The translations under genes were made by a program, and so were the position numbers. Positions 1-64,000 of a DNA stretch of 64,000 nt are shown one piece after another. The notes beneath the pieces were generated by a model. The model was not told where the DNA came from. It made no database searches and was given only the letters and a program-made list of their open reading frames with translations. Source of the stretch: a virus. Numbering within the stretch: the first letter of the stretch is position 1; the number at the start of each line of letters is the position of its first letter. The stretch spans positions 1-64,000 of IMG/VR virus record IMGVR_UViG_3300013137_000010; one strand, 5' to 3'.

Positions 1-1
1 A

Positions 2-640
2 AGTGGAGAAGAGATATTCACAAATATAACAGAGAATAATTCATTAAATGGTGAAGAAATCTTTGTCAATACAACAGAAAATAATTCATTAAACGGTGAA
101 GAAGTATTTACAAATATAACAGAAAATAATTCTTTGAGAGGCGAAGAGTTATTTTCTAATATCTCCGAAAACAATACACTCAAAGGAGAAGAGTTATTTG
201 TAAATATACCGGAAAATAATACACTCAAAGGAGAAGAATTATTCACAAATATAACAGAAAATAATACACTTAATCAAGAAGAGCTTTTTCAAAATATTAG
301 TGAAGACAACTCATTAAATAAAGAAGAATTATTTCAAAATATAAATGAAGATAATTCACTCAATAAAGAACAATTATTCGAGAACATTACCGAAGATAAT
401 TCACTTAATAAAGAAGAATTATTTGAGAACTTTACTGAAGATAATACACTCAACAAAGAAGAATTATTCAAAAATCTGGATGTAGACAACTCTTTAAATA
501 AAGAAGAATTATTTCAAAATATAAATGAAAATAACTCACTCAATAAAGAAGAATTATTTCAAAATATAAATGAAAATAATTCACTCAACAAAGAAGAACT
601 ATTTGATAATGTGAGTGTAAATAAAGAATTAAGTGGAGAA
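2..640 (+). repeat. 39-bp coding tandem repeat
   Basis: Units such as aataaagaagaattatttcaaaatataaatgaaaataac recur every 39 nt. Confidence 0.85.
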
Positions 641-1171
641 TTATTTAAGAATATAAAATCTGAAAATAGTTTAAGAAATGATGTTTTATTCAATAATGTT
701 AATTCTAATAAAACACTTAATAACGATATTCTTTTCACAAATAATACAAGTGATAATATGTTAGAAAATGATATTTTATATACAAATACAGATGTGAATA
801 AAAGTCTAAAAAATGATATTTTATTCAATAATGTGAAGACCGAAAAGAAACTTAAAAATGATGTTTTATTTAATAACATAGAAGATAGAAACGTCTCACT
901 TAAAAATGAAGTTTTATATTCAAATGTTAATATAACTAATCAATTAAATGAAGAGTTTCTATTCACCAATACTGAAAAAAAGAATGCGGTATCTAAAATA
1001 TCATTATATGATAATGATCAGAGTAGATCTAATGAATTAAAAAATGAAAGTTTATATAAAAATGTAGAAATCAACAATGAATTGAAAAAGGATGAAAAAG
1101 TGTATGACAATACACTCTCGAAAAAACAAATAGAAAAGACAAAAACATTATATGATAATAGTAATGTCTAA
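2..1171 (+). CDS. Repeat-rich hypothetical protein with 13-aa tandem repeats (5' end outside window)
   Basis: The frame of ORF 134..1171 is open back to position 2. More than 20 imperfect copies of (I/V)xE(N/D)N(S/T)LNKEELFxN, degenerating toward the C-terminus. Confidence 0.85.
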   Translation, partial: SGEEIFTNITENNSLNGEEIFVNTTENNSLNGEEVFTNITENNSLRGEELFSNISENNTLKGEELFVNIPENNTLKGEELFTNITENNTLNQEELFQNISEDNSLNKEELFQNINEDNSLNKEQLFENITEDNSLNKEELFENFTEDNTLNKEELFKNLDVDNSLNKEELFQNINENNSLNKEELFQNINENNSLNKEELFDNVSVNKELSGELFKNIKSENSLRNDVLFNNVNSNKTLNNDILFTNNTSDNMLENDILYTNTDVNKSLKNDILFNNVKTEKKLKNDVLFNNIEDRNVSLKNEVLYSNVNITNQLNEEFLFTNTEKKNAVSKISLYDNDQSRSNELKNESLYKNVEINNELKKDEKVYDNTLSKKQIEKTKTLYDNSNV

Positions 1172-1189
1172 TAAAATAATCAAAAAGTT

Positions 1190-2017
1190 ATGAATATAAA
1201 AGATATTTTTTTAGGACCAGATGAATTTTTTCCCGTTGATTTCAAAAAAACGATAATCTATCTTCACCATACGTGCGGATCACATAGACCTGATTGGGTG
1301 GTTCAAGGATGGGATAAAGATCACAATTCAGATGGTTCTGCTAGCAGAATCGCAACATCATTTGTTATCGGTGGTATAAGTACCAGAGATGGTGATACAT
1401 CTTGGGATGGTGTAATTGTTAGATGTTTTCCAGAATCACAATGGGCTTGGCATTTGGGTGCTAAAGATACCGATATCACAATTGATAAAATATCAATTGG
1501 AATAGAAATATGTAATTATGGATATTTGACAAGATCAAAAACTGGCCAGTTTTTAACATATGTCAATACACCTGTATCAGAAGAACAGGTTGTAGAATTA
1601 TCTAAACCTTTTAGAGGATATAAATTTTACCATAAATATACTGATAAGCAAATTACCAGCTTAAGAGAACTTTTAATTTATCTTGGTAATAAATTCAATA
1701 TTAATCTTAAATTAGGTTTACAGGAGTGGATAAAGAGAGAAAATTTAATCATGCCAAATAACTTATCAATTATTCAACAGCAACAATGGTTAAATAAAAA
1801 CGGATTTGTAGGTAAAAATGGTTTACCGTTGGATGAAGATGGTATTTGGGGTGAGAATTCTGCTTATGCTGTTCAATCTATTGGTAGAAGTGCATTTGAA
1901 TTTAATCCAGTAACTTTGAATGCATATCCAGGTTTGAGTACCCATACGAATATTCGTCGGGATAAAGCGGATTGCTCCCCACAACCTGCTTTATATCAGA
2001 TGATTAAATCGTTGTAA
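1190..2017 (+). CDS. N-acetylmuramoyl-L-alanine amidase (endolysin-like) with a peptidoglycan-binding motif
   Basis: IYLHHT, AWHLG, SIGIEICN and THxxxRxDKxDC amidase_2 motifs; LDEDGIWG PG-binding motif. Confidence 0.85.
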   Translation: MNIKDIFLGPDEFFPVDFKKTIIYLHHTCGSHRPDWVVQGWDKDHNSDGSASRIATSFVIGGISTRDGDTSWDGVIVRCFPESQWAWHLGAKDTDITIDKISIGIEICNYGYLTRSKTGQFLTYVNTPVSEEQVVELSKPFRGYKFYHKYTDKQITSLRELLIYLGNKFNINLKLGLQEWIKRENLIMPNNLSIIQQQQWLNKNGFVGKNGLPLDEDGIWGENSAYAVQSIGRSAFEFNPVTLNAYPGLSTHTNIRRDKADCSPQPALYQMIKSL

Positions 2018-2089
2018 TGTTGTAATGGTATATGATAACATATTAAAATAAGTTCAAAGGTAACTAGTAGAAATTATAAATTATATCAA

Positions 2090-2230
2090 ATGGATTTTAA
2101 TTCAAATATTGTAAATGTTTTTAGTTCAATAACGGAAGCTGAGAAGATTACTAAAATAAAACATATAAGTTGTGTTTTATCAGGCAGAAGAAATCATGCA
2201 GGCGGATATAAATGTATTAGAGAATACTAG
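2090..2230 (+). pseudogene. Isolated NUMOD1-like DNA-binding fragment (homing endonuclease remnant)
   Basis: Manual translation MDFNSNIVNVFSSITEAEKITKIKHISCVLSGRRNHAGGYKC fits the NUMOD1 pattern; no nuclease domain upstream. Confidence 0.55.
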
Positions 2231-2865
2231 AAATAAACTTGTTTTAGAATATCATTATGGTGTGAAAATGCCAATTTTGATTTTGATGCCCTTGTTAGTA
2301 AATACCATTTTCCAGATTTTGCATCATCTCCATATTTTAATTCAGCTGTATTTTTTATACGAACTAAGAAAGGATAAGTGTAGACATTAATTTCTCTCGG
2401 ATCATTTGCTTTGGTTAATCCAATGGGTTCCATGCTTATAATATCATCTTTTTTTGCTAAAGTTTCTTCTTGTAACTCTCTAATTGCTGCTTGTTCTGGT
2501 GTTTCACCAGCATCTATGAAACCTCCTGGAAGTGCCCATCCTTTACCATCTTTTCTTTCTATTAAATATACCCTACCTTCTTTAAGTGCAACAATATCAG
2601 TTGCAAAATTAGCAGCATATGTTATTTTATTTCTATCTGTTTCAAAATATTTTGTAATAGGATGTCCTGAATTAACAAAATTTAATAAATTATCATTAAC
2701 TAGTGATAATTTATTAACATCTTCTTTTGATAAAAATAATTCACCACGTTGAGTTGTCTTATAGATATAATTACCGTTTTTATCTTTAGTAATAGCGGTT
2801 ACCGTAACTAGTTTGTCTAAATCAAAATTGGTTAAGGATTCAAATATTTGAAATTTGGTTATCAT
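2227..2865 (-). CDS. Nudix hydrolase (ADP-ribose pyrophosphatase-like)
   Basis: WALPGGFIDAGETPEQAAIRELQEET Nudix box; GDDA motif. Confidence 0.9.
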   Translation of the reverse strand: MITKFQIFESLTNFDLDKLVTVTAITKDKNGNYIYKTTQRGELFLSKEDVNKLSLVNDNLLNFVNSGHPITKYFETDRNKITYAANFATDIVALKEGRVYLIERKDGKGWALPGGFIDAGETPEQAAIRELQEETLAKKDDIISMEPIGLTKANDPREINVYTYPFLVRIKNTAELKYGDDAKSGKWYLLTRASKSKLAFSHHNDILKQVYF

Positions 2866-2967
2866 AAGTTATATTTTAAAAATTGTACCATTTAGATTTT
2901 GATGGTTCTTTCATTGAAGACTTAAATAATCCTTCATAAGTTTTTAAGTGTTTCATAAATATATTTT

Positions 2968-3669
2968 TTATTGAGGTATTACTGAAGTTCCGATTCTATC
3001 TACTAAACTCTTTAATTCTTTAATTTGTTCATTGGTTCTAACTCCCCCAGCAAATTTAATTTTAATATCGTCTGGTAGAATTTTTCTCATAAATTTTACT
3101 TTATCAAGTTTTTCTTCAAATGAATTATCGTTAGGATATTTACCTGTGGATGTCATGACAAAATCTACACTGCTATCAATGCACATTCTACAAATTTTTT
3201 CAATTTCTTGATAGTTAAGAGCGCCAACTTCAATTATAACTTTAATAATAATTCCTTCCTTATGACAATATTCTGATAATTCTCTAATCTCTTTTTCTAA
3301 CTTTTCATTTTCTTCAGGATCTTTAATTAGTTTGTAATTAATTACAACATCAATTTCGTTTACACCATTAACAATCGCTTCATCAATTTTACTAATTTTT
3401 TTACTTACATCACTTTCACCCTTTGGAAAATCAATAAGTGCTGAAATTTTAATATCACCTTTCAAGAATGAATAAGCTGCTGCAATATATTCTGGTAGAA
3501 TACAAACAGAGTAGAAATTATTATCCTTTGCTTCTTTACAAAGTTCTTTAATTTTATCATTATCCAATCTATCTGATATTTTGGTATAATCAATTAATCT
3601 AGAATATTCTTTTTTTTCTTTGTTTTCTAGAAATTCGTATAATTTTTTGTAAATAGTCATTTTAGACAA
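2968..3669 (-). CDS. deoC: Deoxyribose-phosphate aldolase-like protein
   Basis: IDYT, SVCI, DFPKG, EIDVVIN, IKVIIE, TSTG, IKFAGGVR and RIGTS motifs. Confidence 0.85.
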   Translation of the reverse strand: MSKMTIYKKLYEFLENKEKKEYSRLIDYTKISDRLDNDKIKELCKEAKDNNFYSVCILPEYIAAAYSFLKGDIKISALIDFPKGESDVSKKISKIDEAIVNGVNEIDVVINYKLIKDPEENEKLEKEIRELSEYCHKEGIIIKVIIEVGALNYQEIEKICRMCIDSSVDFVMTSTGKYPNDNSFEEKLDKVKFMRKILPDDIKIKFAGGVRTNEQIKELKSLVDRIGTSVIPQ

Positions 3670-3802
3670 TCTTTTTTTCTTTTTTTGTATATATAAAAAA
3701 TTAAATTATAATTGTTTTCATTTTATTTGTATTATATTCTGTTAGTGTACCTATATTAGATATTTTCAACTCTTTAATTTTTTTATTAATTTCACTATAA
3801 AT

Positions 3803-4655
3803 TTATTCTAAGTCGTTTCCCAATATGATTATATTTCTTTCTCCTTCAAATATATACAGCTTATAATTTTTAAATTTTGATTTTATATTAACACCATCTA
3901 CAAATTTTGTCATACTATCAAATTTATTTTTCTTTCTGTTTAAATAAACTTTTGAATCGTTATATAAATAATTATAGATTATATTAATATCCCTCATTCT
4001 AGTCCATTGTATGTAGTAAACATTTGGTTTATTGATTGTTATTTTACAATCGTAGACATTAAGTTCCTGAGTGAATATATTTTTTATTGATTCTAAAAAT
4101 TCAAAAGACCCAGATACAAAATTTATACAATTTCTTTTTTGTGATGTGGTAATACAACCATCACCATCAAAGAATCCTCTAATGAAATGTTTTTTTAGAT
4201 TTTCATTTATTATTGGAAATTTTATAATAAATGATTTTTTATTAACACATCCATGATTAATTAAAATCATCTACTATTTTATTGGAATAGATAGAAATAT
4301 ATGAACAATGTACACCTTTATCTTCAATATTTTTTATAGTATTTGTTGATTTTATCGTATTTTTAAATAATTCTAAATGTGATAAATCTTTAGTAGAAAG
4401 TTTTAATCTTAGTTCTGATCCTTTCCTTTTTCTAACATATCCATCTGCATATAAAAAACCTAACCAATAAGCTTTTTCTTCCGTATTTATTTCTTCAAAA
4501 AATGTGTCATCCGATACATACTTTTTTTGTTTAAATTCAATATTATGTTTTTTTAATATTTCACTTAAAGTGTATCTACTGATATTATATTCATTACATA
4601 TATCATTATTTCTAACATTATATTTATATTTTTCAATTATATCTATTTCTTTCAT
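3803..4655 (-). pseudogene. LAGLIDADG homing endonuclease split by a frameshift (ORFs 4257..4655 and 3803..4270)
   Basis: YWLGFLYADG in the first ORF and FIRGFFDGDG in the second. Removing one T from gatgattttaattaat restores DDLINHG. Confidence 0.8.
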
Positions 4656-4881
4656 TTTTATTTTTTATTACTATATATAAATATTTTTTCCTCATTTTTC
4701 AACTTTTTCAGAAAAAATTAGAAAAAAATGACTTTTTCAATTTAATATATACTTATAAAAAATATTATGGAAAAGATTTATTTAATAGAAGTTATAGAAC
4801 CGAACAAAAAGTTGAGAAAATCAACTTTATGGAAACAAAGATGTAATTTTAGTATAGAAATAATAAAAATATATACGAGAG

Positions 4882-5055
4882 ATGAAAAAAGAAACAAAAA
4901 AATCTAAAGTATTTTTTAGTGTGGACGAAGAAATAAATCAAAGATTTGAAAAATACTGTGAGGACAACTTTATAAGTAAATCTAAAATTATAGAAGGACT
5001 TATGATTCTTATAGTTGAAAAATCCTCAGAAGTTAATGACTTATTAAAAAAGTAA
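4882..5055 (+). CDS. Small ribbon-helix-helix (CopG-like) DNA-binding protein
   Basis: Manual translation MKKETKKSKVFFSVDEEINQRFEKYCEDNFISKSKIIEGLM shows a beta-helix-helix pattern; lies directly upstream of the MTase. Confidence 0.6.
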   Translation: MKKETKKSKVFFSVDEEINQRFEKYCEDNFISKSKIIEGLMILIVEKSSEVNDLLKK

Positions 5056-5085
5056 TATAGTAAGTTATAAAAAATAAAATAAAAA

Positions 5086-6093
5086 ATGAAACAAAATATA
5101 AATTATATAGGTTCGAAATATTCACTTCTCGATTTTATTTATGATAAGATTAATTTATCTGTTGATAATTTATCGAATAAGATATTTTGTGATATATTTG
5201 CGGGAACTAATATAGTTGGTGCATTTTTTAAAGATAAGACCAAAAGTATAATATCTAATGATATTGAACATTATAGTTATGTTATAGCTAAAAATATATT
5301 TAATAATACAATTATAGAATATGATGATGTTGTTCAGAACTTAAACTCATTGGAGGGTGTTGAAGGCAGAATTTTTAATTATTATTCTCAGAATGGATCA
5401 TCTAAAAGATTATATTTTTCAGAAAAAAATGGTAAAAAAATAGATGCAATTCGTCTTGAAATAGAAAAATTGTTAGAATCTTCTATAATATCTGATCAGA
5501 TTTATTATGCACTTTTAACTTCTTTAATTGAAGCTGCTGATAAAGTTGCGAATACTACTTCAGTTTATGGTGCATTTTTAAAAAACATTAAGAAAACAGC
5601 ACAAACACCCATTATTTTGAAGATTTCTAATAATATAGATGTTGTCGATTCACAAATAAATTATTGTTATAACGAAGATTCTAATCAATTGATAACTAAG
5701 ATTAGTGGAGATATACTATATATAGATCCACCCTATAATCATAGACAATATGGTTCTAATTATCACATATTAAATGCTATATCTAAATATGATTTTTCAA
5801 ATGAGCCAAGTGGTATAGTTGGGCTTATGAAATATAATAAATCAAAATATTGTTATAAGAAAGAAGTAAATGAGGTATTTAGAGAACTGATTCATAATGC
5901 TGATTTTGAACATATATTTGTATCTTATAGTAGCGAAGGCATTATGCAAATGGAAGAAATAACAAAAATTTTATCATATTATGGTGAAATTAAAAGATGG
6001 GATCAAAACTATAAGACTTATAAATCAGATTCAAATCGTGATAATAAATCTTCTTCTGTTATAGAACACTTATTTTACTTGAGAAAATTTTAA
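5086..6093 (+). CDS. DNA adenine methyltransferase (D12 class)
   Basis: NYIGSK, DIFAGT, SNDIE and YIDPPYN motifs. Confidence 0.9.
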   Translation: MKQNINYIGSKYSLLDFIYDKINLSVDNLSNKIFCDIFAGTNIVGAFFKDKTKSIISNDIEHYSYVIAKNIFNNTIIEYDDVVQNLNSLEGVEGRIFNYYSQNGSSKRLYFSEKNGKKIDAIRLEIEKLLESSIISDQIYYALLTSLIEAADKVANTTSVYGAFLKNIKKTAQTPIILKISNNIDVVDSQINYCYNEDSNQLITKISGDILYIDPPYNHRQYGSNYHILNAISKYDFSNEPSGIVGLMKYNKSKYCYKKEVNEVFRELIHNADFEHIFVSYSSEGIMQMEEITKILSYYGEIKRWDQNYKTYKSDSNRDNKSSSVIEHLFYLRKF

Positions 6094-6156
6094 AAAACTT
6101 TTTCATAGTTTTTGTTTTTTATTAAAAATAGTTTTATTACATTTGTAAATAAAATT

Positions 6157-7050
6157 ATGATAATGACAAAACAAAAAAACGGAGCTGATCCACATATCAG
6201 TAGAAAAATTCTTTCAAATGAGGAAAATGCTAAAGAATATTTGATTCTTTTAGAGAAAGAAATAGGTGTTCATATACCAAAAAATAGAAATAATAAAGTA
6301 TCGCTTTCTGGTCAAAATTTGTGGGATTTCATAGAAAATACTTGGAAAAATGAAATTTCAAAAAATCTAATTCGAGATATATTCAGGCGAACGGAAAAGT
6401 ACGATAATGGTAAGAATGCATTAACAAAATTGCCTATTTTAATATCTGAATTTAAATTGCTATTTGGTAAATTACAATGGGGATTTTCTCAGGGTCAGTG
6501 TGATAATTATTTACAGAGTTTGAATAATAATAATAAAGAGTTGTCTAGTAAAGAAAAGGATGAAATCGCATCTAATGCTATAATTAAAAATAGAAGGTTG
6601 AAGGAAATAAATACTTTAAGAAATGATTATATCGAGTATTTACTTTTTGAATTGAATGATAATATTATACCGACTTTAAAGCATAATAGTGGAGTGGATT
6701 TTTTTATTGTTATGAATGATACAATAAAAAAATGGGATCAAAAGGTATCTAAGAGTGCAACCTCTCAATTTGAAAAAGATTTTTCACCAAACTGGAAGCA
6801 ATATGCTATCGAACATCCTGAAAAAGTAGCGGAATATTTATATATGTATCAAGATGAAGGTAGATTTGGTGCTGATAATAGAATTTTAGTTGTATATTTA
6901 GATGAAGAAATTAATGATAACAATATTCGTAAAACTATTTCTGGTATAAATTTGGATTCACCTTACAAAATAAATTTTACTTATAAACATTCAAAAATGG
7001 CCAATTCAACTAGTTATTGTGTCGAATGCTTTGTAATACTTCTTTATTAA
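6157..7050 (+). CDS. Hypothetical protein, candidate restriction endonuclease
   Basis: Follows the MTase and contains a PD-(D/E)xK-like GVDFF...WDQKVS motif. Start moved to ATG 6157, downstream of a TACATTTG promoter element. Confidence 0.5.
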   Translation: MIMTKQKNGADPHISRKILSNEENAKEYLILLEKEIGVHIPKNRNNKVSLSGQNLWDFIENTWKNEISKNLIRDIFRRTEKYDNGKNALTKLPILISEFKLLFGKLQWGFSQGQCDNYLQSLNNNNKELSSKEKDEIASNAIIKNRRLKEINTLRNDYIEYLLFELNDNIIPTLKHNSGVDFFIVMNDTIKKWDQKVSKSATSQFEKDFSPNWKQYAIEHPEKVAEYLYMYQDEGRFGADNRILVVYLDEEINDNNIRKTISGINLDSPYKINFTYKHSKMANSTSYCVECFVILLY

Positions 7051-7051
7051 A

Positions 7052-7368
7052 ATAGTTATAAAATTAATTGATATGTATGGTAAAGAAGGTGATTTGGTTT
7101 ATGATTCATTTATGGGTATTGGAACAACAGCTATAGGAGCAATACTAAGCAATGGTAAAATGCATTCTGATAGATCCCTACGCAAATGCTTTCAATGACG
7201 GTCCGGGCGATTAGCCGGGATTGCCCTTGCTTACCATCTGGGCCTCGGACTGTCCATCCGGTACCTATTATTATGTAATCAAAGCCGAAGTTTTATAGGA
7301 AGTGAAATAAGTATTAAGCAATGTGAATTAGCTGAACATAAAATAAAAACAAAAAATTCTAATCTATA
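7052..7368 (+). pseudogene. Truncated N4/N6 DNA methyltransferase C-terminus interrupted by a GC-rich insert
   Basis: KLIDMYGKEGDLVYDSFMGIGTTAIGAILSN ... RSFIGSEISIKQCELA is SAM-binding motif I; no start or N-terminal half; ~130-nt insert between the two parts. Confidence 0.75.
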
Positions 7369-7946
7369 ATTGTTAGTTTAGCACCAGAACGAATTAATTC
7401 CTTAATATCATCTGTCTCTAAATTTTCTTTGAATTTATCATTTTTTTTATTTTTATACTTTAATAGCCAATTATTTCCAGAGTTAGAAGTCTGATAAATA
7501 TATGTTGTATTATCATCAACTAGCTTGATGATTTTTGCAGTTAATTTTTCATAGAAGTTTTCAACAGCGCCTTTTATAGAATAGATTTCTATAGGATGCC
7601 ACTTATTATCTTTATAATATTGAAGAATTAAAAAATCAGGATTGTCTAAAATTGTTTCGTTCCTATTATAAAGAAAGAAAAATTTCATATCAATATCTTT
7701 TCTTAAAAAATTTTCAATATCTAAAGTAGATTCTAATTCACCTTTTTTAAGATTTTCTTTAAATAGTTGTTTGTTGAAATCTGCATCATCATAAAGAGTA
7801 TCAATAGTTTTATTAACATAATTATCACTTGATAAGCCAATTGAATAGAAATCCACTTTTTTATCATTGATACTATCTAAAAGTCCATCAACATCCGTGG
7901 TGATGGTTTCTTTAATATATTGTTCGTATTGTTTTAAATATTTCAT
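7359..7946 (-). CDS. Hypothetical protein with MKYLKQYE leader
   Basis: 195-aa ORF in an overlapping operon. Confidence 0.75.
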   Translation of the reverse strand: MKYLKQYEQYIKETITTDVDGLLDSINDKKVDFYSIGLSSDNYVNKTIDTLYDDADFNKQLFKENLKKGELESTLDIENFLRKDIDMKFFFLYNRNETILDNPDFLILQYYKDNKWHPIEIYSIKGAVENFYEKLTAKIIKLVDDNTTYIYQTSNSGNNWLLKYKNKKNDKFKENLETDDIKELIRSGAKLTIID

Positions 7947-8407
7947 AAATTATATTTATTTGCAGAAAGTGACATTTCTACATCGTTAATAGAAATTACA
8001 TTTTCAATATCTGATTCTTTTATCCAGACCGCCCTTTCATCTGACATTATTGGTAAATTATCTTTTATACCTATCACTCTTTTAGCATGATAAAGTGGTC
8101 CTCCATTCGACCTGCCTATAAAGGCAGTTCCAGATGGATGTTTCATAAAAGATCCAGGTGTAAAAAATTCAAAAATTCTATAAATATTACCATTACAAAT
8201 GATGTAATCGCCTTTTTTATATTTATATATTAAATTTTCAAATATTTTGAATTTTGTTATCATAAATCTTAGATCTTTTTCGTCGAGATTATCAGCGCTT
8301 CTTACTAATCTAATGAATTTTTCTAATCCGTTGCCTGGAACTCCAGCATGACTTATTAAGTTAACAAAATCATCAGCTGAATTTTCAAATGTTTTAATGT
8401 ATTTCAT
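7943..8407 (-). CDS. Hypothetical protein (two leader motifs, ANKYNL C-terminus)
   Basis: MKYIKTFE start, internal MITKFKIFE, ends ANKYNL. Confidence 0.75.
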   Translation of the reverse strand: MKYIKTFENSADDFVNLISHAGVPGNGLEKFIRLVRSADNLDEKDLRFMITKFKIFENLIYKYKKGDYIICNGNIYRIFEFFTPGSFMKHPSGTAFIGRSNGGPLYHAKRVIGIKDNLPIMSDERAVWIKESDIENVISINDVEMSLSANKYNL

Positions 8408-8712
8408 AAATTGTATTTATTTGCTTTTTGTTTCATTTCATATTCTTCCCAATTTTGTTCAGTTGAAAAAATTTTTAAAATTTCAGAAGGACTAAAATAT
8501 AGTTCTTGTCCCTTATCATCTATAATTGATATATAAAAAGGCGCAATATTTTCCTTATTATATAATTTACCTATTGTCAAGTCAAATTTATCAGTTAATT
8601 CACCTATATAATTATTTATACATAATAGTTTATCTGCTTTCAAATAATCTTTATTATCTTTGAATACTTTATCATAAAAAGTATTTTCAAATATTCTGAA
8701 CTTAGTTATCAT
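8404..8712 (-). CDS. Hypothetical protein (MITKFRIFE leader, ANKYNL C-terminus)
   Basis: ORF preceded by the TTAATATATA motif. Confidence 0.75.
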   Translation of the reverse strand: MITKFRIFENTFYDKVFKDNKDYLKADKLLCINNYIGELTDKFDLTIGKLYNKENIAPFYISIIDDKGQELYFSPSEILKIFSTEQNWEEYEMKQKANKYNL

Positions 8713-8777
8713 ATTATCTATATATTAAAAATAAACTATTAAAAATTTATACTCTATATAAAGAAAAAACTTTATCG

Positions 8778-9413
8778 ATGAATCCTTTTGATTATTTTGA
8801 AGAAATTTATTGTATTAATTTAGATGAGAGAACTGATAGATGGCAACATGCCCAGCAGGAATTTGCAAAGGCTGGAATTTTAGATAGAGTACAGAGATTT
8901 TCAGCAATTAGAGATGTTGATGGTAGAGTGGGTATAATTAAGTCTAACCTTGCAATCATAAAAATGGCTAAAGAAAAGAAATTGAAAAATGTTTTAATTT
9001 TTGAAGATGATGTTCAATTCATTGTTGATAATCCACAGGATATACTGAAAAATTCAATAAATCAAATAGGAAATAATAAGTGGTATCTTTTCTATTTAGG
9101 TGCTAACACTCATCAAAAATTAGTTAAATTTAAACCTAATCTTATTCTAATTAAGAACGCATTTGCCGCTCATTCTATGGCATATAGTGAACATATGTAT
9201 GATATCTTCATTAGAAGGTATGATGGTATTAAAAAAATCACCAATTTTAAAGATATTCTTGATGTATTTTTAGCACAACAAATACAAGAAACGTTTATAT
9301 GCCTTATGACATATCCCATGATGACAACACAAATAAACTCATATTCTGATATAGAAAAAAGAGTAGTTAATTATTCTTTTATAGAAGAAAGATACAAAAA
9401 TAATATAAAATAG
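8778..9413 (+). CDS. Glycosyltransferase family 25
   Basis: YCINLDERTDRW, RFSAI and LIFEDD motifs. Confidence 0.85.
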   Translation: MNPFDYFEEIYCINLDERTDRWQHAQQEFAKAGILDRVQRFSAIRDVDGRVGIIKSNLAIIKMAKEKKLKNVLIFEDDVQFIVDNPQDILKNSINQIGNNKWYLFYLGANTHQKLVKFKPNLILIKNAFAAHSMAYSEHMYDIFIRRYDGIKKITNFKDILDVFLAQQIQETFICLMTYPMMTTQINSYSDIEKRVVNYSFIEERYKNNIK

Positions 9414-9414
9414 T

Positions 9415-10569
9415 ATGGATAATAAATCACAAGATAAAATAAATTTCATGATATCAGATCAGGCGTTTGATTCTAGAGAAGATTTTTATGCTTTTTTTGA
9501 ATTTAAAAAAATAGCTAATAAATTTTTTATAGGTGATCAAATATACTCTATTGAATTCTGGCAATTTTTAAAAGATAATTTTAGCGTTAAGAAAGAGAAT
9601 ACAACCGTCTTTTGTGATATTATGACTGATGTTAAGAATAGAATTGAAAAGAGATATAAATATATCATTAACATAGATAAACCTTATAAAATACAATTTC
9701 AATTTTACGACGAGGATAAAATAGTAGATAAACAGATATATGAAACAGAAGGTGAGCAAAAAAATAAAATAACAGCCTTAACAATATATTTTGATTCCGA
9801 TGCACTAGAATTTGTCGAAAAAACGGTAGAAGAAATCAGAAAACTTTCATACCTACCCCCTATTGATAAAACTTTCTACATCATATCATCATCGTCTATG
9901 GGTTATGAACTAAGACCTGCAACAATAAAAGAATTCGAAATATCTTTAAATCTAAATTATGGAGAAAACTTCGTAGATCATTATAATGATATCATCAATA
10001 AATTGAAAAATAATAAGCATGGATTATTTGTCTTTCATGGTGATCCAGGTACAGGTAAGACCAGTCTTATTAGAAAAATAATATCTGAATTATCAGAAGA
10101 AAAAACTATAATCTATGTACCCTCATATTTAATGTTTGATATTGCAAATCCAGAACTAATTTCTTTTATATCTAAATTTAGAAATTCTATACTTTTATTA
10201 GAAGATGCTGAAATGATATTATCTTCTACCGAAGATGAAAGAAATCAGGCTGTTAGTAATATTCTTAATATTAGTGATGGATTGCTGAATGATCATATGG
10301 AAATGCAGATTATAGCAACTTTTAATGCGAAAAAAAGAATCTTAGATCATGCATTGTTAAGAAAAGGTAGATTAATGGTTAATTATGAATTTAAAAAATT
10401 GAGTGCTATACAAGCAACTAAATTATCAAAGCATATTGGATTAAATAAGGAATATACTGAACCTAAAACTCTAGCTGAAATTTACGAAGAAAAAATAGGA
10501 AAACAATTAGTTGATATAGAATCAACTTCTAAGAAAATTGGATTTGAAATTAATAATAAAAAAGCCTGA
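9415..10569 (+). CDS. AAA+ ATPase
   Basis: Walker A GDPGTGKT, Walker B LLLED, LNISDG and ALLRKGRL. Confidence 0.85.
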   Translation: MDNKSQDKINFMISDQAFDSREDFYAFFEFKKIANKFFIGDQIYSIEFWQFLKDNFSVKKENTTVFCDIMTDVKNRIEKRYKYIINIDKPYKIQFQFYDEDKIVDKQIYETEGEQKNKITALTIYFDSDALEFVEKTVEEIRKLSYLPPIDKTFYIISSSSMGYELRPATIKEFEISLNLNYGENFVDHYNDIINKLKNNKHGLFVFHGDPGTGKTSLIRKIISELSEEKTIIYVPSYLMFDIANPELISFISKFRNSILLLEDAEMILSSTEDERNQAVSNILNISDGLLNDHMEMQIIATFNAKKRILDHALLRKGRLMVNYEFKKLSAIQATKLSKHIGLNKEYTEPKTLAEIYEEKIGKQLVDIESTSKKIGFEINNKKA

Positions 10570-10586
10570 TTAAATCAGGCTTTTTT
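10558..10586. terminator. Bidirectional intrinsic terminator
   Basis: aaaaagcctgat-taa-atcaggcttttt between convergent genes. Confidence 0.8.
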
Positions 10587-10886
10587 ATTAATTTTCTTTA
10601 ATTTATCTTCCCTTAAACAAATTGGATAATTAAGTATTTTGAGATTTTTGTATGAAGATAAATAGCTAATATGCGTAATAAAATTCTCATTCATCCAAGT
10701 TAGAGTTCTATCATTTTTAATGACGATGTAAAAATTTTCATCACCGCTATCAATAATATTTCTATTCTTTTTTACTTCTCCAAAACCATTTTTGACAAGA
10801 TAATAATATTTTAATCTGAAAAGATACCTTTGTAGATCTTCACCATATTCTTTTGAGCATTTTATTATGACATTATGATACTTCAT
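10575..10886 (-). CDS. Hypothetical protein (REDKLKKI C-terminus)
   Basis: 103-aa ORF with a shared C-terminal motif. Confidence 0.7.
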   Translation of the reverse strand: MKYHNVIIKCSKEYGEDLQRYLFRLKYYYLVKNGFGEVKKNRNIIDSGDENFYIVIKNDRTLTWMNENFITHISYLSSYKNLKILNYPICLREDKLKKINKKA

Positions 10887-10994
10887 TTAACTTATTTAAT
10901 TTGTTCTTTCTTTTTAGTTGATCTTCGGAAATCACATTGCTTCTATGATTTTTCAAGTGTTGTTAAAAAGTATAACCTTTTTAACAAAACGATA

Positions 10995-11978
10995 TTAGTG
11001 TCGTAGTTCATTAAGTTCTACAATGTTTTTAAATTCTTCTAAAATTTTTTGTTTATTCTTTGATTCTGATTGATTAATATAATCTACAATCATCTCATTT
11101 AAAGATAATGAATTTGATTTCAATTCTAAAATTTCTTCTTTATCTTTTAAAATTTCATCATCAGAATAGGTGATACTAATAATATCATATTGATTAATTA
11201 TCATTTCTATTTTTAATTTGTTGTCTAACAGAAGTCTTTTATTAATTGTTAGACTTATATGATTATTTTTCAATGTTTCTGGTGATATATTAAAATCAGA
11301 TTCACTACTGATAAATATTTTTTTGAAATTAGGACTCAATTTATTTTGAATAAATTTATCTTTATCTGTATGAGTCTCCAAAACAATAAATCCTTTTTTC
11401 TCATCACTTTCTATGTTGTATGGTGCACCTAAATTTTTTATATTTGAGGTGACACTATTCTTATCATAATAGCCGTTATAACACTTTTTGAATTTTTTGA
11501 GTTTAGAAATAATCAAATCTTTTTTAGGTGAATTAAGATAATCTAAATTGAAAAAACAATAATCAGACTCAAATGTCTCAACATTGTCTAATTTCGTATC
11601 AAAAGGTATCATAGCAAATTTTTGATCAACTAATAATTCTATTTCTTTTGCTTCTCTTATGATCTCAATATTTTTGAAATTTTTAAGTATGTTAAGTCCT
11701 AAATTATCATTTTCACCTTGTATGATATATACCGGAAGTATTTCGGATATTTTTTCAAAAAGATTTTGAATAAATTTCAATATATTAAGATCAATTATTT
11801 TTGTTTTATACAAAAAATTACCTAAATGAACTAATATATCATTCGGTCTAACATTTTGTGTTAAATAAGGAATGAACTCATTATAGAAATAATAATCCAT
11901 ATTTTTTTGCCATTCTTTAGTAGAAAGGTTTTTTGATATACCAAAATTAGTATTACCGATTATGAAGATTTTTGACAT
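10995..11978 (-). CDS. gp47/SbcD/Mre11-like phosphoesterase fold protein, apparently catalytically degenerate
   Basis: gp47-like layout (IFIIGNTNFG, LVHLGNF, IIQGEND, NGYYD, NLGAPY...KGF) with the metal ligands substituted. Confidence 0.7.
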   Translation of the reverse strand: MSKIFIIGNTNFGISKNLSTKEWQKNMDYYFYNEFIPYLTQNVRPNDILVHLGNFLYKTKIIDLNILKFIQNLFEKISEILPVYIIQGENDNLGLNILKNFKNIEIIREAKEIELLVDQKFAMIPFDTKLDNVETFESDYCFFNLDYLNSPKKDLIISKLKKFKKCYNGYYDKNSVTSNIKNLGAPYNIESDEKKGFIVLETHTDKDKFIQNKLSPNFKKIFISSESDFNISPETLKNNHISLTINKRLLLDNKLKIEMIINQYDIISITYSDDEILKDKEEILELKSNSLSLNEMIVDYINQSESKNKQKILEEFKNIVELNELRH

Positions 11979-12017
11979 ATTTTTTTAAATTTTTTTTTCG
12001 ACAATTATTATCAAAAT

Positions 12018-12452
12018 TTACATCGTTTTAATTTCTAGTAATTTTTGAAAATAGTTTTCACTTAAATATTGTTTGCCTTCTAGAATATAGTTTTTATATT
12101 CTTCTGTAGTTTGTAATTCTTCTTTAGTTGTCCAAGAGTCGTTAGCAATATAAACGACACATTCTTTATTATTGATGATGTGATTTTCTCTACGGTAGTG
12201 ATTTGATTTTACACCTTCAAATTTATCTAATAAAAGTAAATCTTTCTCATTAATTTCATAAATAATACCTTCAACTTCAGAAGTATCGTCTTTAATTATA
12301 TTGGCAAAACCAATATCAGGCATTTTTTGTGATTTTTTATTAATGATAAATTTGTATCCTTTGAGAATACCTTTTTCACTTGATAAAAAATTTACACCTC
12401 TTTCAGTTAATCTTTTTGAAGACATATTACTTCCGTATGCAAAGTATTTCAT
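12018..12452 (-). CDS. Gamma-glutamylcyclotransferase (AIG2-like)
   Basis: YFAYGSNM, VEGIIYEI and LDKFEG motifs. Confidence 0.85.
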   Translation of the reverse strand: MKYFAYGSNMSSKRLTERGVNFLSSEKGILKGYKFIINKKSQKMPDIGFANIIKDDTSEVEGIIYEINEKDLLLLDKFEGVKSNHYRRENHIINNKECVVYIANDSWTTKEELQTTEEYKNYILEGKQYLSENYFQKLLEIKTM

Positions 12453-12811
12453 AATCCTATTTTTTGCAATTTTTCTTTTCTAATTTTTTTCAGATAATTT
12501 TTATCTTCGTCTTCATACCATCTAGCGTAGAATTTATCAATTTGATAAATGTAAAATAAATGTGAACTATTTATACTTAGATGATTTAGAGTATCTATTC
12601 TAAGAGTTGCTACTTGTTTATTAATACTTATTAATTTGTCATCTATAATAAAAACTGGTGATTCAACTATTTCAATATTTTTAAGATGTGCGATTTTTTC
12701 TAAAAAATCTAAGTCTATTTTATTTAGATCGGAAATAGATATTTTGTTTTTAGTTGCCTGATTTATAAAATTAAATAGAGTACCACCATTATATTGCGTA
12801 ATCAATGACAT
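12449..12811 (-). CDS. Hypothetical protein (RKEKLQKI C-terminus)
   Basis: 120-aa ORF overlapping the next gene by 4 nt. Confidence 0.7.
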   Translation of the reverse strand: MSLITQYNGGTLFNFINQATKNKISISDLNKIDLDFLEKIAHLKNIEIVESPVFIIDDKLISINKQVATLRIDTLNHLSINSSHLFYIYQIDKFYARWYEDEDKNYLKKIRKEKLQKIGL

Positions 12812-13024
12812 ATTTTTTATTAACCTAGTAGATTACAATAATTTTTGTTATACTGCGCATTTAAGTGTGAAATAATTGAACTGCGGTTCAGGCGGCCGCT
12901 AGTATTTTTATTATTTAGTGATTTGTTTATATCTCTAACGATTTTAATTTTGAGACAATCGTCCATTAGTTTTTATTTTTATATAAAATTTAAACTTAGA
13001 AGTTTTATTTTCATACATGAAACT

Positions 13025-13834
13025 ATGAAATATAAAATTTTTATTGTATCAGGTGGTACGGGTAGAACTGCTAAGCAAGTTCTTAGAGCAGCATTAACTC
13101 AATTTTCAGAACATAAACCAGAAATTATTGTTTTTTCTGATGTAACAGACTTTAATAAAATTAAAAATATCTTAGATGATGCCAAAAAATACAATGCTCC
13201 AATTGTACATACAATTGTTGAAAATGATTTAAGAAATTTTATAGAGGAGCAATGTCAATCTATGAATATTAAATCTATAGATTTGATGGGAAATATGATA
13301 AATAAATTATCAGACCTATTTAATGAAGAACCACTTGAGGCACCAGGATTATTTAATAAAATAAATCATGAATATTTTCAGAGAATAGATGCAGCCCAAT
13401 TTGCATTTAAACATGATGATGGTGCAAGAGTCGAAGAAGCAGAATCCGCTGAAATAGTTTTGTTGGGTGTATCAAGAACTTTTAAAACGCCATTGAGCGT
13501 TTATTTAGCATCTAAAGGTTATTTTGTTATCAATATTCCAATTGTAGAAGGTATTCAACCACCAGAAATTTTAAATAAAATTAATCCTAATAGAATTTTT
13601 TGTTTAAATACAAATGCTGTTAAGTTATCAGAGTTAAGACAATCTAGAAATGAGAAGTTTGGTGGTTATGCTAATAATTACATAGATGTTGACGCAGTGA
13701 AGAAGGAATTGCAATTTGCAATGAGATATTATACGATGCATCCCGAGTGGAAGATTATTAATGTAACAGGTAAATCAATAGAAGAAATTGCAACTGAAGT
13801 TTTAGATGATTTGTCTAAAAATGGTCTTCTCTAA
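13025..13834 (+). CDS. ppsR: Pyruvate,water/phosphate dikinase regulatory kinase/pyrophosphorylase (DUF299)
   Basis: IVSGGTGRTA, YFQRIDAAQFAFKHDDG, LLGVSRTFKTPLSVYLA and KSIEEIA. Start set at ATG 13025. Confidence 0.9.
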   Translation: MKYKIFIVSGGTGRTAKQVLRAALTQFSEHKPEIIVFSDVTDFNKIKNILDDAKKYNAPIVHTIVENDLRNFIEEQCQSMNIKSIDLMGNMINKLSDLFNEEPLEAPGLFNKINHEYFQRIDAAQFAFKHDDGARVEEAESAEIVLLGVSRTFKTPLSVYLASKGYFVINIPIVEGIQPPEILNKINPNRIFCLNTNAVKLSELRQSRNEKFGGYANNYIDVDAVKKELQFAMRYYTMHPEWKIINVTGKSIEEIATEVLDDLSKNGLL

Positions 13835-13835
13835 G

Positions 13836-14084
13836 TCATAAAATTCCTTCGTTTTTTGCTTCTTCTTTAGCAATTCTTTGTCTTTCTTCAATTTCTTTTC
13901 TATATGCAAGTGCATCTCTTTTTAATTGCTTAGAAGCTTGAATGACATACTCTAAATTTTGTCGCAATCTAATAGATGCGACTTTATAGTTCTTTTTATA
14001 TAGATTATAATAGTCTCTTCTGCAATAGTTCAATCTATCAATAATGTCTTCAATAGGATTATTTTCATCTGAATACTCTTCCAT
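13836..14084 (-). CDS. Small basic helical protein, histone H1-like Hc1 family candidate
   Basis: KNYKVASIRLRQNL...SKQLKR resembles the NKAAxxRxRK pattern of Hc1-like proteins. Confidence 0.45.
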   Translation of the reverse strand: MEEYSDENNPIEDIIDRLNYCRRDYYNLYKKNYKVASIRLRQNLEYVIQASKQLKRDALAYRKEIEERQRIAKEEAKNEGIL

Positions 14085-14098
14085 AATTTCTATTTATT

Positions 14099-15154
14099 TT
14101 ATATAATTTTGTTAATTTGATTTATTTCTTCTAGATTAGGAAAAATAAATCCTTTTAAATTTTTTGCACTGATAGCAACGTCATAATTTCTATTTAATTC
14201 ATTTAGTAATATTTTTATTTCATTAGGTATGAATAATTTATTATCTATAATGTTTTTTGCGTGATCAAAATTAAATTCTACTTTTGATGTTATCAAGTCT
14301 CGAAGATGGAAATAATTTTTATCTTTTAACTTTAGTAGATTTTCTATAATACCGTGTATTCTTTCATCTAATGAATCATAGTTATCAAAAGAATAATCAA
14401 AAATTTCATCATATAATTGAAAACCATATTCTACCAATAATTGATGTATATTTCTAGCACCTAATATTAGAAAAGGTTGTTTTAATAATATTGATACAAA
14501 CGTTTTTTCAGTTAGAAATAACGCTGATATACTAGTTTCTGATATAATATTTACTAAAACTTTTTTATATTCTAAGGGAGTTTCATATTGTTCAAGATGC
14601 TCTTTAATTATTTCTTTGTCTAAATTTATAATTTTTTGTTCCCAGCAATTCCATTTATAACTATTATTTATTTTCAACCAAGAAATATATCCATATTTCA
14701 AAAGATTATTTTCACATAAACTATCTATTAACATCGCTCTGTGATATCTATCATTATTATTAAGTGATATATAAAGTTTATCTATATTATAATTAGAGTT
14801 AGGATTAAAATTTTTACTATCTGACAAATGTGAATATGTTTTATATAACCAAAATAATGGAAAAAAGAATCTTCTACATTTTATTCTACTCGAAAAGTCG
14901 TTCAGATAAAAATTTGTTTTAGTTGAGCCAAAGATAAATATGAAATCAATTTCATATTTATCAATTAGAATGTTAAGTTCTTCAATAAGATCTGGATAAT
15001 CGGAAGGATATTCACATTCTTCCATATCGCTAAAAAGAATTCTATTTGGCTTTTGTTCTTCTATATCTCTAATGATATAAGGTAAGCCTGGAAATATATT
15101 TGACCAGGTATAATAGTATAATGTTCTTATTATTTTATCATGTATTTGATTCAT
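14099..15154 (-). CDS. Putative glycosyltransferase-like phage protein
   Basis: NIISET...FLTEKTF...QPFLILG...GFQLYDEIFDYSFD motif, common in T4-like phage glycan islands. Confidence 0.55.
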   Translation of the reverse strand: MNQIHDKIIRTLYYYTWSNIFPGLPYIIRDIEEQKPNRILFSDMEECEYPSDYPDLIEELNILIDKYEIDFIFIFGSTKTNFYLNDFSSRIKCRRFFFPLFWLYKTYSHLSDSKNFNPNSNYNIDKLYISLNNNDRYHRAMLIDSLCENNLLKYGYISWLKINNSYKWNCWEQKIINLDKEIIKEHLEQYETPLEYKKVLVNIISETSISALFLTEKTFVSILLKQPFLILGARNIHQLLVEYGFQLYDEIFDYSFDNYDSLDERIHGIIENLLKLKDKNYFHLRDLITSKVEFNFDHAKNIIDNKLFIPNEIKILLNELNRNYDVAISAKNLKGFIFPNLEEINQINKII

Positions 15155-16109
15155 ATTCCTTTAGAAGTTTCATTTTATCGATTGGAACTACTCCTACCTC
15201 TTCACATACAATTCCACCAGCTATATTTGCGATTTTTGCTATTTCTTCAATATGTATATCATTAATAAGCATTGATATCACAGAAATAACTGTATCACCC
15301 GCTCCTGATACATCTACAACGTCTCTAACAATACCCGGAACCATTTTATATATTATATCTTCATTTTCTTTGTAAGATAAGAATATACCATTTTCTGAAA
15401 GAGTCACAAATACTATATCTATATTTTTATCATGTAAAATTTTAGAACCAGCAACAAGATACTCTTCCTTACTAATACCATTATTTATAGAAATACTTTC
15501 TTTGAATTCCTTGTAATTTGGTTTGAATAGAGTTATATTATTGTAATTAGTAAAATTTCTTTTTTTAGGATCCACTAATATAGGGATATTTAGTTTTTTA
15601 GATTTTTTAGTTACTATATCTATTATTTCTTCATTTATGATACCCTTATCATAATCTTGAAATAAAACACACTCAATTCTTTCTTCATCAAAAATTGTAT
15701 TAATAGTATTAATAAAAAACTCCTGTTCTGCACCGAGATTTGTTTTAACCTCTTCATCCACTCTTAACATTTGATGATTATTACCAATTATTCTTATTTT
15801 ATTAGTGGTTATTCTATTTTTTGATTGAAATATATATTTTGTTGAGATATTTGAACTTTTCAATAATGACAATAAGATTTCACCATTACTATCATTACCT
15901 ATTACAGAACATAATATAGGAGTACCTCCTAAATTTTTTATATTGGTTGCAACATTTGCTGAGCCACCTAATTTATTTTTTTTATTTAAAATATCAACGA
16001 CTGGTACTGGAGCCTCAGGTGATATTCTTTCAACATTTCCAAAAAAATAAGAATCTAGCATAACATCACCTATGATAAGTATTTGTTTATCTCTAAAAAG
16101 TTTCATCAA
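15138..16109 (-). CDS. rfaE1: D-glycero-beta-D-manno-heptose-7-phosphate kinase (HldE/RfaE domain I)
   Basis: IGDVMLD, RISPEAPVPV, GGSANVA, QDYDKG, VDPK and DVSGAGDTV. Confidence 0.92.
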   Translation of the reverse strand: MMKLFRDKQILIIGDVMLDSYFFGNVERISPEAPVPVVDILNKKNKLGGSANVATNIKNLGGTPILCSVIGNDSNGEILLSLLKSSNISTKYIFQSKNRITTNKIRIIGNNHQMLRVDEEVKTNLGAEQEFFINTINTIFDEERIECVLFQDYDKGIINEEIIDIVTKKSKKLNIPILVDPKKRNFTNYNNITLFKPNYKEFKESISINNGISKEEYLVAGSKILHDKNIDIVFVTLSENGIFLSYKENEDIIYKMVPGIVRDVVDVSGAGDTVISVISMLINDIHIEEIAKIANIAGGIVCEEVGVVPIDKMKLLKEYESNT

Positions 16110-16176
16110 TAAAGTTAATTATTTTATCTTTTTATATAATAAACTGAGAAAAAAGTTTTTCTGAAACTAATAATAA

Positions 16177-18315
16177 TTAAGCACAACCATTTGATTGATC
16201 TCTAGCAGATTTCATAGATAACTTTATATCATCATCAGATGTTCCGACCTTTTGATTATATCTAGATTTACCAGTTTGTGGATCAGCAATAGACGCCCAT
16301 TCTTTTGCTAAACCTGTCTGAAAATCTTGATCAGATACTGCAGGCTCACCATTTTTATTTTTAGATCCGGATATCCACTTATTAAATCCTCTGCGATCTA
16401 ATAATTTTGTACCTAGCATATCCTGAATCTCAGGAGAAAAAATAGTATCATCACTTAATCCACATGCTGCTTGAATTTCAGGAAGTGTTTTTGATATAAT
16501 CTGATATTTACCCATTGCAGTTGACATAGAATTGTTAGTCTTCATTATTTCTTGAACCTGTTTTATTTCACCTATTGTTAGATTTGTAATAGGATCTGTT
16601 GGCTTACCATTTATTGTGTCAGGCATACCATTTTTACCATAATTGAAAGTAACATCATATCCACTTTCGTAACCTTTTGCAATTGCTTTGGCATCATCTG
16701 TACCTTCACCTTTAGCGATTCTATCTAATATTGACTTAGCTGCTACTTGTGTACATTCATTAGTATTTGTTTTTGCTGATGTCTCTGCTTTTGCGGCATC
16801 AGCTTTCGCTGCTGCATCTTCTTCTTTTTTAGAAGATGCTGGTTCTCTCTCATCACTTTGGCCATTTGAATTATTCTTAATCTTTTCAGCATCTGTTCGA
16901 TTAAATTTATCCATACCCTTACAAGGATCATTAATTGAACTTGAATTAGATGCAACATCAGAATTTATTAAATAGTCTTGACCGTTTAATTGTTGATTTC
17001 CAGTCAAGTTTTGCTCTGGAACTATACTTGGACCTAGATTAACGTATCCATCTATAACATCACCTCTATCTAATTTTTGTCTAAGTTCTGCTGTAGTATG
17101 ACCAAATCCCATATCAAAATGCCATCTTTCACTTCTAGGTGATCTAAAATGTTTACCCCATCTAAAACCTAAGGATTCGCCAATTTTTCCAACTGTGTCC
17201 CAGTCATTAGAATTAACTAGCTTAATATCTATTGCTAATCCGTAATTGTGATAACTAAATCCAGGTTTAGCAGCGTTTCCAGTACTTTGTAAAGCTTGTT
17301 GTGACTCTATAGATCTAATACCACTAGTAACTTCTATTTTTATACCAGCAGATTTACACTTATTTACAAAAGCTGCGGCATATTGCTTCATATTAGGATG
17401 TAATCCTTCTATTTTATTTTTAGTTTGCCTACCTGGCCAGATATAATTTATAATTTTTGGATCACTATTTACACCATTTAATGGTACTATATCACTAGCT
17501 GCGGCATTCTTTAATTGGTTGCAAGCCTTTTCGTTTTGTGATTGTATAGCATTTATTAAAGCGTTTCTATGTTCTGCTAATTCCTCTTCTGGTACAACTA
17601 AATCTATATCATTTTTATTATTAACTATACCTGGATCTCTACTAAGTTTTTTTACCTCACCATTATCTACTACTTTTACATTATTTGAAACAAAATCAGG
17701 TCTTAATAATTGATATTCTTGACATAATGCGTCCAACATAGGCTTAAGAACAGGTGCACCAAGATTTCCTATAAATGCTGATGGATTCATCACCTCTTTT
17801 ATAAATTTATCCATCCATTCAAAAAATCTGGTTCCTAAAACAGCATCTTGATCTGCACCTCTTGAGCCCAGATTTAAAATTTGTTGATTGTCTTTCAATT
17901 CTAAATTAATAGAAGTATTATTAATTGTCATTTTGTTAAGAAGTTGATCAACAGTAAGTTCTTTTCCTTTAACAAATATATTAGTGGATTCATCAAATAT
18001 TAATGCTGAAAAATCAACATACTCATCATCACTTAAACTTTTAAGTTTTCTTTGTAAGTTTTCATTATAATTTTCAGAATAAATATAATAAGGAGAATAT
18101 AGATCATCGGATAAGAATAATACGTTAACCAACTTTCCAATAGCTGGAACCTGAAATTCTTTTCCAGCTAAACTTGTAAATGGATACGCATATGGTATAT
18201 CTTCAACTGGTATATTATGATAAAGAGTTTGAACTCTAACTTTTATTCTACCTTTTCTGTTTGGATCCTTATTATCTTCAACAATGCCTACATAAAAATC
18301 TCTTTGAAGTTCCAT
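16177..18315 (-). CDS. gp5/VgrG-like baseplate hub with M15 peptidase and lysozyme-like domains
   Basis: N-terminal GIVEDNKDPNRKGRIKVRV OB-fold; TSGIRS...SYHNYGLAID...ERWHF (M15); STAMGKYQI...LAKEWASI (lambda-type lysozyme). Confidence 0.85.
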   Translation of the reverse strand: MELQRDFYVGIVEDNKDPNRKGRIKVRVQTLYHNIPVEDIPYAYPFTSLAGKEFQVPAIGKLVNVLFLSDDLYSPYYIYSENYNENLQRKLKSLSDDEYVDFSALIFDESTNIFVKGKELTVDQLLNKMTINNTSINLELKDNQQILNLGSRGADQDAVLGTRFFEWMDKFIKEVMNPSAFIGNLGAPVLKPMLDALCQEYQLLRPDFVSNNVKVVDNGEVKKLSRDPGIVNNKNDIDLVVPEEELAEHRNALINAIQSQNEKACNQLKNAAASDIVPLNGVNSDPKIINYIWPGRQTKNKIEGLHPNMKQYAAAFVNKCKSAGIKIEVTSGIRSIESQQALQSTGNAAKPGFSYHNYGLAIDIKLVNSNDWDTVGKIGESLGFRWGKHFRSPRSERWHFDMGFGHTTAELRQKLDRGDVIDGYVNLGPSIVPEQNLTGNQQLNGQDYLINSDVASNSSSINDPCKGMDKFNRTDAEKIKNNSNGQSDEREPASSKKEEDAAAKADAAKAETSAKTNTNECTQVAAKSILDRIAKGEGTDDAKAIAKGYESGYDVTFNYGKNGMPDTINGKPTDPITNLTIGEIKQVQEIMKTNNSMSTAMGKYQIISKTLPEIQAACGLSDDTIFSPEIQDMLGTKLLDRRGFNKWISGSKNKNGEPAVSDQDFQTGLAKEWASIADPQTGKSRYNQKVGTSDDDIKLSMKSARDQSNGCA

Positions 18316-18331
18316 TAATTTATTTTAATTT

Positions 18332-19873
18332 TTAAAAATTGAGAGTTCTTCTTGTACCTTCTTCTAATTCATTTAATAATGTCGAACCAAGACCTTTCGC
18401 AGCATTTTTAACACTAGCCCTATTATTAAAATCTGGCTTATATACGTTATCTGGTTCTATTTTATTTATATTAGTAGTATTTCTAAATTGTTGTAAAAGA
18501 CCATTAACCGCGCTACCTCTCACTTCTCTTAATTTAGTTTCTAAATTGTCCATATAATTTGCAGCAGCACTAACCACTGTTTGAGAACCCTTACTTAGTA
18601 ATTGATTAAGAAATCCTTTTTCTTCTGGTGATTTTTCTGCATTAATTCTGGCTAAATCATTTTCATATTTAGGTAAACCTTGTGTATCTTTAGATATAAT
18701 ATCTATTGTGTTCGGTGTAATTATGAAACTATCCCGTATCAAAGGATTTTTATTTGATCTAGTTACAGATTTATAATAGATATCAAAGGATAAACTTTGG
18801 GCATTAAATGGTGATGAAGAAGTGTAACCTCCTATCTCAATTTCATCTCCGTAATTTCTACTCTCAAAGAAATTAAAAGTACAATCATGTAAAGTATATA
18901 ATATATATGATTCTGGTGAGATGACATTTTTAACATTTTTGACATTAATCTTATCTTTATTATCAAATACATTTGGTGCTGGTGGATTACTACCTTCAGG
19001 TATTTGAAATTTTCTAATATCATTTATTTTAATAGTCATATTGAATCTAATTACATTTTCAGGAAACGCATATCTTTGATTTTTATAACTATAAACTAGA
19101 TTATTATATAATTCTGAAATATAGTAAGCAAACATAGAAACATCTTCGTTTAGGGTTATTGTTATTTTATCTTCACCATATTTTATCATTTTCTTATTTA
19201 GATTATTAAGTCCTCCTATTTTACTAATATAATACGATTTTATATTTTTGTCTCTAGTGTGTTCTTTTTCAAAAATTTTAAAAAATACTTTTTTAAACTC
19301 TCTCCACAAGTTAAATCTAGCTAGATAACCATTTGTGTCTATCGATCTATAATCAAAAATGAAACTTTTTAGACTATTTTGTTTAGGTGTTTCAGAAACG
19401 GTATCATCACCAACGAATAATGGTGAATCCTCATCAAAGAATAACTCAAATGATGGATAAAAGGGGTCTTCGTACCAATAATCAGTCTGTCTATATCCGC
19501 CCAATTCTGGATTAGAATATAAACCTCTTTTAAACACATCTGTATCCCTATCATATTGTCGTTGAATTATTTTACCATCTGTTTTTTTATCACCCGAATA
19601 CCAAAATTCTTCCTTCTTAGCATCTGATGTATGATAAGGATCATATTTGTCTAGTTGCTTATTCTCTATACCCATTGCTCTTCTAAAAAGATCCAAACTC
19701 ATATTGGGATCTATTTTATTTGCTAAGGCTTCAATAGCACTTTGTTCAGCATAACCTCTGACATATTTTGCAATATTTTGATTTTTCTTTTTAATAACTT
19801 TTGAAAAATCACCGGTTGTGAGTGCATCGGCTAGTTGATTGGTGTCTATAATATTTCTAAAACTTGCTGGCAT
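18332..19873 (-). CDS. Hypothetical virion (tail/baseplate region) protein
   Basis: 513-aa ORF in the baseplate operon. Confidence 0.6.
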   Translation of the reverse strand: MPASFRNIIDTNQLADALTTGDFSKVIKKKNQNIAKYVRGYAEQSAIEALANKIDPNMSLDLFRRAMGIENKQLDKYDPYHTSDAKKEEFWYSGDKKTDGKIIQRQYDRDTDVFKRGLYSNPELGGYRQTDYWYEDPFYPSFELFFDEDSPLFVGDDTVSETPKQNSLKSFIFDYRSIDTNGYLARFNLWREFKKVFFKIFEKEHTRDKNIKSYYISKIGGLNNLNKKMIKYGEDKITITLNEDVSMFAYYISELYNNLVYSYKNQRYAFPENVIRFNMTIKINDIRKFQIPEGSNPPAPNVFDNKDKINVKNVKNVISPESYILYTLHDCTFNFFESRNYGDEIEIGGYTSSSPFNAQSLSFDIYYKSVTRSNKNPLIRDSFIITPNTIDIISKDTQGLPKYENDLARINAEKSPEEKGFLNQLLSKGSQTVVSAAANYMDNLETKLREVRGSAVNGLLQQFRNTTNINKIEPDNVYKPDFNNRASVKNAAKGLGSTLLNELEEGTRRTLNF

Positions 19874-19881
19874 ATTTTATA

Positions 19882-21318
19882 TTATTTTGATAATTTTCTT
19901 AAATCACTTTTCTGGTCGTTTCCTTTACCATAATCTATACTCAAATCTCTTCTCATAAGAGTTATTTCTTGTTCAGCACCACCGCTTCTTTTATATATGT
20001 AATTTATACCTGTAACAAACCAAAAACCAGATAATCTACTATTTATATTGTCTGAAGGTTTATTTGTATCTCCGGCATTAGAAGATGTTATATCTTGTGG
20101 ATTATATATATCTACTCTAATATTTTGAAACCTTTTAATTGAAAAATTGATTTGGTTTAACGTAACAATCATTTTCATTTTTTCCAGATTATCCAGATTA
20201 TACTTATTAAGAAGTTTAGCAAATGCATAATTCTTATGAACGTTGTTCTGTGTATCAATTTTACCTATGAAATATTCATCGTTTAAATTTCTAACAAATA
20301 AAGTGGATTCTTTATCGTAAAGTTGTCTTAGTGTACCCTCATCTTTTTGGAGCTTTTGATCATCATTCTCTAAATGTTTTAATAATTTCTTTATTACTGT
20401 GTTATCATTCTTATCATACCAAGTACCTTTCATTTTATAAAATTTCTGTAAATTGACTTTAAAAGATTGATTAACAAGATTGAATCTGCTAATGAATTTA
20501 TTTGACATTGTAAAAGCTCTATTATTAGTTAAATATTGTGTAACAACTTTTTCTTCCGCATCTTTATCTATTTTCTTATCTGTTATAGTTCCTTTCTCAT
20601 CTCTATTAAATTCATTCATTTCTTTTTGAACATCTACATAATTTAGATTATAATAAAAATCTATAAATGTCCATATAAAAGAATCTTCTGAAATATATGC
20701 ATATTTAGTTATATCTTTAATAAATTCTAAATTGGTATTACTAGGATTAATCCAGGTCATTTCGTCATCACTAGATTGAATGTTAGAGGCGAAACCAAGA
20801 CTCATTGATAATGCCAGATCTTGTAATATTTTATAACTTGTACCTCTATATGAATTATAATTTGTATAATGCAAATCGTCGACATTCAATATACCTTTGA
20901 TAAGATATTTAAATATGTCTTTATTTTCATCTGGTTTAACAGTTTCATATTCAGTAACCCTGAAATCCATTCTTATAGGCATAGTGATTTCTGAATTTGA
21001 TTTTATAAAAATACATAAAAGAGTATCATGATCAAAAGGATATAAATCGTTAAATAGTATACCTTTTGAATCATAACAGTATAATTCTATTTCTGGTAAA
21101 AACCTACTATTAAACAATTTCACATAAATAACATCTCTTGGATCAATAGATGTACCGTCTATCGGAGGTGAATTTATAGTATCATTAACTTTTTTAATAT
21201 ATAAATATGGAACATAATCAAATGATTGTACCATTAAATCTACGGATTCTTTGTCATTTAATTTAAAAGCGATTGGCTCTGTTTTAATTTTAGATGCTGA
21301 TATAACTTCAATTGCCAT
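19882..21318 (-). CDS. Putative baseplate hub protein
   Basis: C-terminal LSGFWFVTGINY...QEITLMRR typical of hub proteins; located between the gp53-like and gp5-like genes. Confidence 0.6.
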   Translation of the reverse strand: MAIEVISASKIKTEPIAFKLNDKESVDLMVQSFDYVPYLYIKKVNDTINSPPIDGTSIDPRDVIYVKLFNSRFLPEIELYCYDSKGILFNDLYPFDHDTLLCIFIKSNSEITMPIRMDFRVTEYETVKPDENKDIFKYLIKGILNVDDLHYTNYNSYRGTSYKILQDLALSMSLGFASNIQSSDDEMTWINPSNTNLEFIKDITKYAYISEDSFIWTFIDFYYNLNYVDVQKEMNEFNRDEKGTITDKKIDKDAEEKVVTQYLTNNRAFTMSNKFISRFNLVNQSFKVNLQKFYKMKGTWYDKNDNTVIKKLLKHLENDDQKLQKDEGTLRQLYDKESTLFVRNLNDEYFIGKIDTQNNVHKNYAFAKLLNKYNLDNLEKMKMIVTLNQINFSIKRFQNIRVDIYNPQDITSSNAGDTNKPSDNINSRLSGFWFVTGINYIYKRSGGAEQEITLMRRDLSIDYGKGNDQKSDLRKLSK

Positions 21319-21336
21319 TATTAATCTAAATGTTTT

Positions 21337-21825
21337 TTATTCAAAGGTATTTATAATTTGAACACTATTATCATTACCAACTTTAATTTGTTCTAATCCT
21401 GATGGTTTGATAGTAGGTGCGAGAAGTTTATTTTTATCTCCAGCTGTAACTTCTCTTTTTGGTTTAGATGCCTTCATTAGTTCTTGACGTTTAATTTCAT
21501 TCTGATCAGATAGTTCATCCCTAGTATATAAATTATATAAATAATTTACATCACAATAATAAATATATTGACCTTCTTTTACAGAGTATGGACTAATAAT
21601 ATTATTTAATGTCATTAATTCTTCAACATAATCGGGTACACCATATATATACTCAGATATTCTATCCAATCTCATTTCAAATTCTCTTGGAACAATATAA
21701 ACATTTAACGGTATGGTCTGATTATTAACGATATTTTTTTGAAATACATCAAAAAGAGTTTCTTGTTTAGGATCTCTTTTTAATCTACTGTTAGCAATAC
21801 TTGAATCAAATGAGTATATTTTCAT
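21337..21825 (-). CDS. Baseplate wedge protein, gp53/LysM-like
   Basis: YIVPREFEMRLDRISEYIYG...LMTLNNIISPYSVKEG. Confidence 0.7.
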   Translation of the reverse strand: MKIYSFDSSIANSRLKRDPKQETLFDVFQKNIVNNQTIPLNVYIVPREFEMRLDRISEYIYGVPDYVEELMTLNNIISPYSVKEGQYIYYCDVNYLYNLYTRDELSDQNEIKRQELMKASKPKREVTAGDKNKLLAPTIKPSGLEQIKVGNDNSVQIINTFE

Positions 21826-21847
21826 GTTTTAATCTATTTTTTTTTTA

Positions 21848-23440
21848 TTAAATTGGTCTACCATAAATATCGGTTTTAGTTTCCTGATCACTAGAATCTA
21901 GCGGTTCAGAATATGTCCTTCTATAAGTATTATTAAACATTCTCATCAATTCTTGTTTACCTAATGATCTTGAAAATTCGCAGTTAAAAGTTGCTGTTAT
22001 CCATTGAGGTTGATCGTTAAATGCTAATTCAGTACTAGTTTCAACATAACAACTTTTCACAATTATATGATTGGTTGATAACCAAGGTGAGTAAGGATTA
22101 CCTATAGTTAAGTGCCAAGGTGTAGAACTATATTTACCACCAACCATCAATTCCAATGTGCCTCTAGTTTGAAATCTGTATATGGATAGTGTACTGGTTA
22201 ATAATGTTTGTAAGAAGCCTTTGGTTATTCCAATAAGTCCTTTACCTGCATCACTTTTTGCACCACTGACTGCATTTTGAACATTGTCAGCAATATTATT
22301 TAATGTGCTATTTTTATTTTCTTCTGTTTTTTGTGAAGATTTAGATTCTTCTGCACTCTTTTTAGACTTTTCTACTACTTTTTCTATTTCTGTTCTTACG
22401 TCATTAAATAAATCTTTTAATCCTTCCCAAAAACTCTTCAAAACTTCTTGCATAAATTTCCACCAAGCAGCAGGACTATTAGCTTCACCACTATTTGCTA
22501 TTCTTGCTTTGTTTATTATCGGAGATTCATCATTCCAATAAAATAACATATTCGATGTACCCATTGCAAAAATATTATCTATTATATCTAGCATGGCGGA
22601 ACCAGGATCAACAGATCCTAATAATTTTTGTTCATATGTAGTTTTTAATTCAAATGTAAAATCAGATTGAATATTTTGACTAAATGGATCTCTATAAGGT
22701 GCTTCTTGTAACACATTTGGATCACCAACCGGTATATTACTTAATCCCCAATTATCTCCTTGTAATTCACCACTATAACTTTCAATAACTTCATCTACGC
22801 TATCTTGATTATTACCACCAGCTAATCCAGCTCTTTTGTAGAATTCAAAAAGAATACCTTGTGCAAAGTCTGGTATTGGAACCATAGCCGATATATTAAT
22901 ACCTCCAAAATTTCTTTGAACCAATTCATTCAATAACACATCAAATCTTTTGTTGGTTTTTGTCCAGGTTTCGTTAAAATTAATTTTACCGAAATTTTCA
23001 TCAGCCTTAACCCAACCTACAATTGTTGATATTGGTGATGTATTCATTTCTTCTAAATTCTCTGTAACAAATGAACCTTCAGGAAATCTTCTTAATATAG
23101 CTAATCTATTTATAGGATATACTCCTAATTCTCTTAGATAGGCTAGATCAGCTGCATTGATTCTTAATCCTGGACTACTTTTGAAATCATCCAATAATCT
23201 TAGATAAGGATTTCTTTCTCCTCTATTTCCAGTGTTTTCTCTCTTATATATGGAATCACCTAGGTATTGTTTAATTTCATTTGTATTTGTATTTTTCTTA
23301 TTCTTATACACAACATAATGATAATCATCACCTCTAACAACATTAGATGTATTATCCATGCTATTAGCATCTAAAATTTGGGTTACACTTTCTGCACCTG
23401 AACCATCAAAAAGAAAAGACATTTCAGAGTAATGAGCCAT
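21848..23440 (-). CDS. Hypothetical baseplate/tail-tube initiator-like protein
   Basis: First gene of the baseplate operon; C-terminal WHLTIGNP...QPQWITATF segment. Confidence 0.5.
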   Translation of the reverse strand: MAHYSEMSFLFDGSGAESVTQILDANSMDNTSNVVRGDDYHYVVYKNKKNTNTNEIKQYLGDSIYKRENTGNRGERNPYLRLLDDFKSSPGLRINAADLAYLRELGVYPINRLAILRRFPEGSFVTENLEEMNTSPISTIVGWVKADENFGKINFNETWTKTNKRFDVLLNELVQRNFGGINISAMVPIPDFAQGILFEFYKRAGLAGGNNQDSVDEVIESYSGELQGDNWGLSNIPVGDPNVLQEAPYRDPFSQNIQSDFTFELKTTYEQKLLGSVDPGSAMLDIIDNIFAMGTSNMLFYWNDESPIINKARIANSGEANSPAAWWKFMQEVLKSFWEGLKDLFNDVRTEIEKVVEKSKKSAEESKSSQKTEENKNSTLNNIADNVQNAVSGAKSDAGKGLIGITKGFLQTLLTSTLSIYRFQTRGTLELMVGGKYSSTPWHLTIGNPYSPWLSTNHIIVKSCYVETSTELAFNDQPQWITATFNCEFSRSLGKQELMRMFNNTYRRTYSEPLDSSDQETKTDIYGRPI

Positions 23441-23484
23441 TTTGAAATAATTTTTTATTTATATATAAAAAAATTATTTCTCTG

Positions 23485-23886
23485 TTAGTAGTCTCTTATT
23501 ATCTGAATAGCATCGAACAAAGAAATATTTGATAAAAGATTTTCGTAAAGTTTTTGATTATCTTTAAAATCCTCAAAAAAGAACAAGAGATTAAAATTTA
23601 TTTTTCCTATTAAATTTTCTTTTATTTGAAAAATATCATCAATATCTAAAGTATTTATTTTATTTAAATTGGGTATGTAATATACATCCTTATTCTTTCT
23701 AATAGTTTGTGTTATTTTAGTATAAATTATGAGATTAAAATATTCTCTCCATTCAGAAACATCTTCTAAACCATGATCATCTAACTGTTGTTTTATATCA
23801 ATAATGGTTTTGCTTCTTATTCTATTGATTTTTATGTACTTATCTAATTTTTTCCTATTTTTAACGAATACTATGTAGAAATCCAT
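23485..23886 (-). CDS. Hypothetical protein
   Basis: 133-aa ORF with an upstream TATATA motif. Confidence 0.7.
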   Translation of the reverse strand: MDFYIVFVKNRKKLDKYIKINRIRSKTIIDIKQQLDDHGLEDVSEWREYFNLIIYTKITQTIRKNKDVYYIPNLNKINTLDIDDIFQIKENLIGKINFNLLFFFEDFKDNQKLYENLLSNISLFDAIQIIRDY

Positions 23887-24089
23887 ATATTAAAAGATTA
23901 TATTTGAAATTATATATATTTGAAATTAAGTTTCCTACTAATAATAAAAACTTTTTATTTTTTATTTTCTAAATAATAAGCATTAGTTTGAAATATATGA
24001 AAATATAGATTATATATTTAAAACTTTTTGTTATCTTTTATTTATAATACATTATAGATAAAAGATTGTGCAAAAAATAATTAATTAGT

Positions 24090-25343
24090 ATGGCTAAAAT
24101 TCAAAAAACTTCTCAAAAAAAGTCTAATGAATTTAATTTTTCTAATATATCAAATCTAATTGATAATATTTCTAAAAAAGATATTATTTCAATAGAAGAT
24201 TTTGATAAAGAAAAAACTTTCATTTCAACCGGAATCCACGTATTGGACGCATTATTATCAAAAAGTATATTAAAAGGTGGAATTCCAAATAATAAAATTA
24301 CAATTATTGCTGGTCCAAAACAGACTGGTAAATCATTTATTTCATTGAATATAGCGAGAAATGCTCAAAAAATGGGATATAATATTGTTTGGATTGATAC
24401 AGAATATTCAATTGAAAAAACGGATTTTGATATGTACGGTATTGATACATCAAATCCTGATAAATTCATGCTAATCAGAACTAATATTGTAGAGAAAATT
24501 AAAATGTTTATGATGTCATTTCTGGATGCACTTCAAAAATTAAAAGATACAGGTGTTGATGTTTCAAAAACAATTTTCTTTATTGATTCTATTGGTATGT
24601 TATCTTCTGAAAAAGAAAAAGAAGATACGCTTAAATTAAATGTTAAGCAAGATATGACTCGTGCTAAACAGATTAAATCTCTTGTTAGACTTATTACAAA
24701 TGATTTAGGATATCTAAATATTCCTTTAGTAGCAACCAATCACGTTTACTTAACCCAAGATATGTTTCCACAAACTATTATGTCTGGTGGTGAAGGTTTA
24801 TATTATGCAGCTAGTGTAATTTTATTATTAAGTGATGCAAAATTGAAAACTGGAGAAGAAGATGAAATGGATCTCGGAAGATCAGGTTCAATTATTACAG
24901 CAAAATCAGCAAAGAATAGACTAGCAAAACCTAAGAAGGTTAAATTTGAAATTGATTACAGCAAAGGTATTAATCCTTATAAAGGTTTAGATCTTTTCTG
25001 TACACCAGAAAATTTCGATAAAGTAGGTATAGCTCAGGTGAAAAAAGTTATAGATAAGGATACTGGTGAAATAACCTATCAACCATCTAATAGATGGTTT
25101 GTAAAACATTTAGATACAACACTTGCTGAGAAACAACTTTTTAATAGAAAGGTGTTTAATTCTGATGTATTAAAATCTATGGAGCCAATTATTTATGAAT
25201 ATTTTAAATATCCCTCTTATGATGAATGCTTACGCGAATTGGAAGATATTGATATGAGGTTGAATGAAATAGAAGATAAAGATTCAGATATGTTGTCTTC
25301 TGATGAATTTAATCTTAGTTCTGACGATAAACTTTTTGATTAG
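24090..25343 (+). CDS. uvsX: RecA/UvsX recombinase
   Basis: ISTGIHVLDALLS, GPKQTGKS, IDTE, FIDSIGML, TNHVY and SGGEGLYYAAS. Confidence 0.92.
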   Translation: MAKIQKTSQKKSNEFNFSNISNLIDNISKKDIISIEDFDKEKTFISTGIHVLDALLSKSILKGGIPNNKITIIAGPKQTGKSFISLNIARNAQKMGYNIVWIDTEYSIEKTDFDMYGIDTSNPDKFMLIRTNIVEKIKMFMMSFLDALQKLKDTGVDVSKTIFFIDSIGMLSSEKEKEDTLKLNVKQDMTRAKQIKSLVRLITNDLGYLNIPLVATNHVYLTQDMFPQTIMSGGEGLYYAASVILLLSDAKLKTGEEDEMDLGRSGSIITAKSAKNRLAKPKKVKFEIDYSKGINPYKGLDLFCTPENFDKVGIAQVKKVIDKDTGEITYQPSNRWFVKHLDTTLAEKQLFNRKVFNSDVLKSMEPIIYEYFKYPSYDECLRELEDIDMRLNEIEDKDSDMLSSDEFNLSSDDKLFD

Positions 25344-25386
25344 TTTATTGTAACTTTTGTAAAAATATTTTATACAATAATTTCAT

Positions 25387-26109
25387 ATGGCAGAAGCAAT
25401 GAATACAAATATGGAAAAGCACTACTTTATCCATATATTAGATAATCCAGAGCAGTTTTCTAAGGTTGAACCATTTTTCTTTAGAAATTCTGATATACAG
25501 TTTATATACACAGTTATTAGAGATGAGTATATCAAAAGCGAAAGCCATATAATACCCAGTCCACAGCAAATTTATTCAATGGTTAAACTTGCTGATCAAG
25601 ATAATAAAATTAATGATAAAGTTATTAAGTTACTTCTTCAGTCAGATAATGCAGATATTAGCCAAGAATGGCTATCACCTAGATTTAAAGCGTGGAAAAT
25701 CAAAAATCAATTAAAAGGCGATGCGTTAAAGATGATCGATATGATTCGTGGAATAGATGAGATTGATTATGATGATGTTACAGAAATTGCACAAAAAACC
25801 AAAACTATGTTTAATAATGTGCTTTTAGTTGATGATGATGATCAAGATTTGGGTGAAGATTTTGATGATCCTGAATCACATAAACAACAAATAAGTAAAA
25901 ATAGTATTCCAACTGGTTGGTCTAGTATAGATTCTATATTAGGTGGTGGTTGGAGTAAATCAACATTAAATGTGATAATGGGAGAAACTAATGTTGGTAA
26001 GTGCTCAAAATCAGATACTCCTATAAGAATTAAAAGCAAAAAAACAGGTGAAATAAAGGAAATTACTATCGGTGATTTTTTTAATTTAATGAAAAATAAA
26101 AAATCCTAA
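25387..26109 (+). CDS. gp41: gp41/DnaB-like replicative helicase, N-terminal part plus 35-aa N-intein
   Basis: IPTGWSSIDSILGGG...GETNVGK Walker A is followed directly by intein block A, CSKSDTPIRI (Cys codon at 26002). Confidence 0.9.
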   Translation: MAEAMNTNMEKHYFIHILDNPEQFSKVEPFFFRNSDIQFIYTVIRDEYIKSESHIIPSPQQIYSMVKLADQDNKINDKVIKLLLQSDNADISQEWLSPRFKAWKIKNQLKGDALKMIDMIRGIDEIDYDDVTEIAQKTKTMFNNVLLVDDDDQDLGEDFDDPESHKQQISKNSIPTGWSSIDSILGGGWSKSTLNVIMGETNVGKCSKSDTPIRIKSKKTGEIKEITIGDFFNLMKNKKS

Positions 26110-26151
26110 ATTGGTCTCTCTTATTTTATATATAGAAATAAAAATATAGAT

Positions 26152-27270
26152 ATGAAATGTAAATTATGTGATAAAAAATTTGATTCTATTGTTGGTTTGT
26201 CTGTTCATTTATCTAAAGAACATAAAGAAGTATCTAAGAAAGATTATTATGATAAATATCTTAAAAAGGAAAACGAAGGTAAATGTTATTTTTGTGGAAA
26301 TGATGCAATATTTAAAGATATATCTAATGGATATCACAGAATATGTAAATCTAAAGAATGTTTAGGAAAAACAAGAGCAACTGGAACTCCAGAATTTTTA
26401 ATGTATAAATATGGATTATCTAAAAAAGATGCCTTACTATTAACAATTCAAAACGCAAAAGAACGAGGTGAAAAAATAAAAAAATCATTGGATCAAAGTT
26501 TTAGTAGAAATAAAAATTTTTTTAAGGAAAAATCTCATCAATGTATTGAATTTTGGTTAAAAAGAGGATATACAGAAGAGGAGGCAAAGAAAAAAGTCGA
26601 AGATATTTTTAATGATATACATCAAAAAACTTGGAATAAAAGAAGGAATAATCCAGAATTATATCAAGATATAAATACAACTCAAATAGGATATTGGACT
26701 AAAAAAGGTCTTTCCGAAGATGATGCAAAAGAAAAAATAAAGGAAAGACAAAGAACTTTTACATTAAAAGGATGTATTGATAAATATGGTGAGGAAGAAG
26801 GATTAAAAATTTTTAATAATAGGCAGGATAAATGGAGTGCTAAGGTTGAAGATTTATATAAAAATGGAAAATTTACAAGATTTACTAAAGAACCATATTC
26901 TAAAAATGAAATAGAATTATTTGATTACTTATCAAATAATTTAGATATAAAAGATAAAGTTCATTATGGTGATGATCAATTTTTCAGATATTTTTCAGAT
27001 TTAGGCAGAACTTTTTCTTACGATTTTGTTTTTGGTAAAAAAATAATTGAATTCAATGGAGATTATTGGCATTGTAATCCTAATTATTATAATTCAAATT
27101 ATTTTCATAAGTATCTTCAAATGTTTGCTTATGAAATTTGGGATAAAGATAAGTTAAGGATAAATTCTATTAAAAAAGTTGGATTTGATGTATTAATAAT
27201 ATGGGAAGACGATTTTAATAGAAAAAAACAACAAATTTTACAGCAATGTATAGATTTTTTGAAAAATTAA
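26152..27270 (+). CDS. Free-standing Vsr/EDxHD-like homing endonuclease between the split-intein halves
   Basis: N-terminal C2H2-like zinc motif; C-terminal YDF...IIEFNGDYWH...WDKD...LIIWE. Confidence 0.8.
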   Translation: MKCKLCDKKFDSIVGLSVHLSKEHKEVSKKDYYDKYLKKENEGKCYFCGNDAIFKDISNGYHRICKSKECLGKTRATGTPEFLMYKYGLSKKDALLLTIQNAKERGEKIKKSLDQSFSRNKNFFKEKSHQCIEFWLKRGYTEEEAKKKVEDIFNDIHQKTWNKRRNNPELYQDINTTQIGYWTKKGLSEDDAKEKIKERQRTFTLKGCIDKYGEEEGLKIFNNRQDKWSAKVEDLYKNGKFTRFTKEPYSKNEIELFDYLSNNLDIKDKVHYGDDQFFRYFSDLGRTFSYDFVFGKKIIEFNGDYWHCNPNYYNSNYFHKYLQMFAYEIWDKDKLRINSIKKVGFDVLIIWEDDFNRKKQQILQQCIDFLKN

Positions 27271-27279
27271 ATTAATAAA

Positions 27280-28356
27280 ATGATATTTGATAGAAAGTTT
27301 ATAGATACAATAGAATTAGATGAATGGGAAGTTGAGACTGATACTGGCTGGTCTGATATTAAAGCTATTGGTAAAACAATAGAGTATGATGAATGGTTGT
27401 TAAAAACCGATAAATTAGAACTAGTTTGTGCTGACACACATATAGTTTTTGATGAATATTTTAATGAAGTTTTCATTAAAGATTTAAAAATTGGTGATAG
27501 AATAATAACTAAAAATGGAATAGAATCAGTTCAAATATGTTATAATACTAACATAAAGTCTAATATGTATGATTTACAATTAGACGATATAAATCATAGA
27601 TTTTATACTAATGATATATTAAGTCATAATAGTATGTGGTTGCATAATATTGCAACTAATGCTGCAAATGCGGGTGCTAATGTTTTAGTAATAACATTAG
27701 AAATGGCAACAAGAAAGGTTATGAAAAGATTGGGTTCAATGCGTCTTAAGATTAATTCAGATGAATATGATGAAAAATCTAAAGACGCAGTTTTTATGAA
27801 GCAAAGATTAAATAATCTTAAATCTCAGTCTAGTGTTGGAAATTTATTTGATTCTCAACCTGGTAAAATTTTTGTTAAGAAATACAATACTAGTGATTGT
27901 ACTGTTACTGATATAGATAATTATGTTAAAAAATTTGAGGAAGTTAAAAGGATTAAAGTAGGAATGATTATTGTAGATTATATAAACATTATGGCAATTG
28001 AAAAAGGCTTTGATATTACTAATATGCTTTATTTAAAAGGAAAACATTTAGCAGAAGGTTTAAGAAAAATTGCAGATAAATATGAATGTGCAGTAGTAAC
28101 TGCAACACAAACAGACAAAGCAGTTTGGGGTGCATCCGATATTAAACTTGGTGACATACCTGAAAGTAAAGCTATTGCTGATACAGCTGACTCTGTGTGG
28201 GGTATTATTAGAAATCCAGAAATGAAAAAGAATAACATATATAGATTAAAAATTTTAAAACTTAGAGATGGTGAACATCACGAAGAGCAAGTTAGATTTG
28301 ATTTTAATACTAAATTTTTAACTATGGAAAATGATCAATTAGTTGGAACTAAATAA
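27280..28356 (+). CDS. gp41: 117-aa C-intein plus gp41/DnaB-like helicase C-terminal part
   Basis: CADTH (block B), MYDL (block F) and ILSHN|S (block G, ends 27630), then ITLEM, IVDYINIM, TATQ and ESKAIADTAD helicase motifs. Confidence 0.92.
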   Translation: MIFDRKFIDTIELDEWEVETDTGWSDIKAIGKTIEYDEWLLKTDKLELVCADTHIVFDEYFNEVFIKDLKIGDRIITKNGIESVQICYNTNIKSNMYDLQLDDINHRFYTNDILSHNSMWLHNIATNAANAGANVLVITLEMATRKVMKRLGSMRLKINSDEYDEKSKDAVFMKQRLNNLKSQSSVGNLFDSQPGKIFVKKYNTSDCTVTDIDNYVKKFEEVKRIKVGMIIVDYINIMAIEKGFDITNMLYLKGKHLAEGLRKIADKYECAVVTATQTDKAVWGASDIKLGDIPESKAIADTADSVWGIIRNPEMKKNNIYRLKILKLRDGEHHEEQVRFDFNTKFLTMENDQLVGTK

Positions 28357-28382
28357 TATCTAAAAATTAACTTATTTAATTA

Positions 28383-29090
28383 ATGAAGAAAAAGGATGTA
28401 GATGAAATAGAAGATAATTTAGATAATGATTTGGAAGATGAGTTAAATGATATTGATGAAGTTATTATAGAAGATGAATATGTAGATGAATCTTCAGATG
28501 AATCTTCAGATGAAATAGATATAGCTGAGATAGATGAAGAAATAGAAGGTGAGGATGAAGAAGATGAAGATGATGATGATGATATCATGTTTAAGTTTAA
28601 TACCAACAATCATAAACTTGAAGGTAAACATTCTCTTGCAAGAGATACTATTTTTAAAGGAAAATTAGAGGATAATGCAGAAGAATCAGAACATCTAATA
28701 CATCAGGATGACTTTAATATAAGTGACGGACTACCTATAGAGATGGGAACCACTTATGAATTTGAAAGTAAATATCACGAAGAATATGTAAATAGATTGA
28801 ATCTTCAAAAGGATGTTTATGATTTACTAAATGATAAGACTGATTTAGATTTTTCTTCTAATAGAAGAAAACCGAACAGGCAGGCATTTAATGACTATTA
28901 TAAAATGCTGCTAGATCATATCGGTAAAGATTATACCAAATCAGAAATCTTTGTGGAACTTTCATATTATTTTACAGATAATATTTTTAATATGTTTAAA
29001 CTACTTGATAAAGAATGTGCAACTCAAATAATAGTAGAGTTAAAGCAGAGTGGTTATTTAACTAATTTGAATAATATAAATTTTATATAG
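28383..29090 (+). CDS. Hypothetical protein with a very acidic N-terminus
   Basis: About 70-aa D/E tract followed by a globular region. Confidence 0.75.
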   Translation: MKKKDVDEIEDNLDNDLEDELNDIDEVIIEDEYVDESSDESSDEIDIAEIDEEIEGEDEEDEDDDDDIMFKFNTNNHKLEGKHSLARDTIFKGKLEDNAEESEHLIHQDDFNISDGLPIEMGTTYEFESKYHEEYVNRLNLQKDVYDLLNDKTDLDFSSNRRKPNRQAFNDYYKMLLDHIGKDYTKSEIFVELSYYFTDNIFNMFKLLDKECATQIIVELKQSGYLTNLNNINFI

Positions 29091-29110
29091 AAAAAATAAT
29101 TAAAAACGGT

Positions 29111-31657
29111 ATGAATTATAAAAGAGACGATGTATATGAAGCAACGTTGAAATATTTTAAGGGTGATACTTTGGCAGCTGATGTTTGGGTAAATAAGTAT
29201 GCTCTTAAGGAAACAGTGAATGGTGAAACTGTTTATCACGAATTAACACCAGATGATATGCATAGAAGAATTGCAAAAGAACTGAATAGAATTGAAAATA
29301 AATATGAAAATCCGCTTTCAGAAGATTTGATTTTTGATCTAATAAAAAACTTTGAATATATCATTCCTCAGGGTTCACCAATGTCAGGTATTGGTAATGA
29401 TAAGCAAGTTGTATCTCTATCAAATTGTTTTGTTATTGGTAATCATCCATCTGATTCGTATGGTTCTATTATGCAAATTGATGAAGAACAAATACAATTA
29501 ATGAAACGTAGAGGTGGTGTTGGACATGATCTTTCACATATTAGACCTGCAGGTACACCAGTTAAAAATTCAGCATTAACATCAACTGGCTTAGTTCCTT
29601 TTATGACAAGATACTCTAACTCTACCAATGAAGTTGCACAAGGCGGACGAAGAGGTGCACTAATGCTAACTTGTTCTATTAAACATCCGGATTCAGAACA
29701 TTTTATTGATGCAAAATTGGAACAAGGTAAAGTTACTGGTGCAAATATTTCAGTTAAAGTAACTGATGAATTTATGAAAGCTGCAATGAGCACCAAAGTA
29801 TTTACTCAGCAATTTCCAATTGATTCTGATAATCCTTTGTTTAAAAAAGATATCGATGCACAAAAATTATGGAAAAAGATTATTCACAATGCTTGGAAAT
29901 CCGCTGAACCAGGCGTGCTATTTTGGGATACTTTGATTAATGAATCTGTACCTGATTGTTATCGGGAAGAAGGTTTTGAAACTGTATCAACAAATCCTTG
30001 TGGTGAATTGCCATTATGTCCATATGATTCTTGTAGATTATTAGCTATTAATTTATATAGTTATGTAGTTAACCCATTTACAGATAAATCTTATTTTGAT
30101 TGGAAAAAATTTAAACAGCATGTGATATATGCTGAAAGATTTATGGATGATATAGTTGATTTGGAGTCTGAAAAAATTCAAATGATATTATCTAAAATTG
30201 AGTCTGATCCAGAGCCAGAAAATATTAAACGAGTAGAGAGAGAAACATGGAGTAAAATAATGGAAATGACATTAAAAGGTCGTAGAACTGGTTTAGGTGT
30301 AACATCAGAGGGTGATATGTTAGCTGCACTAGGTTTAAGATATGGAACACCTGAAGCAACTGATTTTTCAACTGAAGTTCATAAAAATTTAGCTATTAGT
30401 GCATATAAATCATCAGCAATTATGGCTAAAGAAAGAGGAACATTTTCAGTTTATAATTATGAAAAAGAACTAAATAATCCATTTATTCAAAGATTAAAAG
30501 AAGCAGATCCTGAATTAGACAGAATGCTTAAAGAATGTGGTAGAAGAAATATTGCATTGCTAACTATTGCGCCAACAGGCTCAGTTTCTATTCTAACTCA
30601 GACAACTTCTGGTATTGAGCCGGCATATCTTGTTTCATATAAAAGAAGAAGAAAAATCAATCCAACCGATAAATCAGGTAGAATTGATTTTATAGATGCT
30701 GAAGGTGTGAAGTGGGAAGAATATAATGTCTTTCATCATAAATTTGAGACCTGGTTGAAAGTTAATGGTTATAATGTGAATGAAGTTAAAAATATGAAGG
30801 ATTCTGAGTTAAAACCAGTCATTGAAAAATCACCATATTATAAAGCTACATCAAACGATGTTGATTGGGTTGAAAAAGTTAGAATGCAAGGTATGATTCA
30901 AAAATTCGTTGATCATTCAATTTCAGTAACTGTTAATTTACCAAATAATGTAACCGAAGAAATTGTATCTAAAGTTTATGAAACTGGTTGGTCGAGTGGA
31001 TGTAAAGGTTTAACAATTTATCGTGACGGATCTCGCCAAGGTGTTATTATGTCAAATGAAGGTACTACTCAGAATGTTGTTAAAGAGCCTGAAGAAAATA
31101 ATGCAAAACCAAGACCTAAGCGTCTTGAATGTGAGGTTGTTAGATTTACTAATAATAAAGAAAAGTGGGTTGGTTTCTTAGGATTAATGACTGATGATAA
31201 AGGTGAGAAATATCCATACGAACTTTTTACAGGTTTATTGGATGAATTTTACGTTCCACCAAGTGTAGAAAAAGGCGAAATTGTTAAATTTAAAGAGGGT
31301 GGTGAGAAAAGCAGATATGACTTTGTTTATAAGGATAAAGATGGTTATCATGTAACAATGGAAGGCTTAAATAGAGCTTTTGATAGAGAATTTTGGAATG
31401 TTAGTAAATTTTTATCTGCATTTTTGAGACATAGAATACATTTACCTAGTGTTATTAATCTTATAGATAGTCTCCAATTAAGTTCAGATGTTGCTGCGTT
31501 TGGAACCTGGAAAAGTGGGGTAAAAAGAATTATTAAGAAGTATATTAACTCAACAGTTGCCGGTGAATCGTGTCCTGAGTGTGGTTCTACAGATTTAAAA
31601 TATGAAGCTGGCTGCAAAACTTGCAACAACTGTGGATGGAGTAAATGTTCTGATTAA
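29111..31657 (+). CDS. nrdJ: Class II (adenosylcobalamin-dependent) ribonucleotide reductase
   Basis: SNCFV, RRGGVG, QGGRRGALM, TNPCGELPL, TIAPTG, YRDGSR and a C-terminal CPECG...CNNCGWSKC. Confidence 0.92.
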   Translation: MNYKRDDVYEATLKYFKGDTLAADVWVNKYALKETVNGETVYHELTPDDMHRRIAKELNRIENKYENPLSEDLIFDLIKNFEYIIPQGSPMSGIGNDKQVVSLSNCFVIGNHPSDSYGSIMQIDEEQIQLMKRRGGVGHDLSHIRPAGTPVKNSALTSTGLVPFMTRYSNSTNEVAQGGRRGALMLTCSIKHPDSEHFIDAKLEQGKVTGANISVKVTDEFMKAAMSTKVFTQQFPIDSDNPLFKKDIDAQKLWKKIIHNAWKSAEPGVLFWDTLINESVPDCYREEGFETVSTNPCGELPLCPYDSCRLLAINLYSYVVNPFTDKSYFDWKKFKQHVIYAERFMDDIVDLESEKIQMILSKIESDPEPENIKRVERETWSKIMEMTLKGRRTGLGVTSEGDMLAALGLRYGTPEATDFSTEVHKNLAISAYKSSAIMAKERGTFSVYNYEKELNNPFIQRLKEADPELDRMLKECGRRNIALLTIAPTGSVSILTQTTSGIEPAYLVSYKRRRKINPTDKSGRIDFIDAEGVKWEEYNVFHHKFETWLKVNGYNVNEVKNMKDSELKPVIEKSPYYKATSNDVDWVEKVRMQGMIQKFVDHSISVTVNLPNNVTEEIVSKVYETGWSSGCKGLTIYRDGSRQGVIMSNEGTTQNVVKEPEENNAKPRPKRLECEVVRFTNNKEKWVGFLGLMTDDKGEKYPYELFTGLLDEFYVPPSVEKGEIVKFKEGGEKSRYDFVYKDKDGYHVTMEGLNRAFDREFWNVSKFLSAFLRHRIHLPSVINLIDSLQLSSDVAAFGTWKSGVKRIIKKYINSTVAGESCPECGSTDLKYEAGCKTCNNCGWSKCSD

Positions 31658-31818
31658 TTTTAAAATAATCCACATATTTTACATTTTTGACAACCAATAT
31701 TTTACAAGGTGGTGAAAATGTTATAAATATAAAGATGTGCTGTTGAAAGAGCAGGTAAAAAATATTTATTGATTCTTGATAAAGATTATTCTGATTTTGA
31801 AAAAATTATGAATTTAAT

Positions 31819-33009
31819 ATGACACAATTTGTTACTAGATTTAGAGATGATCACGTTTATTTAGAAATCGTAGGTGATGTAGATGATACAAATGAATATT
31901 TTGTTGAATTTATAGACGAAAATTCTGGAACGATTGAATATTCCACCATAATTAAAGTTAATTATTGGTCAAAAATTAATACTAATGAAGATAAAAATAT
32001 AACAATTAGAATAACATCTAATGATACAGTTATATTTGAGAGAAATCAAAATTACAAATATAATAGAGTCTATATTTTGATAGGTTCAACATCTCTCGGA
32101 GATAGCATTGCATGGATTCCTTGTGTTGAAGAATATAGAAAATTACATAATAATGTTAAAGTTGTATTATTTACATATCATAATTATCTATTTAACAAAG
32201 CATATCCTGATATTGAATTTACTAATGTATCTAATCCTGATTATATCAACGATGTAGACAAGAAATTTAGGATTGATTATGGACCTGAACTTTATAGAGT
32301 TAATAATATTCTGGCTCCTGAGCTTTGGAAAGTGGCTAATCAAAAGTATGATAATGTTATCAAATATTTTGATTATAGAACTTGTTCATTGCAATCTATA
32401 GGCAATATGATATTAGGTTTACCTAATATTGAAATTATACCTAAGGTAAATATACCTGATGATAATGGTCCTAAGATAAAAGGTAAGTATGTTGTTGTTG
32501 CAATTCAATCTACATCTCAACTAAAATATTGGAATAATCCTTTTGGCTGGGAGAGGTTGTTTGATTTTTTAGGTAGAAATGGTTATAAGGTTGTTATTAT
32601 TGATAAATATAAGAATTTCGGTGTAACTGGATATTTTAATCAAGCACCTAAAAGTAAATATGTGATAGATAAAACTGGAGATTATCCACTAAGCGATAGA
32701 ATAACAGATATTAAATATGCTGAAATGATGATTACAATTAGTTCTGGTTTGGCTTGGCTATCCTGGGCTGTTGGAACTTCTGTGGTTATGATAAGTGGAT
32801 TCACCAAACCATCAAATGAGTTCCAGAGTAATATTATTAGAATTCATAATCCAAATGTTTGTAATGGATGTTGGAATGACACATCTATAACTTTTGATGC
32901 AGTAGATTGGTTATTTTGTCCTAGGAAGCAAGATTTTATTTGCTCTAAAGCTATATTACCTAAAGATGTGATAGATGCTGTTAAGAGATTTATGAAAAAA
33001 GAGAGCTAA
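31819..33009 (+). CDS. Aah/TibC-like protein O-heptosyltransferase
   Basis: SLGDSIAWIP, QSTSQLKYWNNPFGW, SSGLAWLSWAVG, ISGFT and CNGCWN...WLFCP...CSK. Confidence 0.85.
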   Translation: MTQFVTRFRDDHVYLEIVGDVDDTNEYFVEFIDENSGTIEYSTIIKVNYWSKINTNEDKNITIRITSNDTVIFERNQNYKYNRVYILIGSTSLGDSIAWIPCVEEYRKLHNNVKVVLFTYHNYLFNKAYPDIEFTNVSNPDYINDVDKKFRIDYGPELYRVNNILAPELWKVANQKYDNVIKYFDYRTCSLQSIGNMILGLPNIEIIPKVNIPDDNGPKIKGKYVVVAIQSTSQLKYWNNPFGWERLFDFLGRNGYKVVIIDKYKNFGVTGYFNQAPKSKYVIDKTGDYPLSDRITDIKYAEMMITISSGLAWLSWAVGTSVVMISGFTKPSNEFQSNIIRIHNPNVCNGCWNDTSITFDAVDWLFCPRKQDFICSKAILPKDVIDAVKRFMKKES

Positions 33010-33389
33010 ATGGCTCTCTTTTCTATTTTATTGAGTTTATCTATTCTGGTTTCTCTTAGATATCTTGGACGATCTACCTCTATTAGTATTTTATTTCTAT
33101 TTTGAATATCTTTTGTGATCTGAATTTTATATTTTTTAATAGATTTACGAGAAAAAAATAATCCCCAAGACCAAATAATGAAACAAAGATTCCATGAAAT
33201 AAAATTAATAAGATTAATTGTATCTGATAGATCTTTGTTTATGATAATCATTTTAATTATTAAAAATAAATAAAGCAGAGAAAATATTATAGAACAAATG
33301 AAATAAAGTTTCATTCTTTTTAACGCTTTTTTTGATCTTTTTATAGAATATTCATAATATTCTAATATTTCACTATTAAGTTTATTCAT
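33006..33389 (-). CDS. Small membrane protein (2 TM; RIDKLNKI C-terminus)
   Basis: Two hydrophobic segments. Confidence 0.7.
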   Translation of the reverse strand: MNKLNSEILEYYEYSIKRSKKALKRMKLYFICSIIFSLLYLFLIIKMIIINKDLSDTINLINFISWNLCFIIWSWGLFFSRKSIKKYKIQITKDIQNRNKILIEVDRPRYLRETRIDKLNKIEKRAI

Positions 33390-33409
33390 ATTTTTTGTTT
33401 TATAAGAGT

Positions 33410-33446
33410 AAAAAGTAAAGCCACCTTTAAGGTGGCTTTACTTTTT
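33410..33446. terminator. Intrinsic terminator
   Basis: aaaaagtaaagccacctt/aaggtggctttacttttt perfect inverted repeat after the AAA gene. Confidence 0.85.
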
Positions 33447-33458
33447 CTTTGTTAATGA

Positions 33459-34733
33459 TTATTTTTCATCATCATCAACATGCTTCATTATGGCATCACG
33501 GAATTTATTGAATCTCTTATCAGCCAAGAATTTTTCAGCTGCTTTGTTGTCTTTAGTATCCTCGGAGAGTGTATATTCAACATCAAGAACGTGAAGCAGG
33601 TAACCTACAATTTCATCATCAGAGATAGTCTGAAGGAACCTGACAAGGTTTTCCTGCTCTTTTGGTTTCAACTGAGAGATCTTCCTTTCTTTCATGTTAG
33701 TAAGAAGTTCGGATTTCTTATCACGGTTGAAGTTTTTAATATCATCTTCAATTTCATCAAACCTGTTAAGAACATCATCAAGAGTGATTTTGAGAGTATC
33801 TTCACAGTATCGGATAAATCGAGCGTTAGATGCACCAACATAACCATGTCCGATTTCTTTAATATCGTTGATCCAGACACGAATATTCGGAAATTTCTTA
33901 ATCATAATCGGAGCTTTGGTATTTTCATCAAGAATATCATTTCCCCTCGGGTCTTTTTTAGTTACCCATTCGCCATAGTTTTCAAAGATATAATCTGAGA
34001 GAAAAGTCCAGGAACGAGGTGTTGCATAGGCTTTATTCCTCTGATTTCTTTCATCTGGTTTTTTGTAATAGTGTTCAGTGTGTGTTTTCAAAAACTGAAC
34101 AATTACCGGACAAACATTTTCATTGGCATACTGCTCAACCCATTCTGGATAAGGCAAAGTATGTTCAATGTGGATCAGACGGTTGTTAAGAGCCTGGTCA
34201 AATTCTTCAACATCAGTACCATCTTCTTCACCAAGGTTACCTGATGCACACATCATTACATTTGAATTAAATTTGAAGAAAGCACCGATTTCACGTTCAA
34301 GAAGCATCTGAAGTGCAGCGTTACGAACAGCAAGAGTGGAACGGTTCAATTCCTCAAAGTGAATAATTGACGGTTTTTCATTTGCAATATAAGCCCATTT
34401 TGGTGCAACGTGAGCAAGCATTTTCTGCTTAACAATATTACCTTCACTATTAGTGATGTCGCACTCATCAACAGCAGGAAATAGACCCACATCAGTTTCA
34501 TCCACCATTGAAAGTCGAATATCAAAATACTGAAACCCCATCTTATTTGCGATAGATCTCATAATTGCGGATTTAGCATATCCAGGAGCAGATTGAATGT
34601 AGAGAACACCACTTTTAGCATTCATCATCTTAAAATACCTTTTTTCTCTGTCGGAGAGAGATTCAAAACCTTTCGGGAACTTGTTCGCACCTTCGAAAGA
34701 AATACCTTTACCGATTTTGTTTTTAACTGCCAT
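33459..34733 (-). CDS. MoxR/AAA_5-like ATPase
   Basis: SAPGYAKS, DIRLS, FEELNRS, SGNLGEEDG, ALNNR and TPRSW. Confidence 0.85.
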   Translation of the reverse strand: MAVKNKIGKGISFEGANKFPKGFESLSDREKRYFKMMNAKSGVLYIQSAPGYAKSAIMRSIANKMGFQYFDIRLSMVDETDVGLFPAVDECDITNSEGNIVKQKMLAHVAPKWAYIANEKPSIIHFEELNRSTLAVRNAALQMLLEREIGAFFKFNSNVMMCASGNLGEEDGTDVEEFDQALNNRLIHIEHTLPYPEWVEQYANENVCPVIVQFLKTHTEHYYKKPDERNQRNKAYATPRSWTFLSDYIFENYGEWVTKKDPRGNDILDENTKAPIMIKKFPNIRVWINDIKEIGHGYVGASNARFIRYCEDTLKITLDDVLNRFDEIEDDIKNFNRDKKSELLTNMKERKISQLKPKEQENLVRFLQTISDDEIVGYLLHVLDVEYTLSEDTKDNKAAEKFLADKRFNKFRDAIMKHVDDDEK

Positions 34734-34767
34734 AATGAATTATTATTTATGTTTCTTAATTAGATTA

Positions 34768-34798
34768 CAAATATACGGTTTTATTTTTTATCACCAAA
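34768..34798 (-). promoter_or_regulatory. Bacteroidota sigma-A type promoter
   Basis: TTTG-N19-TATATTTG on the minus strand, about 35 nt upstream of the start. Confidence 0.75.
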
Positions 34799-34816
34799 AC
34801 AAATTATATATTTTTT

Positions 34817-35722
34817 TTATTTTTTTATGATTTTTCGAGCCTCATTATTGTTCACGATAATGAAATATAATCCTGATGAAATGTTCATGTTCATTTTATA
34901 TTCTTTAGTTAGTTCATCTTTAAATGTTTTATAAACCAGGAGTTTACCAGTCGCATCAAAAATTTTAATATTTTCAATTGGATGCCCACTACTAATATTT
35001 AGCACACTCGTAACTGGATTTGGATAAAGATTGAGTGAATTTTCTGCGATGTTATTCTCAATTCCTGTAAATGTTGATCTAATTGGTATTTGAGATATAC
35101 CAATTACTTTTCTATTTGAATCCTCAATAATTATTGTTAATTCACTATTATCAAGTGTCCAGTTACTTTTAAATGCGATAGAATATTTGATTTCAGTGCC
35201 ATTATATAGTGTGTCATACATAATTTGTCGCATTACATGCATATATTTCGTACCTGGAAAATTTTCCGTTACCATAGCAACAATATGCATCTCACCTGTA
35301 TATATACCCGATAAATTAACATAAGTAGTAAAAACATTAAGAGGTGGATTCATATATGCAAACCTTTCTATTTTGCTTTTTACTGATGGTGTTATACAAA
35401 AACGAGTAGAAATAGAATCTATTTCTTTCCATTTATCTAAACTCAATAGATCATTATCACTGAGTTTGTATCCTTTAATAAATACACTAGGAATAACATT
35501 TGCACCGAGTTGAGTCATACGTTTACTAACATCTGGATTTTTCAAAGTATCAGAACTCCAAAAATGATTCATGACATAAGCCATATTTAGGCTTGCACAT
35601 AAAGTCTTAAGACTATCATATTCCTGTGTGAATTTATTTACAAAGAACTCACCGAAACTTTGCTGAGCGAATGCTGATGTAATTGTCAAAAAAGCAATTA
35701 CTGTTAAAAATACTTTTTTCAT
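34817..35722 (-). CDS. Secreted protein with an Omp28-like region and a T9SS type A C-terminal sorting domain
   Basis: Signal peptide MKKVFLTVIAFLTITSAFA; C-terminal LNLYPNPV...IKIFDATGKLL...GLYFI...KIIKK. Confidence 0.85.
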   Translation of the reverse strand: MKKVFLTVIAFLTITSAFAQQSFGEFFVNKFTQEYDSLKTLCASLNMAYVMNHFWSSDTLKNPDVSKRMTQLGANVIPSVFIKGYKLSDNDLLSLDKWKEIDSISTRFCITPSVKSKIERFAYMNPPLNVFTTYVNLSGIYTGEMHIVAMVTENFPGTKYMHVMRQIMYDTLYNGTEIKYSIAFKSNWTLDNSELTIIIEDSNRKVIGISQIPIRSTFTGIENNIAENSLNLYPNPVTSVLNISSGHPIENIKIFDATGKLLVYKTFKDELTKEYKMNMNISSGLYFIIVNNNEARKIIKK

Positions 35723-35741
35723 GTTATTTATATTAAATTAT

Positions 35742-36767
35742 TTAATTGTTATCATTATTATCATTATCATTTTCTATATCATCATCTTCATTCTCTGAAG
35801 AAATTTTATCAATATATTCTTTTTCTTTTCTTTCTCTTTCTGCTTTAAATATCGGAACCAAATAGTCAATTACATAATTAAATCTATCAGTGCTATTTTT
35901 GAATTCCCATTCTGAAACATCAGATAAATCAACATCATAGAGATTTGCTAAAAATTCATAATCTGGCATACAGTTTGGTGTTTCATTCTTTTCGATTTTA
36001 ATTACGTTTTCAGTAATCAAAACAGTTTTATCAAATCTTAGAATTGCAGTATATGAATGTTCGTTATTATCTGTTAAAAAAACATCTAATTTATCATTGT
36101 CAAGTGAAATAGGCTCAACTCTACACACAAAAGGATTATCATTAACTTTAATCCAAGTATTTGGATCTATCAAATTCGAGATAATTCTTTCCAATACTTC
36201 TTCCAAATTAAAATCTCTCTTCTCATATTCAACAACACTTTCTAAATTATCTTTTAATAATTTAAATAGATTATTTTCATATTCTAAAAGAGCTTCTTCC
36301 CTTTTTTTCTTTTTACTATTCATTTGTTCAATCAATTCTCCCCATAACTCTTTCTGATGCTCTTCATGTTCTTTTTGTTTAGCATCCTCATAAGCTTCAG
36401 GATCTTTTTTATAAAGAAGAGAATCCTTTATCTCCAAAATACGATATTCATCTTTAATTTCTTCGATAAAAGAAGAAAAATCAGTATCTTCTGTCAATTT
36501 GTCATTAAGTTGATACTTGAGTTTTTCTGTATTCTCTTCTTCTGTAAAAAAGATACATGGTGCAAATTTTTCAATTTTTACATCACAACCCTTAATAAGA
36601 TTTTCAGCAATCAGTGTAGGATAGAATTCATAAAGTTCCCTATCTAATTTAGAACCGTTCTTAATAAGATAGATTAAGTGTCCATTAGGTTCTTCTGTTT
36701 TAATAAGATGATAATTATATTTTACATCTTCTGTAAAAAGGTTCATTAGATTTTTTTTCTTGTTCAT
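35742..36767 (-). CDS. Hypothetical acidic protein
   Basis: 341-aa ORF. Confidence 0.75.
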   Translation of the reverse strand: MNKKKNLMNLFTEDVKYNYHLIKTEEPNGHLIYLIKNGSKLDRELYEFYPTLIAENLIKGCDVKIEKFAPCIFFTEEENTEKLKYQLNDKLTEDTDFSSFIEEIKDEYRILEIKDSLLYKKDPEAYEDAKQKEHEEHQKELWGELIEQMNSKKKKREEALLEYENNLFKLLKDNLESVVEYEKRDFNLEEVLERIISNLIDPNTWIKVNDNPFVCRVEPISLDNDKLDVFLTDNNEHSYTAILRFDKTVLITENVIKIEKNETPNCMPDYEFLANLYDVDLSDVSEWEFKNSTDRFNYVIDYLVPIFKAERERKEKEYIDKISSENEDDDIENDNDNNDNN

Positions 36768-37082
36768 AATTTAATATTAATTATTATTCGTTAGCATGAT
36801 ATAAAATCATAGCACCAGATTCTAAAATTAGAGGTTCTTTATTTAAACAGATATAACTTCAGTATAATGAAGATTCTCTAATTCTTTTCTCGCATCTTCT
36901 AGTGTTTCTGATAATGAAAGCAAAATTTCATATTCTGTTGTCCAGATATATAATTTTTTCATATTCTTATTTTTTACAAATATAATCATTTCTTTTTAAT
37001 AAAAAAATTTTGGAAAGATTAAAAAAGATAAAAAAAGATAAAAAAAGATAAAAATGACTTTTAAATATTTATATATAACATA

Positions 37083-37226
37083 ATGAGAAATTTAAAAAAT
37101 ATAAAAATAGATGAGAATTTGCATATAGAATTAAAGAAATATGCAAAGGAAAATTCACTTAAGTTGAATGAATGGATTGAGAAACTTATTAAAATGGAAT
37201 TTGAAAAAATAAAGAATAAAGAATGA
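37083..37226 (+). CDS. Small ribbon-helix-helix DNA-binding protein
   Basis: MRNLKNIKIDENLHIELKKYAKENSLKLNEWIEKLI; ATGA overlap with the downstream endonuclease. Confidence 0.65.
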   Translation: MRNLKNIKIDENLHIELKKYAKENSLKLNEWIEKLIKMEFEKIKNKE

Positions 37227-38245
37227 TAATAGATGAATATGTTTTTGTTAAGCCAAACAATCATAGTATAATGCATTATATAAATAAAGGTTATGATGCA
37301 AAGTGTAGAAAAGAATTATTAATTAAAGTAGATGATTTGACACCTTCATCTAGAGTGAAAGTTAATTGCAAATGTGAGAAATGTGGAAATATTAAAAGTA
37401 TAAGATATCAAGATTATTATAAATGTTTAAAATTGAATAATATATATTTATGTAGTAATTGCAAATTCGAAAAAACAAAAATTACAAATAATGAACGATA
37501 TGGAAAAGATGATTCTTTTAATATGGAAAAAACGATTAGGACTATGAATATTAAATATGGTTGTAATTATTCTTTACAAAATAAAGAAATAAAAAATAAA
37601 AAAGAAAATACTTGTGTAGAAAGATATGGTTATAAAAATGCTTCTGAAAATTACGATATTAAAAATAAAGTAAAACAAACTAATATTAGAATATTTTTAG
37701 ATATGGATAAGAAACAGTCTATTTTAAATAAAAGAAAAGAAACATGTATAGAGAAATATGGTGTTGATAATTATAGTAAGACTGAAGAATATAAATTAAA
37801 ATCAGAAAGTACTTGTATGAAAAAATATGGTTATAAACATAATGGATCTGTACCAGAATTAATAAAAAAAAGATTAGAATCTAGAAATATAATTAATTCA
37901 CAAGAACGAAGTTTATTTTTTTTGTATAAGAAAGATGTGAATAAAATTAGTAGAAGGTTCAGTAAAAAATTACTTGAAGAATGGAATGGTTATGATTATT
38001 ATGATGGAGAATTAATAATAAATAATTTTTTATTAAAGAAAAATTCAAGATTATATCCATCAATCGATCATAAGATTCCTATTTATTACGGATTTGTTAA
38101 TAACATCAAACCAGAGATTATTGGTGAAATAGATAATTTATGTATTACAAAAAAATATATAAATTCTAGAAAAAAGAATATGATATATGAGCCAAAATTA
38201 TTAATTAAAATCAAATTGAAAATAGTTGATGATATAATTAAATAA
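37223..38245 (+). CDS. Putative HNH-type homing endonuclease with KxTxxxKYG repeats
   Basis: Zinc ribbon CEKC, repeated TCxEKYG units, SIDHKIP...NLCITKKYINSRK. Confidence 0.75.
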   Translation: MIIDEYVFVKPNNHSIMHYINKGYDAKCRKELLIKVDDLTPSSRVKVNCKCEKCGNIKSIRYQDYYKCLKLNNIYLCSNCKFEKTKITNNERYGKDDSFNMEKTIRTMNIKYGCNYSLQNKEIKNKKENTCVERYGYKNASENYDIKNKVKQTNIRIFLDMDKKQSILNKRKETCIEKYGVDNYSKTEEYKLKSESTCMKKYGYKHNGSVPELIKKRLESRNIINSQERSLFFLYKKDVNKISRRFSKKLLEEWNGYDYYDGELIINNFLLKKNSRLYPSIDHKIPIYYGFVNNIKPEIIGEIDNLCITKKYINSRKKNMIYEPKLLIKIKLKIVDDIIK

Positions 38246-38272
38246 AAAAGCCAGTTTTTAACTGGCTTTTTT
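38244..38272. terminator. Bidirectional intrinsic terminator
   Basis: aaaaaagccagt-tttta-actggctttttt between convergent genes. Confidence 0.8.
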
Positions 38273-38274
38273 AT

Positions 38275-39885
38275 TTAATCTTGCTTATCTATGTCTGTAA
38301 TTTGTTTAACACGACCATTATCGTGATCTATCGGACATTTACTTGCGGTGGACAAAATCAAGGTTTTTGTTTTGATCTTACTGAAATTTAAAGAATCTGT
38401 ATAGCCATCAGTAAGAATCACCGTGTTATACATATAGATTTTATTTTTCTTTTCCGCAATAAAATCAAGTCCTGGCATTAGGGAAGTCCCGCCCAATCCC
38501 CTGATCCTCATCTTTTCAAGCTCTTTTTTTTCTTTAATTTTAAGAACCTGCTGAATTTGAGCATCACACTGAATAAGATTAATCTGAATGTCATTCTGGA
38601 AGATATAAGAGAGAACTTTTTCAAAACTTCCCCCCATACTTCCACTAGTATCTAGAAGAACGTTAATTTCATTCTTATATTTTTTGTGACCTTTAAGACC
38701 AGAAATACCTCTACGGTTAGGACGAACGATGGTTTTTTCTTTCTTGGAGCCAAAGATATGATTACTCATAGTTCTTTTAATTTCTTTTAAGTAATCTTTT
38801 TTGGTTTTACGAAGTTTATTAAGAATAGATTCAACATCACCAGAGTTTAAACCTCTATTTTTCAATTTAGTCATTGCATTCTCAACAATTTCTCTTTTTA
38901 ATTCCTGAGGAATTTCATCACCAAGATGTGCATCAAGAGTATTCTGTTCTTCACGTTCTTCACCTTCAAAAATGGTTTCTAACGAATAGCATTCGGCATC
39001 ATTTTTACCATATTTACCATATCTATCATTACCTGAAGTATCTTTCTGACCCTGACGAGATTTATTATTATGATTTTCGTGACCGCAATTTGGACATTTA
39101 TTACTCTGGCTATTATCACCACTTTCACCGCCACTTCCATCATTACCATTTTCATTATTTTCGTTAGATTTTTCTTTTCCTTTTCCTTTTCCTTTCTGAT
39201 CTTTCTGATCTTTCTGTTCTTTACCCTCTCCCTCTCCATTTTCATCACCTGATTTATCTCCAGACTGATCACCTGGCTGATTCATTGGTGAACCACATTT
39301 TGGACATTTGTTCGATTCGTTGCGCATTTTCTGAATAGCTTCTTTATTTTTTTCCTGCCATTCACGTTTCTTATTAACATACCATTCATATAAATCTTCA
39401 AAGATTGCTTCACCTTTGTATTCTTTAGGAATAAATAAGGCACTGTTTCTTTTAAATTCATCTTTAGGAATACTAAGAAATGGCTTAGAACCCTGACCTA
39501 ATCCCTGCTGCTTCATAATTTCATCATAAATAATTTGATTGATAATCATGTCTTGAACAATATTAGCAGAGCGTGCATCATAACCAACACTTCTTTTAAC
39601 ATGATCAAATAGAAGATGAAATTCCTCGTGAATTAAGAGGAAATTAATCTCAGATTGAGGTAATTTGTCAATAAATTTACGATCCCAATAGAAATTCATA
39701 CCTTTTGATGTAACATTAACACCAGCAGTTGGAATATACGGATTATTTTTTGATTCGTAAAAATTGATGAACAAAGCAAATTCACCATAATAAGGTAAAT
39801 TACCAGTCGCCATCATTGCTACTACGGCTTCTGTGAGCTTTTCGTGCATCTGTCCAGGAATCACATGTTTATAGAAATCAACCAT
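38275..39885 (-). CDS. Metallopeptidase-like plus VWA domain protein (DUF2201-type, MoxR partner)
   Basis: LIHEEFHLLFDH; DTSGSM MIDAS, GGT and LTDGY. Confidence 0.85.
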   Translation of the reverse strand: MVDFYKHVIPGQMHEKLTEAVVAMMATGNLPYYGEFALFINFYESKNNPYIPTAGVNVTSKGMNFYWDRKFIDKLPQSEINFLLIHEEFHLLFDHVKRSVGYDARSANIVQDMIINQIIYDEIMKQQGLGQGSKPFLSIPKDEFKRNSALFIPKEYKGEAIFEDLYEWYVNKKREWQEKNKEAIQKMRNESNKCPKCGSPMNQPGDQSGDKSGDENGEGEGKEQKDQKDQKGKGKGKEKSNENNENGNDGSGGESGDNSQSNKCPNCGHENHNNKSRQGQKDTSGNDRYGKYGKNDAECYSLETIFEGEEREEQNTLDAHLGDEIPQELKREIVENAMTKLKNRGLNSGDVESILNKLRKTKKDYLKEIKRTMSNHIFGSKKEKTIVRPNRRGISGLKGHKKYKNEINVLLDTSGSMGGSFEKVLSYIFQNDIQINLIQCDAQIQQVLKIKEKKELEKMRIRGLGGTSLMPGLDFIAEKKNKIYMYNTVILTDGYTDSLNFSKIKTKTLILSTASKCPIDHDNGRVKQITDIDKQD

Positions 39886-39960
39886 CTTGTTATAATTTTA
39901 TTTGATTTGAGTACAAATATACGATTAATAATTAAAATAAAAAAATATTTTCAATATTTT

Positions 39961-40686
39961 TTATGCTGTTTGAATAAGTTTTTTCTTTGACCAATATAAC
40001 GTAATTAGATAACCACCAATCAATCCACCCAAATGTCCAAAGTGTCCGATTCCAAATCCTAATACTGGATCTATCAGAGATAGTATACCAAATATGAGTG
40101 AGAATAATGCAAATCCATAAACCAGACTCTTAACTTTTACAGGTAATACAAAGAAAAGATATACTTTTGTTTCGGGTGAAATAAAAACAAAAGTGGATAA
40201 TAGTCCACATAATGCTCCGGATGCACCAATAGCAGCACCAGTTCCAAATAACATCCAAAGAATACCAGATACTAATCCACTTACAAAGTAAATAAATAGA
40301 AACTTTCTAGTTCCAATAATTTGTTCAAGTGGGTTTCCAAATGACCATAGCATTATCATATTAAATAGTATATGAATAATACCGGCATGAAGGAACATTG
40401 ATGTTAGTGGCTGATAGAAGGCAAAGTTTTCATCTGAGATATTGTAACTAGCAAAGTTAGTTACAATTGAAGGTACTATATAGCTTATAATAAATATAAG
40501 AATATTAGAGAGAATTAAAAATCTAACTGTGTTGGTAGAATTACCAATAGAAGTAACTTTATAAATATCTTCTTTTCTCTTCTGTTTTTTCTTCTGTTTT
40601 TCTCTATATTCTTGAAAGTCTGTAGTATTAAAAATATTTTTTATTTCATCTTTTTTTGACGAAAAATCATAATTTTTATTTTTCAT
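39961..40686 (-). CDS. Rhomboid intramembrane serine protease
   Basis: TSMFLH...HILFNM, GASG and GHLGG. Confidence 0.92.
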   Translation of the reverse strand: MKNKNYDFSSKKDEIKNIFNTTDFQEYREKQKKKQKRKEDIYKVTSIGNSTNTVRFLILSNILIFIISYIVPSIVTNFASYNISDENFAFYQPLTSMFLHAGIIHILFNMIMLWSFGNPLEQIIGTRKFLFIYFVSGLVSGILWMLFGTGAAIGASGALCGLLSTFVFISPETKVYLFFVLPVKVKSLVYGFALFSLIFGILSLIDPVLGFGIGHFGHLGGLIGGYLITLYWSKKKLIQTA

Positions 40687-40741
40687 TTTATTATTTTTTA
40701 ATGTGAATACAAAGATAACGTTAATTTCTCATTTGAGAAAA

Positions 40742-40993
40742 TTAAATATCATTTCTATCAATTATAGTTTTTGCCGAAAATTTATGCATTTTACTTAATT
40801 CTACATGACGCTTTATATACTTCCACTCTTTATTAAGATCTTTTTTACTGCTTTCTTCAAGTTGCTTATCCAAGAGAAGTTCTATAAAAAAATTTACATT
40901 TATAAGATTTTTAAAATGAAGCAAGATAGCATATAAATACCATCTTTGTCTCCATAATTTAACATACCATTTTGAACTTTCGTAAGAGATCAT
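40742..40993 (-). CDS. Hypothetical protein
   Basis: 83-aa ORF overlapping the sigma factor stop. Confidence 0.65.
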   Translation of the reverse strand: MISYESSKWYVKLWRQRWYLYAILLHFKNLINVNFFIELLLDKQLEESSKKDLNKEWKYIKRHVELSKMHKFSAKTIIDRNDI

Positions 40994-41625
40994 ATTTCAT
41001 CTTCGTTACCGTTATGATCTATTTCTTGAAATTTCTTCATTACTTTTTTCTTAATGATATTCCTACCTTTTTTTATCTGAGATTTAATGGTAGAAAGATT
41101 TATATTTAGCTCTTCTGAAATTTCTTTATAGGCCATACCTTCTATTTCTCTCATAATAAGAACTTTCTTATATTTAGAGTCTTTTTCTGATAAATTATAA
41201 ATGGTTTCTTTTATAAGATTTGCTTTTTTTACAAAAATATTATATTCATCATTATTTCTTTTACCATCATCGTATGGTATCAAGTTAGATAACTTGAAAT
41301 TCTCTGCCATCTCTTTATCCAATGAGTTGGTTGGTATTCTTTCACTATCTTTATGTGCCTTTTTCACAATGTTTTCTGCGATCTTATATATCCAAGTGTT
41401 AACCTGTGCACCACCTTCTTCGGGTCTTTTGTATGTGTTAATATTTAACAGGGCTTGGATGAAAGCATCTTCAACATGATCTTCAGCAATTTTCGTATCT
41501 TTAGTATATCTAGCAATATGCCACATTAATTTTGGTTTGTTATTTTTGTAAAAGTTTTGGAAATTCTGACCGGTGCGTTCTTCGAACCTAAGTTCGAGTT
41601 CATTGATTTTATCGTTTTTCTTCAT
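40990..41625 (-). CDS. ECF-type sigma-70 family sigma factor
   Basis: AEDHVEDAF, TWIYKIAEN and region 4 EGMAYKEISEELNINLSTIKSQI. Confidence 0.9.
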   Translation of the reverse strand: MKKNDKINELELRFEERTGQNFQNFYKNNKPKLMWHIARYTKDTKIAEDHVEDAFIQALLNINTYKRPEEGGAQVNTWIYKIAENIVKKAHKDSERIPTNSLDKEMAENFKLSNLIPYDDGKRNNDEYNIFVKKANLIKETIYNLSEKDSKYKKVLIMREIEGMAYKEISEELNINLSTIKSQIKKGRNIIKKKVMKKFQEIDHNGNEDEI

Positions 41626-41726
41626 ACTTGTTATTTGAACTTATATATAGTAAATCTATAACATTTTGTTTATTATTTTTAATTCAAAAAGTTTAAGATT
41701 TTTATTTTTTTTTTTAATGCTTAATA

Positions 41727-41758
41727 CAAAGTTAATGCCCATTTTTTTATTCTCCAAA
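41727..41758 (-). promoter_or_regulatory. Bacteroidota sigma-A type promoter
   Basis: TTTG-N20-TAACTTTG upstream of the sigma factor gene. Confidence 0.7.
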
Positions 41759-41770
41759 TTATTTAAAAGA

Positions 41771-41803
41771 AAAAAAGTACTAATTCTAAAATTAGTACTT
41801 TTT
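41771..41803. terminator. Intrinsic terminator
   Basis: aaaaagtactaatt...aattagtacttttt. Confidence 0.7.
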
Positions 41804-41817
41804 CTGAGAATTTAGTA

Positions 41818-42690
41818 TCATAAACTATCAATAGCTTCTATTACCCTTCTTGATTCTCTTGCGATAATAGAAGTGTCCGAATCTTTGAACAGTTCAATAT
41901 AAGCGCTATAAATAGTTTTGGCATTAATTTCAAAATCATCAATTCTATCGATATTTGATGCTGTCATATTCATGAGAGTACTGTAGTTCTTTTTGAAACC
42001 ATATTCATAATAAAGTTTTTTACCGAGTGCACGAAGTTTAAGTTCCATAGATTTAATTACCTTACCATCTTTATCAAAAAGAAGTGATTTGGCAAAATCA
42101 ATAATAGAGAAATTTTTATTTTTCAAATCTTCAATAGTTTTAATATGAAAATCAATATCCATATTGAAATTGATGAGATTATCAGAAAAAGCCTTAATTT
42201 TATCAGGAAGAGATGCTTTATAATGTTTGTTACTGAAATTGGTGAGAATGGTATAGAACAGAGGTCTTTCACCTTTATTACATCTGATCAAGCCAACATT
42301 CATTGAAAGAGCTTTGGATTTGTCAGTTGAATTAACGATACTAATCATTTTTTCATACCTTTCGTTATCGATATATAATTCATCACCAACAAGCCTAATT
42401 TCCTGTACACCACTAGCAGCCTTGAGTGCATATTTTTCAGGATTGAAATAATTCAGAATTTCAGAAACAATAGTTTTTGAAAAATTTGTAAAATCAAAAT
42501 TATAATAAATTTTAGATACTTCAACTCTGCAAATTTCACGACCATCATAACTAGTTATTAACCAACCGTCTTCAATTTTGTTGGAAAATTTATCAAGATC
42601 TTCGTTAATTTTAACTGAATCAAAAACTTTAGTGATTGCTACTGACCTGTTGTAGAAGTAATTTTTTCTCATAGTTTTATTTTTTATCAT
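41818..42690 (-). CDS. Hypothetical protein (possible DUF932-like)
   Basis: ISIVNSTDKSKALSMNVGLIR resembles the NSxDGS motif of DUF932. Confidence 0.6.
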   Translation of the reverse strand: MIKNKTMRKNYFYNRSVAITKVFDSVKINEDLDKFSNKIEDGWLITSYDGREICRVEVSKIYYNFDFTNFSKTIVSEILNYFNPEKYALKAASGVQEIRLVGDELYIDNERYEKMISIVNSTDKSKALSMNVGLIRCNKGERPLFYTILTNFSNKHYKASLPDKIKAFSDNLINFNMDIDFHIKTIEDLKNKNFSIIDFAKSLLFDKDGKVIKSMELKLRALGKKLYYEYGFKKNYSTLMNMTASNIDRIDDFEINAKTIYSAYIELFKDSDTSIIARESRRVIEAIDSL

Positions 42691-42700
42691 TTTGATAACA

Positions 42701-42731
42701 CAAAGATAACGTTATTTTTTTATCTGGCAAA
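42701..42731 (-). promoter_or_regulatory. Bacteroidota sigma-A type promoter
   Basis: TTTG-N19-TATCTTTG. Confidence 0.75.
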
Positions 42732-42844
42732 ATTTAAATGGTATATCTTGCATGTTTTTTTAACTTTTTTTTTAAAAATAGAATTAATATATAATAGAAG
42801 TAAAAAGAAGCCAGCTAAAAATTGATTTTTTTTACAAAAATATT

Positions 42845-42854
42845 TTAATATATA
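42845..42854 (+). promoter_or_regulatory. Putative phage late promoter TT(A/T)ATATATA
   Basis: 22 nt upstream of the sheath gene; the same motif precedes many structural genes. Confidence 0.6.
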
Positions 42855-42876
42855 CATAAAAAATAATTTTTAAATT

Positions 42877-45800
42877 ATGCCAATTAAAGACAAAGATTTC
42901 GGAAAATACAAAAGGCCAGGTGTTTTCATTAATGAGATTGATGACAGTATTATAGAACTTCCAGTACAGGATGTTCTTATTAATCTTGTCCCAGGGTTTT
43001 CTAAAAAAGGACCTTTTAACGCACCAATTTATGTAACAAATCCAACTGATTTTACTGCTATTTTTGGTGACGATGATAGACGATTAGAAAACAAAGGATC
43101 ATTTTTTCACAAAACAGTAAAACAAATGTTGAAAAGTGGACCAGTTTGGGCACTTAATCTCCTAGCAACCAATCCAAATAGAGATAAGGTTGAATGGCAA
43201 ACTATTTCAGTTTCTTCTCAGTATCAGAATAGTGATGTTAAAAGCTCAGCTTACGAATCATTTTTCAATAGACAAGATTTCTGGGAAAGAGATCCAGATG
43301 CTTTTATGAATGTTGTAAAAGCTAATAACTATGGTGTTCAAGATAATCAAAGACTTTTACATATTACTAACATGGGTGATAAAGATATCACTGTTTTTAT
43401 GTATAAGTCAGATATAACTGGTTTTGACGTAACCGCAGAAGAATGGTACGGTGATAGAACAAAAGTTCCAGCGTATATCGATTATAGAGAATGGATTTCA
43501 GATTATATGGTAACTGTGTTAGTGTTGGCTGGTGATTGGTCAGATTATAGAACCTTATCAAATGATACTACTTATGGTAACTATTTCAATAGAAATGGTT
43601 TAATTAAAACTGAGGTTGATAATTTTATCAATGAGAGAACCGTAACCGTTCTTGCTAAATACGATTGTTCATTAATACCTTATTTCAAAGATTTGAACGA
43701 TAGAGACATGTACATTAAAAATATCGTAAATAATAATACCGATAAAACTGGTTTATTCTGTACCTATAATGAAGACTCATTATTAGAAGCAGATTTCAAA
43801 CTTGGTAACCTTGATATTATTGGTGATGTTTTAGTTGGACAAGATATTAGTAGTATTAAATTTATGTCTTACGAAACTACACTTAAAGAAGAGTTAACAT
43901 ACTCACAAAAATATCTAGATTCAAGCAATAATGTTATTACTAACGATATTAATAGCTATAATCAAGATTATTTAAATAGTGGTGTTAATGATAGATCTGG
44001 TGTATTCACTAATGGACATACATTTGATATATATTTTAATTCTGGCTCAACCGTAACTGGAACGACAACTTGTACAATTGAATTCGCAGACGGTGGAACT
44101 GATACTTATTATGTTATTAATGGTTCCGTTGTTAGTGGATTTACTACCACTTCAATTGAATTAAGTAGTGTAACATATACCGTTGGATCAAGATATGATG
44201 TTTTATATCTTACTAACGATAATTCTGTTAACATACTCTACGGTACATCTTCTAATCTATATACTGGTGCAGTTAAACCAGATTACAATTATAGTTTAGC
44301 AAGTACTATTATATTAGGTTATGTACATCATCTTAAATCAGGTACAACCTATACTCTTGATTATTACCCAGTAACTGTTAATTCAACAGCAGGTTCAGCT
44401 TCATATGTAGCACTTGGTAAAACTACAGGTTACCAAACCACTATAACAGATAGTTATGATACATTAGGAACCTATATGCTTATTGAGTTTCTTGGTACAT
44501 CAGGACAAACAGGTGTATATAACGATTATGAATATCTCAGACTAATGCAAGGTTTTACTGAAATTTATGATAATATCTCAACTCAGAGTGTTATGATTAA
44601 AACAACTGGTGGTACTTTTGATACTGGTGATAAGGTTCCAGTTGTTTCGGTAATTCCAATTGAGGCAACCACAACATCAAACTCAAAAATTAAAATTTAT
44701 TGTGATACTCCATCTTCATGCTATTCAGGAACCTCATTCTTACTTTACTATGTTGATAATGAGTTCTTATTACATGATAGTGTTATAAATACAGATACAT
44801 TATTAACCAGATATGATGTTTTAGGTACAACTACTAAAAATGGTATCGTTGCAACTTATTCACAATTATATCAAGATTATTATAATGGTGTAATTAATAA
44901 CTTGGATTATTTCTATGTAAATAACAATAGCGGAACTACTAATAAGGTATACTTAAAAATGTATCTTGATCAAAACAATCTTCTTACTGTTAACTTCTTA
45001 TCAGCTTTAGATCCAGATGTTGCTTATGAAGTTATCCAGTCAGATTGGTCAGATGTAACCAAATATGATTACGATTTAATCTTACATTCAAATAAATCAA
45101 ACTGGCAACAATCAGTAGAAATTGAAGAATGGTATGGTGATGATCTTACAACTTGTCAACAAATTAAAGTTGATAAAAATAGATACTCAGAAGTTACTAA
45201 GGGTAGTTTCTTAGCTGCTTATTATGATGAATCATATTGGGCTGCACCTAGTGGACCAGGTTATCTTGAAGGATCAGTTCCAAGAAAATTCACTAGAGTA
45301 ATCAAAGTACAAAACGATCCAACCGATGTTAACGCTAAGATCCTTTATGCTGATGCTCCAATTAGAATTGTTGATTATAATATCGTAACTGGTACAACTG
45401 AAGTAGATTATCAAACATTCACATACCCATCAATTGATGTTTATGTTGATGAATATAAAGCTTTGGTAATTTCACCATTCGTTGTTCACACAGATTCAAT
45501 TCCAAACGGTACAGATGAAAGACAAAATTCGATTCTTAATGTTATCGCAAAAGATACAAATCTTGCTAAAGGCTTAGCTGATAAGAATAAAATATCTTGG
45601 AGATACCTTGTAGATTCTTTCGGTTTAGGACTTGTACCTATGGACGGATTCGGTTCAAAACAACAACTTGCTGATATTTGCGGTATGAAAATGAACTGTT
45701 TAGGTTTCATCAATATGCCAAGTGCAAAAATATTCAGAGAGTCAACTAATCCATCGTTTACTAATGATGATGGTACTCTTAATCTTGAATATGTTAAAGA

Positions 45801-46518
45801 TGGTGCCGATGATAGCAAAAACCCAGATTTCTACTATCAATTTGCACAAAAACATGGTGAAATCAATGGTAGTAGCTGTGTTGGATACTTCTTCCCATAT
45901 ATTAAAATATATGACAATGGTATTCCAAAATGGGTTCCACCAGCAATGTTCGCAGCAACAACTTATATGAATAAATTCGTATCTAATGTTGCTGGTATGT
46001 TGCCTTGGACAATTGCAGCAGGTATTACAAACGGTAGAGTTAATAATATAACTAAGACCGAAATGGACTTCACAAATACCGATCTTGAGAACTTACACGC
46101 AATGGGCGCTAACCCAATTGTATATAAGATTAATAACGGTTATTGTATTAATGACGAATCAACCGCTCAAATCTTTCCATATAGTTCACTTAGTTTCATG
46201 CATTCAAGAGAAGTTCTTATCGAACTTGAAAATAGACTGTATGATATGTTATTGAAATATCAATGGAGCTTCAATACACCTGAGATTAGAGCCGAGATTA
46301 AATATCGCGCAGATAAAATCTGTAAAGATATGTTAGATAACGACGCATTCTACGATTTCTGGAACGTTTGCGACGAAACCAATAACACAGATTATGTTAT
46401 TGACCTACAGATGGGTGTGTTGGATACTTACGTGGAAATAATAAAAGGAATGGGTATTATTGTAAATAATATCACAATCTTGAAAAAAGGTGATATTCAA
46501 TCAATGGGATTTAGATAA
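42877..46518 (+). CDS. Contractile tail sheath protein
   Basis: RPGVFINEID, GFSKKGPFNAP; C-terminal WTIAAG...NPI...VCDETNNT. Confidence 0.93.
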   Translation: MPIKDKDFGKYKRPGVFINEIDDSIIELPVQDVLINLVPGFSKKGPFNAPIYVTNPTDFTAIFGDDDRRLENKGSFFHKTVKQMLKSGPVWALNLLATNPNRDKVEWQTISVSSQYQNSDVKSSAYESFFNRQDFWERDPDAFMNVVKANNYGVQDNQRLLHITNMGDKDITVFMYKSDITGFDVTAEEWYGDRTKVPAYIDYREWISDYMVTVLVLAGDWSDYRTLSNDTTYGNYFNRNGLIKTEVDNFINERTVTVLAKYDCSLIPYFKDLNDRDMYIKNIVNNNTDKTGLFCTYNEDSLLEADFKLGNLDIIGDVLVGQDISSIKFMSYETTLKEELTYSQKYLDSSNNVITNDINSYNQDYLNSGVNDRSGVFTNGHTFDIYFNSGSTVTGTTTCTIEFADGGTDTYYVINGSVVSGFTTTSIELSSVTYTVGSRYDVLYLTNDNSVNILYGTSSNLYTGAVKPDYNYSLASTIILGYVHHLKSGTTYTLDYYPVTVNSTAGSASYVALGKTTGYQTTITDSYDTLGTYMLIEFLGTSGQTGVYNDYEYLRLMQGFTEIYDNISTQSVMIKTTGGTFDTGDKVPVVSVIPIEATTTSNSKIKIYCDTPSSCYSGTSFLLYYVDNEFLLHDSVINTDTLLTRYDVLGTTTKNGIVATYSQLYQDYYNGVINNLDYFYVNNNSGTTNKVYLKMYLDQNNLLTVNFLSALDPDVAYEVIQSDWSDVTKYDYDLILHSNKSNWQQSVEIEEWYGDDLTTCQQIKVDKNRYSEVTKGSFLAAYYDESYWAAPSGPGYLEGSVPRKFTRVIKVQNDPTDVNAKILYADAPIRIVDYNIVTGTTEVDYQTFTYPSIDVYVDEYKALVISPFVVHTDSIPNGTDERQNSILNVIAKDTNLAKGLADKNKISWRYLVDSFGLGLVPMDGFGSKQQLADICGMKMNCLGFINMPSAKIFRESTNPSFTNDDGTLNLEYVKDGADDSKNPDFYYQFAQKHGEINGSSCVGYFFPYIKIYDNGIPKWVPPAMFAATTYMNKFVSNVAGMLPWTIAAGITNGRVNNITKTEMDFTNTDLENLHAMGANPIVYKINNGYCINDESTAQIFPYSSLSFMHSREVLIELENRLYDMLLKYQWSFNTPEIRAEIKYRADKICKDMLDNDAFYDFWNVCDETNNTDYVIDLQMGVLDTYVEIIKGMGIIVNNITILKKGDIQSMGFR

Positions 46519-46539
46519 GATCATCTAAATATGGTTAAT

Positions 46540-46570
46540 AAAAAGAGGAAGATTAATCTTCCTCTTTTTT
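46540..46570. terminator. Bidirectional intrinsic terminator
   Basis: aaaaagaggaagat-ta-atcttcctcttttt. Confidence 0.8.
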
Positions 46571-48290
46571 ATTGCTTTTTCCAGATAAATTTAATCTGTC
46601 CTGAATCATATATTCTATAAATTTTTCTTTCCAACATTATTTGATGTTCAGTTTTAGTAGGATCAAAACCATCATTAATAAGTTTATTTTTTCTATATGT
46701 AAAACGATGTTTTCTTATTTTATCCACAATGTAATAATAATTTGGATTTGTAATGTGGGAATAATTAAAATTTAATTTTTTATATAAATTTCCATTTGAG
46801 TAACTTCTATTTGCGTATGTAATAATTTCATTTGGATTATAATTAATTGTAAAATAATTAAATAATTTTGATGCCCCTCCAATAACATTAGTATTTAATT
46901 TATTACAAAATCTACTTAATTCCCATTCATTTTTTATATTTTTATCATTCATCACAATTCTTTTATTTCCAAATGTCATTAAACTAATTAATTCCTCATT
47001 GTAGTATAGACCTAAACCAATTTTATTTGTTATATAACCTTGAATATGATTTTTTTCTAAAAATTCCTTAATTACTTTATTATCTGATATTTCTTTTATT
47101 TTACATTTTCTGGCAAAAATTCTATTAGTTGTTTTATTTAATTTGTTTAATATCATAGATTTAATAATATTTTTTTTATGAATCCAATCATCTTCCCATA
47201 TGTGGATTAGCTGAATATTTTTTTCTACACATAGATTTGTTTTATCTAAATGATAGTTATCGGTTTTATTAATTTCATTGTGCCACCATAAACCATTAAA
47301 TTCAAATGCTAGATTTAAATCGGGTAAATATATATCTAATTCTTTACCAATAATATCTTTATCATTAAACGAAATTATTTTATTATAATTTTCTTGAATA
47401 AATTGTTTCATTTCAATTTCTAATCCAGAGATACCTTTATTAATTGGATTACATTCTGTGCATATTAAAGTGCTGGTTTTTCTTCTAGAATTTAATAAAA
47501 CGTAATCAATATCAAATATATGACCATTATCGCATTTCATTGTATATTTTCTGTTTTTATTGTCAATATTTAATATATTATATTCTTTATAATATTCTTT
47601 AATATTTTTTGCTAATGTTAATAATTGATTTTCTTTTGATTTAATTTTAATTTTTTCATTTTGTAAAGCATGTTCTACACCATATTTTAATAACATAGTT
47701 TCTTTAATTTTATTATTTATTTCTTTGCTTTTTTTTGGATTATCAACGCCATAATTTTTCATTAATGTTTTTATTGATTTTATCCTTATTTCTTCTGATT
47801 TATTTGGATTATCAACGCCATAATTTTGTAATAAGGTATCTTTAGATTTCTTTAGTATATTTTCATTTTGCATTGGACTATTTGAACCATATTTTTTATT
47901 ATTAGTTTTAATAATTTTAGCTTTGATATCACTGTTCATGGCAGGAGCCTTGGTGCCGTATTTTTCATAAGATTTATTTTCTTTAGTTTTTTTGATATTT
48001 GGATCACTACTTATGCAAGCTGTACAACAATATTTATAATATCCCAAAGTTGAATTTTTAAATTTTGTTGTATTATCACAATTTATATTTGCACATTTTA
48101 CAATTTCTTGCAAATTATTAACATAATGATATACTTTTTCTTTAAAAGGCAAATCTGATAAATTATCTTTACAAAATTCAATAATATCATTAAATATATC
48201 AGGATAATTACTTTTTACATACTTTTCAACATACATCCTACCAGATGGTCCATTTTCTTTTTTTATTATTTCTACGAAATTGTTTTTCAT
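46569..48290 (-). CDS. Hef-like free-standing homing endonuclease
   Basis: KYG/NYGVDNP repeats; ELDIY...AFEFNGLWWH...IHIWEDDW; RIFARKC...NHIQG...ELSRFC. Confidence 0.8.
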   Translation of the reverse strand: MKNNFVEIIKKENGPSGRMYVEKYVKSNYPDIFNDIIEFCKDNLSDLPFKEKVYHYVNNLQEIVKCANINCDNTTKFKNSTLGYYKYCCTACISSDPNIKKTKENKSYEKYGTKAPAMNSDIKAKIIKTNNKKYGSNSPMQNENILKKSKDTLLQNYGVDNPNKSEEIRIKSIKTLMKNYGVDNPKKSKEINNKIKETMLLKYGVEHALQNEKIKIKSKENQLLTLAKNIKEYYKEYNILNIDNKNRKYTMKCDNGHIFDIDYVLLNSRRKTSTLICTECNPINKGISGLEIEMKQFIQENYNKIISFNDKDIIGKELDIYLPDLNLAFEFNGLWWHNEINKTDNYHLDKTNLCVEKNIQLIHIWEDDWIHKKNIIKSMILNKLNKTTNRIFARKCKIKEISDNKVIKEFLEKNHIQGYITNKIGLGLYYNEELISLMTFGNKRIVMNDKNIKNEWELSRFCNKLNTNVIGGASKLFNYFTINYNPNEIITYANRSYSNGNLYKKLNFNYSHITNPNYYYIVDKIRKHRFTYRKNKLINDGFDPTKTEHQIMLERKIYRIYDSGQIKFIWKKQ

Positions 48291-48391
48291 TATATGTATC
48301 TTTTATTCCTATATATTAAAATATTTATATCATGTTTATCAACTATACATTAATTTTTTGATATATTTTTTATCAAAAATAATCCAATATT

Positions 48392-49066
48392 ATGCAAATT
48401 GCAATAGAATCCACAGTTGGCGCTGGCAAAACTACACTTGGAAAATTTCTCTCAGAATACACTAATATACAACTTTACGAAGAACTTACCAGTAACGACA
48501 CCTCAGTTTTATTAGATAAATTTTATGCAGATCAAACCCGATGGTCATTCGCACTTCAAATTCACTTTCTAAATGAAAGATTTAGAATGATTAAAGAAAT
48601 TAATAAATTATCAGAAGGCATTCTAGATAGAAGTATATATGGTGATAAAATATTCGCAGAAATGCTTTACGAAGATGAAAAAATGACAAAAGAAGAGTTC
48701 AATACCTATAAAACATTGTTCGATAATATGATACAACATATTAAACCACCTCATCTTATGATATATCTAAAATGCTCAACTGAAACCGCAGTTCAAAGAA
48801 TAGCAACCCGCAATAGAGGTATAGAAACTAGCGTACCTATTAAATATTGGCTAAGATTAAACGATAAATACGAATCATGGTATAATAACTATAACCAATC
48901 TGAAAAAATGAGTTTAGATGTAGATAATTTTAATATTTACGATGATAACCAGCGTAAAGACTTTTTAGATAAGATAGTAAATAAATTAGATAGTTTAAGA
49001 TCACCGGAATATGTTAAAAGAAAGAAATTTGTTCAGGAAATTTCTAAAAATATAAGATCATTTTAA
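48392..49066 (+). CDS. Deoxynucleoside kinase
   Basis: IESTVGAGKTT, LQIHFLNER, LDRSIYGD and RIATRNR. Confidence 0.9.
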   Translation: MQIAIESTVGAGKTTLGKFLSEYTNIQLYEELTSNDTSVLLDKFYADQTRWSFALQIHFLNERFRMIKEINKLSEGILDRSIYGDKIFAEMLYEDEKMTKEEFNTYKTLFDNMIQHIKPPHLMIYLKCSTETAVQRIATRNRGIETSVPIKYWLRLNDKYESWYNNYNQSEKMSLDVDNFNIYDDNQRKDFLDKIVNKLDSLRSPEYVKRKKFVQEISKNIRSF

Positions 49067-49229
49067 AAACTGGTATATATAAATTTTTTTTAATCGTTTT
49101 TTGTATTTTTTGTTAAAAACCTTATTAAATGTGTTAAAATTTAAGAAAAAAAGTTTTTCTTCTTAATTTTCAGAGGGAAAGGATATATTATTTATATATA
49201 TAAAAAAATATAAAAAATAATATAAAAAT

Positions 49230-49793
49230 ATGCCATTAGCACATTTCACTGCCATTGATTCTCACAGAGAAAAATGGGAACCCATTCACAAGAATCTATA
49301 CGAAGTTACGATTATTTTACCAACCGTACTTCAAACGATTCACCCAAATGCAACTCATTTATTGATGGAGAATACCAAATCGGCTAAGTTCCCAACTTAT
49401 CCAGATTTACAATCTCAAACACAAAGATTTAAATACTCAACTAGAGTATTCGTCATGATGCCTGCACAAACTCACGTTGATGATTTAACTATGACATTCA
49501 ATCTCAACCAGAATGATGACTATCAAATTTTTTGCTTCAAAATGCTTAAAGATTGGTATGATTTAGGATGGAACAATGAAACAGGTACACTTCATTACAA
49601 GAAAAATTTAGTTGGTGATATTATCATACACCTACACGACAAAGAAGGTAAAGTTATCCGTAGAGTTACTTACCATAATGCAATGCTAAGACAATTTACA
49701 GGGTTTGAAGAAGTCAACTGGGACGATTCAACAGCAATCTTCGATCTTTCTTGTACTTGGGTAGCAGACTACTGGGAAGATTTCTACTATTAG
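49230..49793 (+). CDS. Tail tube protein (gp19-like)
   Basis: Size, position after the sheath and the WYD...K...GDIII...TWVADYWE pattern. Confidence 0.8.
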   Translation: MPLAHFTAIDSHREKWEPIHKNLYEVTIILPTVLQTIHPNATHLLMENTKSAKFPTYPDLQSQTQRFKYSTRVFVMMPAQTHVDDLTMTFNLNQNDDYQIFCFKMLKDWYDLGWNNETGTLHYKKNLVGDIIIHLHDKEGKVIRRVTYHNAMLRQFTGFEEVNWDDSTAIFDLSCTWVADYWEDFYY

Positions 49794-49821
49794 GCTATAA
49801 TGCTTATAATCAATAGATTAC

Positions 49822-49853
49822 AAAAAAAGATACAAGAAATTGTATCTTTTTTT
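49822..49853 (+). terminator. Intrinsic terminator
   Basis: aaaaaagatacaa-gaaa-ttgtatcttttt after the tail tube gene. Confidence 0.75.
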
Positions 49854-49906
49854 GTTTTTATGACTATTGGGAACGATAAATATTTATATATACAAATAAA
49901 AAGATT

Positions 49907-50608
49907 ATGGAAAAGCAATGTAGAATTTGTGGAAAAATTAAATATGTAAATGAATTTCACAAGAAGAAAGGAACATCTGATGGCTATAGAAATGAATGTA
50001 AAGAGTGTGTGAAAGATATCCAAAAAAAATATAAGGAAGCACCTGGATTTAAAGAAAAACAAAAAGAATATGATAAGAAAAGATATGATGAAAATAGAGA
50101 AAGTGTTTTAGAAAGAAAAAAAGAGTATCATAAAGAAAATAGAGAAAAAATATTAGTTCAAAAGAAGCAATATAGAAATGATCCTGATAATAAAGAAAGA
50201 ATTAAGGAATATTTAAATGAATATAGGATTAATAATAAAGAAGAGTTGAAAGAGTGGAGAAAAAATAATCGACATATTTTAGCAAAGAACCAAGAAAATT
50301 ATAGATTAAATAATCCTCATATAATCGCTTGGCGTTCTGTTTTATATTCAACTCTTAAACGACTTGATACTAAAAAACAAGGACATACCATAGATATGTT
50401 AGGTTATTCTGCATTAGAATTAAAGCATTATATTGAGAAACAATTCACAGAGGGTATGACTTGGAAGAATCATGGTGAGTGGCATATTGACCATATACGT
50501 CCTGTAACTAAGTTTGCAACAACTGAAGATGTTAAAATTGTATGTGCTTTGGAGAATTTACAACCTTTGTGGGCGGATGAAAATTTACATAAAAATAATA
50601 AATTTTAA
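49907..50608 (+). CDS. HNH endonuclease
   Basis: CRIC...CKEC zinc motif; GMTWKNHGEWHIDHIRP...NLQPLWADENLHK. Confidence 0.88.
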   Translation: MEKQCRICGKIKYVNEFHKKKGTSDGYRNECKECVKDIQKKYKEAPGFKEKQKEYDKKRYDENRESVLERKKEYHKENREKILVQKKQYRNDPDNKERIKEYLNEYRINNKEELKEWRKNNRHILAKNQENYRLNNPHIIAWRSVLYSTLKRLDTKKQGHTIDMLGYSALELKHYIEKQFTEGMTWKNHGEWHIDHIRPVTKFATTEDVKIVCALENLQPLWADENLHKNNKF

Positions 50609-51243
50609 TAAACTCTAATTTCTGATATTAGAATATCTAAGGTATTGGGATACTTAATTTTCTCATTAATCCATGCTGAATAAAATGTTATATAAGCTGG
50701 TCCTGGTTTAAACCAGGAAATATCTATCATTGGATTACCTGTAGGTGGTATTCCCCCATAAAATTTAAGTATTCTTCCGTTTTTTATTTCAAACTTATAA
50801 CTATTCGGATCTGTGATATATTTAGGTGAATGTCCAATTTGCTCGTATTGTGGTATTATTGTATATGTTTCTATAGTTGGCGTGTAGAGACCTCTGAATT
50901 CATTTATTTTTGGATTTTTATTTCCTAATATTTTCCATTGTGGACCGTGTTGATAATATAAATTATAATATTCTTTTTCGTCATCCGCATTTAATGTAAG
51001 GATACTAGAATTTATTGGTTCTATTTTTGTTGATACTTTTGGCATTAGTTGGCATACTATACTTGGTGAACCTTGTCCTGATATAATATGAAAAGGTGGT
51101 TCTACTGTCCATAGATATGAATTCTTTTTTGCACCCTCATAATGTAATTTATAAAGAATTTGTGGTTGTGAATAGCCAGGTGGTTTATTTGGATAGGAAT
51201 GCTCTAGTGTCGTGTTGGATATAAAATTTTCAGATATAATCAT
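50605..51243 (-). CDS. Hypothetical protein (Ig/PKD-like beta-rich)
   Basis: YLWTV...IISGQG motif. Confidence 0.6.
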   Translation of the reverse strand: MIISENFISNTTLEHSYPNKPPGYSQPQILYKLHYEGAKKNSYLWTVEPPFHIISGQGSPSIVCQLMPKVSTKIEPINSSILTLNADDEKEYYNLYYQHGPQWKILGNKNPKINEFRGLYTPTIETYTIIPQYEQIGHSPKYITDPNSYKFEIKNGRILKFYGGIPPTGNPMIDISWFKPGPAYITFYSAWINEKIKYPNTLDILISEIRVY

Positions 51244-51337
51244 TTTAGCACATTTTCTTTTATATATTAATTAATTAATCTAATTTTTTTAAGGGGACGG
51301 GATTGTTTTAATATATAAATAAAAATAATATTTTAAT

Positions 51338-52297
51338 ATGAGTGATAATTTTAAAAATAAAAAAGAAGAAGATGCACTAAATTACTTAGAAAAAAATTTT
51401 GTTGGTGGTGAGCAAGATAATTCTATTGAGTCGGTTAAGAAAGTAGATTTATCTTATTTTGATAGTGTACCTTCTAATGAATATATTGCTATACCGTTGG
51501 ATGTTTTACCGTGTGGTACATTTTATAAACAAGGAACAAAGATTAGTATTAGAGCCGCTAGAGTTCAAGAAGTTCAGGCTTATTCTGTTGTTGATGATAA
51601 TAATTATCTAGATATAACTGAGAAGATGAATGGTATTTTGGCTTCTTGTATAAAATATTATTATCCTAATGGTATGCAAGGATCTTATAAAGATATTAAA
51701 GATGGTGATAGATTATTTTTAATTTTTATGATTAGAGAATTAACTTTTCCTGGTGGTAAAAATTTATCGAAAGAAGTAACTTGTGGTAACTGTGGTAATG
51801 AATTTAAGATGGAATTAAGAGCCACTGGAACTGAAGCAAATGGTAAAACTTTTGTTAATTATGAGATGCCAGAGAAACTTTTTAAATTTTTTGATCCTAC
51901 TGAAAGAGTTTTTTCTTTTAATATAGAAGGTGCAGATTATAAATTAGCACCTCCTACTATAGGTATACAGGAGATATTTTTCGGTGATATTAAGAATAAG
52001 ATTCAGGTTGATAAAAATCCTAATGTTGCATTTTTAAAAGTTGCTTCATTTATGCTACATGATAGAAATAGAATCACCGAAGATGGTATTAAAGTTAAGG
52101 AGCAAGAATTTAAAAAATTGAGTATGTCAACTTTTCAAATTTTGAATAGTGCTGTAAATCAGATGGTTTTTGGTATAAAGGAACTTAAGTGTAACTGTCC
52201 ATCGTGTGGAGTGGAGGTCCGCACTGATATGTCCTTTCCCACAGGAGCCTCAAATATTTTCGTTATTCCAGATGCCTTTGACGAATATTTTGGATAA
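51338..52297 (+). CDS. Baseplate hub assembly protein, gp26-like
   Basis: DRLFLIFMIRELTF, CGNCG and CPSCG; follows the tail tube gene. Confidence 0.7.
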   Translation: MSDNFKNKKEEDALNYLEKNFVGGEQDNSIESVKKVDLSYFDSVPSNEYIAIPLDVLPCGTFYKQGTKISIRAARVQEVQAYSVVDDNNYLDITEKMNGILASCIKYYYPNGMQGSYKDIKDGDRLFLIFMIRELTFPGGKNLSKEVTCGNCGNEFKMELRATGTEANGKTFVNYEMPEKLFKFFDPTERVFSFNIEGADYKLAPPTIGIQEIFFGDIKNKIQVDKNPNVAFLKVASFMLHDRNRITEDGIKVKEQEFKKLSMSTFQILNSAVNQMVFGIKELKCNCPSCGVEVRTDMSFPTGASNIFVIPDAFDEYFG

Positions 52298-52520
52298 TAA
52301 ATTTGGATTCATGGATATTGATCATATTCCACCTAGATATATGAATGAATTGGCTTGGTGGGAATTTGAGGAATATGTTAAAAGACTGAATGATAGAATA
52401 GAAAGAGAAAATAAAGCGCATAAGGATTCTGAGAAAAATCAACCTAAGATACCTGATTATTCAAACAAAATACCGAATGTTGGTTCAATGATGAGCAATT
52501 TAGGAAAATATAAACCATAA
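52272..52520 (+). CDS. Small baseplate/tail assembly protein, gp51-like
   Basis: ELAWWEFEEYVKRLNDRIERENK; likely start at ATG 52272, overlapping the upstream gene. Confidence 0.6.
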   Translation: MPLTNILDNKFGFMDIDHIPPRYMNELAWWEFEEYVKRLNDRIERENKAHKDSEKNQPKIPDYSNKIPNVGSMMSNLGKYKP

Positions 52521-52527
52521 TCTTCAG

Positions 52528-52554
52528 AAAAGTTCACAAAATGTGAACTTTTTT
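52528..52554 (+). terminator. Intrinsic terminator
   Basis: aaaagttcaca-aaa-tgtgaactttttt. Confidence 0.75.
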
Positions 52555-52595
52555 GATTTTAAAATTAAATATATAAGAAAAAATAATTTAACACT

Positions 52596-52802
52596 ATGAA
52601 AAATATTAAGTCTTATAATGAATTTAATCAAACACCTGTAAATGAATCTTTTACAATAACATTAGATCAATTACCAAGCATTGGTGATATAGTAGATAAG
52701 GTAAGTTGGAGAGAGGGTGAGAAGATTGCGTTTATAGATTTTAAGGGAATTAAAAATATACCTGTTCAAATTACAAAAAAAGAATCAAGTTCAGAAATTT
52801 AA
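52596..52802 (+). CDS. Small hypothetical protein (MKNIKSYNEF leader)
   Basis: ORF behind the late promoter motif. Confidence 0.7.
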   Translation: MKNIKSYNEFNQTPVNESFTITLDQLPSIGDIVDKVSWREGEKIAFIDFKGIKNIPVQITKKESSSEI

Positions 52803-52823
52803 GATTTAGAGACCGCCTAATTT

Positions 52824-53291
52824 ATGATTAGTTTTTATGAATATATAATGGAAGCTGTAAGTCATCATAGACTTTCAGGTGTCGTACTTATTTATAATAA
52901 TAAGATTTTATTGGTTAGACCTAAGAAATTTAGAAGAAATATGAGAAAATGGTCTATACCAAAGGGTCATATTGAGGCAAAGATGAATAAAATGGAAACT
53001 GCTCTAAAAGAATTAAGAGAAGAATCTAGAATAAAATTAAATAAACAAAAACTAAAAAAGTCTGAAAAAATTACAATTAAATATTTTAAAGCTGGTTACA
53101 ATAAAGAATTAACATGTTATGTTGTTAAAGTTGAAAGGTATGAAATTAACGTTAGATTATTTAATGATATGATATTAAGTAATTTTTTAAAAGGTGAGAC
53201 TGTGGAGGCTGGTTTTTTTAATAAAAATGATGCAAAAAGAATTATAGAAAGACATCAATTACAATTATTGAATTTTTTAGATTATGAATAA
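52824..53291 (+). CDS. Nudix hydrolase
   Basis: WSIPKGHIE...ETALKELREES. Confidence 0.85.
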   Translation: MISFYEYIMEAVSHHRLSGVVLIYNNKILLVRPKKFRRNMRKWSIPKGHIEAKMNKMETALKELREESRIKLNKQKLKKSEKITIKYFKAGYNKELTCYVVKVERYEINVRLFNDMILSNFLKGETVEAGFFNKNDAKRIIERHQLQLLNFLDYE

Positions 53292-54162
53292 AGAAATTGC
53301 TTTTTTTGATTTGGATAATACTCTTTGGTTTATAAAGAGTGATATTTGGGTAATTGATAAGAATGATCCATCTAAACCGATTTTAAAAATTTCACCTATT
53401 GAATTTGCTCTTATTAAAAGTGGAATTTATGTTAAGGATGATATTTTAATTGAATTCAATGGTGATAGTTTTTATATTTCTAAAGATATGGTTGAAAGAA
53501 TTCAAAGAAAGAAAAATATTAGATTGGGTAATATTGGTATTTCTTATGCTGAATTTTTTGATGAAGATATACTCAATAAGAAAGAGGTTCAATTGTTGCT
53601 TAATAATATTAGGCATTTAATAGGTAAAAATATTGAAATTGGTGTTTTAACTGCTAGAAGTGATAGAAAAAAGCATGCAAATTTACTTAATAAATTGAGA
53701 TTAAAATTAAAAGAATATGGTTTCGAAATAAACAAGATATATTTTGTTTCTGAATCAATTAAATTGGTCGGACATTTAGATAAAGTTTTTTATGATAAAA
53801 ATAAAATTCTATTAGAACATTTAGTTGGTTTAACAATTGAAAAAGATAGATTTGTACCCATTAAAAAAGAAGCATATAATACTGTTTATTTTTACGATGA
53901 TATTAAATCAAATATAGTAAATGCTAATAATTTACAAGAGTATTTTGATATTTTAGTTAGGAATAGTGATGATGAGTGTCAGGAATATATAAATAATAGA
54001 TTGGAAAATAACAAATTAATCTTGACTACCAATTTAATTACTAATAATGAAGAAAATCCATTTGAAATAGAAACCATAGAATTAAAATTTCCTATTAAAT
54101 TTCCTCTTAAAGTTTCAGATAATAAACTTACTATTAAATTTCAAGATTTCAAAAATAAATAA
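53284..54162 (+). CDS. HAD-superfamily protein
   Basis: FFDLDNTL, VLTAR and FYDD motifs. Confidence 0.7.
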   Translation: MNKEIAFFDLDNTLWFIKSDIWVIDKNDPSKPILKISPIEFALIKSGIYVKDDILIEFNGDSFYISKDMVERIQRKKNIRLGNIGISYAEFFDEDILNKKEVQLLLNNIRHLIGKNIEIGVLTARSDRKKHANLLNKLRLKLKEYGFEINKIYFVSESIKLVGHLDKVFYDKNKILLEHLVGLTIEKDRFVPIKKEAYNTVYFYDDIKSNIVNANNLQEYFDILVRNSDDECQEYINNRLENNKLILTTNLITNNEENPFEIETIELKFPIKFPLKVSDNKLTIKFQDFKNK

Positions 54163-54163
54163 C

Positions 54164-55816
54164 TTATGGTGATGGTGTAGTTGTTGTAGTAGTTGTTCCA
54201 CAAGCAAGAACACAACTAACATAACCAGTTAATAATGTATGCTCTGGATAAGCTCCAGATGTTGTTGGACCTTGAATTTGTAATGCAACAGAGCCAGATA
54301 GATAATATTTACCATAATCACCAGGTGCCACATAATCTAATGTTTTTATATCATAAGTGCTATTCAATGTACATCCTGGACAACTAAATTCTTTAACAGT
54401 ATAATAATTATAAGGATCTGGTGCTGGTGTAGTAGTTGGTAATGATGTTGTTGGTGAAAATATGGTTGTAGTTGTTGTTGTTTCACCACCGTCTGTAGTA
54501 GTTGTTGTAGTTTCGGATGATCCTGTTGTTGTGGTTGTTGTCTCTGATGAACTTCCGGATGGACTAACACCGCTACTTCCGCTTGCTCCGCTTGTTCCAC
54601 TTGTGCCAGGTTTTCCACTAGAACCGCTAGTACCACTAGTTCCAGATGCGCCTTTTTCTGGCATAGGTCTTATTTTAATTCTGACTGTTCCTTCTTTAAC
54701 CTCGCCAGTAGTTTTATCTGTAACTTTAGCCGTATAGATTGTTGTTTTTTCAGGAGCTATACTAACATTTCTATCTGTTCCGATTACATTACCTTGATCA
54801 TCAGTCCATTGATAATCATAATCCCAACTTCCACCACTTGGATATGCATCTAATTTTGTAGATTCACCTGGTTCTAAATTCGTATCACTTGCTCTTGGAT
54901 CTACTTCTAGCTTCTGTTCATCTTTTTTCTTCATTAATTTTTTGAATGCTTCAACTACTTTATTTAATAATCCTAATATTGAAGTTAAAGAACCTATTAT
55001 ACCTAAAATTACAGTTATTACAGCGATAATTTGAGAAATTATTGCTTGAGCTTGTTTTGAAAGTACTATACCTAATTTTTTTAATACACTTAAAAATGGT
55101 AATAATTCTGCTACCTTTTCTTGAAGTGCTTTAATAGTTCTAAATACTGTTTGAACAGCGGTTAATGCTGTCGGTACACCTGAACCTGGTGGTATTATGA
55201 TTATTGAAGAAATTAGAGATAATAATGCAAGTACAATTTGAATAATAGCTTCAGGTAAAGCAAGTATGAATTCTGCAATTTTAATTGCCAATTGCTTTAA
55301 ATCTTCCTTTAATCCTTTGACCAAATCTTTTGCATCTTTAAACATAGGATGCTTAGTATCCATAGGTGGCATATAATCTTCTTCACCAGGATGAGCAACA
55401 CATTCTATATTACTATCATCATAATTTGCATTCTTATACCATACCCATGCGGATCCTTCATAATCTTTGTCGTATAGCTTACCATCTTTATAAAAAACTT
55501 TACCATATACAATTAATTGTGCTCTTTCTTCATCAATCGGTTCTGCACCTGGAAACCAACCAGGATTGAATTTACTGCCTTGAATAATTAACATTTTTTT
55601 AGAGATCTGTCTAGGTGATAATAAAAATTTATCTTGGATTAATTTCCAAATCATATTTGCTACATCTTTAATTCCAGGTAGACCTATTTCTTGTAGTTTA
55701 TTTATTTTATCTTTAGCATCATCAATAATTTTTTCAAAATCATCCACATTGGGACTATTAAAATTTTCCTTGTCCAAAGGATTAGGAATTAATTGTTTTA
55801 AAAATTCGATTGGCAT
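54164..55816 (-). CDS. Putative virion/surface protein with hydrophobic helices, Ig-like domain, GTSGSS and Thr-rich repeats
   Basis: Likely start MPIEF at 55816; YDYQWTD...TTIYTAKVTD Ig-like segment; low-complexity C-terminus. Confidence 0.7.
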   Translation of the reverse strand: MPIEFLKQLIPNPLDKENFNSPNVDDFEKIIDDAKDKINKLQEIGLPGIKDVANMIWKLIQDKFLLSPRQISKKMLIIQGSKFNPGWFPGAEPIDEERAQLIVYGKVFYKDGKLYDKDYEGSAWVWYKNANYDDSNIECVAHPGEEDYMPPMDTKHPMFKDAKDLVKGLKEDLKQLAIKIAEFILALPEAIIQIVLALLSLISSIIIIPPGSGVPTALTAVQTVFRTIKALQEKVAELLPFLSVLKKLGIVLSKQAQAIISQIIAVITVILGIIGSLTSILGLLNKVVEAFKKLMKKKDEQKLEVDPRASDTNLEPGESTKLDAYPSGGSWDYDYQWTDDQGNVIGTDRNVSIAPEKTTIYTAKVTDKTTGEVKEGTVRIKIRPMPEKGASGTSGTSGSSGKPGTSGTSGASGSSGVSPSGSSSETTTTTTGSSETTTTTTDGGETTTTTTIFSPTTSLPTTTPAPDPYNYYTVKEFSCPGCTLNSTYDIKTLDYVAPGDYGKYYLSGSVALQIQGPTTSGAYPEHTLLTGYVSCVLACGTTTTTTTPSP

Positions 55817-55904
55817 TGATAAAAATATTTTATGATATATATTAAATTCTTTATTCTCAAAATGATTTTGAAAAATTAATATATAAAAAAAAATATTTAA
55901 ACAA

Positions 55905-56936
55905 ATGAAGAATTTATATACAAGAAATGAGTTCAAAAATCTTGAAAATTTAGATAAATTAAATGAAGGATTATTTCAATTCATGGGAAATATTTTTAAG
56001 AAAATCAATGCCGTCATTAATAAGGTTAAGGGTGCCAAAGAGGTTGATGTAATTTTCAAAGAATATCAAACAATTATAGATAACGAATTTAAGAAAAAAT
56101 TTAATATTGATTTAGGTATAACAGCCGAAGAACAATTACAAGATATGAAAGATTCTGGAAAAAATCCAGTAAAGGAAGCTGTTGATACAGAACAAAAACA
56201 AACTACTCAACCTGATCAAACTGATAATACAGAAGAACAAGAAAAAAATACTAAATTATCATTAAAAACATTAAAAGAGAAACAGAAATTAATTCAAAAT
56301 CTTATTAATCAATATCGAGATAAGGCTTTACTTAAAATGGATAGAGTTTTACAAAAAATGGGAGGAAAAGAAAAAAATCCTAAATTGGCCTTGTATATAG
56401 AAACTAAAAAAGATGAATTTAGATTAATGTTTTTGAATGCTGAAATTTCTGCCCTTGAAAAAGGTGGTGATAAAACCACTGCATCTAAACTTGCGATAGA
56501 AAGAAATAAATTAGCTAAAGAAATAAATGCAAGACTTGATAATATAGTAAAGAATAAGGATGTTGAGATAAATGTAGGTGGTAATTTATTTAGAGTTGGC
56601 GTTCCATATAGATACAAAAAGAAAGATGGTAGTATTGCAATTATTAAAATTTCAGATAAAGCTAAAGATCCAGATGAAGTTATTGCTAGATATATTTCAG
56701 ATGAAATGGGTAAGACTGAACTTCAGCCATTTAGAGCTGAAAATATAGATAAGGACTTTACTCCGGAGAAAGGTAAAGATTACAATTTTTATAATTCGAA
56801 AGGTGAGATAATTAAAGTAAAAGTAAAATCAGATAAACCAAACGATAAAGGACTAGTAACTGTTATTGGACCTAAAGGTGGAGGCGGATTTATGATTAAT
56901 AAAAATACTTTAATGGATATAACTGAAGGTGCTTAA
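55905..56936 (+). CDS. Hypothetical protein (MKNLYTRNEF leader)
   Basis: 343-aa ORF with the late promoter motif upstream. Confidence 0.75.
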   Translation: MKNLYTRNEFKNLENLDKLNEGLFQFMGNIFKKINAVINKVKGAKEVDVIFKEYQTIIDNEFKKKFNIDLGITAEEQLQDMKDSGKNPVKEAVDTEQKQTTQPDQTDNTEEQEKNTKLSLKTLKEKQKLIQNLINQYRDKALLKMDRVLQKMGGKEKNPKLALYIETKKDEFRLMFLNAEISALEKGGDKTTASKLAIERNKLAKEINARLDNIVKNKDVEINVGGNLFRVGVPYRYKKKDGSIAIIKISDKAKDPDEVIARYISDEMGKTELQPFRAENIDKDFTPEKGKDYNFYNSKGEIIKVKVKSDKPNDKGLVTVIGPKGGGGFMINKNTLMDITEGA

Positions 56937-57773
56937 ATGAATAATATAATTTCATATTACAATTTTTTAAATGAAGAATTATCTTCTGTGTCAAAGTTTT
57001 TAAAGACTTATTATAAAAACATTTTCAAAGAACCTAATCAATCATTACATAATTTATTTGTTGATTTTACTAAAAAAGTAGATACAGATAAAAATGTTTC
57101 TAATCTATATCAAAGATATATCAAAGCTAATCAAACTAATATTCAAAATGAGATTAATCAAGCAGAATCTATTGATGCTGTTAATAAAATTGTTACAGAT
57201 TCTTTAAAATATTTCTATTATTCTCTAAAACCGATAGTAAATAAATTACAAAATGATGAATTTACTATGGATGAAATATTTAGTAGAGCAAGAGATAAAA
57301 GATTGAAAGTTTTAATGACATATCCAGAAGATCAATTTGCAAATGCCGCACCGGAGTATATTGGACAGGTTGCTGTACCACAAATAAAAGAATTATCTGG
57401 TCTGGATAAAGAAAAAGAAAACGAACCAGCTCAAACAGAGAATACAACTGAAAGAATAAAGTATAATATACAAAAGATATTAGAAGCTGATAATCCAAAT
57501 GAACAGGCCGATTTAGTCGCATATAAAAAGGCAGCTACTAATTGGATTAATACGACCTTATTTGATTTACTAAAACCTAAAATGCAATTATTAAATCAAT
57601 TAGGTGCAAATACATCTAATGCAGTTGATCAAATATCGGATCAGATAAAAGGCTCAGCTAATGATAATGCAAAAAAAATGATTCTTAATAAGATAATTAA
57701 CATGAACGCAAAAGAATTACAAAATTTAGCTAAAACACTGGGCCTGTCTGAGGACGAAACGGGAAGAATATAA
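56937..57773 (+). CDS. Hypothetical protein (MNNIISYYNFLNE leader)
   Basis: 278-aa ORF abutting the previous gene. Confidence 0.75.
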   Translation: MNNIISYYNFLNEELSSVSKFLKTYYKNIFKEPNQSLHNLFVDFTKKVDTDKNVSNLYQRYIKANQTNIQNEINQAESIDAVNKIVTDSLKYFYYSLKPIVNKLQNDEFTMDEIFSRARDKRLKVLMTYPEDQFANAAPEYIGQVAVPQIKELSGLDKEKENEPAQTENTTERIKYNIQKILEADNPNEQADLVAYKKAATNWINTTLFDLLKPKMQLLNQLGANTSNAVDQISDQIKGSANDNAKKMILNKIINMNAKELQNLAKTLGLSEDETGRI

Positions 57774-58235
57774 ATGATGACGGAAAAAATTATACAAAAA
57801 ATTATAAAATCAATAGGATCCACTGGTTCGTTGATAATTCATTCTATAATATTTATTATAGCCTTTTTTCTATACTTTTCAGAAATATTTGATAAAAATA
57901 CAATATTGCTAATCTTAACAACGATCGTATCATTAGAAGCAATTTATCTATCTATACTTATTCAAATGAGTGTAAATTTTCAATCCAAAAAATTTGAAGA
58001 AATTAAAAAAGATGTAGAAGATATACAAGAGAATGTTGAGGATATTCAAAAAGATGTTGAGGATATACAAGAGAATGTTGAGGATATACAAGAGAATGTT
58101 GAAGAAATCCAAGAAAATGTGGCGGAAGAAGATGAAGAGGATGATGAGTATGAATCAGCATTAACAGAAGTTAGAGAAACGCTTAAAAAACTTTTGTTAA
58201 ATTTCGATGAATTAAAAAACAAAAAGAAGAAATGA
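57774..58235 (+). CDS. DUF1003-like membrane protein with heptad coiled-coil repeats
   Basis: Two TM helices, LTTIVSLEAIYLSILIQMSVN, repeated VEDIQEN. Confidence 0.75.
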   Translation: MMTEKIIQKIIKSIGSTGSLIIHSIIFIIAFFLYFSEIFDKNTILLILTTIVSLEAIYLSILIQMSVNFQSKKFEEIKKDVEDIQENVEDIQKDVEDIQENVEDIQENVEEIQENVAEEDEEDDEYESALTEVRETLKKLLLNFDELKNKKKK

Positions 58236-58495
58236 AATACTTAAATAAAATAAATGAGACAATAGAAAATAAAAAACTCGTAATAATTTCTGGAGATGAT
58301 TGGGAAGGTATTTATATTGATGGTAAATTAATTGATGAAGGACATAGTATAGACTGGAGATTTGTATTAAAAGTATTGGGTTATAATATTAGTGGTACTT
58401 ACATAGAGGATGAAGAATTTTGGGAGATTGGTAATTTACCAGATAAATTAGAAGATTTAGAAGTAATATTAAATTCTAAAAAATATAATTTATAA
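58232..58495 (+). CDS. Small hypothetical protein (MKYLNKINE leader, SKKYNL C-terminus)
   Basis: 87-aa ORF; DDWEGIYIDGKL. Confidence 0.75.
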   Translation: MKYLNKINETIENKKLVIISGDDWEGIYIDGKLIDEGHSIDWRFVLKVLGYNISGTYIEDEEFWEIGNLPDKLEDLEVILNSKKYNL

Positions 58496-58710
58496 AAACA
58501 CCGCAAAAAATAAACTTTTTTTATAAATTTGCGTATAAAATAGAAATTAGAAAAAAACGACATTTTTTGAGTAATATATAAGAAAAGAAAAAAATTATAA
58601 AAATTATAAAAAAATTACATTTTTAGTTTTTTATTTCGGAAAATATTTTTATCTTTGTAAAAGATTAAAGATGATAAAACAGAAACAAAAATTTTTAATA
58701 TATAAGTAAT

Positions 58711-58806
58711 ATGAAAAACTTTAGGAAAAATACAGCAGTAGCCACGACAACCCCCGTAACAGGAGGCAGACCAGTCGGATTATGCTCGGGCGTATACCTA
58801 AAGTGA
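58711..58806 (+). CDS. Putative attenuator leader peptide of the tRNA operon
   Basis: MKNFRKNTAVATTTPVTGGRPVGLCSGVYLK*, downstream of TATCTTTG (58650) and TTAATATATA (58695); overlaps the antiterminator arm. Confidence 0.75.
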   Translation: MKNFRKNTAVATTTPVTGGRPVGLCSGVYLK

Positions 58807-58869
58807 AGTATGTTTTATAGATTATAGGTAGAAACCCGAGGGCGCTAAGCGACTTCGGGTTTTGTTTTT
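58785..58869 (+). promoter_or_regulatory. Mutually exclusive antiterminator and terminator hairpins
   Basis: CTCGGG(58785)..TACCTA pairs with TAGGTA..CCCGAG(58840); alternatively AAACCCGAGG/CTTCGGGTTT (58832-58862) followed by TGTTTTT. Confidence 0.75.
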
Positions 58870-58895
58870 AATAGTGTGTTCTTTGTAGAAAATAT

Positions 58896-58970
58896 CTAGG
58901 TGCGATCCATGTGGTGTGGTTACCCGGCTTGGAACCGGGGTTATTGGAGGTTCGACTCCTCTCACTTAGA
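58896..58970 (+). tRNA. trnP: tRNA-Pro(UGG), irregular D-arm
   Basis: CTAGGTG/CACTTAG acceptor, CCCGG-CTTGGAA-CCGGG, GGAGG-TTCGACT-CCTCT. Confidence 0.8.
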
Positions 58971-58975
58971 CAACT

Positions 58976-59052
58976 GGTCCTGTAATGGCGGAGTCTTCTA
59001 AACTCTATGTGCATAATGGATGAAAATGAGAGTTCGAATCTCTCCTGGATCA
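58976..59052 (+). tRNA. Non-canonical D-arm-less tRNA-Arg(UCU)-like RNA
   Basis: Acceptor GGTCCTG/CTGGATC, 7-nt linker, GGAGT-CTTCTAA-ACTCT, 21-nt segment, canonical T-arm. Confidence 0.7.
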
Positions 59053-59058
59053 CAAATT

Positions 59059-59138
59059 GGCCCTGTAATGGCGGAGTTTCCTAAACTCTATGTGCATAAT
59101 TGGAATGAAAAATGAGAGTTCGAATCTCTTCTGGGTCA
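59059..59138 (+). tRNA. Non-canonical D-arm-less tRNA-Arg(CCU)-like RNA
   Basis: Near-duplicate of the previous RNA with loop TTCCTAA. Confidence 0.7.
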
Positions 59139-59152
59139 CAAAAATAAAGATT

Positions 59153-59374
59153 ATGAAAACAAAAAAAGTAGCAGTAAAAAAAGTAGAATCAAAAGTTTTA
59201 GCAGTAGAAATATTCTGTGAAAACTTAGAGAAAAATGTGACTGTGGATATATCTAAGTTATATTTTTTGGGTAGTGAAAGTGAGTGTGAATTGTGTGGTT
59301 CACACGGTTCTGTGAATGTTTCAGTAAATTGTGAGTGTGGTAAAAATCACAGTATTGAATTGAGTAGTTGGTAA
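59153..59374 (+). CDS. Small Cys/His-rich (zinc-binding) protein inside the tRNA array
   Basis: MKTKKVAVKK...CELCGSH...CECGKNH; start set at ATG 59153. Confidence 0.65.
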   Translation: MKTKKVAVKKVESKVLAVEIFCENLEKNVTVDISKLYFLGSESECELCGSHGSVNVSVNCECGKNHSIELSSW

Positions 59375-59406
59375 GAGTAGTTGTTCTTTGACATGTTGGA
59401 AAATTA

Positions 59407-59479
59407 GGGGGCGCATGTACCAAGGCTGGCGAGAGACATTTGCAATGTTTCTGGGAGATTTCGATTATATTCGTCTCCA
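59407..59479 (+). tRNA. trnA: tRNA-Ala(UGC), atypical D-region and weak T-stem
   Basis: GGGGGCG/CGTCTCC with G3:U70, AGACA-TTTGCAA-TGTTT, discriminator A. Confidence 0.6.
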
Positions 59480-59558
59480 CTATTTTATTATAGGGTAAAT
59501 ATTATGATACTGAAATAAAAATATTTATAGATTTAAATGAATTAAAAGAAATTTATAT

Positions 59559-59632
59559 GGGTTGTGTAGTGTAACCTGCTTAGCACGAAACACTTGCAAT
59601 GTTTAAGAGGAGTTGAAATCTCACACGATCCA
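59559..59632 (+). tRNA. trnA: tRNA-Ala(UGC), 8-bp acceptor stem
   Basis: GGGTTGTG/CACGATCC with G3:U70, AAACA-CTTGCAA-TGTTT, T-stem G-GAG/CTC-A. Confidence 0.8.
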
Positions 59633-59676
59633 CATATCCGGGATGATCCTCTGTTGTATCGCAGAGCCCGGTCCAT

Positions 59677-59749
59677 GCGATTGTAGTTCAGTTGGTAGAA
59701 TACTTCCTTGGTAAGGAAGAGGTCGTGAGATCGTAACTCACCTTTCGCT
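59677..59749 (+). tRNA. trnT: tRNA-Thr(GGU)
   Basis: CTTCC-TTGGTAA-GGAAG; tandem U:U in the acceptor; T-loop ATCGTAA. Confidence 0.85.
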
Positions 59750-59757
59750 CTAAGATA

Positions 59758-59896
59758 AAGAATACATACAGCAACAAAAAAATGCATGGTTAGCAAAAAA
59801 AGTATTCTGTTCTTAAAAAATTATCTAAAGATTACATACAGCAATCTTAAAAAAGGACCAAACTTGTAATTTGAAATTCTGAAAAAATGTAATCTG
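59758..59896 (+). ncRNA. Two ATACAGCAA-containing stem-loop elements with Thr anticodon-like hairpins
   Basis: AGAATAC..GTATTCT and AGATTACA..TGTAATCT closing stems; inner loops ATGGTTA and CTTGTAA. Confidence 0.5.
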
Positions 59897-59905
59897 TGAT
59901 AAAAT

Positions 59906-59978
59906 GCGAATGTATATCAGCGGTAGATAGTCTGGTTGCCAACCAGAAGGTTCGTGGGTTCGAATCCCATCATTCGCT
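59906..59978 (+). tRNA. trnG: tRNA-Gly(GCC)
   Basis: Canonical cloverleaf, TCTGG-TTGCCAA-CCAGA. Confidence 0.92.
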
Positions 59979-59987
59979 CAGTAAATT

Positions 59988-60061
59988 GCGAAATGTAGCT
60001 TAACGGTAAAGTATCTGGCTTCCAACCAGAGGAAGGGGTTCGATTCCCACATTTCGCTCCA
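59988..60061 (+). tRNA. trnG: tRNA-Gly(UCC), 8-bp acceptor stem
   Basis: GCGAAATG/CATTTCGC, loop CTTCCAA, T-stem G-GGG/CCC-A, encoded CCA. Confidence 0.88.
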
Positions 60062-60062
60062 T

Positions 60063-60140
60063 GCGAGCATAACTCAGTAGGTTCAGAGTACTTGTCTTAC
60101 AAACAAGAAGTCGATGGTTCGACTCCATCTGTTCGCACCA
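60063..60140 (+). tRNA. trnV: tRNA-Val(UAC)
   Basis: Canonical cloverleaf, CTTGT-CTTACAA-ACAAG, encoded CCA. Confidence 0.93.
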
Positions 60141-60142
60141 AT

Positions 60143-60226
60143 GCTGATGTAGTATAGCGGCTATTACACTGGCTTTGTAACCCAGCGTCTGAGAAGACAT
60201 CGTGAGTTCGAGTCTCACCATCAGCT
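60143..60226 (+). tRNA. trnT: tRNA-Thr(UGU) with a long variable arm
   Basis: GCTGATG/CATCAGC, loop TTTGTAA, variable arm GTCT-GAGA-AGAC. Confidence 0.82.
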
Positions 60227-60236
60227 CAAAATGAAT

Positions 60237-60403
60237 GGGAAATCAACGATGAAAAGGCGGATCGTACAGGCAACGAAAGTAATCCTGATTGGATAACGAA
60301 TTGCGGATGCACCTATAGCGACCTTATTGAGGTGGTGAAAAAATGAGCAAGGGAAGCGCGTTACTAGTTACCAACGTCGCGGGTTCGAATCCCGCATTTT
60401 CCA
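60237..60403 (+). ncRNA. 167-nt tRNA-like RNA with an Ala-type acceptor and an expanded body
   Basis: GGGAAAT/ATTTTCC-A (G3:U70), perfect T-arm GCGGG-TTCGAAT-CCCGC, several internal helices, no anticodon arm. Confidence 0.7.
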
Positions 60404-60447
60404 CAAAAAAATTAAAACTTTTTTTTTCATATTATAAAAGTAAATAT

Positions 60448-60520
60448 CGAGGATATGGTGTAACCTGGTAACACGGGGCATTTGGGATGCTCAGAAGCCG
60501 TTCAAATCGGATATCTTCGA
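60448..60520 (+). tRNA. trnP: tRNA-Pro(UGG), 8-bp acceptor stem
   Basis: CGAGGATA/TATCTTCG, GGGCA-TTTGGGA-TGCTC, T-stem G-CCG/CGG-A. Confidence 0.85.
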
Positions 60521-60546
60521 CAACTCTGATAATCAGGTATTTATAA

Positions 60547-60633
60547 GCCGAATTCCCATAGTGGTTGATTGGGCGTGACTTGTAATCACGAGGGTTTTTA
60601 TACCCCGCACTGGTTCGAATCCAGTATTCGGCT
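60547..60633 (+). tRNA. trnT: tRNA-Thr(UGU) with a long variable arm
   Basis: GCCGAAT/ATTCGGC, CGTGA-CTTGTAA-TCACG, variable arm GGGT-TTTTAT-ACCC. Confidence 0.85.
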
Positions 60634-60652
60634 CTCATACCTAATAAAAAAT

Positions 60653-60684
60653 AAAAATTCATTTCTCTCTCGAAATGAATTTTT
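60653..60684 (+). terminator. Intrinsic terminator
   Basis: aaaaattcatttc-tctctc-gaaatgaattttt. Confidence 0.7.
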
Positions 60685-60719
60685 GACTTAAAAATATTTA
60701 TATATACAAATAAAAAAGT

Positions 60720-61391
60720 ATGAAGTGGTCTGAAGAAGAAGAAAATGATTTAATTTCTTTATTAGAAAATGGATTTACATATTTGGATATATCTATTAAA
60801 TTAAATCGAACTAAAAAAAGTGTTAAAGAAAAAGCTAATAAGTGTGGACTTAATTTTAAGTCTTTCCTTAAAAAGGAGGCAAATAAATGCTTAGAGTGTA
60901 ATAAAGATATTGAAAAAAATAAAAAATTCTGTTCATCATCATGTTCTGCAAAACATAACAATAAAAAAAGAATTCACAAAGAATCAAATTGTATAGTTTG
61001 TGGAAACAAAACCAAAAAGTTTGGATACAAATTTTGTTCTAATAAATGTCAAATAGAACATCAATATGCTGTATATATTCAGAAGTGGAAAAATGATGAA
61101 GTTGATGGTGTGTCTGGTGAATATGGAACATCAAGATATATAAAAAAATATTTATTTGAAAAGTTTAATGGAAAATGTACGAGATGTGGATGGGGTGAAA
61201 AAAATCAATATACAGGTAATATTCCATTAGAGATAGAGCATAAAGATGGCAATAGTAAAAATAATAAAGAAGAAAATTTAACTCTATTATGTCCTAATTG
61301 TCATTCTTTAACAGAAACATATAAGGGTGCAAATAGAGGAAATGGTAGATATAATAGGCGAGAAAGATATAAAGATAAAAAATCATACTAA
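60720..61391 (+). CDS. HNH homing endonuclease inside the tRNA array
   Basis: Zinc motifs, CTRCGW and LEIEHKDGNSKNNKEENLTLLCPNCHS. Confidence 0.9.
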   Translation: MKWSEEEENDLISLLENGFTYLDISIKLNRTKKSVKEKANKCGLNFKSFLKKEANKCLECNKDIEKNKKFCSSSCSAKHNNKKRIHKESNCIVCGNKTKKFGYKFCSNKCQIEHQYAVYIQKWKNDEVDGVSGEYGTSRYIKKYLFEKFNGKCTRCGWGEKNQYTGNIPLEIEHKDGNSKNNKEENLTLLCPNCHSLTETYKGANRGNGRYNRRERYKDKKSY

Positions 61392-61672
61392 GGTCCCGTA
61401 GCTCAGCTGGATAGAGCAACAGCCTTCAAAAGGAGCTTCATAGATGAAAATGTGTGTCGAATGGTGTAAATTCAAAGAATGCTTAACAGGTAATGCTGAT
61501 GTTAACTTTGAGCGAAGTTCTTGTATAAGAAAACGTGCAGAGACTATAATCACCCACCTAAGATAGAAATATTAAGGTGAAGGCATAGTCCAGACCACAA
61601 ACAATAATTGGCAGTGAAAACTGTAGTGGTAGGCTAAGCTGTGGGTCATAGGTTTGAATCCTATCGGGATCA
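61392..61672 (+). tRNA. trnR: tRNA-Arg(UCU) interrupted by a group I intron (exons 61392-61426 and 61634-61672)
   Basis: The spliced product GGTCCCG..ACAGC-CTT|CTAA-GCTGT..CGGGATC-A is a normal cloverleaf with A20. Confidence 0.88.
61427..61633 (+). mobile_element. 207-nt group I intron (IC3-like), no ORF
   Basis: P AAATTCAAAGAA, Q AACTTTGAGC, R GTGCAGAGACTA, S AAGGCATAGTCC; U:G pair in P1 at the 5' splice site; terminal G. Confidence 0.88.
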
Positions 61673-61698
61673 CATATATTTTATATACATTTTATAAT

Positions 61699-61771
61699 GC
61701 CTTCTTAACTCAATTGGTAGAGTAGTTCTTTCGTAAAGAACAAGTTATCGGTTCGAATCCGATAGTTGGCT
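61699..61771 (+). tRNA. trnT: tRNA-Thr(CGU)
   Basis: GTTCT-TTCGTAA-AGAAC; tandem U:U in the acceptor. Confidence 0.88.
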
Positions 61772-61833
61772 CTTAAAATTCCTTAATTTTTTTATTTCAG
61801 AGTTTTTCCTTATCTTTGTAGTATTAAAACAAT

Positions 61834-61910
61834 GCCCTTGTATTGGCGGAGTTTCCTAAACTTTGTGTGCATAATGGATTAAAATGTGGGTTCAAGTCCC
61901 ATCAAGGGTA
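61834..61910 (+). tRNA. Third D-arm-less tRNA-Arg(CCU)-like RNA
   Basis: GCCCTTG/CAAGGGT, GGAGT-TTCCTAA-ACTTT, GTGCATAATGGATTAAAAT, T-arm GTGGG-TTCAAGT-CCCAT; own TATCTTTG element at 61811. Confidence 0.7.
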
Positions 61911-61956
61911 CAATTAAAAATTAAACAATTGGATTTTTTATACTATAATATAGTAT

Positions 61957-62667
61957 ATGACAAAATTCGAAAAATATTTTATAGAACAAATAGAAAATTT
62001 TAAAACTTACCACTCCAATCTTGTTACACAGATAACAGAAGATGATGTTCATAAATTGAGAACAACACTGAAAAGATTAAGAACGTTAAATATTATATTA
62101 GATGGTTTACTTTTCAGAGAAAAAGATTTTCCAACAGAACTTTCTAAATTATTCAAATCAGCAGGTGATATTAGGGACATTCATATTCAACAATCTATAT
62201 TTAGAGAATATGATGATGAGTATAATAATTATTTAATGGAGTCTTACAAAAGTAAGATTGCTAAGTTTAAAATAAATTCCACTTATCAAAAAGAACTAGA
62301 ATATCTAACGGATAAATTAAATAAAGTTAAAAACTATCACATAGAAGATGAGATAATAGGTAATATTGAGGCTAGAATAGATATTGGTCTTGATGAGATT
62401 CGTGATTTTTCAAATATTACACCAGAGAATTTACATGACATAAGAAAAAAAATTAAGCATATATTTTATATTTTTATGATGTTAGGTATAGATAAAGTGA
62501 GTAACAATTTGGATGAGTTACAGGAAACTATTGGAACTTGGCATGATTATGATGTAGCAATTAATAATATTAAAAATTTCGATAATAATTTAGAGATTAT
62601 AAAATCTCTAGAAAACAAAAGAGATTCACTATATAGCAAATCTCTTAAATTACTCAAAAAAATATAG
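61957..62667 (+). CDS. CHAD domain protein (polyphosphate-binding)
   Basis: VHKLRTTLKRLR, AGDIRD, LHDIRKKIK and LQETIGTWHD. Confidence 0.88.
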   Translation: MTKFEKYFIEQIENFKTYHSNLVTQITEDDVHKLRTTLKRLRTLNIILDGLLFREKDFPTELSKLFKSAGDIRDIHIQQSIFREYDDEYNNYLMESYKSKIAKFKINSTYQKELEYLTDKLNKVKNYHIEDEIIGNIEARIDIGLDEIRDFSNITPENLHDIRKKIKHIFYIFMMLGIDKVSNNLDELQETIGTWHDYDVAINNIKNFDNNLEIIKSLENKRDSLYSKSLKLLKKI

Positions 62668-62670
62668 AAT

Positions 62671-63471
62671 TTATAAGATACTTTCTCCTAAGAAATAATG
62701 GTTTCTTTTAGCTACTTTAATTTCACCTTTATATGATTCCTTATCAAAAAGGAGAATAGTTTGAGAACCCCATACAAAATATCCTAGTTTATCGGCAATT
62801 TCTATTTGATCACCTTTTTTAACGTAAAAATTAAAATCTTGAATAGCTGATTCTCCAACTAATAAAAAGAATACAGGCTTTTTTTCTGTTTCAAATTCTA
62901 AAAACCAAAGAGAATTCTTTCCAAATAATCCTAATTTTCTATCAACAGGTGTAATTTTTTTAAGTCTACCTGAAATTGGTGAATGAATGTTATGATAATA
63001 GCTGAGATATAATTTCATATTAATGAACCAATAGTTTTCTGGTACTCCTAAATTCATTAAGTCTTTTGCGACTTCTGTAGCACTTTTTTTTAATCTAATA
63101 ATACTTGATGTATCTTTAATTTGTCCTATTGATTCAATATTACATTCATTTGGAATTATAATTTCAGATTTTAAGGATTGTTCTTTAATATCTTTGAATT
63201 TTTCTGATGTTAAGCTTCTGTTGAAAAAATCCATAAAATTTTCGTAACCATTTGTGAACCACTCCTGGTTTACTTCTTTGGTTTTTATTCTCCAGCTCTT
63301 ATTATTTTTTGCATCTTTTTCTTTAAAACATTGAATCAGATTATTTATATTTTGTTCTCCTATTTCTTTATACTTAACATGTTTAAGTTTTCCAAGTATG
63401 TATCTTTCGTGTCCCCTTTTAGATACTAACTCAAATAACTCTTCAAGAATTTTTTCTTCTGTCATCTTCAT
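62671..63471 (-). CDS. psd: Phosphatidylserine decarboxylase-like protein
   Basis: NFMDFFNRSL, YHNIHSPISG and KKGD...LGYFVWGSQTILLF (self-cleavage GS). Confidence 0.8.
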   Translation of the reverse strand: MKMTEEKILEELFELVSKRGHERYILGKLKHVKYKEIGEQNINNLIQCFKEKDAKNNKSWRIKTKEVNQEWFTNGYENFMDFFNRSLTSEKFKDIKEQSLKSEIIIPNECNIESIGQIKDTSSIIRLKKSATEVAKDLMNLGVPENYWFINMKLYLSYYHNIHSPISGRLKKITPVDRKLGLFGKNSLWFLEFETEKKPVFFLLVGESAIQDFNFYVKKGDQIEIADKLGYFVWGSQTILLFDKESYKGEIKVAKRNHYFLGESIL

Positions 63472-64000
63472 TTGATTTTTTTTGTTATACTGATAGGTCT
63501 TTTTAAGGAATAAGGACTTATTCCAGATTTTAAAGCTAATAGAATACCAGCGGCTTCCAGATAGCTTTTAGCTTTGAAGAATTGATTGTCATTCCAAGGT
63601 AAAAGGTCTAAATCATTCTTCATTAAGTTTGTTTCATCTTCTATTGCAACAACTGGAATGTTTTGTTCTAAAGCTGCAATCAAAGGTAGACCGATACATC
63701 TATCAGGCGTTACTAATGCGCTTATGTTTCTATTTGTGATTATTCCAGATTCGTATGTCGGTGTAACTATTTTAGGCGTTAAATACATACCTTTAATAGT
63801 ACAAAATAATTCGGTGGTAGAAAGTATTTCTGGTGTTTTTCTAGGATCCACTATTTCAAAAGGATATTCTAGAAACATTTTTTCGAGAACTGGCGCATGC
63901 GCGCAAGGTATATCATAAAGATTTGATATTGTATGAGTTAAAAGGCTTTCTGCGGATCCCCACGGATTAGCCATATTTTTTTCGCTATAATAATCATCTA
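63468..64000 (-). CDS. DUF3326-like protein (5' end outside window)
   Basis: NPWGSAESLLTH, PCAHAP, VDPR and SYLEAAG; the frame stays open to the window edge. Confidence 0.7.
   Translation of the reverse strand, partial: DDYYSEKNMANPWGSAESLLTHTISNLYDIPCAHAPVLEKMFLEYPFEIVDPRKTPEILSTTELFCTIKGMYLTPKIVTPTYESGIITNRNISALVTPDRCIGLPLIAALEQNIPVVAIEDETNLMKNDLDLLPWNDNQFFKAKSYLEAAGILLALKSGISPYSLKRPISITKKIK

What the first reader, a model, noticed from the sequence alone, without database searches (positions are those of the whole stretch)
58650..58869. Leader-peptide attenuator whose codons match the downstream tRNA array: a tRNA-depletion sensor
Seen: a 31-codon ORF (58711-58806) lies between promoter-like motifs and the first tRNA. 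Codons 8-23 (TAVATTTPVTGGRPVG, 58732-58779) are 16 consecutive Thr/Ala/Val/Pro/Gly/Arg codons, and these six are the only specificities in the array. The synonymous codons also track the anticodons: ACA/ACG/ACC with Thr UGU/CGU/GGU, GGA/GGC with Gly UCC/GCC, AGA/AGG with Arg UCU/CCU, GCA, GTA and CCA with UGC, UAC and UGG. The GC-rich codons are unusual for this AT-rich genome. The ORF's 3' end (CTCGGG...TACCTA) can pair with TAGGTA...CCCGAG, which blocks a U-tailed terminator (58832-58869). Established: this is the geometry of trp/his/thr attenuators, which normally control amino-acid biosynthesis genes. Inference: ribosome stalling when any of these tRNAs is scarce (for example after host anticodon-nuclease defence) would switch on the phage's replacement tRNAs. 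I do not know of a described attenuator controlling a phage tRNA operon in this way.
Basis: partly seen in the sequence, partly recalled or inferred. Interest (0 to 1): 0.95.

Follow-up and report, generated by a model that had tools for sequence, protein, structure and literature searches.

The report
Leader-peptide attenuator gating phage tRNA genes
A giant phage places a tiny test gene, written in the codons that its own tRNA genes read and wired to a switchable transcription stop, in front of those tRNA genes, so it probably makes the tRNAs only when ribosomes decode those codons slowly.

Summary

The window is part of an 83 kb fragment of a huge phage.

- **In the window:** a 31-codon ORF (58711-58806) is followed by a terminator (58831-58869). 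An alternative antiterminator helix pairs the distal ORF (58785-58800) with the terminator's 5' side (58825-58840). The element sits just upstream of a Pro/Arg/Ala/Thr/Gly/Val tRNA array.
- **In two related huge phages (634 kb and 735 kb):** I found ten more leaders, each in front of a different tRNA block and each rich in the amino acids of that block. The true leader-to-array pairing is the single best of 120 permutations in each genome.
- **In eight further IMG/VR orthologues of this leader:** the reading frame is kept. All 26 gap runs inside the ORF are multiples of three. The antiterminator and terminator stems show compensatory changes.
- **Synonymous codon/anticodon tracking:** it holds for this leader class but not for the other nine leaders.

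No experiment and no RNA data exist, so translation, termination and the trigger are inferred.

I found no published account of this control for tRNA genes. This scan had already noted the same class on other DNA (at least 8 notes).

The parts
58547..58580 (+). Conserved upstream motif: an A-run, CGAC, a T-run, then an AT-alternating box. Probably a promoter or regulator site.
   Evidence: Near-invariant in all 9 orthologous loci (alignment A4). Similar motifs precede the leaders in the 634 kb and 735 kb phages. Its function is inferred.
58650..58659 (+). Motif fitting the Bacteroidetes-type -7 promoter consensus TAnnTTTG (consensus recalled, not from a call), about 50 nt upstream of the start codon.
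   Evidence: Read from the sequence. An aligned TTTG-containing block is present in 7 of 9 orthologues. The transcription start is not mapped.
58711..58806 (+). Leader ORF: 31 codons plus a TGA stop.
   Evidence: The frame is kept in 9 orthologues; 26 of 26 gap runs inside the ORF are multiples of three. The signal is frame-specific.
58732..58779 (+). Regulatory codon run: codons 8-23, all Thr/Ala/Val/Pro/Gly/Arg.
58785..58800 (+). Antiterminator 5' strand, inside the distal ORF (codons 25-30).
   Evidence: Nascent-transcript fold. RNAalifold and pair counts on 9 orthologues.
58825..58840 (+). Antiterminator 3' strand. It overlaps the terminator 5' arm.
58831..58869 (+). Intrinsic terminator: 5' arm 58831-58845, loop, 3' arm 58849-58863, T-run to 58869.
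58896..59141 (+). First tRNA block: Pro UGG (58896-58971), then Arg-like UCU and Arg-like CCU genes with long variable regions.
   Evidence: Homologues are called tRNA-Arg by default ARAGORN in related loci.
59559..60634 (+). tRNA genes Ala UGC, Thr GGU, Gly GCC, Gly UCC, Val UAC, Thr UGU, Pro UGG, Thr UGU.
61699..61910 (+). Thr CGU (61699-61772) and a third Arg-like CCU gene (61833-61910), downstream of an HNH endonuclease ORF.
   Evidence: A TAnnTTTG-like motif at about 61812 suggests the last gene may have its own promoter (read).

Best explanation
The element is a ribosome-mediated (leader-peptide) transcription attenuator that gates a huge-phage tRNA array.

Proposed mechanism:
1. Transcription starts upstream of 58711 and the leader ORF is translated as it emerges.
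2. If the ribosome reads codons 8-23 quickly, it moves onto the distal ORF and the stop codon. There it covers 58785-58800. The downstream hairpin 58831-58863 with its U-tail then forms and transcription ends before the first tRNA gene.
3. If any of the Thr, Ala, Val, Pro, Gly or Arg codons is decoded slowly, the ribosome waits upstream. Segment 58785-58800 pairs with 58825-58840, the terminator cannot form, and RNA polymerase runs on into the array.
4. The tRNAs made this way relieve the stall. The circuit is therefore a negative feedback on the supply of those tRNAs.

Shown by sequence and comparison: the ORF, the codon roster, the two mutually exclusive helices and their conservation.

Inferred: translation of the leader, termination at about 58865, the direction of the switch, and the physiological trigger.
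For: **1. Anatomy in the window.** ORF, regulatory run, antiterminator and terminator are all present.

**2. Leader content changes with array identity.** The 634,780 bp phage LR745206.1 and the 735,411 bp phage LR756501.1 give 61 and 66 tRNA matches in separate blocks. I found 10 further leaders of 22-42 codons, each followed by a GC hairpin and a T-run.

| Leader rich in | tRNAs of the block behind it |
|---|---|
| His/Lys/Phe/Ser/Trp | His, Phe, Trp, Lys, Ser |
| Asn/Leu/Met/Thr/Val/Ile/Arg | those same tRNAs |
| Pro/Gln/Asp | Pro, Asp, Gln |
| Tyr/Glu | Glu, Tyr |
| Ile/Gly/Ala | Ile, Gly, Met, Ala |
| Met/Ile/Gln/Glu | Met, Gln, Ile, Glu |
| Tyr/Asn/Asp/Cys/Ile | Ile, Cys, Asp, Asn, Tyr |
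| Leu, using all six Leu codons | five Leu tRNAs |

**3. Statistics.**
- Residues in the leader's own array set: 162 of 318 over the 11 leaders.
- The own array ranks first of 11 arrays for 8 leaders. For the other 3 it ranks second, behind the orthologous array of another genome.
- The true pairing is the single best of 120 permutations in each of the two genomes.
- Frame control: 162/318 in frame, against 80/318 and 53/318 in the other two frames.

**4. Decoding.** 140 of 162 in-set codons are readable by array anticodons with standard wobble. Another 11 need four-way U34 wobble.

**5. Geometry.**
- In 10 of 11 nascent folds the terminator 5' arm pairs back into the distal ORF.
- The duplex beats 1000 shuffles at P<=0.05 in 7 of 11.

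**6. Orthologues of this very leader.** There are eight other distinct versions in IMG/VR loci.
- Frame kept: 26 of 26 gap runs in the ORF are multiples of three, against 3 of 21 after the stop.
- RNAalifold predicts the antiterminator: 10 pairs, 5 with compensatory changes.
- 83.0% of cells are paired, against 23.9-50.0% when the partner is slid.
- The covariation score is 0.325, against 0.225 +/- 0.039 in shuffles; 4 of 500 shuffles reach it.
- The terminator has 12 pairs, 4 with compensatory changes.

**7. Synonymous tracking.**
- Window: 14/17 exact Watson-Crick codons (P=0.0014).
- The 735 kb orthologue: 20/25 (P=0.0026).
- Seven orthologues pooled: 88/134 against 70.5 expected (P=0.0006; not independent).

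**8. Specificity.** Of 26 hairpin-plus-T-run sites in the 83,240 bp record, this is the only one lying in front of tRNA genes.
Against: - There is no experimental evidence of any kind.
- For the window alone, the duplex between the distal ORF and the terminator 5' arm proper is not better than shuffles (P=0.287). The case for the antiterminator here rests on the fold and on covariation among orthologues.
- A trp-like 1:2 helix (codons 3-5 with the region at the stop codon) is 73% paired but shows no covariation. 314 of 500 shuffles reach the paired percentage and 483 of 500 reach the covariation score.
- The last three or four regulatory codons lie within about 6-18 nt of the antiterminator strand. 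A stall there might mask that strand instead of freeing it (inferred from coordinates).
- Exact synonymous tracking fails for the other nine leaders. All 11 pooled give 80/154 against 71.4 expected (P=0.056).
- Eleven Ser codons in two leaders have no cognate among strict ARAGORN calls.
- Three window codons (GCC, CCC, GTC) lack an exact cognate anticodon.
- The leader also holds Lys, Asn, Phe, Leu, Cys, Ser and Tyr codons that the array does not serve.
- I saw no leader within 420 nt upstream of seven tRNA groups, mostly single genes: the first Met of L007, and L010, L011, L012, L013, L018, L020.
- A recurrent motif 17-30 nt before many tRNAs, and a possible promoter before the last Arg-like gene, could drive parts of arrays independently of the attenuator.
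- Coupling of transcription and translation in the presumed Bacteroidetes host is not established here.
Confidence: 0.8

Rival explanations
1. The switch senses general translation capacity, not the listed tRNAs. Any slowing or absence of ribosomes on the leader (host shut-off, ribosome-targeting toxins, a leader not yet loaded) leaves the antiterminator free and turns the array on. The codon roster would be secondary.
For: No supported 1:2 anti-antiterminator helix was found, so an untranslated leader should by default fold into the antiterminator. The Anabaena accessory tRNA operon is induced by general translational stress (PMC8421152, passages read).
Against: It does not explain why each of the 11 leaders is written in the amino acids of its own array (best of 120 permutations in both genomes). 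It does not explain why the signal is frame-specific. It does not explain why this class prefers exact cognate codons.
Confidence: 0.1
2. The ORF encodes a functional small peptide, and the hairpin is an ordinary terminator or processing signal. There is no regulatory switch.
For: The peptide is conserved among orthologues, including a nucleotide-invariant block covering the Gly-Gly-Arg-Pro codons.
Against: Leaders in front of other arrays share no sequence but share the architecture, and their composition follows the array. The ORF's distal segment co-varies with the terminator 5' arm. No Pfam-scale domain is possible in 31 residues.
Confidence: 0.05
3. The ORF is a chance reading frame in a GC-rich structured leader RNA, for example a stable by-product RNA of tRNA processing. 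GC-rich sequence naturally spells Ala, Gly, Pro, Arg, Thr and Val.
For: The segment is 44-48% GC in a 27% GC genome. GC-rich codons encode these amino acids.
Against: The other two frames carry far fewer array residues: 9/30 and 5/30 for the window, against 17/30 in frame. AT-rich leaders for Asn/Ile/Leu/Lys/Phe arrays show the same match. Indels among orthologues keep the frame. No Rfam family matches.
Confidence: 0.03
4. The codon run binds tRNA anticodons directly, without a ribosome, in the manner of a T-box specifier, and this stabilises the antiterminator.
For: The window's run is enriched in exact Watson-Crick complements of the array's anticodons.
Against: No T-box or other riboswitch family matches. 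The run is always in frame with an ATG and a stop placed at the antiterminator. Frame-preserving indels point to translation. Nine other leaders show no exact-complement preference.
Confidence: 0.02

Closest known systems
Multivalent leader-peptide attenuators of enterobacterial amino-acid operons (thr leader with Thr and Ile codons; ilvGMEDA leader with Ile, Leu, Val codons). This description is recalled textbook knowledge, not from a call.
   Same: A short translated leader with a run of regulatory codons for several amino acids. An intrinsic terminator and a mutually exclusive antiterminator whose 5' strand a ribosome at the end of the leader would cover.
   Different: The controlled genes are tRNA genes, not biosynthetic enzymes, so the sensed species is also the product. 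Up to six or seven amino acids are listed in one leader. It lies in a phage, and one genome carries a family of such leaders that divides the amino acids among arrays. No supported 1:2 helix was found.
pheM leader attenuator of the pheST (phenylalanyl-tRNA synthetase) operon of E. coli (recalled, not from a call)
   Same: Leader-peptide attenuation controlling a component of the translation apparatus that determines the supply of charged tRNA.
   Different: It controls a synthetase for a single amino acid, in a cellular chromosome.
T-box riboswitches
   Same: They read tRNA status and decide between a terminator and an antiterminator upstream of translation-related genes.
   Different: T-boxes bind uncharged tRNA directly and need no ribosome. 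No T-box match was found here, and the element is an ORF.
Accessory tRNA operon (L-array, trn operon) of Anabaena sp. PCC 7120
   Same: A set of extra tRNA genes that is silent by default and switched on when translation is impaired (PMC8421152 passages; PMC10272220 abstract in the listing).
   Different: Control there is at the promoter, through direct repeats and the repressor TrcR. The words leader, attenuat and terminator do not occur in either main text.

Membership tests
Ribosome-mediated leader-peptide transcription attenuators | Short ORF with a start codon in the 5' leader, on the same strand as the controlled genes | tested here: met
   ORF 58711-58806, 90 nt upstream of the first tRNA. 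The frame is conserved in 9 orthologues.
Ribosome-mediated leader-peptide transcription attenuators | Run of regulatory codons cognate to what the operon supplies | tested here: met
   16 consecutive codons of the six array specificities. The match of leader to own array in 11 leaders is the best of 120 permutations in both genomes.
Ribosome-mediated leader-peptide transcription attenuators | Intrinsic terminator between the leader ORF and the controlled genes | tested here: met
   Hairpin at -19.5 kcal/mol plus a T-run. Of 12 pairs, 4 are compensatory in orthologues. Actual termination is not shown.
Ribosome-mediated leader-peptide transcription attenuators | Antiterminator helix mutually exclusive with the terminator, with its 5' strand placed where a ribosome at the end of the ORF covers it | tested here: met
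   58785-58800 pairs with 58825-58840 and the stop codon is at 58804-58806. 83.0% of cells are paired against 23.9-50.0% when slid, and 5 of 10 pairs are compensatory. The window-only shuffle test of the arm proper is not significant (P=0.287).
Ribosome-mediated leader-peptide transcription attenuators | Upstream 1:2 (pause / anti-antiterminator) helix, as in trp | tested here: inconclusive
   The candidate helix is 73% paired but has no covariation beyond shuffles.
Ribosome-mediated leader-peptide transcription attenuators | The leader is translated, and read-through rises when the cognate charged tRNA is scarce | not testable with these tools
   No RNA holder was listed. The phage is uncultured.
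Ribosome-mediated leader-peptide transcription attenuators | Controlled genes are amino-acid biosynthesis, transport or synthetase genes (the classical targets) | tested here: not met
   The downstream genes are tRNA genes. It works like the family but has a new class of target.
T-box riboswitch (Rfam RF00230; accession recalled) | Match to the T-box covariance model (specifier loop, conserved T-box sequence) | tested here: not met
   No Rfam match at 58650-58890 at gathering score or at E<=1.
Anabaena-type promoter control of accessory tRNA arrays | Tandem direct repeats overlapping the -10 box, bound by a TrcR-like repressor | not tested
   I did not search for such repeats or for a TrcR homologue. 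Conserved upstream motifs exist but their role is unknown.

The most novel reading that the evidence does not exclude
Huge phages run a modular tRNA homeostat resolved to single isoacceptors. Each array has its own codon-roster sensor. A host defence that cleaves particular tRNAs (anticodon nucleases), or phage-driven loss of host tRNAs, would switch on exactly the array holding the replacements. This would be an inducible counter-defence built from a trp-style attenuator.
Probability: 0.3. Interest if true: 0.95.

Novelty: new variant of a known kind. Interest (0 to 1): 0.87.

Why it matters
Leader-peptide attenuation is a textbook mechanism for amino-acid operons. Here it appears to control tRNA genes themselves, which would make tRNA supply self-regulating.

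- It would explain how phages with 60 or more tRNA genes avoid making them when the host pool suffices.
- It would be the first cis-acting sensor of decoding speed in front of tRNA genes that I could find.
- It would provide natural, compact, codon-specific sensors of decoding speed for synthetic biology.
- It makes the debated function of phage tRNAs (codon compensation or replacement of tRNAs lost to host defences) directly testable. The leader states which codons the phage monitors.

Tried and rejected
- **Rfam:** a scan of the whole window at gathering score and of 58400-62100 at E<=1 gave no family at the leader.
- **The 87-aa upstream protein as a probe:** it brought in two unrelated loci with no tRNA genes (L021, L022). 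I dropped them.
- **L005** carries the same leader as LR756501.1 (read by eye) and was not counted as independent.
- **Duplicates among IMG/VR loci** were each counted once: L027, L029 and L033 with L026; L031 with L028; L040 with L032; L036 and L037 with L034.
- **Not used for leaders:**
  - L024, L035 and L038, because they are cut short or lack the region.
  - L039, because no leader ORF was seen within 450 nt of its first called tRNA.
- **A second small ORF (58782-58820)** behind an internal AGGAGG is not conserved in orthologues. Rejected.
- **A trp-like 1:2 helix** has no covariation support.
- **The motif GTTCTTTGA** is not enriched in the window: 36 matches against 30.5 expected.
- **RNA evidence:** no RNA holder was listed for 58500-59200.
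- **Protein, structure and complex tools** were not used because no protein question arose.
- **Literature searches** found no paper on leader-peptide control of tRNA genes or arrays.
  - An old report of an attenuator-like leader before an E. coli tRNA-Phe gene is only a vague recollection. These searches could not confirm it, because old scans are not searched.
  - The supplementary tables of PMC7162821 on tRNAs are closed and could bear on the tRNA counts.

Full report
**What the window is.** The window is the first 64 kb of an IMG/VR virus record of 83,240 bp with 27% GC. CheckV rates it 12% complete. By my arithmetic that implies a genome of roughly 700 kb. In blastn against phage records, the tRNA part of the locus hits two uncultured huge-phage records, LR756501.1 (735,411 bp) and LR745206.1 (634,780 bp). 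The main text of PMC7162821 (passages read) says the five genomes over 634 kb belong to the Mahaphage clade and are predicted to replicate in Bacteroidetes. That these two accessions are among those genomes is my inference from their sizes.

**The observation.**
- The ORF 58711-58806 is there: 31 codons and a TGA stop.
- Codons 8-23 (58732-58779) are 16 consecutive Thr, Ala, Val, Pro, Gly or Arg codons.
- Downstream, default ARAGORN finds ten tRNA genes for Pro, Ala, Thr, Gly and Val.
They are atypical, with a variable region of about 20 nt.
  - Rfam gives 29.5 bits (gathering 29) for 58976-59052 and 27.9 bits for 61834-61910.
  - Relaxed ARAGORN calls Arg UCU and Arg CCU.
  - I read the anticodon loops from the sequence.
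  - Homologues in related loci are called tRNA-Arg at default settings.
- The GC content of 58700-58850 is 44-48% against a 27% background.
- The hairpin 58831-58863 with a T-run to 58869 folds at -19.5 kcal/mol.
- In a transcript that ends before the 3' arm, 58785-58800 (codons 25-30) pairs with 58825-58840, which overlaps the terminator's 5' arm.
- No Rfam family matches the leader.

**The decisive comparison.**
- The two huge phages hold 61 and 66 tRNA matches in separate blocks. I fetched 15 regions and listed the tRNAs.
- Ten blocks have a short ORF (22-42 codons) directly upstream, followed by a GC hairpin and a T-run.
- The leaders share almost no sequence, but each is written in the amino acids of its own block.
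  - His/Lys/Phe/Ser/Trp precedes His, Phe, Trp, Lys and Ser tRNAs, in both genomes.
  - Asn/Leu/Met/Thr/Val/Ile/Arg precedes exactly those tRNAs.
  - Pro/Gln/Asp precedes Pro, Asp and Gln.
  - Tyr/Glu precedes Glu and Tyr.
  - Ile/Gly/Ala precedes Ile, Gly, Met and Ala.
  - Met/Ile/Gln/Glu precedes Met, Gln, Ile and Glu.
  - Tyr/Asn/Asp/Cys/Ile precedes Ile, Cys, Asp, Asn and Tyr.
  - A leader with seven Leu codons, using all six Leu codons, precedes five Leu tRNAs.
- The orthologue of the window's array in the 735 kb phage additionally has Arg ACG and Arg UCG tRNAs, and its leader has a CGC codon. The window has neither.

**Statistics.** Array sets were taken from default ARAGORN. Background amino-acid usage came from this record's long ORFs.
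- 162 of 318 leader residues (start codon excluded) fall in the leader's own array set.
- Per-leader binomial P values run from 4e-6 to 0.07.
- The own array ranks first of 11 for 8 leaders. For the other 3 it ranks second, where the first is the orthologous array of another genome.
- Within each huge phage, the true assignment of five leaders to five arrays is the single best of all 120 permutations.
- The signal is frame-specific: 162/318 in frame, against 80/318 and 53/318 in the other frames. This disposes of the composition artefact.
- Of the 162 in-set codons, 140 are readable by array anticodons with standard wobble and 11 more with four-way U34 wobble. The 11 unread codons are Ser codons in two leaders. 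Relaxed ARAGORN suggests further Ser tRNAs there.

**Synonymous codons.**
- In the window, 14 of 17 degenerate in-set codons are exact complements of an array anticodon (7.6 expected, P=0.0014).
- All 8 distinct anticodons are represented (P=0.0057), and no in-set codon ends in T.
- The 735 kb orthologue gives 20/25 (P=0.0026).
- Seven further orthologues pooled give 88/134 against 70.5 expected (P=0.0006). They are related, so this is not an independent count. Individually only 2 of 7 reach P<0.05.
- For the other nine leaders there is no such preference. All eleven pooled give 80/154 against 71.4 expected (P=0.056). Most of those leaders list two-codon amino acids served by one G34 tRNA, where no preference is expected.
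- The all-Leu leader uses six distinct codons in seven positions (P=0.0019).

**Structure.**
- In 10 of 11 leaders, the nascent-transcript fold pairs the terminator's 5' arm with the distal ORF, mostly within codons 19-34, just after the regulatory run. The exception is one leader of the 634 kb phage.
- The duplex between the distal ORF and the terminator 5' arm beats 1000 mononucleotide shuffles at P<=0.05 in 7 of 11. The window itself does not (P=0.287), because half of its antiterminator lies upstream of the arm proper.

**Orthologues of this very leader.** I found eight more distinct versions of this leader in IMG/VR contigs. I found them through a 278-aa upstream protein (56-67% identity) and a tRNA pattern.
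- In the alignment of nine (A1), all 26 gap runs inside the ORF are multiples of three. After the stop, only 3 of 21 are. Gap runs share columns, so they are not 26 independent events.
- RNAalifold on the nascent part predicts the antiterminator: 10 pairs, 5 with changes on both sides.
- On that helix, 83.0% of cells are paired against 23.9-50.0% when the partner is slid by 1-3 columns. The covariation score is 0.325 against 0.225 +/- 0.039 in shuffles, and 4 of 500 shuffles reach it.
- Some unpaired cells come from one-column misalignments visible in the block.
- The terminator has 12 pairs, 4 with compensatory changes.
- The ORF segment, the 5' arm and the 3' arm change together in the individual sequences.

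**Mechanism.** The anatomy is that of a classical attenuator reduced to three segments.
- A ribosome at the stop codon (58804-58806) would cover most of 58785-58800, so the terminator forms.
- A ribosome held at codons 8 to about 18 would leave that segment free, so the antiterminator forms and polymerase continues into the array. These footprints are inferred from coordinates and the usual ribosome footprint.
- Stalls at the last three or four regulatory codons might mask the antiterminator strand instead of freeing it.
- I found no supported equivalent of the trp 1:2 helix. An untranslated leader would therefore probably read through.
- Because the products are the tRNAs that read the regulatory codons, the circuit would be a negative feedback on tRNA supply.
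- What depletes the tRNAs is not addressed by any data here. Candidates are the phage's own codon demand, loss of host tRNAs during infection, or anticodon nucleases.

**Caveats.**
- Everything is in silico.
- I saw no leader within 420 nt of seven tRNA groups, mostly single genes.
- A motif recurs 17-30 nt before many tRNAs, especially in the 735 kb phage, with a degenerate copy at 58878-58886. It could be an internal promoter or a processing signal.
- The last Arg-like gene has a promoter-like motif of its own.
- The array is interrupted by ORFs, including an HNH endonuclease.

**Novelty.**
- My searches found no paper describing leader-peptide control of tRNA genes or arrays.
- The huge-phage paper's main text contains none of the words leader, attenuat or terminator.
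- The nearest published system I read is the Anabaena accessory tRNA operon. It is induced by translational stress through promoter repeats and the repressor TrcR. Neither text mentions a leader or a terminator (and the abstract in the listing).
- This scan's earlier notes describe the same class on at least eight other genomes. Those notes are unchecked AI notes. What I report rests on my own calls.
- I rate it a new variant of a known kind: a known mechanism with a new class of target and new logic.

Noticed in passing
window 58972-59141 and 61833-61910: Three Arg-like tRNA genes (anticodons UCU, CCU, CCU) carry an unusual variable region of about 20 nt. Default ARAGORN misses them and they score at or below the Rfam gathering score. 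The family is conserved across many related phage contigs.
   Followed up: partly
window 60143-60227 and 60547-60634: The two tRNA-Thr (UGU) genes are 85 and 88 nt long, with long extra arms, which is unusual for Thr. Many tRNA-like genes in the related 735 kb phage carry much larger insertions (L002 30-200).
   Followed up: no
window 60720-61391: An HNH endonuclease ORF (Pfam PF01844, E=5.5e-5) sits inside the tRNA array. Similar Cys-rich or HNH-like ORFs interrupt the arrays of the related phages.
   Followed up: partly
window 59153-59374: A 73-aa Cys-rich ORF with two CxxC-like pairs lies inside the array. It has no Pfam match.
   Followed up: no
window 58878-58886 and 59383-59391; loci L010, L014-L019: A recurrent motif (GTTCTTTGA followed by a TTGAAAT-like box) lies 17-30 nt upstream of many tRNA 5' ends, mostly in the 735 kb phage. 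It may be an internal promoter or a processing signal. It is not enriched in the window as a whole.
   Followed up: partly
window 58761-58774 (alignment A1, columns 75-88): A block covering the Gly-Gly-Arg-Pro codons, including an AGGAGG, is near-invariant at the nucleotide level in all nine orthologues: 13 of its 14 columns are identical in all nine. This includes synonymous sites. That is more conservation than the peptide needs and it is unexplained. A pause site or a pairing partner are possibilities.
   Followed up: no
own record beyond the window, G000 81134-81507 (- strand): ARAGORN calls a tmRNA gene in the phage record.
   Followed up: no
L020 (LR756501.1 690585-690737): Two adjacent tRNA genes have the anticodon CUA (amber-reading; labelled Pyl by ARAGORN). 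They raise the question of TAG read-through or recoding in that phage.
   Followed up: no
L015 oriented 1871-2242 (LR756501.1): A 123-aa ORF lies between one leader/terminator and its tRNA block. Its C-terminal part looks by eye like ribosomal protein L7/L12 (a recalled resemblance, not tested). If so, that attenuator would also gate a ribosomal-protein-like gene.
   Followed up: no
window 61957-63974: A CHAD-domain protein, a phosphatidylserine-decarboxylase-like protein and a DUF3326 protein lie just downstream of the array.
   Followed up: no

What the first reader, a model, noticed from the sequence alone, without database searches (positions are those of the whole stretch)
58976..59138. 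D-arm-less tRNA-Arg(AGR)-like RNAs with a D-loop-like segment moved 3' of the anticodon arm
Seen: three copies (58976-59052 UCU, 59059-59138 CCU, 61834-61910 CCU) have a 7-bp acceptor stem and a normal T-arm. Only 7 nt (TA(A/T)TGGC) replace the D-arm, and a conserved 21-23-nt segment (TGTGCATAAT(T)GGA..AAAAT) follows the anticodon stem. Copy 3 has different acceptor and T-stem sequences that still pair, which points to selection on structure rather than decay. Established: G18-G19 contact the T-loop and A20 is the main ArgRS identity element. Inference: the AATGGA in the extra segment may supply G18-G19-A20 from the other side, giving a topologically rewired tRNA. It could evade tRNA-targeting nucleases or act as a decoy. 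Standard tRNA finders would probably miss these or call them pseudogenes.
Basis: partly seen in the sequence, partly recalled or inferred. Interest (0 to 1): 0.88.

Follow-up and report, generated by a model that had tools for sequence, protein, structure and literature searches.

The report
Rewired non-cloverleaf phage arginine tRNAs
Three genes in this huge lake-water phage are very probably working arginine tRNAs whose D-arm is assembled from strands lying before and after the anticodon arm, a non-cloverleaf layout shared by hundreds of phages, missed by gene finders, and found in no paper I could search.

Summary
The three copies exist as described. Two details need correction: copies 1 and 2 have a U6-U67 mismatch, and the 3' segments are 21, 24 and 21 nt. 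They are not decayed tRNAs. A covariance model built from them finds 230 distinct relatives in 157 phage loci, carrying Arg anticodons (148), Ile (77) and CAU (5). All four helices covary.

The molecules are not truly D-arm-less. Two or three bases of the 5' linker pair with the bases just 5' of the conserved T-A-R-Y-G-G motif. This pairing held in 96 of 98 and 72 of 90 matches in a blind, alignment-free census. Position "15" covaries with the last linker base, "48" (A:U 59, G:C 28, other 2 of 89), as in the canonical Levitt pair. The base after GG is A in 42 of 43 Arg members, but in only 2 of 75 Ile members.

So the D-stem 5' strand and the D-loop have moved behind the anticodon arm, and the core can still fold into an L-shape.

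Function is inferred, not shown. AGA and AGG make up 86% of this phage's Arg codons. A Pseudomonas phage carries such a gene as its only tRNA.

ARAGORN, Rfam at threshold and GenBank annotation miss these genes. This scan has found the same class before on other DNA.

The parts
58976..59052 (+). Rewired tRNA-Arg(UCU), copy 1. Acceptor 5' strand 58976-58982. U8 A9 58983-58984. D-stem 3'-strand equivalent ATGGC 58985-58989. Anticodon stem 58990-58994 with 59002-59006. Loop 58995-59001, anticodon 58997-58999. Spacer AT 59007-59008. D-stem 5'-strand equivalent GTGCAT 59009-59014. D-loop-like AATGGA 59015-59020. Linker TGAAAAT 59021-59027, whose last T is the '48' equivalent. T-arm 59028-59044. Acceptor 3' strand 59045-59051. 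Discriminator A 59052.
   Evidence: Sequence. R1 105 bits and R2 92.5 bits. RF00005 29.5 bits, with the D-arm deleted and an 18-nt insert. Not called by ARAGORN.
59059..59138 (+). Rewired tRNA-Arg(CCU), copy 2. Anticodon 59080-59082. 5' linker TAATGGC 59066-59072. GTGCAT 59092-59097. D-loop-like AATTGGA 59098-59104. Linker 59105-59113. T-arm 59114-59130. Discriminator A 59138.
   Evidence: Sequence. R1 96 bits and R2 88.3 bits. RF00005 only 11.9 bits. Not called by ARAGORN.
61834..61910 (+). Rewired tRNA-Arg(CCU), copy 3. Anticodon 61855-61857. 5' linker TATTGGC 61841-61847. GTGCAT 61867-61872. D-loop-like AATGGA 61873-61878. Linker 61879-61885. T-arm 61886-61902. Discriminator A 61910. The acceptor and T stems differ from copies 1 and 2 but still pair.
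   Evidence: Sequence. R1 96.6 bits and R2 82.3 bits. RF00005 27.9 bits, below the gathering score of 29. Not called by ARAGORN.
61392..61673 (+). Context: a canonical cloverleaf tRNA-Arg(UCU) interrupted in the anticodon loop by a group I-like intron. It is the only canonical Arg gene seen in the 83-kb record.
   Evidence: Reading of the sequence. RF00028 41.1 bits, E 3.9e-9, at 61416-61613, below the gathering score of 50. ARAGORN -i misreads it as tRNA-SeC(tca) with an intron.
58896..61772 (+). Context: the surrounding tRNA array. It holds 10 ARAGORN-called tRNAs (Pro, Ala, Thr, Gly, Val) on the same strand as the three rewired genes.

Best explanation
The three genes encode arginine tRNAs (one UCU, two CCU) of a phage-borne class whose core is wired in a different strand order from the cloverleaf.

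The order along the chain is:
1. acceptor 5' strand;
2. U8 and A9;
3. a short strand equivalent to D-stem positions 22-25(26);
4. the anticodon arm;
5. a 1-3 nt spacer (44/45-like);
6. a strand equivalent to D-stem positions 10-13;
7. a D-loop equivalent (A14 R15 Y16 (Y17) G18 G19 A20);
8. a 4-9 nt purine-rich linker ending in Y48;
9. the T-arm, the acceptor 3' strand and the discriminator.

The D-stem therefore forms by long-range pairing around the anticodon arm. D-stem plus anticodon stem becomes one continuous irregular hairpin. This closes the gap in the strand opposite 22-31 that exists in the canonical D/anticodon coaxial stack. The D-loop still reaches the T-loop, and R15 still pairs with Y48, so the RNA can adopt an ordinary L-shape.

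Shown by comparative sequence data: the helices, the long-range D-stem pairs, the 15:48 covariation and the isotype-specific base after GG.

Inferred:
- The RNA is cut out of the array transcript and given CCA by a CCA-adding enzyme.
- It is charged by a bacterial-type ArgRS through C35, U36 and the A20 equivalent.
- It is used on the host ribosome to read AGA/AGG, the dominant Arg codons of this 27%-GC phage.

Why phages keep this wiring is unknown.
For: 1. Family and structure.
- R2 finds a full-length match in 26 of 26 related records. There is a score gap: family members score 54.5 bits or more, and the next hits score 35.3 or less.
- Further matches: 128, 115 and 37.
- 230 distinct sequences from 157 loci were tabulated.
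- Acceptor, anticodon and T stems pair in 94-99% of cells, and most pairs show changes on both sides.

2. Long-range D-stem.
- On 113 distinct sequences the two core pairs are CG 55, UA 49, GC 4, UG 4, other 1, and GC 57, CG 43, AU 7, GU 2, UA 2, other 2.
- On 89 distinct sequences from a scan that left these positions free, 89 of 89 pair at both positions (CG 82, UG 3, AU 2, UA 2; and GC 43, CG 36, AU 9, UA 1).
- The pair states change 5 and 9 times on the tree.
- In a blind, alignment-free census of every unique pattern match, both pairs form in 96 of 98 matches (controls 33, 1, 24) and in 72 of 90 (controls 39, 9, 19).

3. Tertiary 15:48 pair.
- A:U 59, G:C 28, other 2 of 89.
- The two columns change 13 and 14 times on the tree. 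In 6 independent pairs on supported branches, position 48 follows position 15 in 5.9 and goes the other way in 0 (median p 0.031).

4. Identity marks.
- The base after GG is A in 42 of 43 Arg members from sets where no search pattern fixed it. In Ile members it is T 64, G 8, A 2, C 1 of 75.
- The discriminator is A in 77 of 77 Ile members.

5. Decoding demand and non-redundancy.
- AGA 343 plus AGG 41 of 446 Arg codons in the window's 32 ORFs of at least 250 aa.
- Only 33 of 230 rewired genes have a canonical tRNA with the same anticodon in the fetched locus.
- In Pseudomonas phage vB_PaeM_Ty, ARAGORN finds 0 tRNAs and no tRNA is annotated. The rewired Arg(UCU) gene (65.9 bits, with CCA encoded) was the one candidate R2 scored. 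AGA plus AGG are 200 of 557 Arg codons in its 28 longer CDSs.
- The Ty record annotates no aminoacyl-tRNA synthetase, so host enzymes would have to charge this tRNA.

6. The anticodon loops are canonical: 7 nt, U33, purine 37.
Against: - No RNA, processing, aminoacylation or ribosome data exist for any member. All functional steps are inferred.
- MFE folding of single sequences does not recover the model. Z-scores are weak (-0.45, -1.13 and -1.51 for the three window copies), and the predicted folds differ between copies.
- In the window's own subfamily (ATGGC with GTGCAT) the long-range helix needs a bulged G and hardly varies. Its support comes from other subfamilies.
- The outer helix pairs are poorly conserved or change register (46 and 48 of 113 unpaired; 57 and 60 of 89).
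- The 22:13-like pair is non-standard in 76 of 230 sequences.
- Copies 1 and 2 carry a U6-U67 mismatch.
- The window also has a canonical (intron-bearing) tRNA-Arg(UCU), so copy 1 is not strictly needed.
- CM-made alignments lean towards the model structure.
- Two of the three productive scans were aimed at Arg or Ile anticodons, so the isotype range is biased.
- The independent-pairs test rests on only 6 pairs.
- A later check of a related claim (a Tyr class), reported in the scan's notes, priced the 'working tRNA' reading at 34/100 because nobody has seen the RNA loaded or read.
Confidence: 0.68

Rival explanations
1. A non-decoding tRNA mimic. The RNA folds like a tRNA but serves as a decoy or sponge for host tRNA-targeting nucleases, modification enzymes or a defence sensor, or as a regulatory or processing element of the array. 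It does not deliver arginine to the ribosome.
For: - Copy 1 coexists with a canonical tRNA-Arg(UCU) in the window.
- 33 of 230 family members have a canonical twin with the same anticodon nearby.
- LR756501 has a rewired and a canonical Arg(UCU) about 250 nt apart.
- In one cellular-assembly locus an RtcB-like tRNA ligase flanks such an array, which fits a conflict over tRNA cleavage.
- No expression or charging data exist.
Against: - 197 of 230 members have no same-anticodon twin in the fetched locus.
- The gene is the sole tRNA-like gene of the PA11-like phage Ty, whose Arg codons are 36% AGR.
- The anticodon varies among synonymous Arg and Ile anticodons on one scaffold, as expected of isoacceptors.
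- The identity-linked base after GG and the discriminator track the anticodon class.
- A decoy would not need intact acceptor-stem and T-stem covariation together with a canonical 7-nt loop in every member, although this does not exclude a decoy.
Confidence: 0.14
2. A truly D-arm-less tRNA of the mitochondrial tRNA-Ser(AGY) kind. The 7-nt linker is an unpaired connector, the 3' segment is just a long variable loop, and the molecule adopts a flexible non-L (Y-like) shape.
For: - There is no local D hairpin.
- RF00005 aligns copy 1 with the D-arm deleted and an insert in the variable region.
- Single-sequence MFE folds do not show the long-range helix.
- The window subfamily's long-range helix is imperfect, with a bulged G.
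Against: - The two core long-range pairs covary.
- The 15:48-type pair covaries.
- T-A-R-Y-(N)-G-G is conserved at a fixed place.
- The base after GG is specific to the isotype.
- ARAGORN's mitochondrial mode, which is designed for D-armless tRNAs, does not call them.
Confidence: 0.06
3. A precursor that is cut and re-ligated into an ordinary cloverleaf order, as permuted or split tRNA genes are, so that the mature tRNA is canonical.
For: - Large phages encode RNA ligases.
- Permuted tRNA genes exist in a red alga (PMC3978253 and PMC3728597, seen as search listings and abstracts).
Against: - The acceptor ends are already in the normal order. Restoring the cloverleaf order would need two internal cuts and two ligations.
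- The 50-kb PA11-like carrier has no annotated RNA ligase among its 74 CDSs.
- I saw no bulge-helix-bulge-like junction. That is a reading of the sequences, not a formal search.
Confidence: 0.03
4. Decayed tRNA pseudogenes or chance tRNA-like sequence.
For: Low or sub-threshold scores with standard tools.
Against: - 230 distinct full-length relatives with compensatory changes in every helix.
- The Felix O1-type member is conserved in 263 GenBank phage records.
Confidence: 0.01

Closest known systems
Canonical class I elongator tRNA-Arg and tRNA-Ile of bacteria and phages (Rfam RF00005). Examples: this window's intron-bearing tRNA-Arg(UCU) at 61392-61673, and LR756501's tRNA-Arg(UCU) at L003:3329-3402.
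   Same: - 7-bp acceptor stem.
- U8.
- 5-bp anticodon stem and 7-nt loop with U33.
- GTTCRA T-loop.
- G18 G19, an R15:Y48 pair and a D-stem of a few pairs.
- Overall length of 73-82 nt in most members.
- Isotype-typical marks: an A20-like base for Arg, A73 for Ile.
   Different: - The strand order differs. The 10-13 strand and the D-loop lie 3' of the anticodon arm instead of 5' of the 22-25 strand.
- There is no D hairpin and no short variable loop.
- The secondary structure is not a cloverleaf.
- RF00005 scores fall at or below its threshold (29.5, 27.9 and 11.9 bits).
Metazoan mitochondrial D-armless tRNA-Ser(AGY/UCU) (reviewed in PMC7609411, passages seen; PMC11551756, passages seen)
   Same: - No D hairpin between the acceptor and anticodon stems.
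- A short connector instead.
- Functional despite not being a cloverleaf.
   Different: - The mitochondrial forms lose the D-stem and D-loop and become flexible or Y-shaped, with co-evolved organelle factors.
- Here both D-stem strands, the D-loop motif and the 15:48 pair are kept, and the setting is bacterial cytosolic translation.
- PMC11551756 states that natural arm-less tRNAs exist only in mitochondria.
Circularly permuted and split tRNA genes (Cyanidioschyzon merolae; PMC3978253 and PMC3728597, seen as listings and abstracts only)
   Same: The order of tRNA segments in the gene departs from the canonical order.
   Different: - Those genes are permuted at the termini and are processed back into a canonical cloverleaf.
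- Here the termini are normal and an internal module is transposed, so the mature RNA should keep the new topology.
Synthetic 'mini HisT' D-arm-less suppressor used by evolved E. coli (PMC11551756; abstract and passages seen)
   Same: It shows that bacterial aaRS, EF-Tu and ribosomes can accept a non-cloverleaf tRNA.
   Different: It is man-made, lacks the D-arm altogether, and is modelled as Y-shaped. The phage class is natural and keeps the D-arm elements in a new order.
   Same: An L-shaped tRNA mimic reached through non-canonical backbone connectivity.
   Different: Those lack a decoding anticodon arm, are not adaptors for sense codons, and have different builds. No comparison was run here.

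Membership tests
Canonical tRNA (Rfam RF00005 cloverleaf) | Score at or above the family's gathering threshold (29 bits) | tested here: inconclusive
   Copy 1 scores 29.5 bits, but only in a 201-nt search, and is not reported in the whole-window gathering scan. Copy 3 scores 27.9 and copy 2 scores 11.9.
Canonical tRNA (Rfam RF00005 cloverleaf) | D-arm hairpin (stem 10-13 with 22-25 closed by the D-loop) between position 9 and position 26 | tested here: not met
   Only 7 nt lie between the acceptor and anticodon stems. The RF00005 alignment deletes the D-arm.
Canonical tRNA (Rfam RF00005 cloverleaf) | Acceptor stem, 5-bp anticodon stem with a 7-nt loop and U33, and a T-arm with GTTCRA | tested here: met
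   Sequence. Covariation in all three helices.
Canonical tRNA (L-shape core) | Tertiary marks: U8 with A14, an R15:Y48 Levitt pair, and G18 G19 to contact the T-loop | tested here: met
   The T8, A14 and GG equivalents are present in all three copies. 15:48 is A:U 59, G:C 28, other 2 of 89, with 6 of 6 independent pairs changing in the same direction. The contacts themselves were not observed.
   92.5, 88.3 and 82.3 bits for the three copies. Ordinary tRNAs in the same 26 records score 35.3 bits or less. The copies are among the sequences the model was trained on, so this is partly by construction. Independent members score 43-92 bits.
Rewired-core phage tRNA class | Long-range pairing of 5'-linker bases with the bases just 5' of the T-A-R-Y-G-G motif | tested here: met
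   Window copies: T:A and G:C, then (after a bulged G on the 3' strand) G-U and C:G. Family-wide covariation and the blind census support it.
Mitochondrial-type D-armless tRNA (tRNA-Ser AGY kind) | Loss of the D-stem and D-loop elements; detected by finders tuned to organelles | tested here: not met
   The D-stem strands and the D-loop motif are retained in a new order. ARAGORN -mt does not call them. The context is a phage, not an organelle.
Circularly permuted / split tRNA genes | The 3' half lies upstream of the 5' half, with processing junctions at the acceptor ends | tested here: not met
   The acceptor 5' and 3' strands lie in normal order at the gene's ends. Processing itself cannot be tested with these tools.
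Functional aminoacylated elongator tRNA-Arg | Processed to a CCA end, charged by ArgRS and used on ribosomes | not testable with these tools
   No RNA run holds the stretch. Only indirect support exists: codon demand, the A20-like base, and its status as the sole tRNA gene in phage Ty.

The most novel reading that the evidence does not exclude
The rewired core is an adaptation, not an accident. It keeps every surface that ArgRS or IleRS, EF-Tu, the CCA-adding enzyme and the ribosome need. It also re-routes the backbone of the D-arm and variable region, so that host tRNA-targeting defences (anticodon or elbow nucleases, tRNA-depleting systems) or tRNA decay fail to recognise it. Phages would thus carry a defence-resistant supply of Arg and Ile tRNAs. 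As a by-product, nature would already have produced an alternative tRNA topology that works on bacterial ribosomes and could seed orthogonal tRNA/synthetase pairs.
Probability: 0.25. Interest if true: 0.95.

Novelty: new variant of a known kind. Interest (0 to 1): 0.86.

Why it matters
Textbooks and current papers hold that every tRNA used in bacterial translation is a cloverleaf. PMC11551756 says so in its abstract and states that natural arm-less tRNAs exist only in mitochondria.

A natural, widespread class of tRNAs that reaches the L-shape through a different strand order would overturn that rule. It would show that tRNA secondary-structure topology is not frozen.

It would also expose a systematic blind spot. 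ARAGORN overlaps only 8 of 230 members. None of the 25 Felix O1-type GenBank records listed, and none of the 10 PA11-like records, annotates the gene as a tRNA. One carrier phage is annotated as having no tRNA at all. Phage tRNA counts and codon-usage analyses are therefore biased.

The class offers a ready-made scaffold for tRNA engineering.

It is directly testable. Cultured carriers infect E. coli K-12, Salmonella, Klebsiella and Pseudomonas aeruginosa.

Tried and rejected
**Single-sequence folding.** MFE structures differ between copies, and z-scores are weak. I rejected this as a guide to the structure and used comparative analysis instead.

**RNAalifold on 4 sequences.** It proposed pairing of positions 6-9 with TGCA of the 3' segment. 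I rejected this because members with a well-paired 6:67 lose that complementarity, and the columns involved never vary in that small set.

**First viral scan.** The pattern was too loose.

**Expression.** The look-up of sequencing runs listed 17 runs, none on record as RNA: 'no RNA holder listed'. The holders of large shares were lake-water metagenomes, and one may be the source sample.

**Neighbouring genes.** Pfam on 9 neighbouring ORFs gave HNH, CHAD, phosphatidylserine decarboxylase and DUF3326. None relates to tRNA. No phage-encoded ArgRS was looked for in the large records.

**E. coli genomes.** The Felix O1-type sequence has no match in the E. coli genome collection at E <= 1e-6.

**Cellular genomes.**
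- One pattern scan of 185,579 species genomes gave 9 hits.
- R2 confirmed 7 of them; L416 and L417 were not matched.
- ARAGORN finds 7 to 35 tRNAs in 6 of those 7 loci, and only 1 in the short contig L415.
- In the two loci examined, some flanking ORFs hit phage protein families. These were an RtcB-like ligase and a nicotinamide phosphoribosyl transferase in L413, and a 'lipoprotein' PHROG in L420.
- Whether these are prophages or binned phage contigs was not settled, so I do not claim the class is phage-only.

**Literature.**
- Six full-text searches found no description of such tRNAs.
- I read passages of PMC7609411 (0 occurrences of 'phage', 'virus' or 'permuted'), PMC9897764 and PMC11551756.
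- Subscription journals are not covered.
- Supplementary files were not requested.

**Earlier notes of this scan.**
- Many agents reported the same class on other DNA.
- One note says part of 'the same claim' fell in a check, without saying which part. I could not retrieve the detail: one search returned nothing, and one search returned a check on a related Tyr class.

**Not possible or not run.** 3D modelling of RNA is not possible with these tools. tRNAscan-SE and R-scape are not installed. I did not use the metagenome scan, protein searches, structure prediction or complex prediction.
Full report
**Setting.** The window is the first 64 kb of an 83,240-base IMG/VR virus record that CheckV rates 12% complete. 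It is therefore a fragment of a very large phage. GC content is 24-31%. DNA runs that hold it are lake-water metagenomes.

Positions 58.9-61.8 kb hold a same-strand array of 10 ARAGORN-called tRNAs: Pro, Ala, Thr, Gly and Val. Nine of them reach Rfam's tRNA threshold. The nearest named records are unannotated 'uncultured phage' genomes of 735 kb and 642 kb, LR756501/3 and LR756502. I recall, from no call, that these come from the huge-phage surveys.

**The observation.** Each reads, in order:
- acceptor strand;
- TA;
- five more linker bases (ATGGC or TTGGC);
- a 5-bp anticodon stem with a 7-nt loop (CUUCUAA or UUCCUAA);
- a 21- or 24-nt segment (two spacer bases, GTGCAT, AAT(T)GGA, then a linker ending AAAAT);
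- a normal T-arm;
- acceptor strand;
- A73.

Copies 1 and 2 have a U6-U67 mismatch. Copy 3 pairs at all seven positions and differs from the others in its acceptor and T stems. No CCA is encoded.

ARAGORN misses all three in standard, intron and mitochondrial modes. RF00005 gives 29.5, 11.9 and 27.9 bits in small-region searches, against a gathering score of 29. It gives nothing in the whole-window gathering scan.

**A family, not decay.**
- A homologue with 84.6% identity sits in LR756501.
- Model R1, built from these four sequences, found the same architecture in LR756502 with an Arg(UCU), an Ile(GAU) and an Ile(UAU) anticodon.
- R1 also found dozens of matches in IMG/VR loci fetched by two DNA patterns.
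- I built R2 from 36 matches.
- In 26 whole records, R2 separates family members (54.5 bits or more) from ordinary tRNAs (35.3 or less).

Two further scans left the helix positions free:
- One, aimed at GAU/UAU anticodons, gave 119 stretches.

R2 confirmed 128, 115 and 37 matches in these loci. Pooling alignments A2, A3 and A4 gives 230 distinct sequences from 157 loci:
- Arg 148: UCU 60, ACG 36, CCU 24, UCG 22, GCG 5, CCG 1.
- Ile 77: GAU 48, UAU 29.
- CAU 5.

The 37 matches were not added to this table. The isotype spectrum is biased by the scan patterns.

**Secondary structure.** Acceptor, anticodon and T stems pair in 94-99% of cells, and nearly every pair changes on both sides. Whole-structure pairing is 93.2% against 60.3% in shuffles (0 of 500 shuffles reach it) and 34-48% when partners are slid. 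One search gives similar figures.

**The D-stem is rebuilt, not lost.** Counting from U8, linker bases 11 and 12 pair with the two bases that precede the conserved T of the T-A-R-Y-(N)-G-G motif.
- On 113 distinct sequences these pairs are CG 55, UA 49, GC 4, UG 4, other 1, and GC 57, CG 43, AU 7, GU 2, UA 2, other 2.
- On the 89 distinct sequences of the Ile-aimed scan, both pairs are standard in 89 of 89.
- The pair states change 5 and 9 times on a tree built without regard to them.

CM alignments lean towards the model, so I also ran a blind census of every unique pattern match, using fixed offsets and no alignment or CM filter.
- Arg-type scan: both pairs form in 96 of 98 matches. Controls gave 33 (parallel), 1 (3' strand slid) and 24 (5' strand slid).
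- Ile-type scan: both pairs form in 72 of 90 matches. This set still contains chance matches. Controls gave 39, 9 and 19.

The next pair outward (linker base 10 with the conserved T) is standard in 154 of 230 sequences. By recall, the canonical 13:22 pair is also often non-Watson-Crick. The pairs nearer the anticodon stem shift register between subfamilies.

In the window's subfamily the helix reads A/U:U (absent in copy 3), U:A, G:C, a bulged G on the 3' strand, G-U and C:G. Two unpaired bases follow before the anticodon stem.

**Tertiary signature.** The base two positions after the conserved T ('15') covaries with the last base before the T-stem ('48'). The counts are A:U 59, G:C 28, other 2 of 89 in the scan that left both free, and A:T 193, G:C 33, other 4 of 230 overall.

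On the tree these columns change 13 and 14 times. Among 6 phylogenetically independent pairs on supported branches, 48 follows 15 in 5.9 on average and never goes the other way (median p 0.031; 13 pairs on all branches). Two clusters at 85% identity or more contain both states.

This behaviour matches the R15:Y48 Levitt pair of canonical tRNAs. That is established knowledge, named here from recall.

**Reading of the topology (inference).**
- Mapped onto standard numbering, the chain runs 1-7, U8, A9, [22-26], anticodon arm 27-43, [44/45], [10-13], [14-20], linker, 48, T-arm, 66-73.
- In the canonical L-shape the D-stem stacks on the anticodon stem. Strand 22-31 is continuous, and the opposite strand is broken between 44/45 and 10.
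- The rewired chain closes that break. It instead opens the 9-to-10 and 21-to-22 links.
- A9, which directly precedes the '22' strand, could take the place of A21 next to the U8:A14 pair.
- The total number of stacked layers is preserved: about 5 plus 5 pairs, against 4+1+5 in the canonical form.
- I could not model this in 3D.

**Identity and use (inference from comparative data).**
- In sets where no pattern fixed it, the base after GG is A in 42 of 43 Arg members. In 75 Ile members it is T 64, G 8, A 2, C 1. All 5 CAU members have T. By recall, A20 is the main D-loop identity element for bacterial ArgRS.
- The discriminator is A in 77 of 77 Ile members and 5 of 5 CAU members. In Arg members it is A 67, U 41, G 39, C 1.
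- Arg, Ile and Met/Ile2 are cases where, by recall, the anticodon dominates identity. That would let one scaffold spread among them. Arg(ACG) and Ile(GAU) members do share near-identical core segments.
- In the window's 32 ORFs of at least 250 aa, AGA (343) and AGG (41) make up 384 of 446 Arg codons. The only other Arg gene seen in the record is a UCU tRNA split by a group I-like intron.
- Across the family, 33 of 230 genes have a canonical tRNA of the same anticodon in the fetched locus (median 10 canonical tRNAs per locus).
- Among loci with at least 15 canonical tRNAs, 12 of 18 with a rewired Ile have no canonical Ile, and 5 of 24 with a rewired Arg have no canonical Arg. Loci are partial, so these figures are upper bounds on non-redundancy.

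**Cultured carriers.**
R2 hits NC_005282 at 25951-26030 with 45.6 bits. The gene is an Arg(UCU) with CTC/GAG as its long-range helix and an encoded CCA.
- The Felix O1 record annotates 22 tRNAs in the region I listed (23500-30500), and this gene is not among them. An 'HNH endonuclease' CDS is drawn over its 3' end.
- BLAST finds this type in 263 GenBank phage records, from phages of Escherichia, Salmonella, Klebsiella and others. In none of the 25 rows listed is it annotated as a tRNA. It has no match in the E. coli genome collection at E <= 1e-6.
- Pseudomonas phage vB_PaeM_Ty (50 kb, 44.8% GC) has a 65.9-bit member with CCC/GGG as its helix and an encoded CCA.
- In Ty, ARAGORN finds no tRNA, the record annotates none and no synthetase, and AGA plus AGG are 200 of 557 Arg codons in 28 CDSs. 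Ten PA11-like records carry this gene, and none annotates it as a tRNA.
- A phage whose single tRNA-like gene reads codons that are frequent in the phage and, by recall, rare in its GC-rich host is the classic signature of a working phage tRNA.

**Distribution.**
- R2 confirmed 7 of those hits. Six lie among 7 to 35 ARAGORN tRNAs; the seventh, on a short contig, has 1.
- Two of those loci were examined, and both had flanking ORFs that hit phage protein families.
- The class is thus strongly phage-linked. I do not claim that it is exclusive to phages.

**What is not shown.**
- No RNA data exist for any member.
- Single-sequence folding does not support any one structure.
- Why the wiring is kept is unknown. 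Evasion of tRNA-targeting defences and a decoy role remain open.
- A later check of a related Tyr-class claim, quoted in the scan's notes, kept the observation but priced 'working tRNA' at 34/100 for lack of direct evidence. I therefore keep the functional claim at about two in three.

**Known or new.**
- Six full-text searches found no description.
- The 2020 review of natural non-canonical tRNAs does not mention phages.
- A 2024 paper states that all known bacterial tRNAs are cloverleaves and that natural arm-less tRNAs occur only in mitochondria.
- This scan has reported the same class repeatedly on other DNA. My reading was formed before those look-ups, as recorded, and agrees with them.

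**Verdict.** The feature is real and belongs to a large conserved class. It is best described as a new topological variant of tRNA. Its structure is well supported by covariation, and its function as an Arg adaptor is probable but unproven.

Noticed in passing
window 61392-61673: A canonical tRNA-Arg(UCU) interrupted in the anticodon loop by an insert of about 200 nt. The insert matches Rfam group I intron RF00028 at 41.1 bits (E 3.9e-9, below the gathering score of 50). ARAGORN -i misreads the gene as tRNA-SeC(tca) with an intron.
   Followed up: partly
window 60720-61391: A 223-aa ORF with an HNH endonuclease domain (Pfam PF01844, 23.7 bits). It ends directly before the intron-bearing tRNA-Arg.
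   Followed up: partly
window 60143-60227 and 60547-60634: Two 'tRNA-Thr(UGU)' calls of 85 and 88 nt with long variable arms. This is unusual for Thr. The anticodon stem of the first needs a C-C mismatch or an oversized loop.
   Followed up: no
window about 59395-59480; L125:1591-1680 (LR756502): A conserved tRNA-like element with a UUGCAAU loop and an odd T-region. It is shared between this phage and the 642-kb phage LR756502, and ARAGORN calls it in neither.
   Followed up: no
window about 60237-60397: A stretch ending in a perfect T-arm (GCGGG TTCGAAT CCCGC) and an acceptor-like 3' strand that can pair with GGGAAAT about 150 nt upstream. It may be another interrupted or oversized tRNA gene.
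   Followed up: no
L129:1251-1415 (LR756502): Two more tRNA-like sequences with good acceptor stems and T-arms but aberrant D regions. One has a CCA (Trp) anticodon loop. ARAGORN misses both. Several neighbouring 'tRNA-Lys' calls are 82-89 nt long with long variable arms.
   Followed up: no
L318:8578-8668, L328:10358-10449, L297:11715-11804, L381:936-1026 and similar: An 88-91-nt subclass of the rewired Ile/Arg tRNAs has an extra hairpin in the linker between the D-loop equivalent and the T-stem. ARAGORN calls genes of about this length (90-91 nt) as long-arm tRNA-Ile in L412 and L414. I did not check that those two calls belong to this subclass.
   Followed up: partly
window 58981/59046 and 59064/59132; family-wide: A U6-U67 mismatch in the acceptor stem recurs. 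The 6:67 pair is non-standard in 14 of 34 distinct sequences and 13 of 113. I have no explanation.
   Followed up: no
NC_005282.1 26003-26395 (L199:2504-2896): The annotated start of a Felix O1 'HNH endonuclease' CDS lies inside the T-arm of the unannotated rewired tRNA-Arg (25951-26030). An in-frame ATG lies just downstream of the tRNA, so the CDS start is probably mis-set.
   Followed up: partly
L413:1093-2457 and 6929-7966: In a Hoeflea MAG contig, a 20-tRNA array containing a rewired Arg gene is flanked by an RtcB-like tRNA ligase (phrog_1075, E 1.8e-84) and a nicotinamide phosphoribosyl transferase (phrog_448). This looks like a phage-type island.
   Followed up: partly

Follow-up and report, generated by a model that had tools for sequence, protein, structure and literature searches.

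Three tRNA genes of a giant phage from lake water, with the identities Ala(UGC), Gly(UCC), and Pro(UGG), are probably working elongator tRNAs that belong to phage-borne class-I lineages and split the 12-layer coaxial stack of acceptor and T stems 8+4, not 7+5. The 7/5 cloverleaf is regarded as near-universal, tRNA-Sec and a few oddities excepted, and the form seen here is a little-described variant of the universal tRNA shape. The window (the whole stretch of DNA analyzed, 64,000 nucleotides) carries the genes on its plus strand. Each was located by ARAGORN, by Rfam model RF00005, and by enumeration of cloverleaves:

59559–59632, plus strand: tRNA-Ala(UGC), 8/4; acceptor 59559–59566 with 59624–59631; linker UA 59567–59568; D arm 59569–59586; anticodon 59595–59597; variable loop 59605–59608; T stem 59609–59612 with 59620–59623, G59609 opposite A59623; discriminator A59632; no encoded CCA
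59988–60061 including CCA (59988–60058 without), plus strand: tRNA-Gly(UCC), 8/4; acceptor 59988–59995 with 60050–60057; linker UA 59996–59997; anticodon 60021–60023; variable loop 60031–60034; T stem 60035–60038 with 60046–60049, G60035 opposite A60049; discriminator U60058; encoded CCA 60059–60061
60448–60520, plus strand: tRNA-Pro(UGG), 8/4; acceptor 60448–60455 with 60512–60519; linker UG 60456–60457; anticodon 60483–60485; variable loop 60493–60496; T stem 60497–60500 with 60508–60511, G60497 opposite A60511; discriminator A60520; no encoded CCA

Fold of the Three Genes

ARAGORN found all three genes at these places and put the anticodon at position 37 of the Ala gene, 34 of the Gly gene, and 36 of the Pro gene, and their RF00005 scores (34.8, 52.0, and 41.7 bits, respectively) all exceed the gathering score of 29 bits. 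When aligned to RF00005, each gene shows a one-base shift inward at the start of the stem, one deleted T-stem pair, and a nonstandard outermost T pair. The canonical 7-bp acceptor and 5-bp T stem of this model fit only with that shift and deletion and have no covariation support, and this assignment was rejected. Standard models score these genes low or shifted, which is a warning for annotation.

The enumeration of cloverleaves was exhaustive for acceptor stems of 7–9 and T stems of 3–6, with a 2-nt linker and one nucleotide at position 26. For each gene, the best cloverleaf had an acceptor stem of 8, a variable loop of 4 nt, and a T stem of four layers, made up of G opposite A (the sole mismatch) followed by three Watson-Crick pairs; 7/5 was absent from the four best acceptor/T combinations. 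The inner eighth acceptor pair is G-C in Ala and Gly and A-U in Pro, and the D stem has 4 bp with a loop of 7–10 nt. The original prediction of an 8-bp acceptor, a 4-nt variable loop, and a T stem closed by G:A is therefore real in all three genes. It also placed the Gly gene correctly, except for its end: position 60061 takes in the encoded CCA, and the discriminator is 60058.

Contigs of a further lake-water run covered the three genes with no differences, so the sequence is not an assembly slip. One joint from 59700 to 60376, with other letters between, traces to short contigs of high depth matching conserved portions of tRNAs, and it was disregarded.

Covariation of the Eighth Acceptor Pair

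Homologues were collected from IMG/VR with patterns for the D arm and anticodon that left the acceptor and T arms unconstrained; D arms and anticodon loops are invariant in the alignments by this design. The eighth acceptor pair was formed in 30 of 30 Pro, 12 of 12 Gly, and 10 of 10 Ala sequences, with double changes, a proportion that is partly selected because members were chosen by a classifier in which 8/4 had to lead 7/5 by 4 points or more. The 8/4 share of the pattern matches is free of this selection: 53 of 60 for Pro (6 were 7/5 and 1 was truncated), 11 of 13 for Gly (2 were 7/5), and, with a looser pattern, 35 of 72 cleanly 8/4 for Ala. The pair is GC in 28 and AU in 2 Pro sequences (the window gene has A-U), GC in 8 and AU in 4 Gly sequences, and GC in 8, AU in 1, and GU in 1 of the Ala sequences. 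Its 3′ partner occupies what would be position 65 of a 7/5 tRNA. Cells were paired at 94%–95%, and in each of the three families none of 500 shuffles reached the observed score. The 8/4 register, for which an alignment of homologues had originally been proposed as the check, is borne out by this covariation.

The T stem consists of three covarying Watson-Crick pairs and the G opposite A, which closes it in 45 of 51 distinct sequences. The G:A closure is thus conserved, as had been predicted, and its pairing is a matter that comparison cannot show. The predicted retention of the 12-step arm also held: 12 nt separate the T loop from the discriminator, and the total length is that of 7/5 relatives. 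Measured against 7/5 relatives with the same D arm, the whole 3′ half (T loop, 12 nt, discriminator) is unchanged, and in effect the 5′ strand of the T stem has given up one nucleotide to that of the acceptor. The would-be position 65 pairs with the extra eighth nucleotide, and the layer adjacent to the junction is a conserved purine-purine apposition, G opposite A.

The 9/3 register is an unlikely reading of the same alignments. In it, the invariant U after the eighth pair would pair with the conserved A to give acceptor and T stems of 9 and 3 bp, a linker of 1 nt, and a variable loop of 5 nt whose last nucleotide is the conserved G; the stack would still have 12 layers and would still be noncanonical. 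A U:A or U:G pair is possible in 28 of 30 Pro sequences, and all distinct Gly (9) and Ala (10) sequences have the linker-start U and the closing A. In ViennaRNA predictions for the window Gly and Pro genes, the closing A preferentially pairs with the preceding U8 equivalent and the minimum free energy structures contain the ninth pair; for the window Ala gene, the minimum free energy structure is a non-cloverleaf and unremarkable (z = −1.25). Moreover, 9/3 tRNAs occur in nature (PMC5389517). However, the ninth pair shows no covariation, because both partners are almost invariant, and it leaves a single nucleotide between the acceptor and D stems. It would also consume the U of the U8:A14 tertiary pair, yet the U8 equivalent and the AA that starts the D loop, and with it A14, are kept in 51 of 51 distinct sequences. 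Nor does it explain why G is the 5′ partner in 45 of 51 sequences, or why a 3′ A never faces a pyrimidine. Finally, an 8/4 fold whose 4-bp T stem is fully paired is found in Pro-lineage relatives that close it with G:C or C:G and have a variable loop of 5 nt, and likewise in the Asp lineage, where G:C and A:U form the closure. We favor 8/4 with G opposite A at the junction.

Three Phage Lineages

On sequence comparison, the three genes fall into three separate, widespread phage tRNA lineages. The 8/4 Pro genes were found on 52 contigs from 29 IMG samples and the 8/4 Gly genes on 11 contigs from 10 samples. In a cross-check with a covariance model, 65 matches scored at least 59 bits, versus at most 55.5 bits for 7/5 relatives. 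Among 68 distinct tRNAs retrieved from two related phages (642–735 kb), only 2 were cleanly 8/4, so the fold is commoner among the window genes than chance would give, and these are the Gly and Pro orthologues. The Gly orthologues with the 8/4 fold lie in LR756502 (locus L001, 3006–3076) and LR745206 (locus L111, 5001–5071), and the Pro orthologue lies in LR756501 (locus L002, 4409–4480). Relatives also have 8/4 Asp(GUC) and Thr(UGU), a further locus (L036) has 8/4 His and Ser genes, and a cultured crAss-like phage of Bacteroides, Kehishuvirus 'tikkala' (OQ198717; host Bacteroides cellulosilyticus), has an 8/4 tRNA-Asp at 94148–94220. The nearest Gly and Pro tRNAs of cultured phages by blastn are all 7/5 (Stenotrophomonas IME-SM1, Bacillus Bc431v3, Arthrobacter Racecar, Vibrio Wyman, and Streptomyces BRock). 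Blastn gave no match to an 8/4 Ala in the phage collection, and no close cultured relative was found for the stretch around one of the 8/4 Pro genes (L046).

To survey cellular genomes, the Pro D-arm pattern was run on one genome per species for 185,579 species. It returned 12 tRNAs: 8 were cellular and all 7/5, and 4 were 8/4 and lay on tRNA-array contigs. Three of these four contigs match PHROG families (terminase large subunit; RNA ligase and phosphoesterase; a family of unknown function). In this survey, the 8/4 lineages were found so far only in phages or phage contexts. Over dozens of metagenome samples, entire lineages of phage Pro, Gly, and Ala tRNAs, joined in relatives by Asp and Thr, have a second partition as their norm, and it was absent from the surveyed cellular genomes with the same D arm.

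Comparison with Known tRNAs

For 8/4 tRNAs, the literature search led only to one study (Mukai et al., Nucleic Acids Res, 2017; PMC5389517) and to reviews that discuss it. That study describes (8/4) tRNA-His and tRNA-Ser in bacteriophages and some bacteria and judges them usable in translation. The window genes resemble the phage examples in the 8+4 split of a 12-layer branch, in their location in phage tRNA clusters, and in that His is likewise class I. They differ in identity, being Ala(UGC), Gly(UCC), and Pro(UGG), with Asp(GUC) and Thr(UGU) in relatives, although other isoacceptors may be in the supplement of that study. They differ also in the T stem, where three Watson-Crick pairs and a conserved G opposite A are coupled to a 4-nt variable loop. 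We found no report of 8/4 Ala, Gly, Pro, Asp, or Thr; "8/4" is unusable as a search term, and subscription journals and the supplements of PMC5389517 may hold more.

[quoted passage not shown] The 4-nt variable loop, the 4-bp D stem with its 7–10-nt loop, and identity elements that match the anticodons rule out this class. Bacterial tRNA-Sec (8/5) and selC* tRNA-Cys (a modified 8/4 with a bulge) also have an 8-bp acceptor stem. tRNA-Sec has 13 layers (8/5 or 9/4), a long variable arm, and a UCA anticodon and needs SelB; it is ruled out by the 12 layers, the sense anticodons UGC, UCC, and UGG, and the 4-nt variable loop. RF01852 gave no match at the three genes among the matches listed, which do not show overlapping lower-scoring matches of the same clan. 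With canonical class-I tRNA (RF00005), the genes share the D arm, anticodon arm, T loop, U8/A14, 18–19/55–56, overall length, and length of the 3′ half; they differ in an acceptor stem longer by one pair, a T stem shorter by one pair, and a closure that is not Watson-Crick. At one of these tertiary positions, the window Ala gene has C19 in the D loop and G56 in the T loop, a double change from the G and C of 9 of 10 family members.

Predicted Charging and Decoding

Identity elements are kept in the normal register from the 5′ end. G3:U70, the third pair from that end, is present in 10 of 10 Ala sequences and together with A73 matches the Ala anticodon. In Gly, G1:C72 and C2:G71 (12 of 12) and U73 (11 of 12) match the Gly anticodon, and A73 is kept in 30 of 30 Pro sequences. 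AlaRS, GlyRS, and ProRS of the host should therefore charge the 8/4 tRNAs. The predicted tRNAs would decode GCA, GGA, and CCA with their wobble partners; GCA (48%) and CCA (51%) are the commonest codons of their boxes, and GGA (31%) is the second commonest. In line with a role in decoding, 50 of 51 loci with an 8/4 Pro have no other tRNA of that anticodon in the retrieved stretch. The gene ends have independent anchors in these identity elements and in the flanks: 19 of 51 distinct sequences encode CCA immediately behind the discriminator, as does the window Gly gene, and N−1 is U in 33 of the 51 and G in none. We infer that processing enzymes, synthetases, and EF-Tu accept the 8/4 form.

As the default reading, persistence of 8/4 would reflect a lineage-specific, functionally near-equivalent variant that is locked in because reversion needs two compensating indels. 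EF-Tu reads the T stem at the three layers adjoining the junction, and the amino acids Ala, Gly, Pro, and Asp bind this factor weakly; one idea is that the 8/4 partition tunes EF-Tu binding. As natural, sequence-diverse class-I scaffolds, these tRNAs could probe what RNase P, synthetases, EF-Tu, modification enzymes, and tRNA-directed immune nucleases measure, and they are candidate orthogonal scaffolds for genetic-code engineering. The cultured Bacteroides phage with its 8/4 tRNA-Asp makes bench tests possible.

Proposed Coordinated Redesign and Host Defense

The occurrence of the same fold in three isoacceptors had been taken as a systematic redesign. Among 145 IMG/VR loci, none had Ala, Gly, and Pro all as 8/4. 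The common states were Pro alone (50 loci), Ala alone (17), Ala with Asp (13), and Gly alone (8), and the rest of each array was 7/5. Such a distribution does not suggest that one phage remodeled its tRNAs in concert, and that part of the original prediction is unsupported.

Selection by host defense, which widens the original suggestion of an altered surface toward host tRNA-targeting toxins, is a separate proposal, and we consider it distinctly doubtful. It holds that 8/4 was selected for an altered core near U8, position 48, and pair 49–65, so that the phage tRNA is spared by a host nuclease, toxin, or modification enzyme, or by a phage factor, that attacks host tRNAs. The restriction to phage contexts is consistent with it, as is the retention of an 8/4 tRNA beside a 7/5 tRNA of the same anticodon in three huge phages (Pro in the window phage, Gly in LR756502, and Gly in LR745206). 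Phage tRNAs are also described as rescuing infection from tRNA-cleaving defenses (PMC11464382; PMC11555353). Against it, the proposal names no toxin, nuclease, or partner, and the anticodon arm and 12-layer outer shape, which described nucleases recognize, are unchanged (PMC12851939; PMC13056530). In those accounts, bacterial tRNA nucleases either recognize anticodon loops or arms (PMC12851939; PMC13056530) or read the CCA tail together with the backbone of the acceptor and T arms (PMC12851939). Furthermore, most phages have one or two 8/4 isoacceptors, and the 8/4 gene was the sole tRNA of its anticodon in the retrieved stretch in 50 of 51 loci with 8/4 Pro; ordinary lineage inheritance fits this as well as selection does. 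A broader form of the proposal is equally speculative: the 8/4 partition with G:A closure would be a phage-specific architecture, fixed in at least four class-I families (Pro, Gly, Ala, and Thr; Asp and His have Watson-Crick closure) so that some factor tells phage from host tRNAs at the acceptor/T/variable junction. If so, that factor would be a host defense nuclease or toxin that is evaded or an enzyme of the phage that leaves the phage's own tRNAs intact or favors them, and the window phage, with 7/5 and 8/4 Pro of one anticodon, would be hedging.

Neighboring tRNAs and the Canonical Register

The array was predicted to hold a second, 7-bp-acceptor tRNA for each of the three amino acids:

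58896–58970, plus strand: tRNA-Pro(UGG) paralogue, 7-bp acceptor, 5-bp T stem, 6-nt variable loop (ARAGORN, cloverleaf enumeration)
59906–59978, plus strand: tRNA-Gly(GCC), canonical 7/5 (ARAGORN; RF00005, 64.7 bits; enumeration, 0 mismatches)
about 59407–59482: second "Ala," a noncanonical tRNA-like element (missed by both ARAGORN and Rfam)

The Pro and Gly genes are indeed 7/5, and the "Ala" is the tRNA-like element that neither program called. The Pro paralogue has the same anticodon as the 8/4 Pro and matches part of Cellulophaga phage phi19:1 at about 90% identity, and the Gly(GCC) gene lies directly upstream of the 8/4 Gly(UCC).

That the 8/4 genes are themselves bulged 7/5 tRNAs of the ordinary kind whose T stem is weak, or else pseudogenes in decay or tRNA look-alikes that do not decode, is extremely improbable: their RF00005 scores still exceed the threshold and degenerate, noncanonical tRNA-like genes do occur in phage arrays, this one included, but the two outer T-stem positions of the 7/5 alternative pair in only 1 and 2 of 30 sequences (against 30 of 30 for the eighth acceptor pair, with compensatory changes), anticodon stems are changed on both sides at five of five pairs in each family, and anticodon loops, identity elements, and tertiary-pair positions are kept over 29 (Pro) and 10 (Gly) IMG samples. 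The bulged 7/5 fold was rejected on the outer T-stem pairs and the pseudogene on the covariation in the Pro, Gly, and Ala families.

A promoter scan gave 12 promoter-like sites versus 16.7 expected and the terminator-like matches were tRNA arms, so neither scan gave a usable signal. Pfam searches of ten neighboring open reading frames found no tRNA-processing enzyme or synthetase beside the array; the domains found were an HNH endonuclease, a CHAD domain, phosphatidylserine decarboxylase, and DUF3326. The genome of the window has a G+C content of 27.6%.

The source phage and its tRNA array

The window covers the first 64 kb of an IMG/VR virus record 83 kb long. CheckV scores the record as 12% complete, and the phage is therefore represented by a piece of a very large genome. 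Its G+C content is 27.6%, and its weak DNA relatives are 'uncultured phage' assemblies of 635–735 kb (LR756501, LR756502, and LR745206). The stretch is present in lake-water metagenomes; contigs from a further lake-water run (X3), whose sample carries no flag as a potential source of this DNA, span all three genes studied here with no differences.

58.9–61.9 kb, tRNA array (ARAGORN, 10 tRNAs; Rfam tRNA model, 12 matches in the record)
59559–59632, tRNA-Ala(UGC)
59988–60061, tRNA-Gly(UCC)
60448–60520, tRNA-Pro(UGG)

Codon use of the phage leans toward the cognate codons, with GCA, CCA, and GGA making up 48%, 51%, and 31% of their boxes.

Fold of the three genes

Cloverleafs were enumerated exhaustively, with an acceptor of 7–9 pairs, a T stem of 3–6 pairs, the linker set at 2 nt, and position 26 at 1 nt. 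For all three genes the best fit has eight acceptor pairs, a 4-nt variable loop, and a T stem of four pairs (8/4, in acceptor/T-stem pairs), and the sole mismatch is a G opposite an A. This bears out the original prediction, which had described three tRNAs with these features. ARAGORN places the genes at the positions predicted, and the Rfam tRNA model scores them at 34.8 (Ala), 52.0 (Gly), and 41.7 bits (Pro); these scores are reached only with alignments that begin one base within the stem, lack one T-stem pair, and mark the outermost T pair as non-standard. Because the encoded CCA of tRNA-Gly directly follows U73, its 3′ end and the count of eight pairs are fixed. A seeming ninth pair in tRNA-Ala and tRNA-Pro is the base preceding the gene paired with the discriminator. 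With such outer extensions discounted, 7/5 fits the window's seven other ARAGORN tRNAs. A second tRNA with a 7-bp acceptor, claimed for each of the three amino acids, exists for Pro (58896–58970, same anticodon) and Gly (59906–59978, GCC); the Ala counterpart is a non-canonical element called by neither ARAGORN nor Rfam.

Conservation in phages and covariation of the eighth pair

Orthologues with the same fold were found in the giant relatives.

LR756502 (stretch L001), 3006–3076, 8/4 tRNA-Gly(UCC)
LR745206 (stretch L111), 5001–5071, 8/4 tRNA-Gly(UCC)
LR756501 (stretch L002), 4409–4480, 8/4 tRNA-Pro(UGG)

The Gly and Pro orthologues are the only clean 8/4 forms among 68 distinct tRNAs in the fetched stretches of LR756502 and LR756501. 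A covariance model built from five 8/4 sequences (R1) gave its training sequences 74–86 bits and everything else in these two assemblies at most 46 bits. IMG/VR was then scanned with patterns that fixed the D arm and anticodon loop and nothing else. The Pro pattern matched 60 loci (53 8/4, six 7/5, and one cut at a contig end) and the Gly pattern 13 (11 8/4 and two 7/5). The looser Ala pattern gave 72 matches, of which 35 are clean 8/4 and 16 are 8/4 with more than two mismatches; 12 have no model, four are 7/5-like, and five are 9/3-like. An 8/4 Pro gene is carried by 52 contigs (median length, 108 kb), which come from 29 IMG samples, and an 8/4 Gly gene by 11 contigs, from 10 samples. When R1 was run on the 73 Pro and Gly loci, 65 matches reached at least 59 bits, and 7/5 relatives sharing the D arm reached at most 55.5 bits.

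The MAFFT alignments, in which the window genes are included, comprise 30 distinct sequences for Pro, 12 for Gly, and 10 for Ala. All were picked by our own classifier; the unselected evidence is the 8/4 share of the pattern matches. The 8/4 structure pairs 94%–95% of cells, as against just 30%–54% in slid controls, and its covariation score was matched by none of 500 shuffles in any of the three alignments. The eighth acceptor pair is GC in 28 and AU in two Pro sequences, GC in eight and AU in four Gly sequences, and GC in eight, AU in one, and GU in one of the Ala sequences; it is unpaired in none. In a 7/5 register, the pair replacing it forms in only one of 30 Pro sequences and the next pair in two.

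G:A closure and the 9/3 register

At the outer T-stem position, 45 of the 51 distinct 8/4 sequences from the scans have G:A, two have A:A, one has A:G, two have G:C, and one has C:G. A 5-nt variable loop occurs in exactly the three Watson-Crick-closed sequences, and the other 48 have 4 nt. The closing G seems to have two roles, ending the variable loop and partnering the A, as would be expected where a helix ends in a sheared purine pair.

In a 9/3 fold, the closing A would instead pair with the invariant U that follows the eighth pair. Such a pair is possible in 28 of the 30 Pro sequences, and ViennaRNA picks it for the window Gly and Pro genes. However, the ninth pair shows no covariation among the 30 Pro sequences, and it would reduce the linker between the acceptor and D stems to one nucleotide. 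A14 is kept in all 51 sequences, which suggests that the U is probably required for the U8:A14 tertiary pair. Opposite the A, the conserved closing G is never replaced by a pyrimidine, and Watson-Crick-closed relatives (Pro in L047, L048, and L066; an Asp lineage with G:C or A:U) have a fully paired 4-bp T stem. We therefore regard 9/3 as the less likely register.

Signs of working tRNAs

When numbering starts at the first 5′ base of the 8-bp acceptor, identity elements fall in the normal register. The synthetase determinants are G3:U70 and A73 for Ala, G1:C72, C2:G71, and U73 for Gly, and A73 for Pro. The Ala pair and A73 are kept in 10/10 sequences, both Gly pairs in 12/12 with U73 in 11/12, and the Pro A73 in 30/30. 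CCA is encoded directly 3′ of the discriminator in 19 of the 51 8/4 sequences, and the base 5′ of +1 is U in 33 and never G. The window Ala gene has C19 in the D loop (59573–59582) and G56 in the T loop (59613–59619) where nine of 10 family members have G19 and C56, a compensatory double change of the 19:56 elbow tertiary pair. The 8/4 Pro gene is the sole Pro(UGG) of the fetched stretch in 50 of 51 loci carrying one. The three genes are likely to be functional 8/4 tRNAs of phage-specific lineages.

Distribution and relation to 7/5 tRNAs

Relatives of 7/5 type that share the D arm (e.g., Pro in L065 and L085; Gly in L038 and L045) match the 8/4 genes in their 3′ half, and those Pro relatives with a 4-nt variable loop equal the 8/4 genes in total length. 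Relative to 7/5, the 5′ strand of the 8/4 acceptor stem is longer by one nucleotide, and the 5′ strand of the T stem is shorter by one. The two states would lie two compensating indels apart, so that each may be sticky within its lineage.

The 8/4 design is not characteristic of whole arrays. Among 145 IMG/VR loci, the 8/4 form is confined to Pro in 50, to Ala in 17, to Ala with Asp(GUC) in 13, and to Gly in eight; no locus combines 8/4 Ala, Gly, and Pro. A 7.5-kb contig (L036) encodes 22 tRNAs, 8/4 forms for His, Ser, Thr, and Gly among them. Carriers of 8/4 Ala and Asp include crAss-like phages, and Kehishuvirus 'tikkala' (L198, OQ198717), cultured on Bacteroides cellulosilyticus, has an 8/4 tRNA-Asp(GUC) with no mismatches.

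L036, 5338–5409, and L037, 2549–2621, 8/4 tRNA-Thr(UGU) lineage, G:A closure and 4-nt variable loop
L198, 3001–3074, 3531–3618, and 3703–3774, Asp, Ser, and Ala set of 'tikkala', all annotated as ordinary tRNAs
L109, 1240–1329 and 2097–2183, class-II 8/4 tRNAs of Vibrio phage Wyman

The 'tikkala' Ser(GCU) is 8/4-like, and its Ala(UGC) has G:A closure with a poorly paired acceptor (three mismatches). Vibrio phage Wyman, also cultured, has an 8/4 Tyr(GUA) with no mismatches and an 87-nt, allo-tRNA-like 8/4 gene, annotated 'tRNA-Gly', with a UCC anticodon and a long variable arm. The cultured Stenotrophomonas phage IME-SM1 has an un-annotated 8/4 class-II Ser(UGA) (L106, 98–181).

The Pro pattern was also run over one genome per species for 185,579 prokaryote species. 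It matched 14 places: eight 7/5 tRNAs, two non-tRNA sequences, and four 8/4 genes. The 7/5 Pro(UGG) genes (L184, L186, L191, and L193–L197) are from Patescibacteria MAGs and one unclassified MAG, five of them from Saccharibacteria or Staskawiczbacteria. They have in common with the phage 8/4 Pro lineage an unusual D arm of GUGU/ACAC type, which may hint at the source of that lineage. The four 8/4 contigs (L185, L187, L188, and L192), from Muribaculaceae, Nitrososphaerota, Endomicrobiaceae, and Woesearchaeota MAGs, have 9–16 tRNAs within at most 8 kb. PHROG families are matched by three of the four: L187 has a terminase large subunit (2e-108), L192 has RNA ligase and metallo-phosphoesterase, and L188 matches a family whose function is unknown; L185 matches only a phosphoesterase family. 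All four probably come from phages and were placed in MAGs by mis-binning; the L192 ligase and phosphoesterase beside a tRNA array recall phage tRNA-repair modules. Within this limited cellular scan, the 8/4 form appears to be phage-restricted.

The original prediction read the 8/4 form as evasion of host tRNA-targeting toxins. Bacterial tRNA nucleases in the literature consulted recognize anticodon loops or arms (PMC12851939, PMC13056530) or the CCA tail together with the backbone of the acceptor and T arms (PMC12851939). The change spares the anticodon arm and the 12-layer outer shape of the acceptor/T stack but alters the inner junction (U8 exit, position-48 entry, and the layers matching pairs 49:65 and 50:64). 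We consider evasion possible but unsupported and rather improbable; it is kept at all because the form appears restricted to phages and because 7/5 and 8/4 tRNAs of one anticodon coexist in three giant phages.

The 8/4 and 9/3 tRNAs were defined by Mukai et al. (PMC5389517), with 8/4 His and Ser tRNAs described from bacteriophages and some bacteria, and passages of a review (PMC7609411) hold nothing further on phages. For Ala, Gly, Pro, Asp, and Thr, no 8/4 tRNA turned up in the literature searched, which did not extend to the supplementary phage-cluster drawings of PMC5389517. The architecture is already known; as far as we have seen, the isoacceptors, the design of G:A plus 4-nt loop, the breadth, and the apparent phage restriction are new.

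Other unusual elements of the array

58976–59052, 59059–59138, and 61834–61910, tRNA-like genes whose anticodon loops carry UCU or CCU (Rfam tRNA 29.5, 25.5, and 27.9 bits)
60143–60227 and 60547–60634, class-II-shaped tRNAs with a Thr anticodon (UGU); counterpart in LR756501 (L002, 1138–1225)
60720–61391, HNH endonuclease ORF (Pfam HNH, 23.7 bits)
59407–59482 and 60237–60403, alanine-type acceptor ends (G3:U70/A73) lacking a normal cloverleaf

The UCU/CCU genes have a few nucleotides in place of the D arm and a conserved segment of ∼20 nt 3′ of the anticodon stem; the Rfam alignment skips the D region, and ARAGORN misses all three. The variable arm of the UGU tRNAs is 16–18 nt. A split tRNA starts at 61392, exactly at the HNH ORF end (region 60720–61675), its anticodon loop interrupted by ∼200 nt that look group I intron-like and gave no Rfam match at E up to 1. 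Of the alanine-type elements, 59407–59482 has a UGC anticodon arm with an aberrant D region and T stem, and in 60237–60403 the acceptor strands are separated by ∼135 nt.
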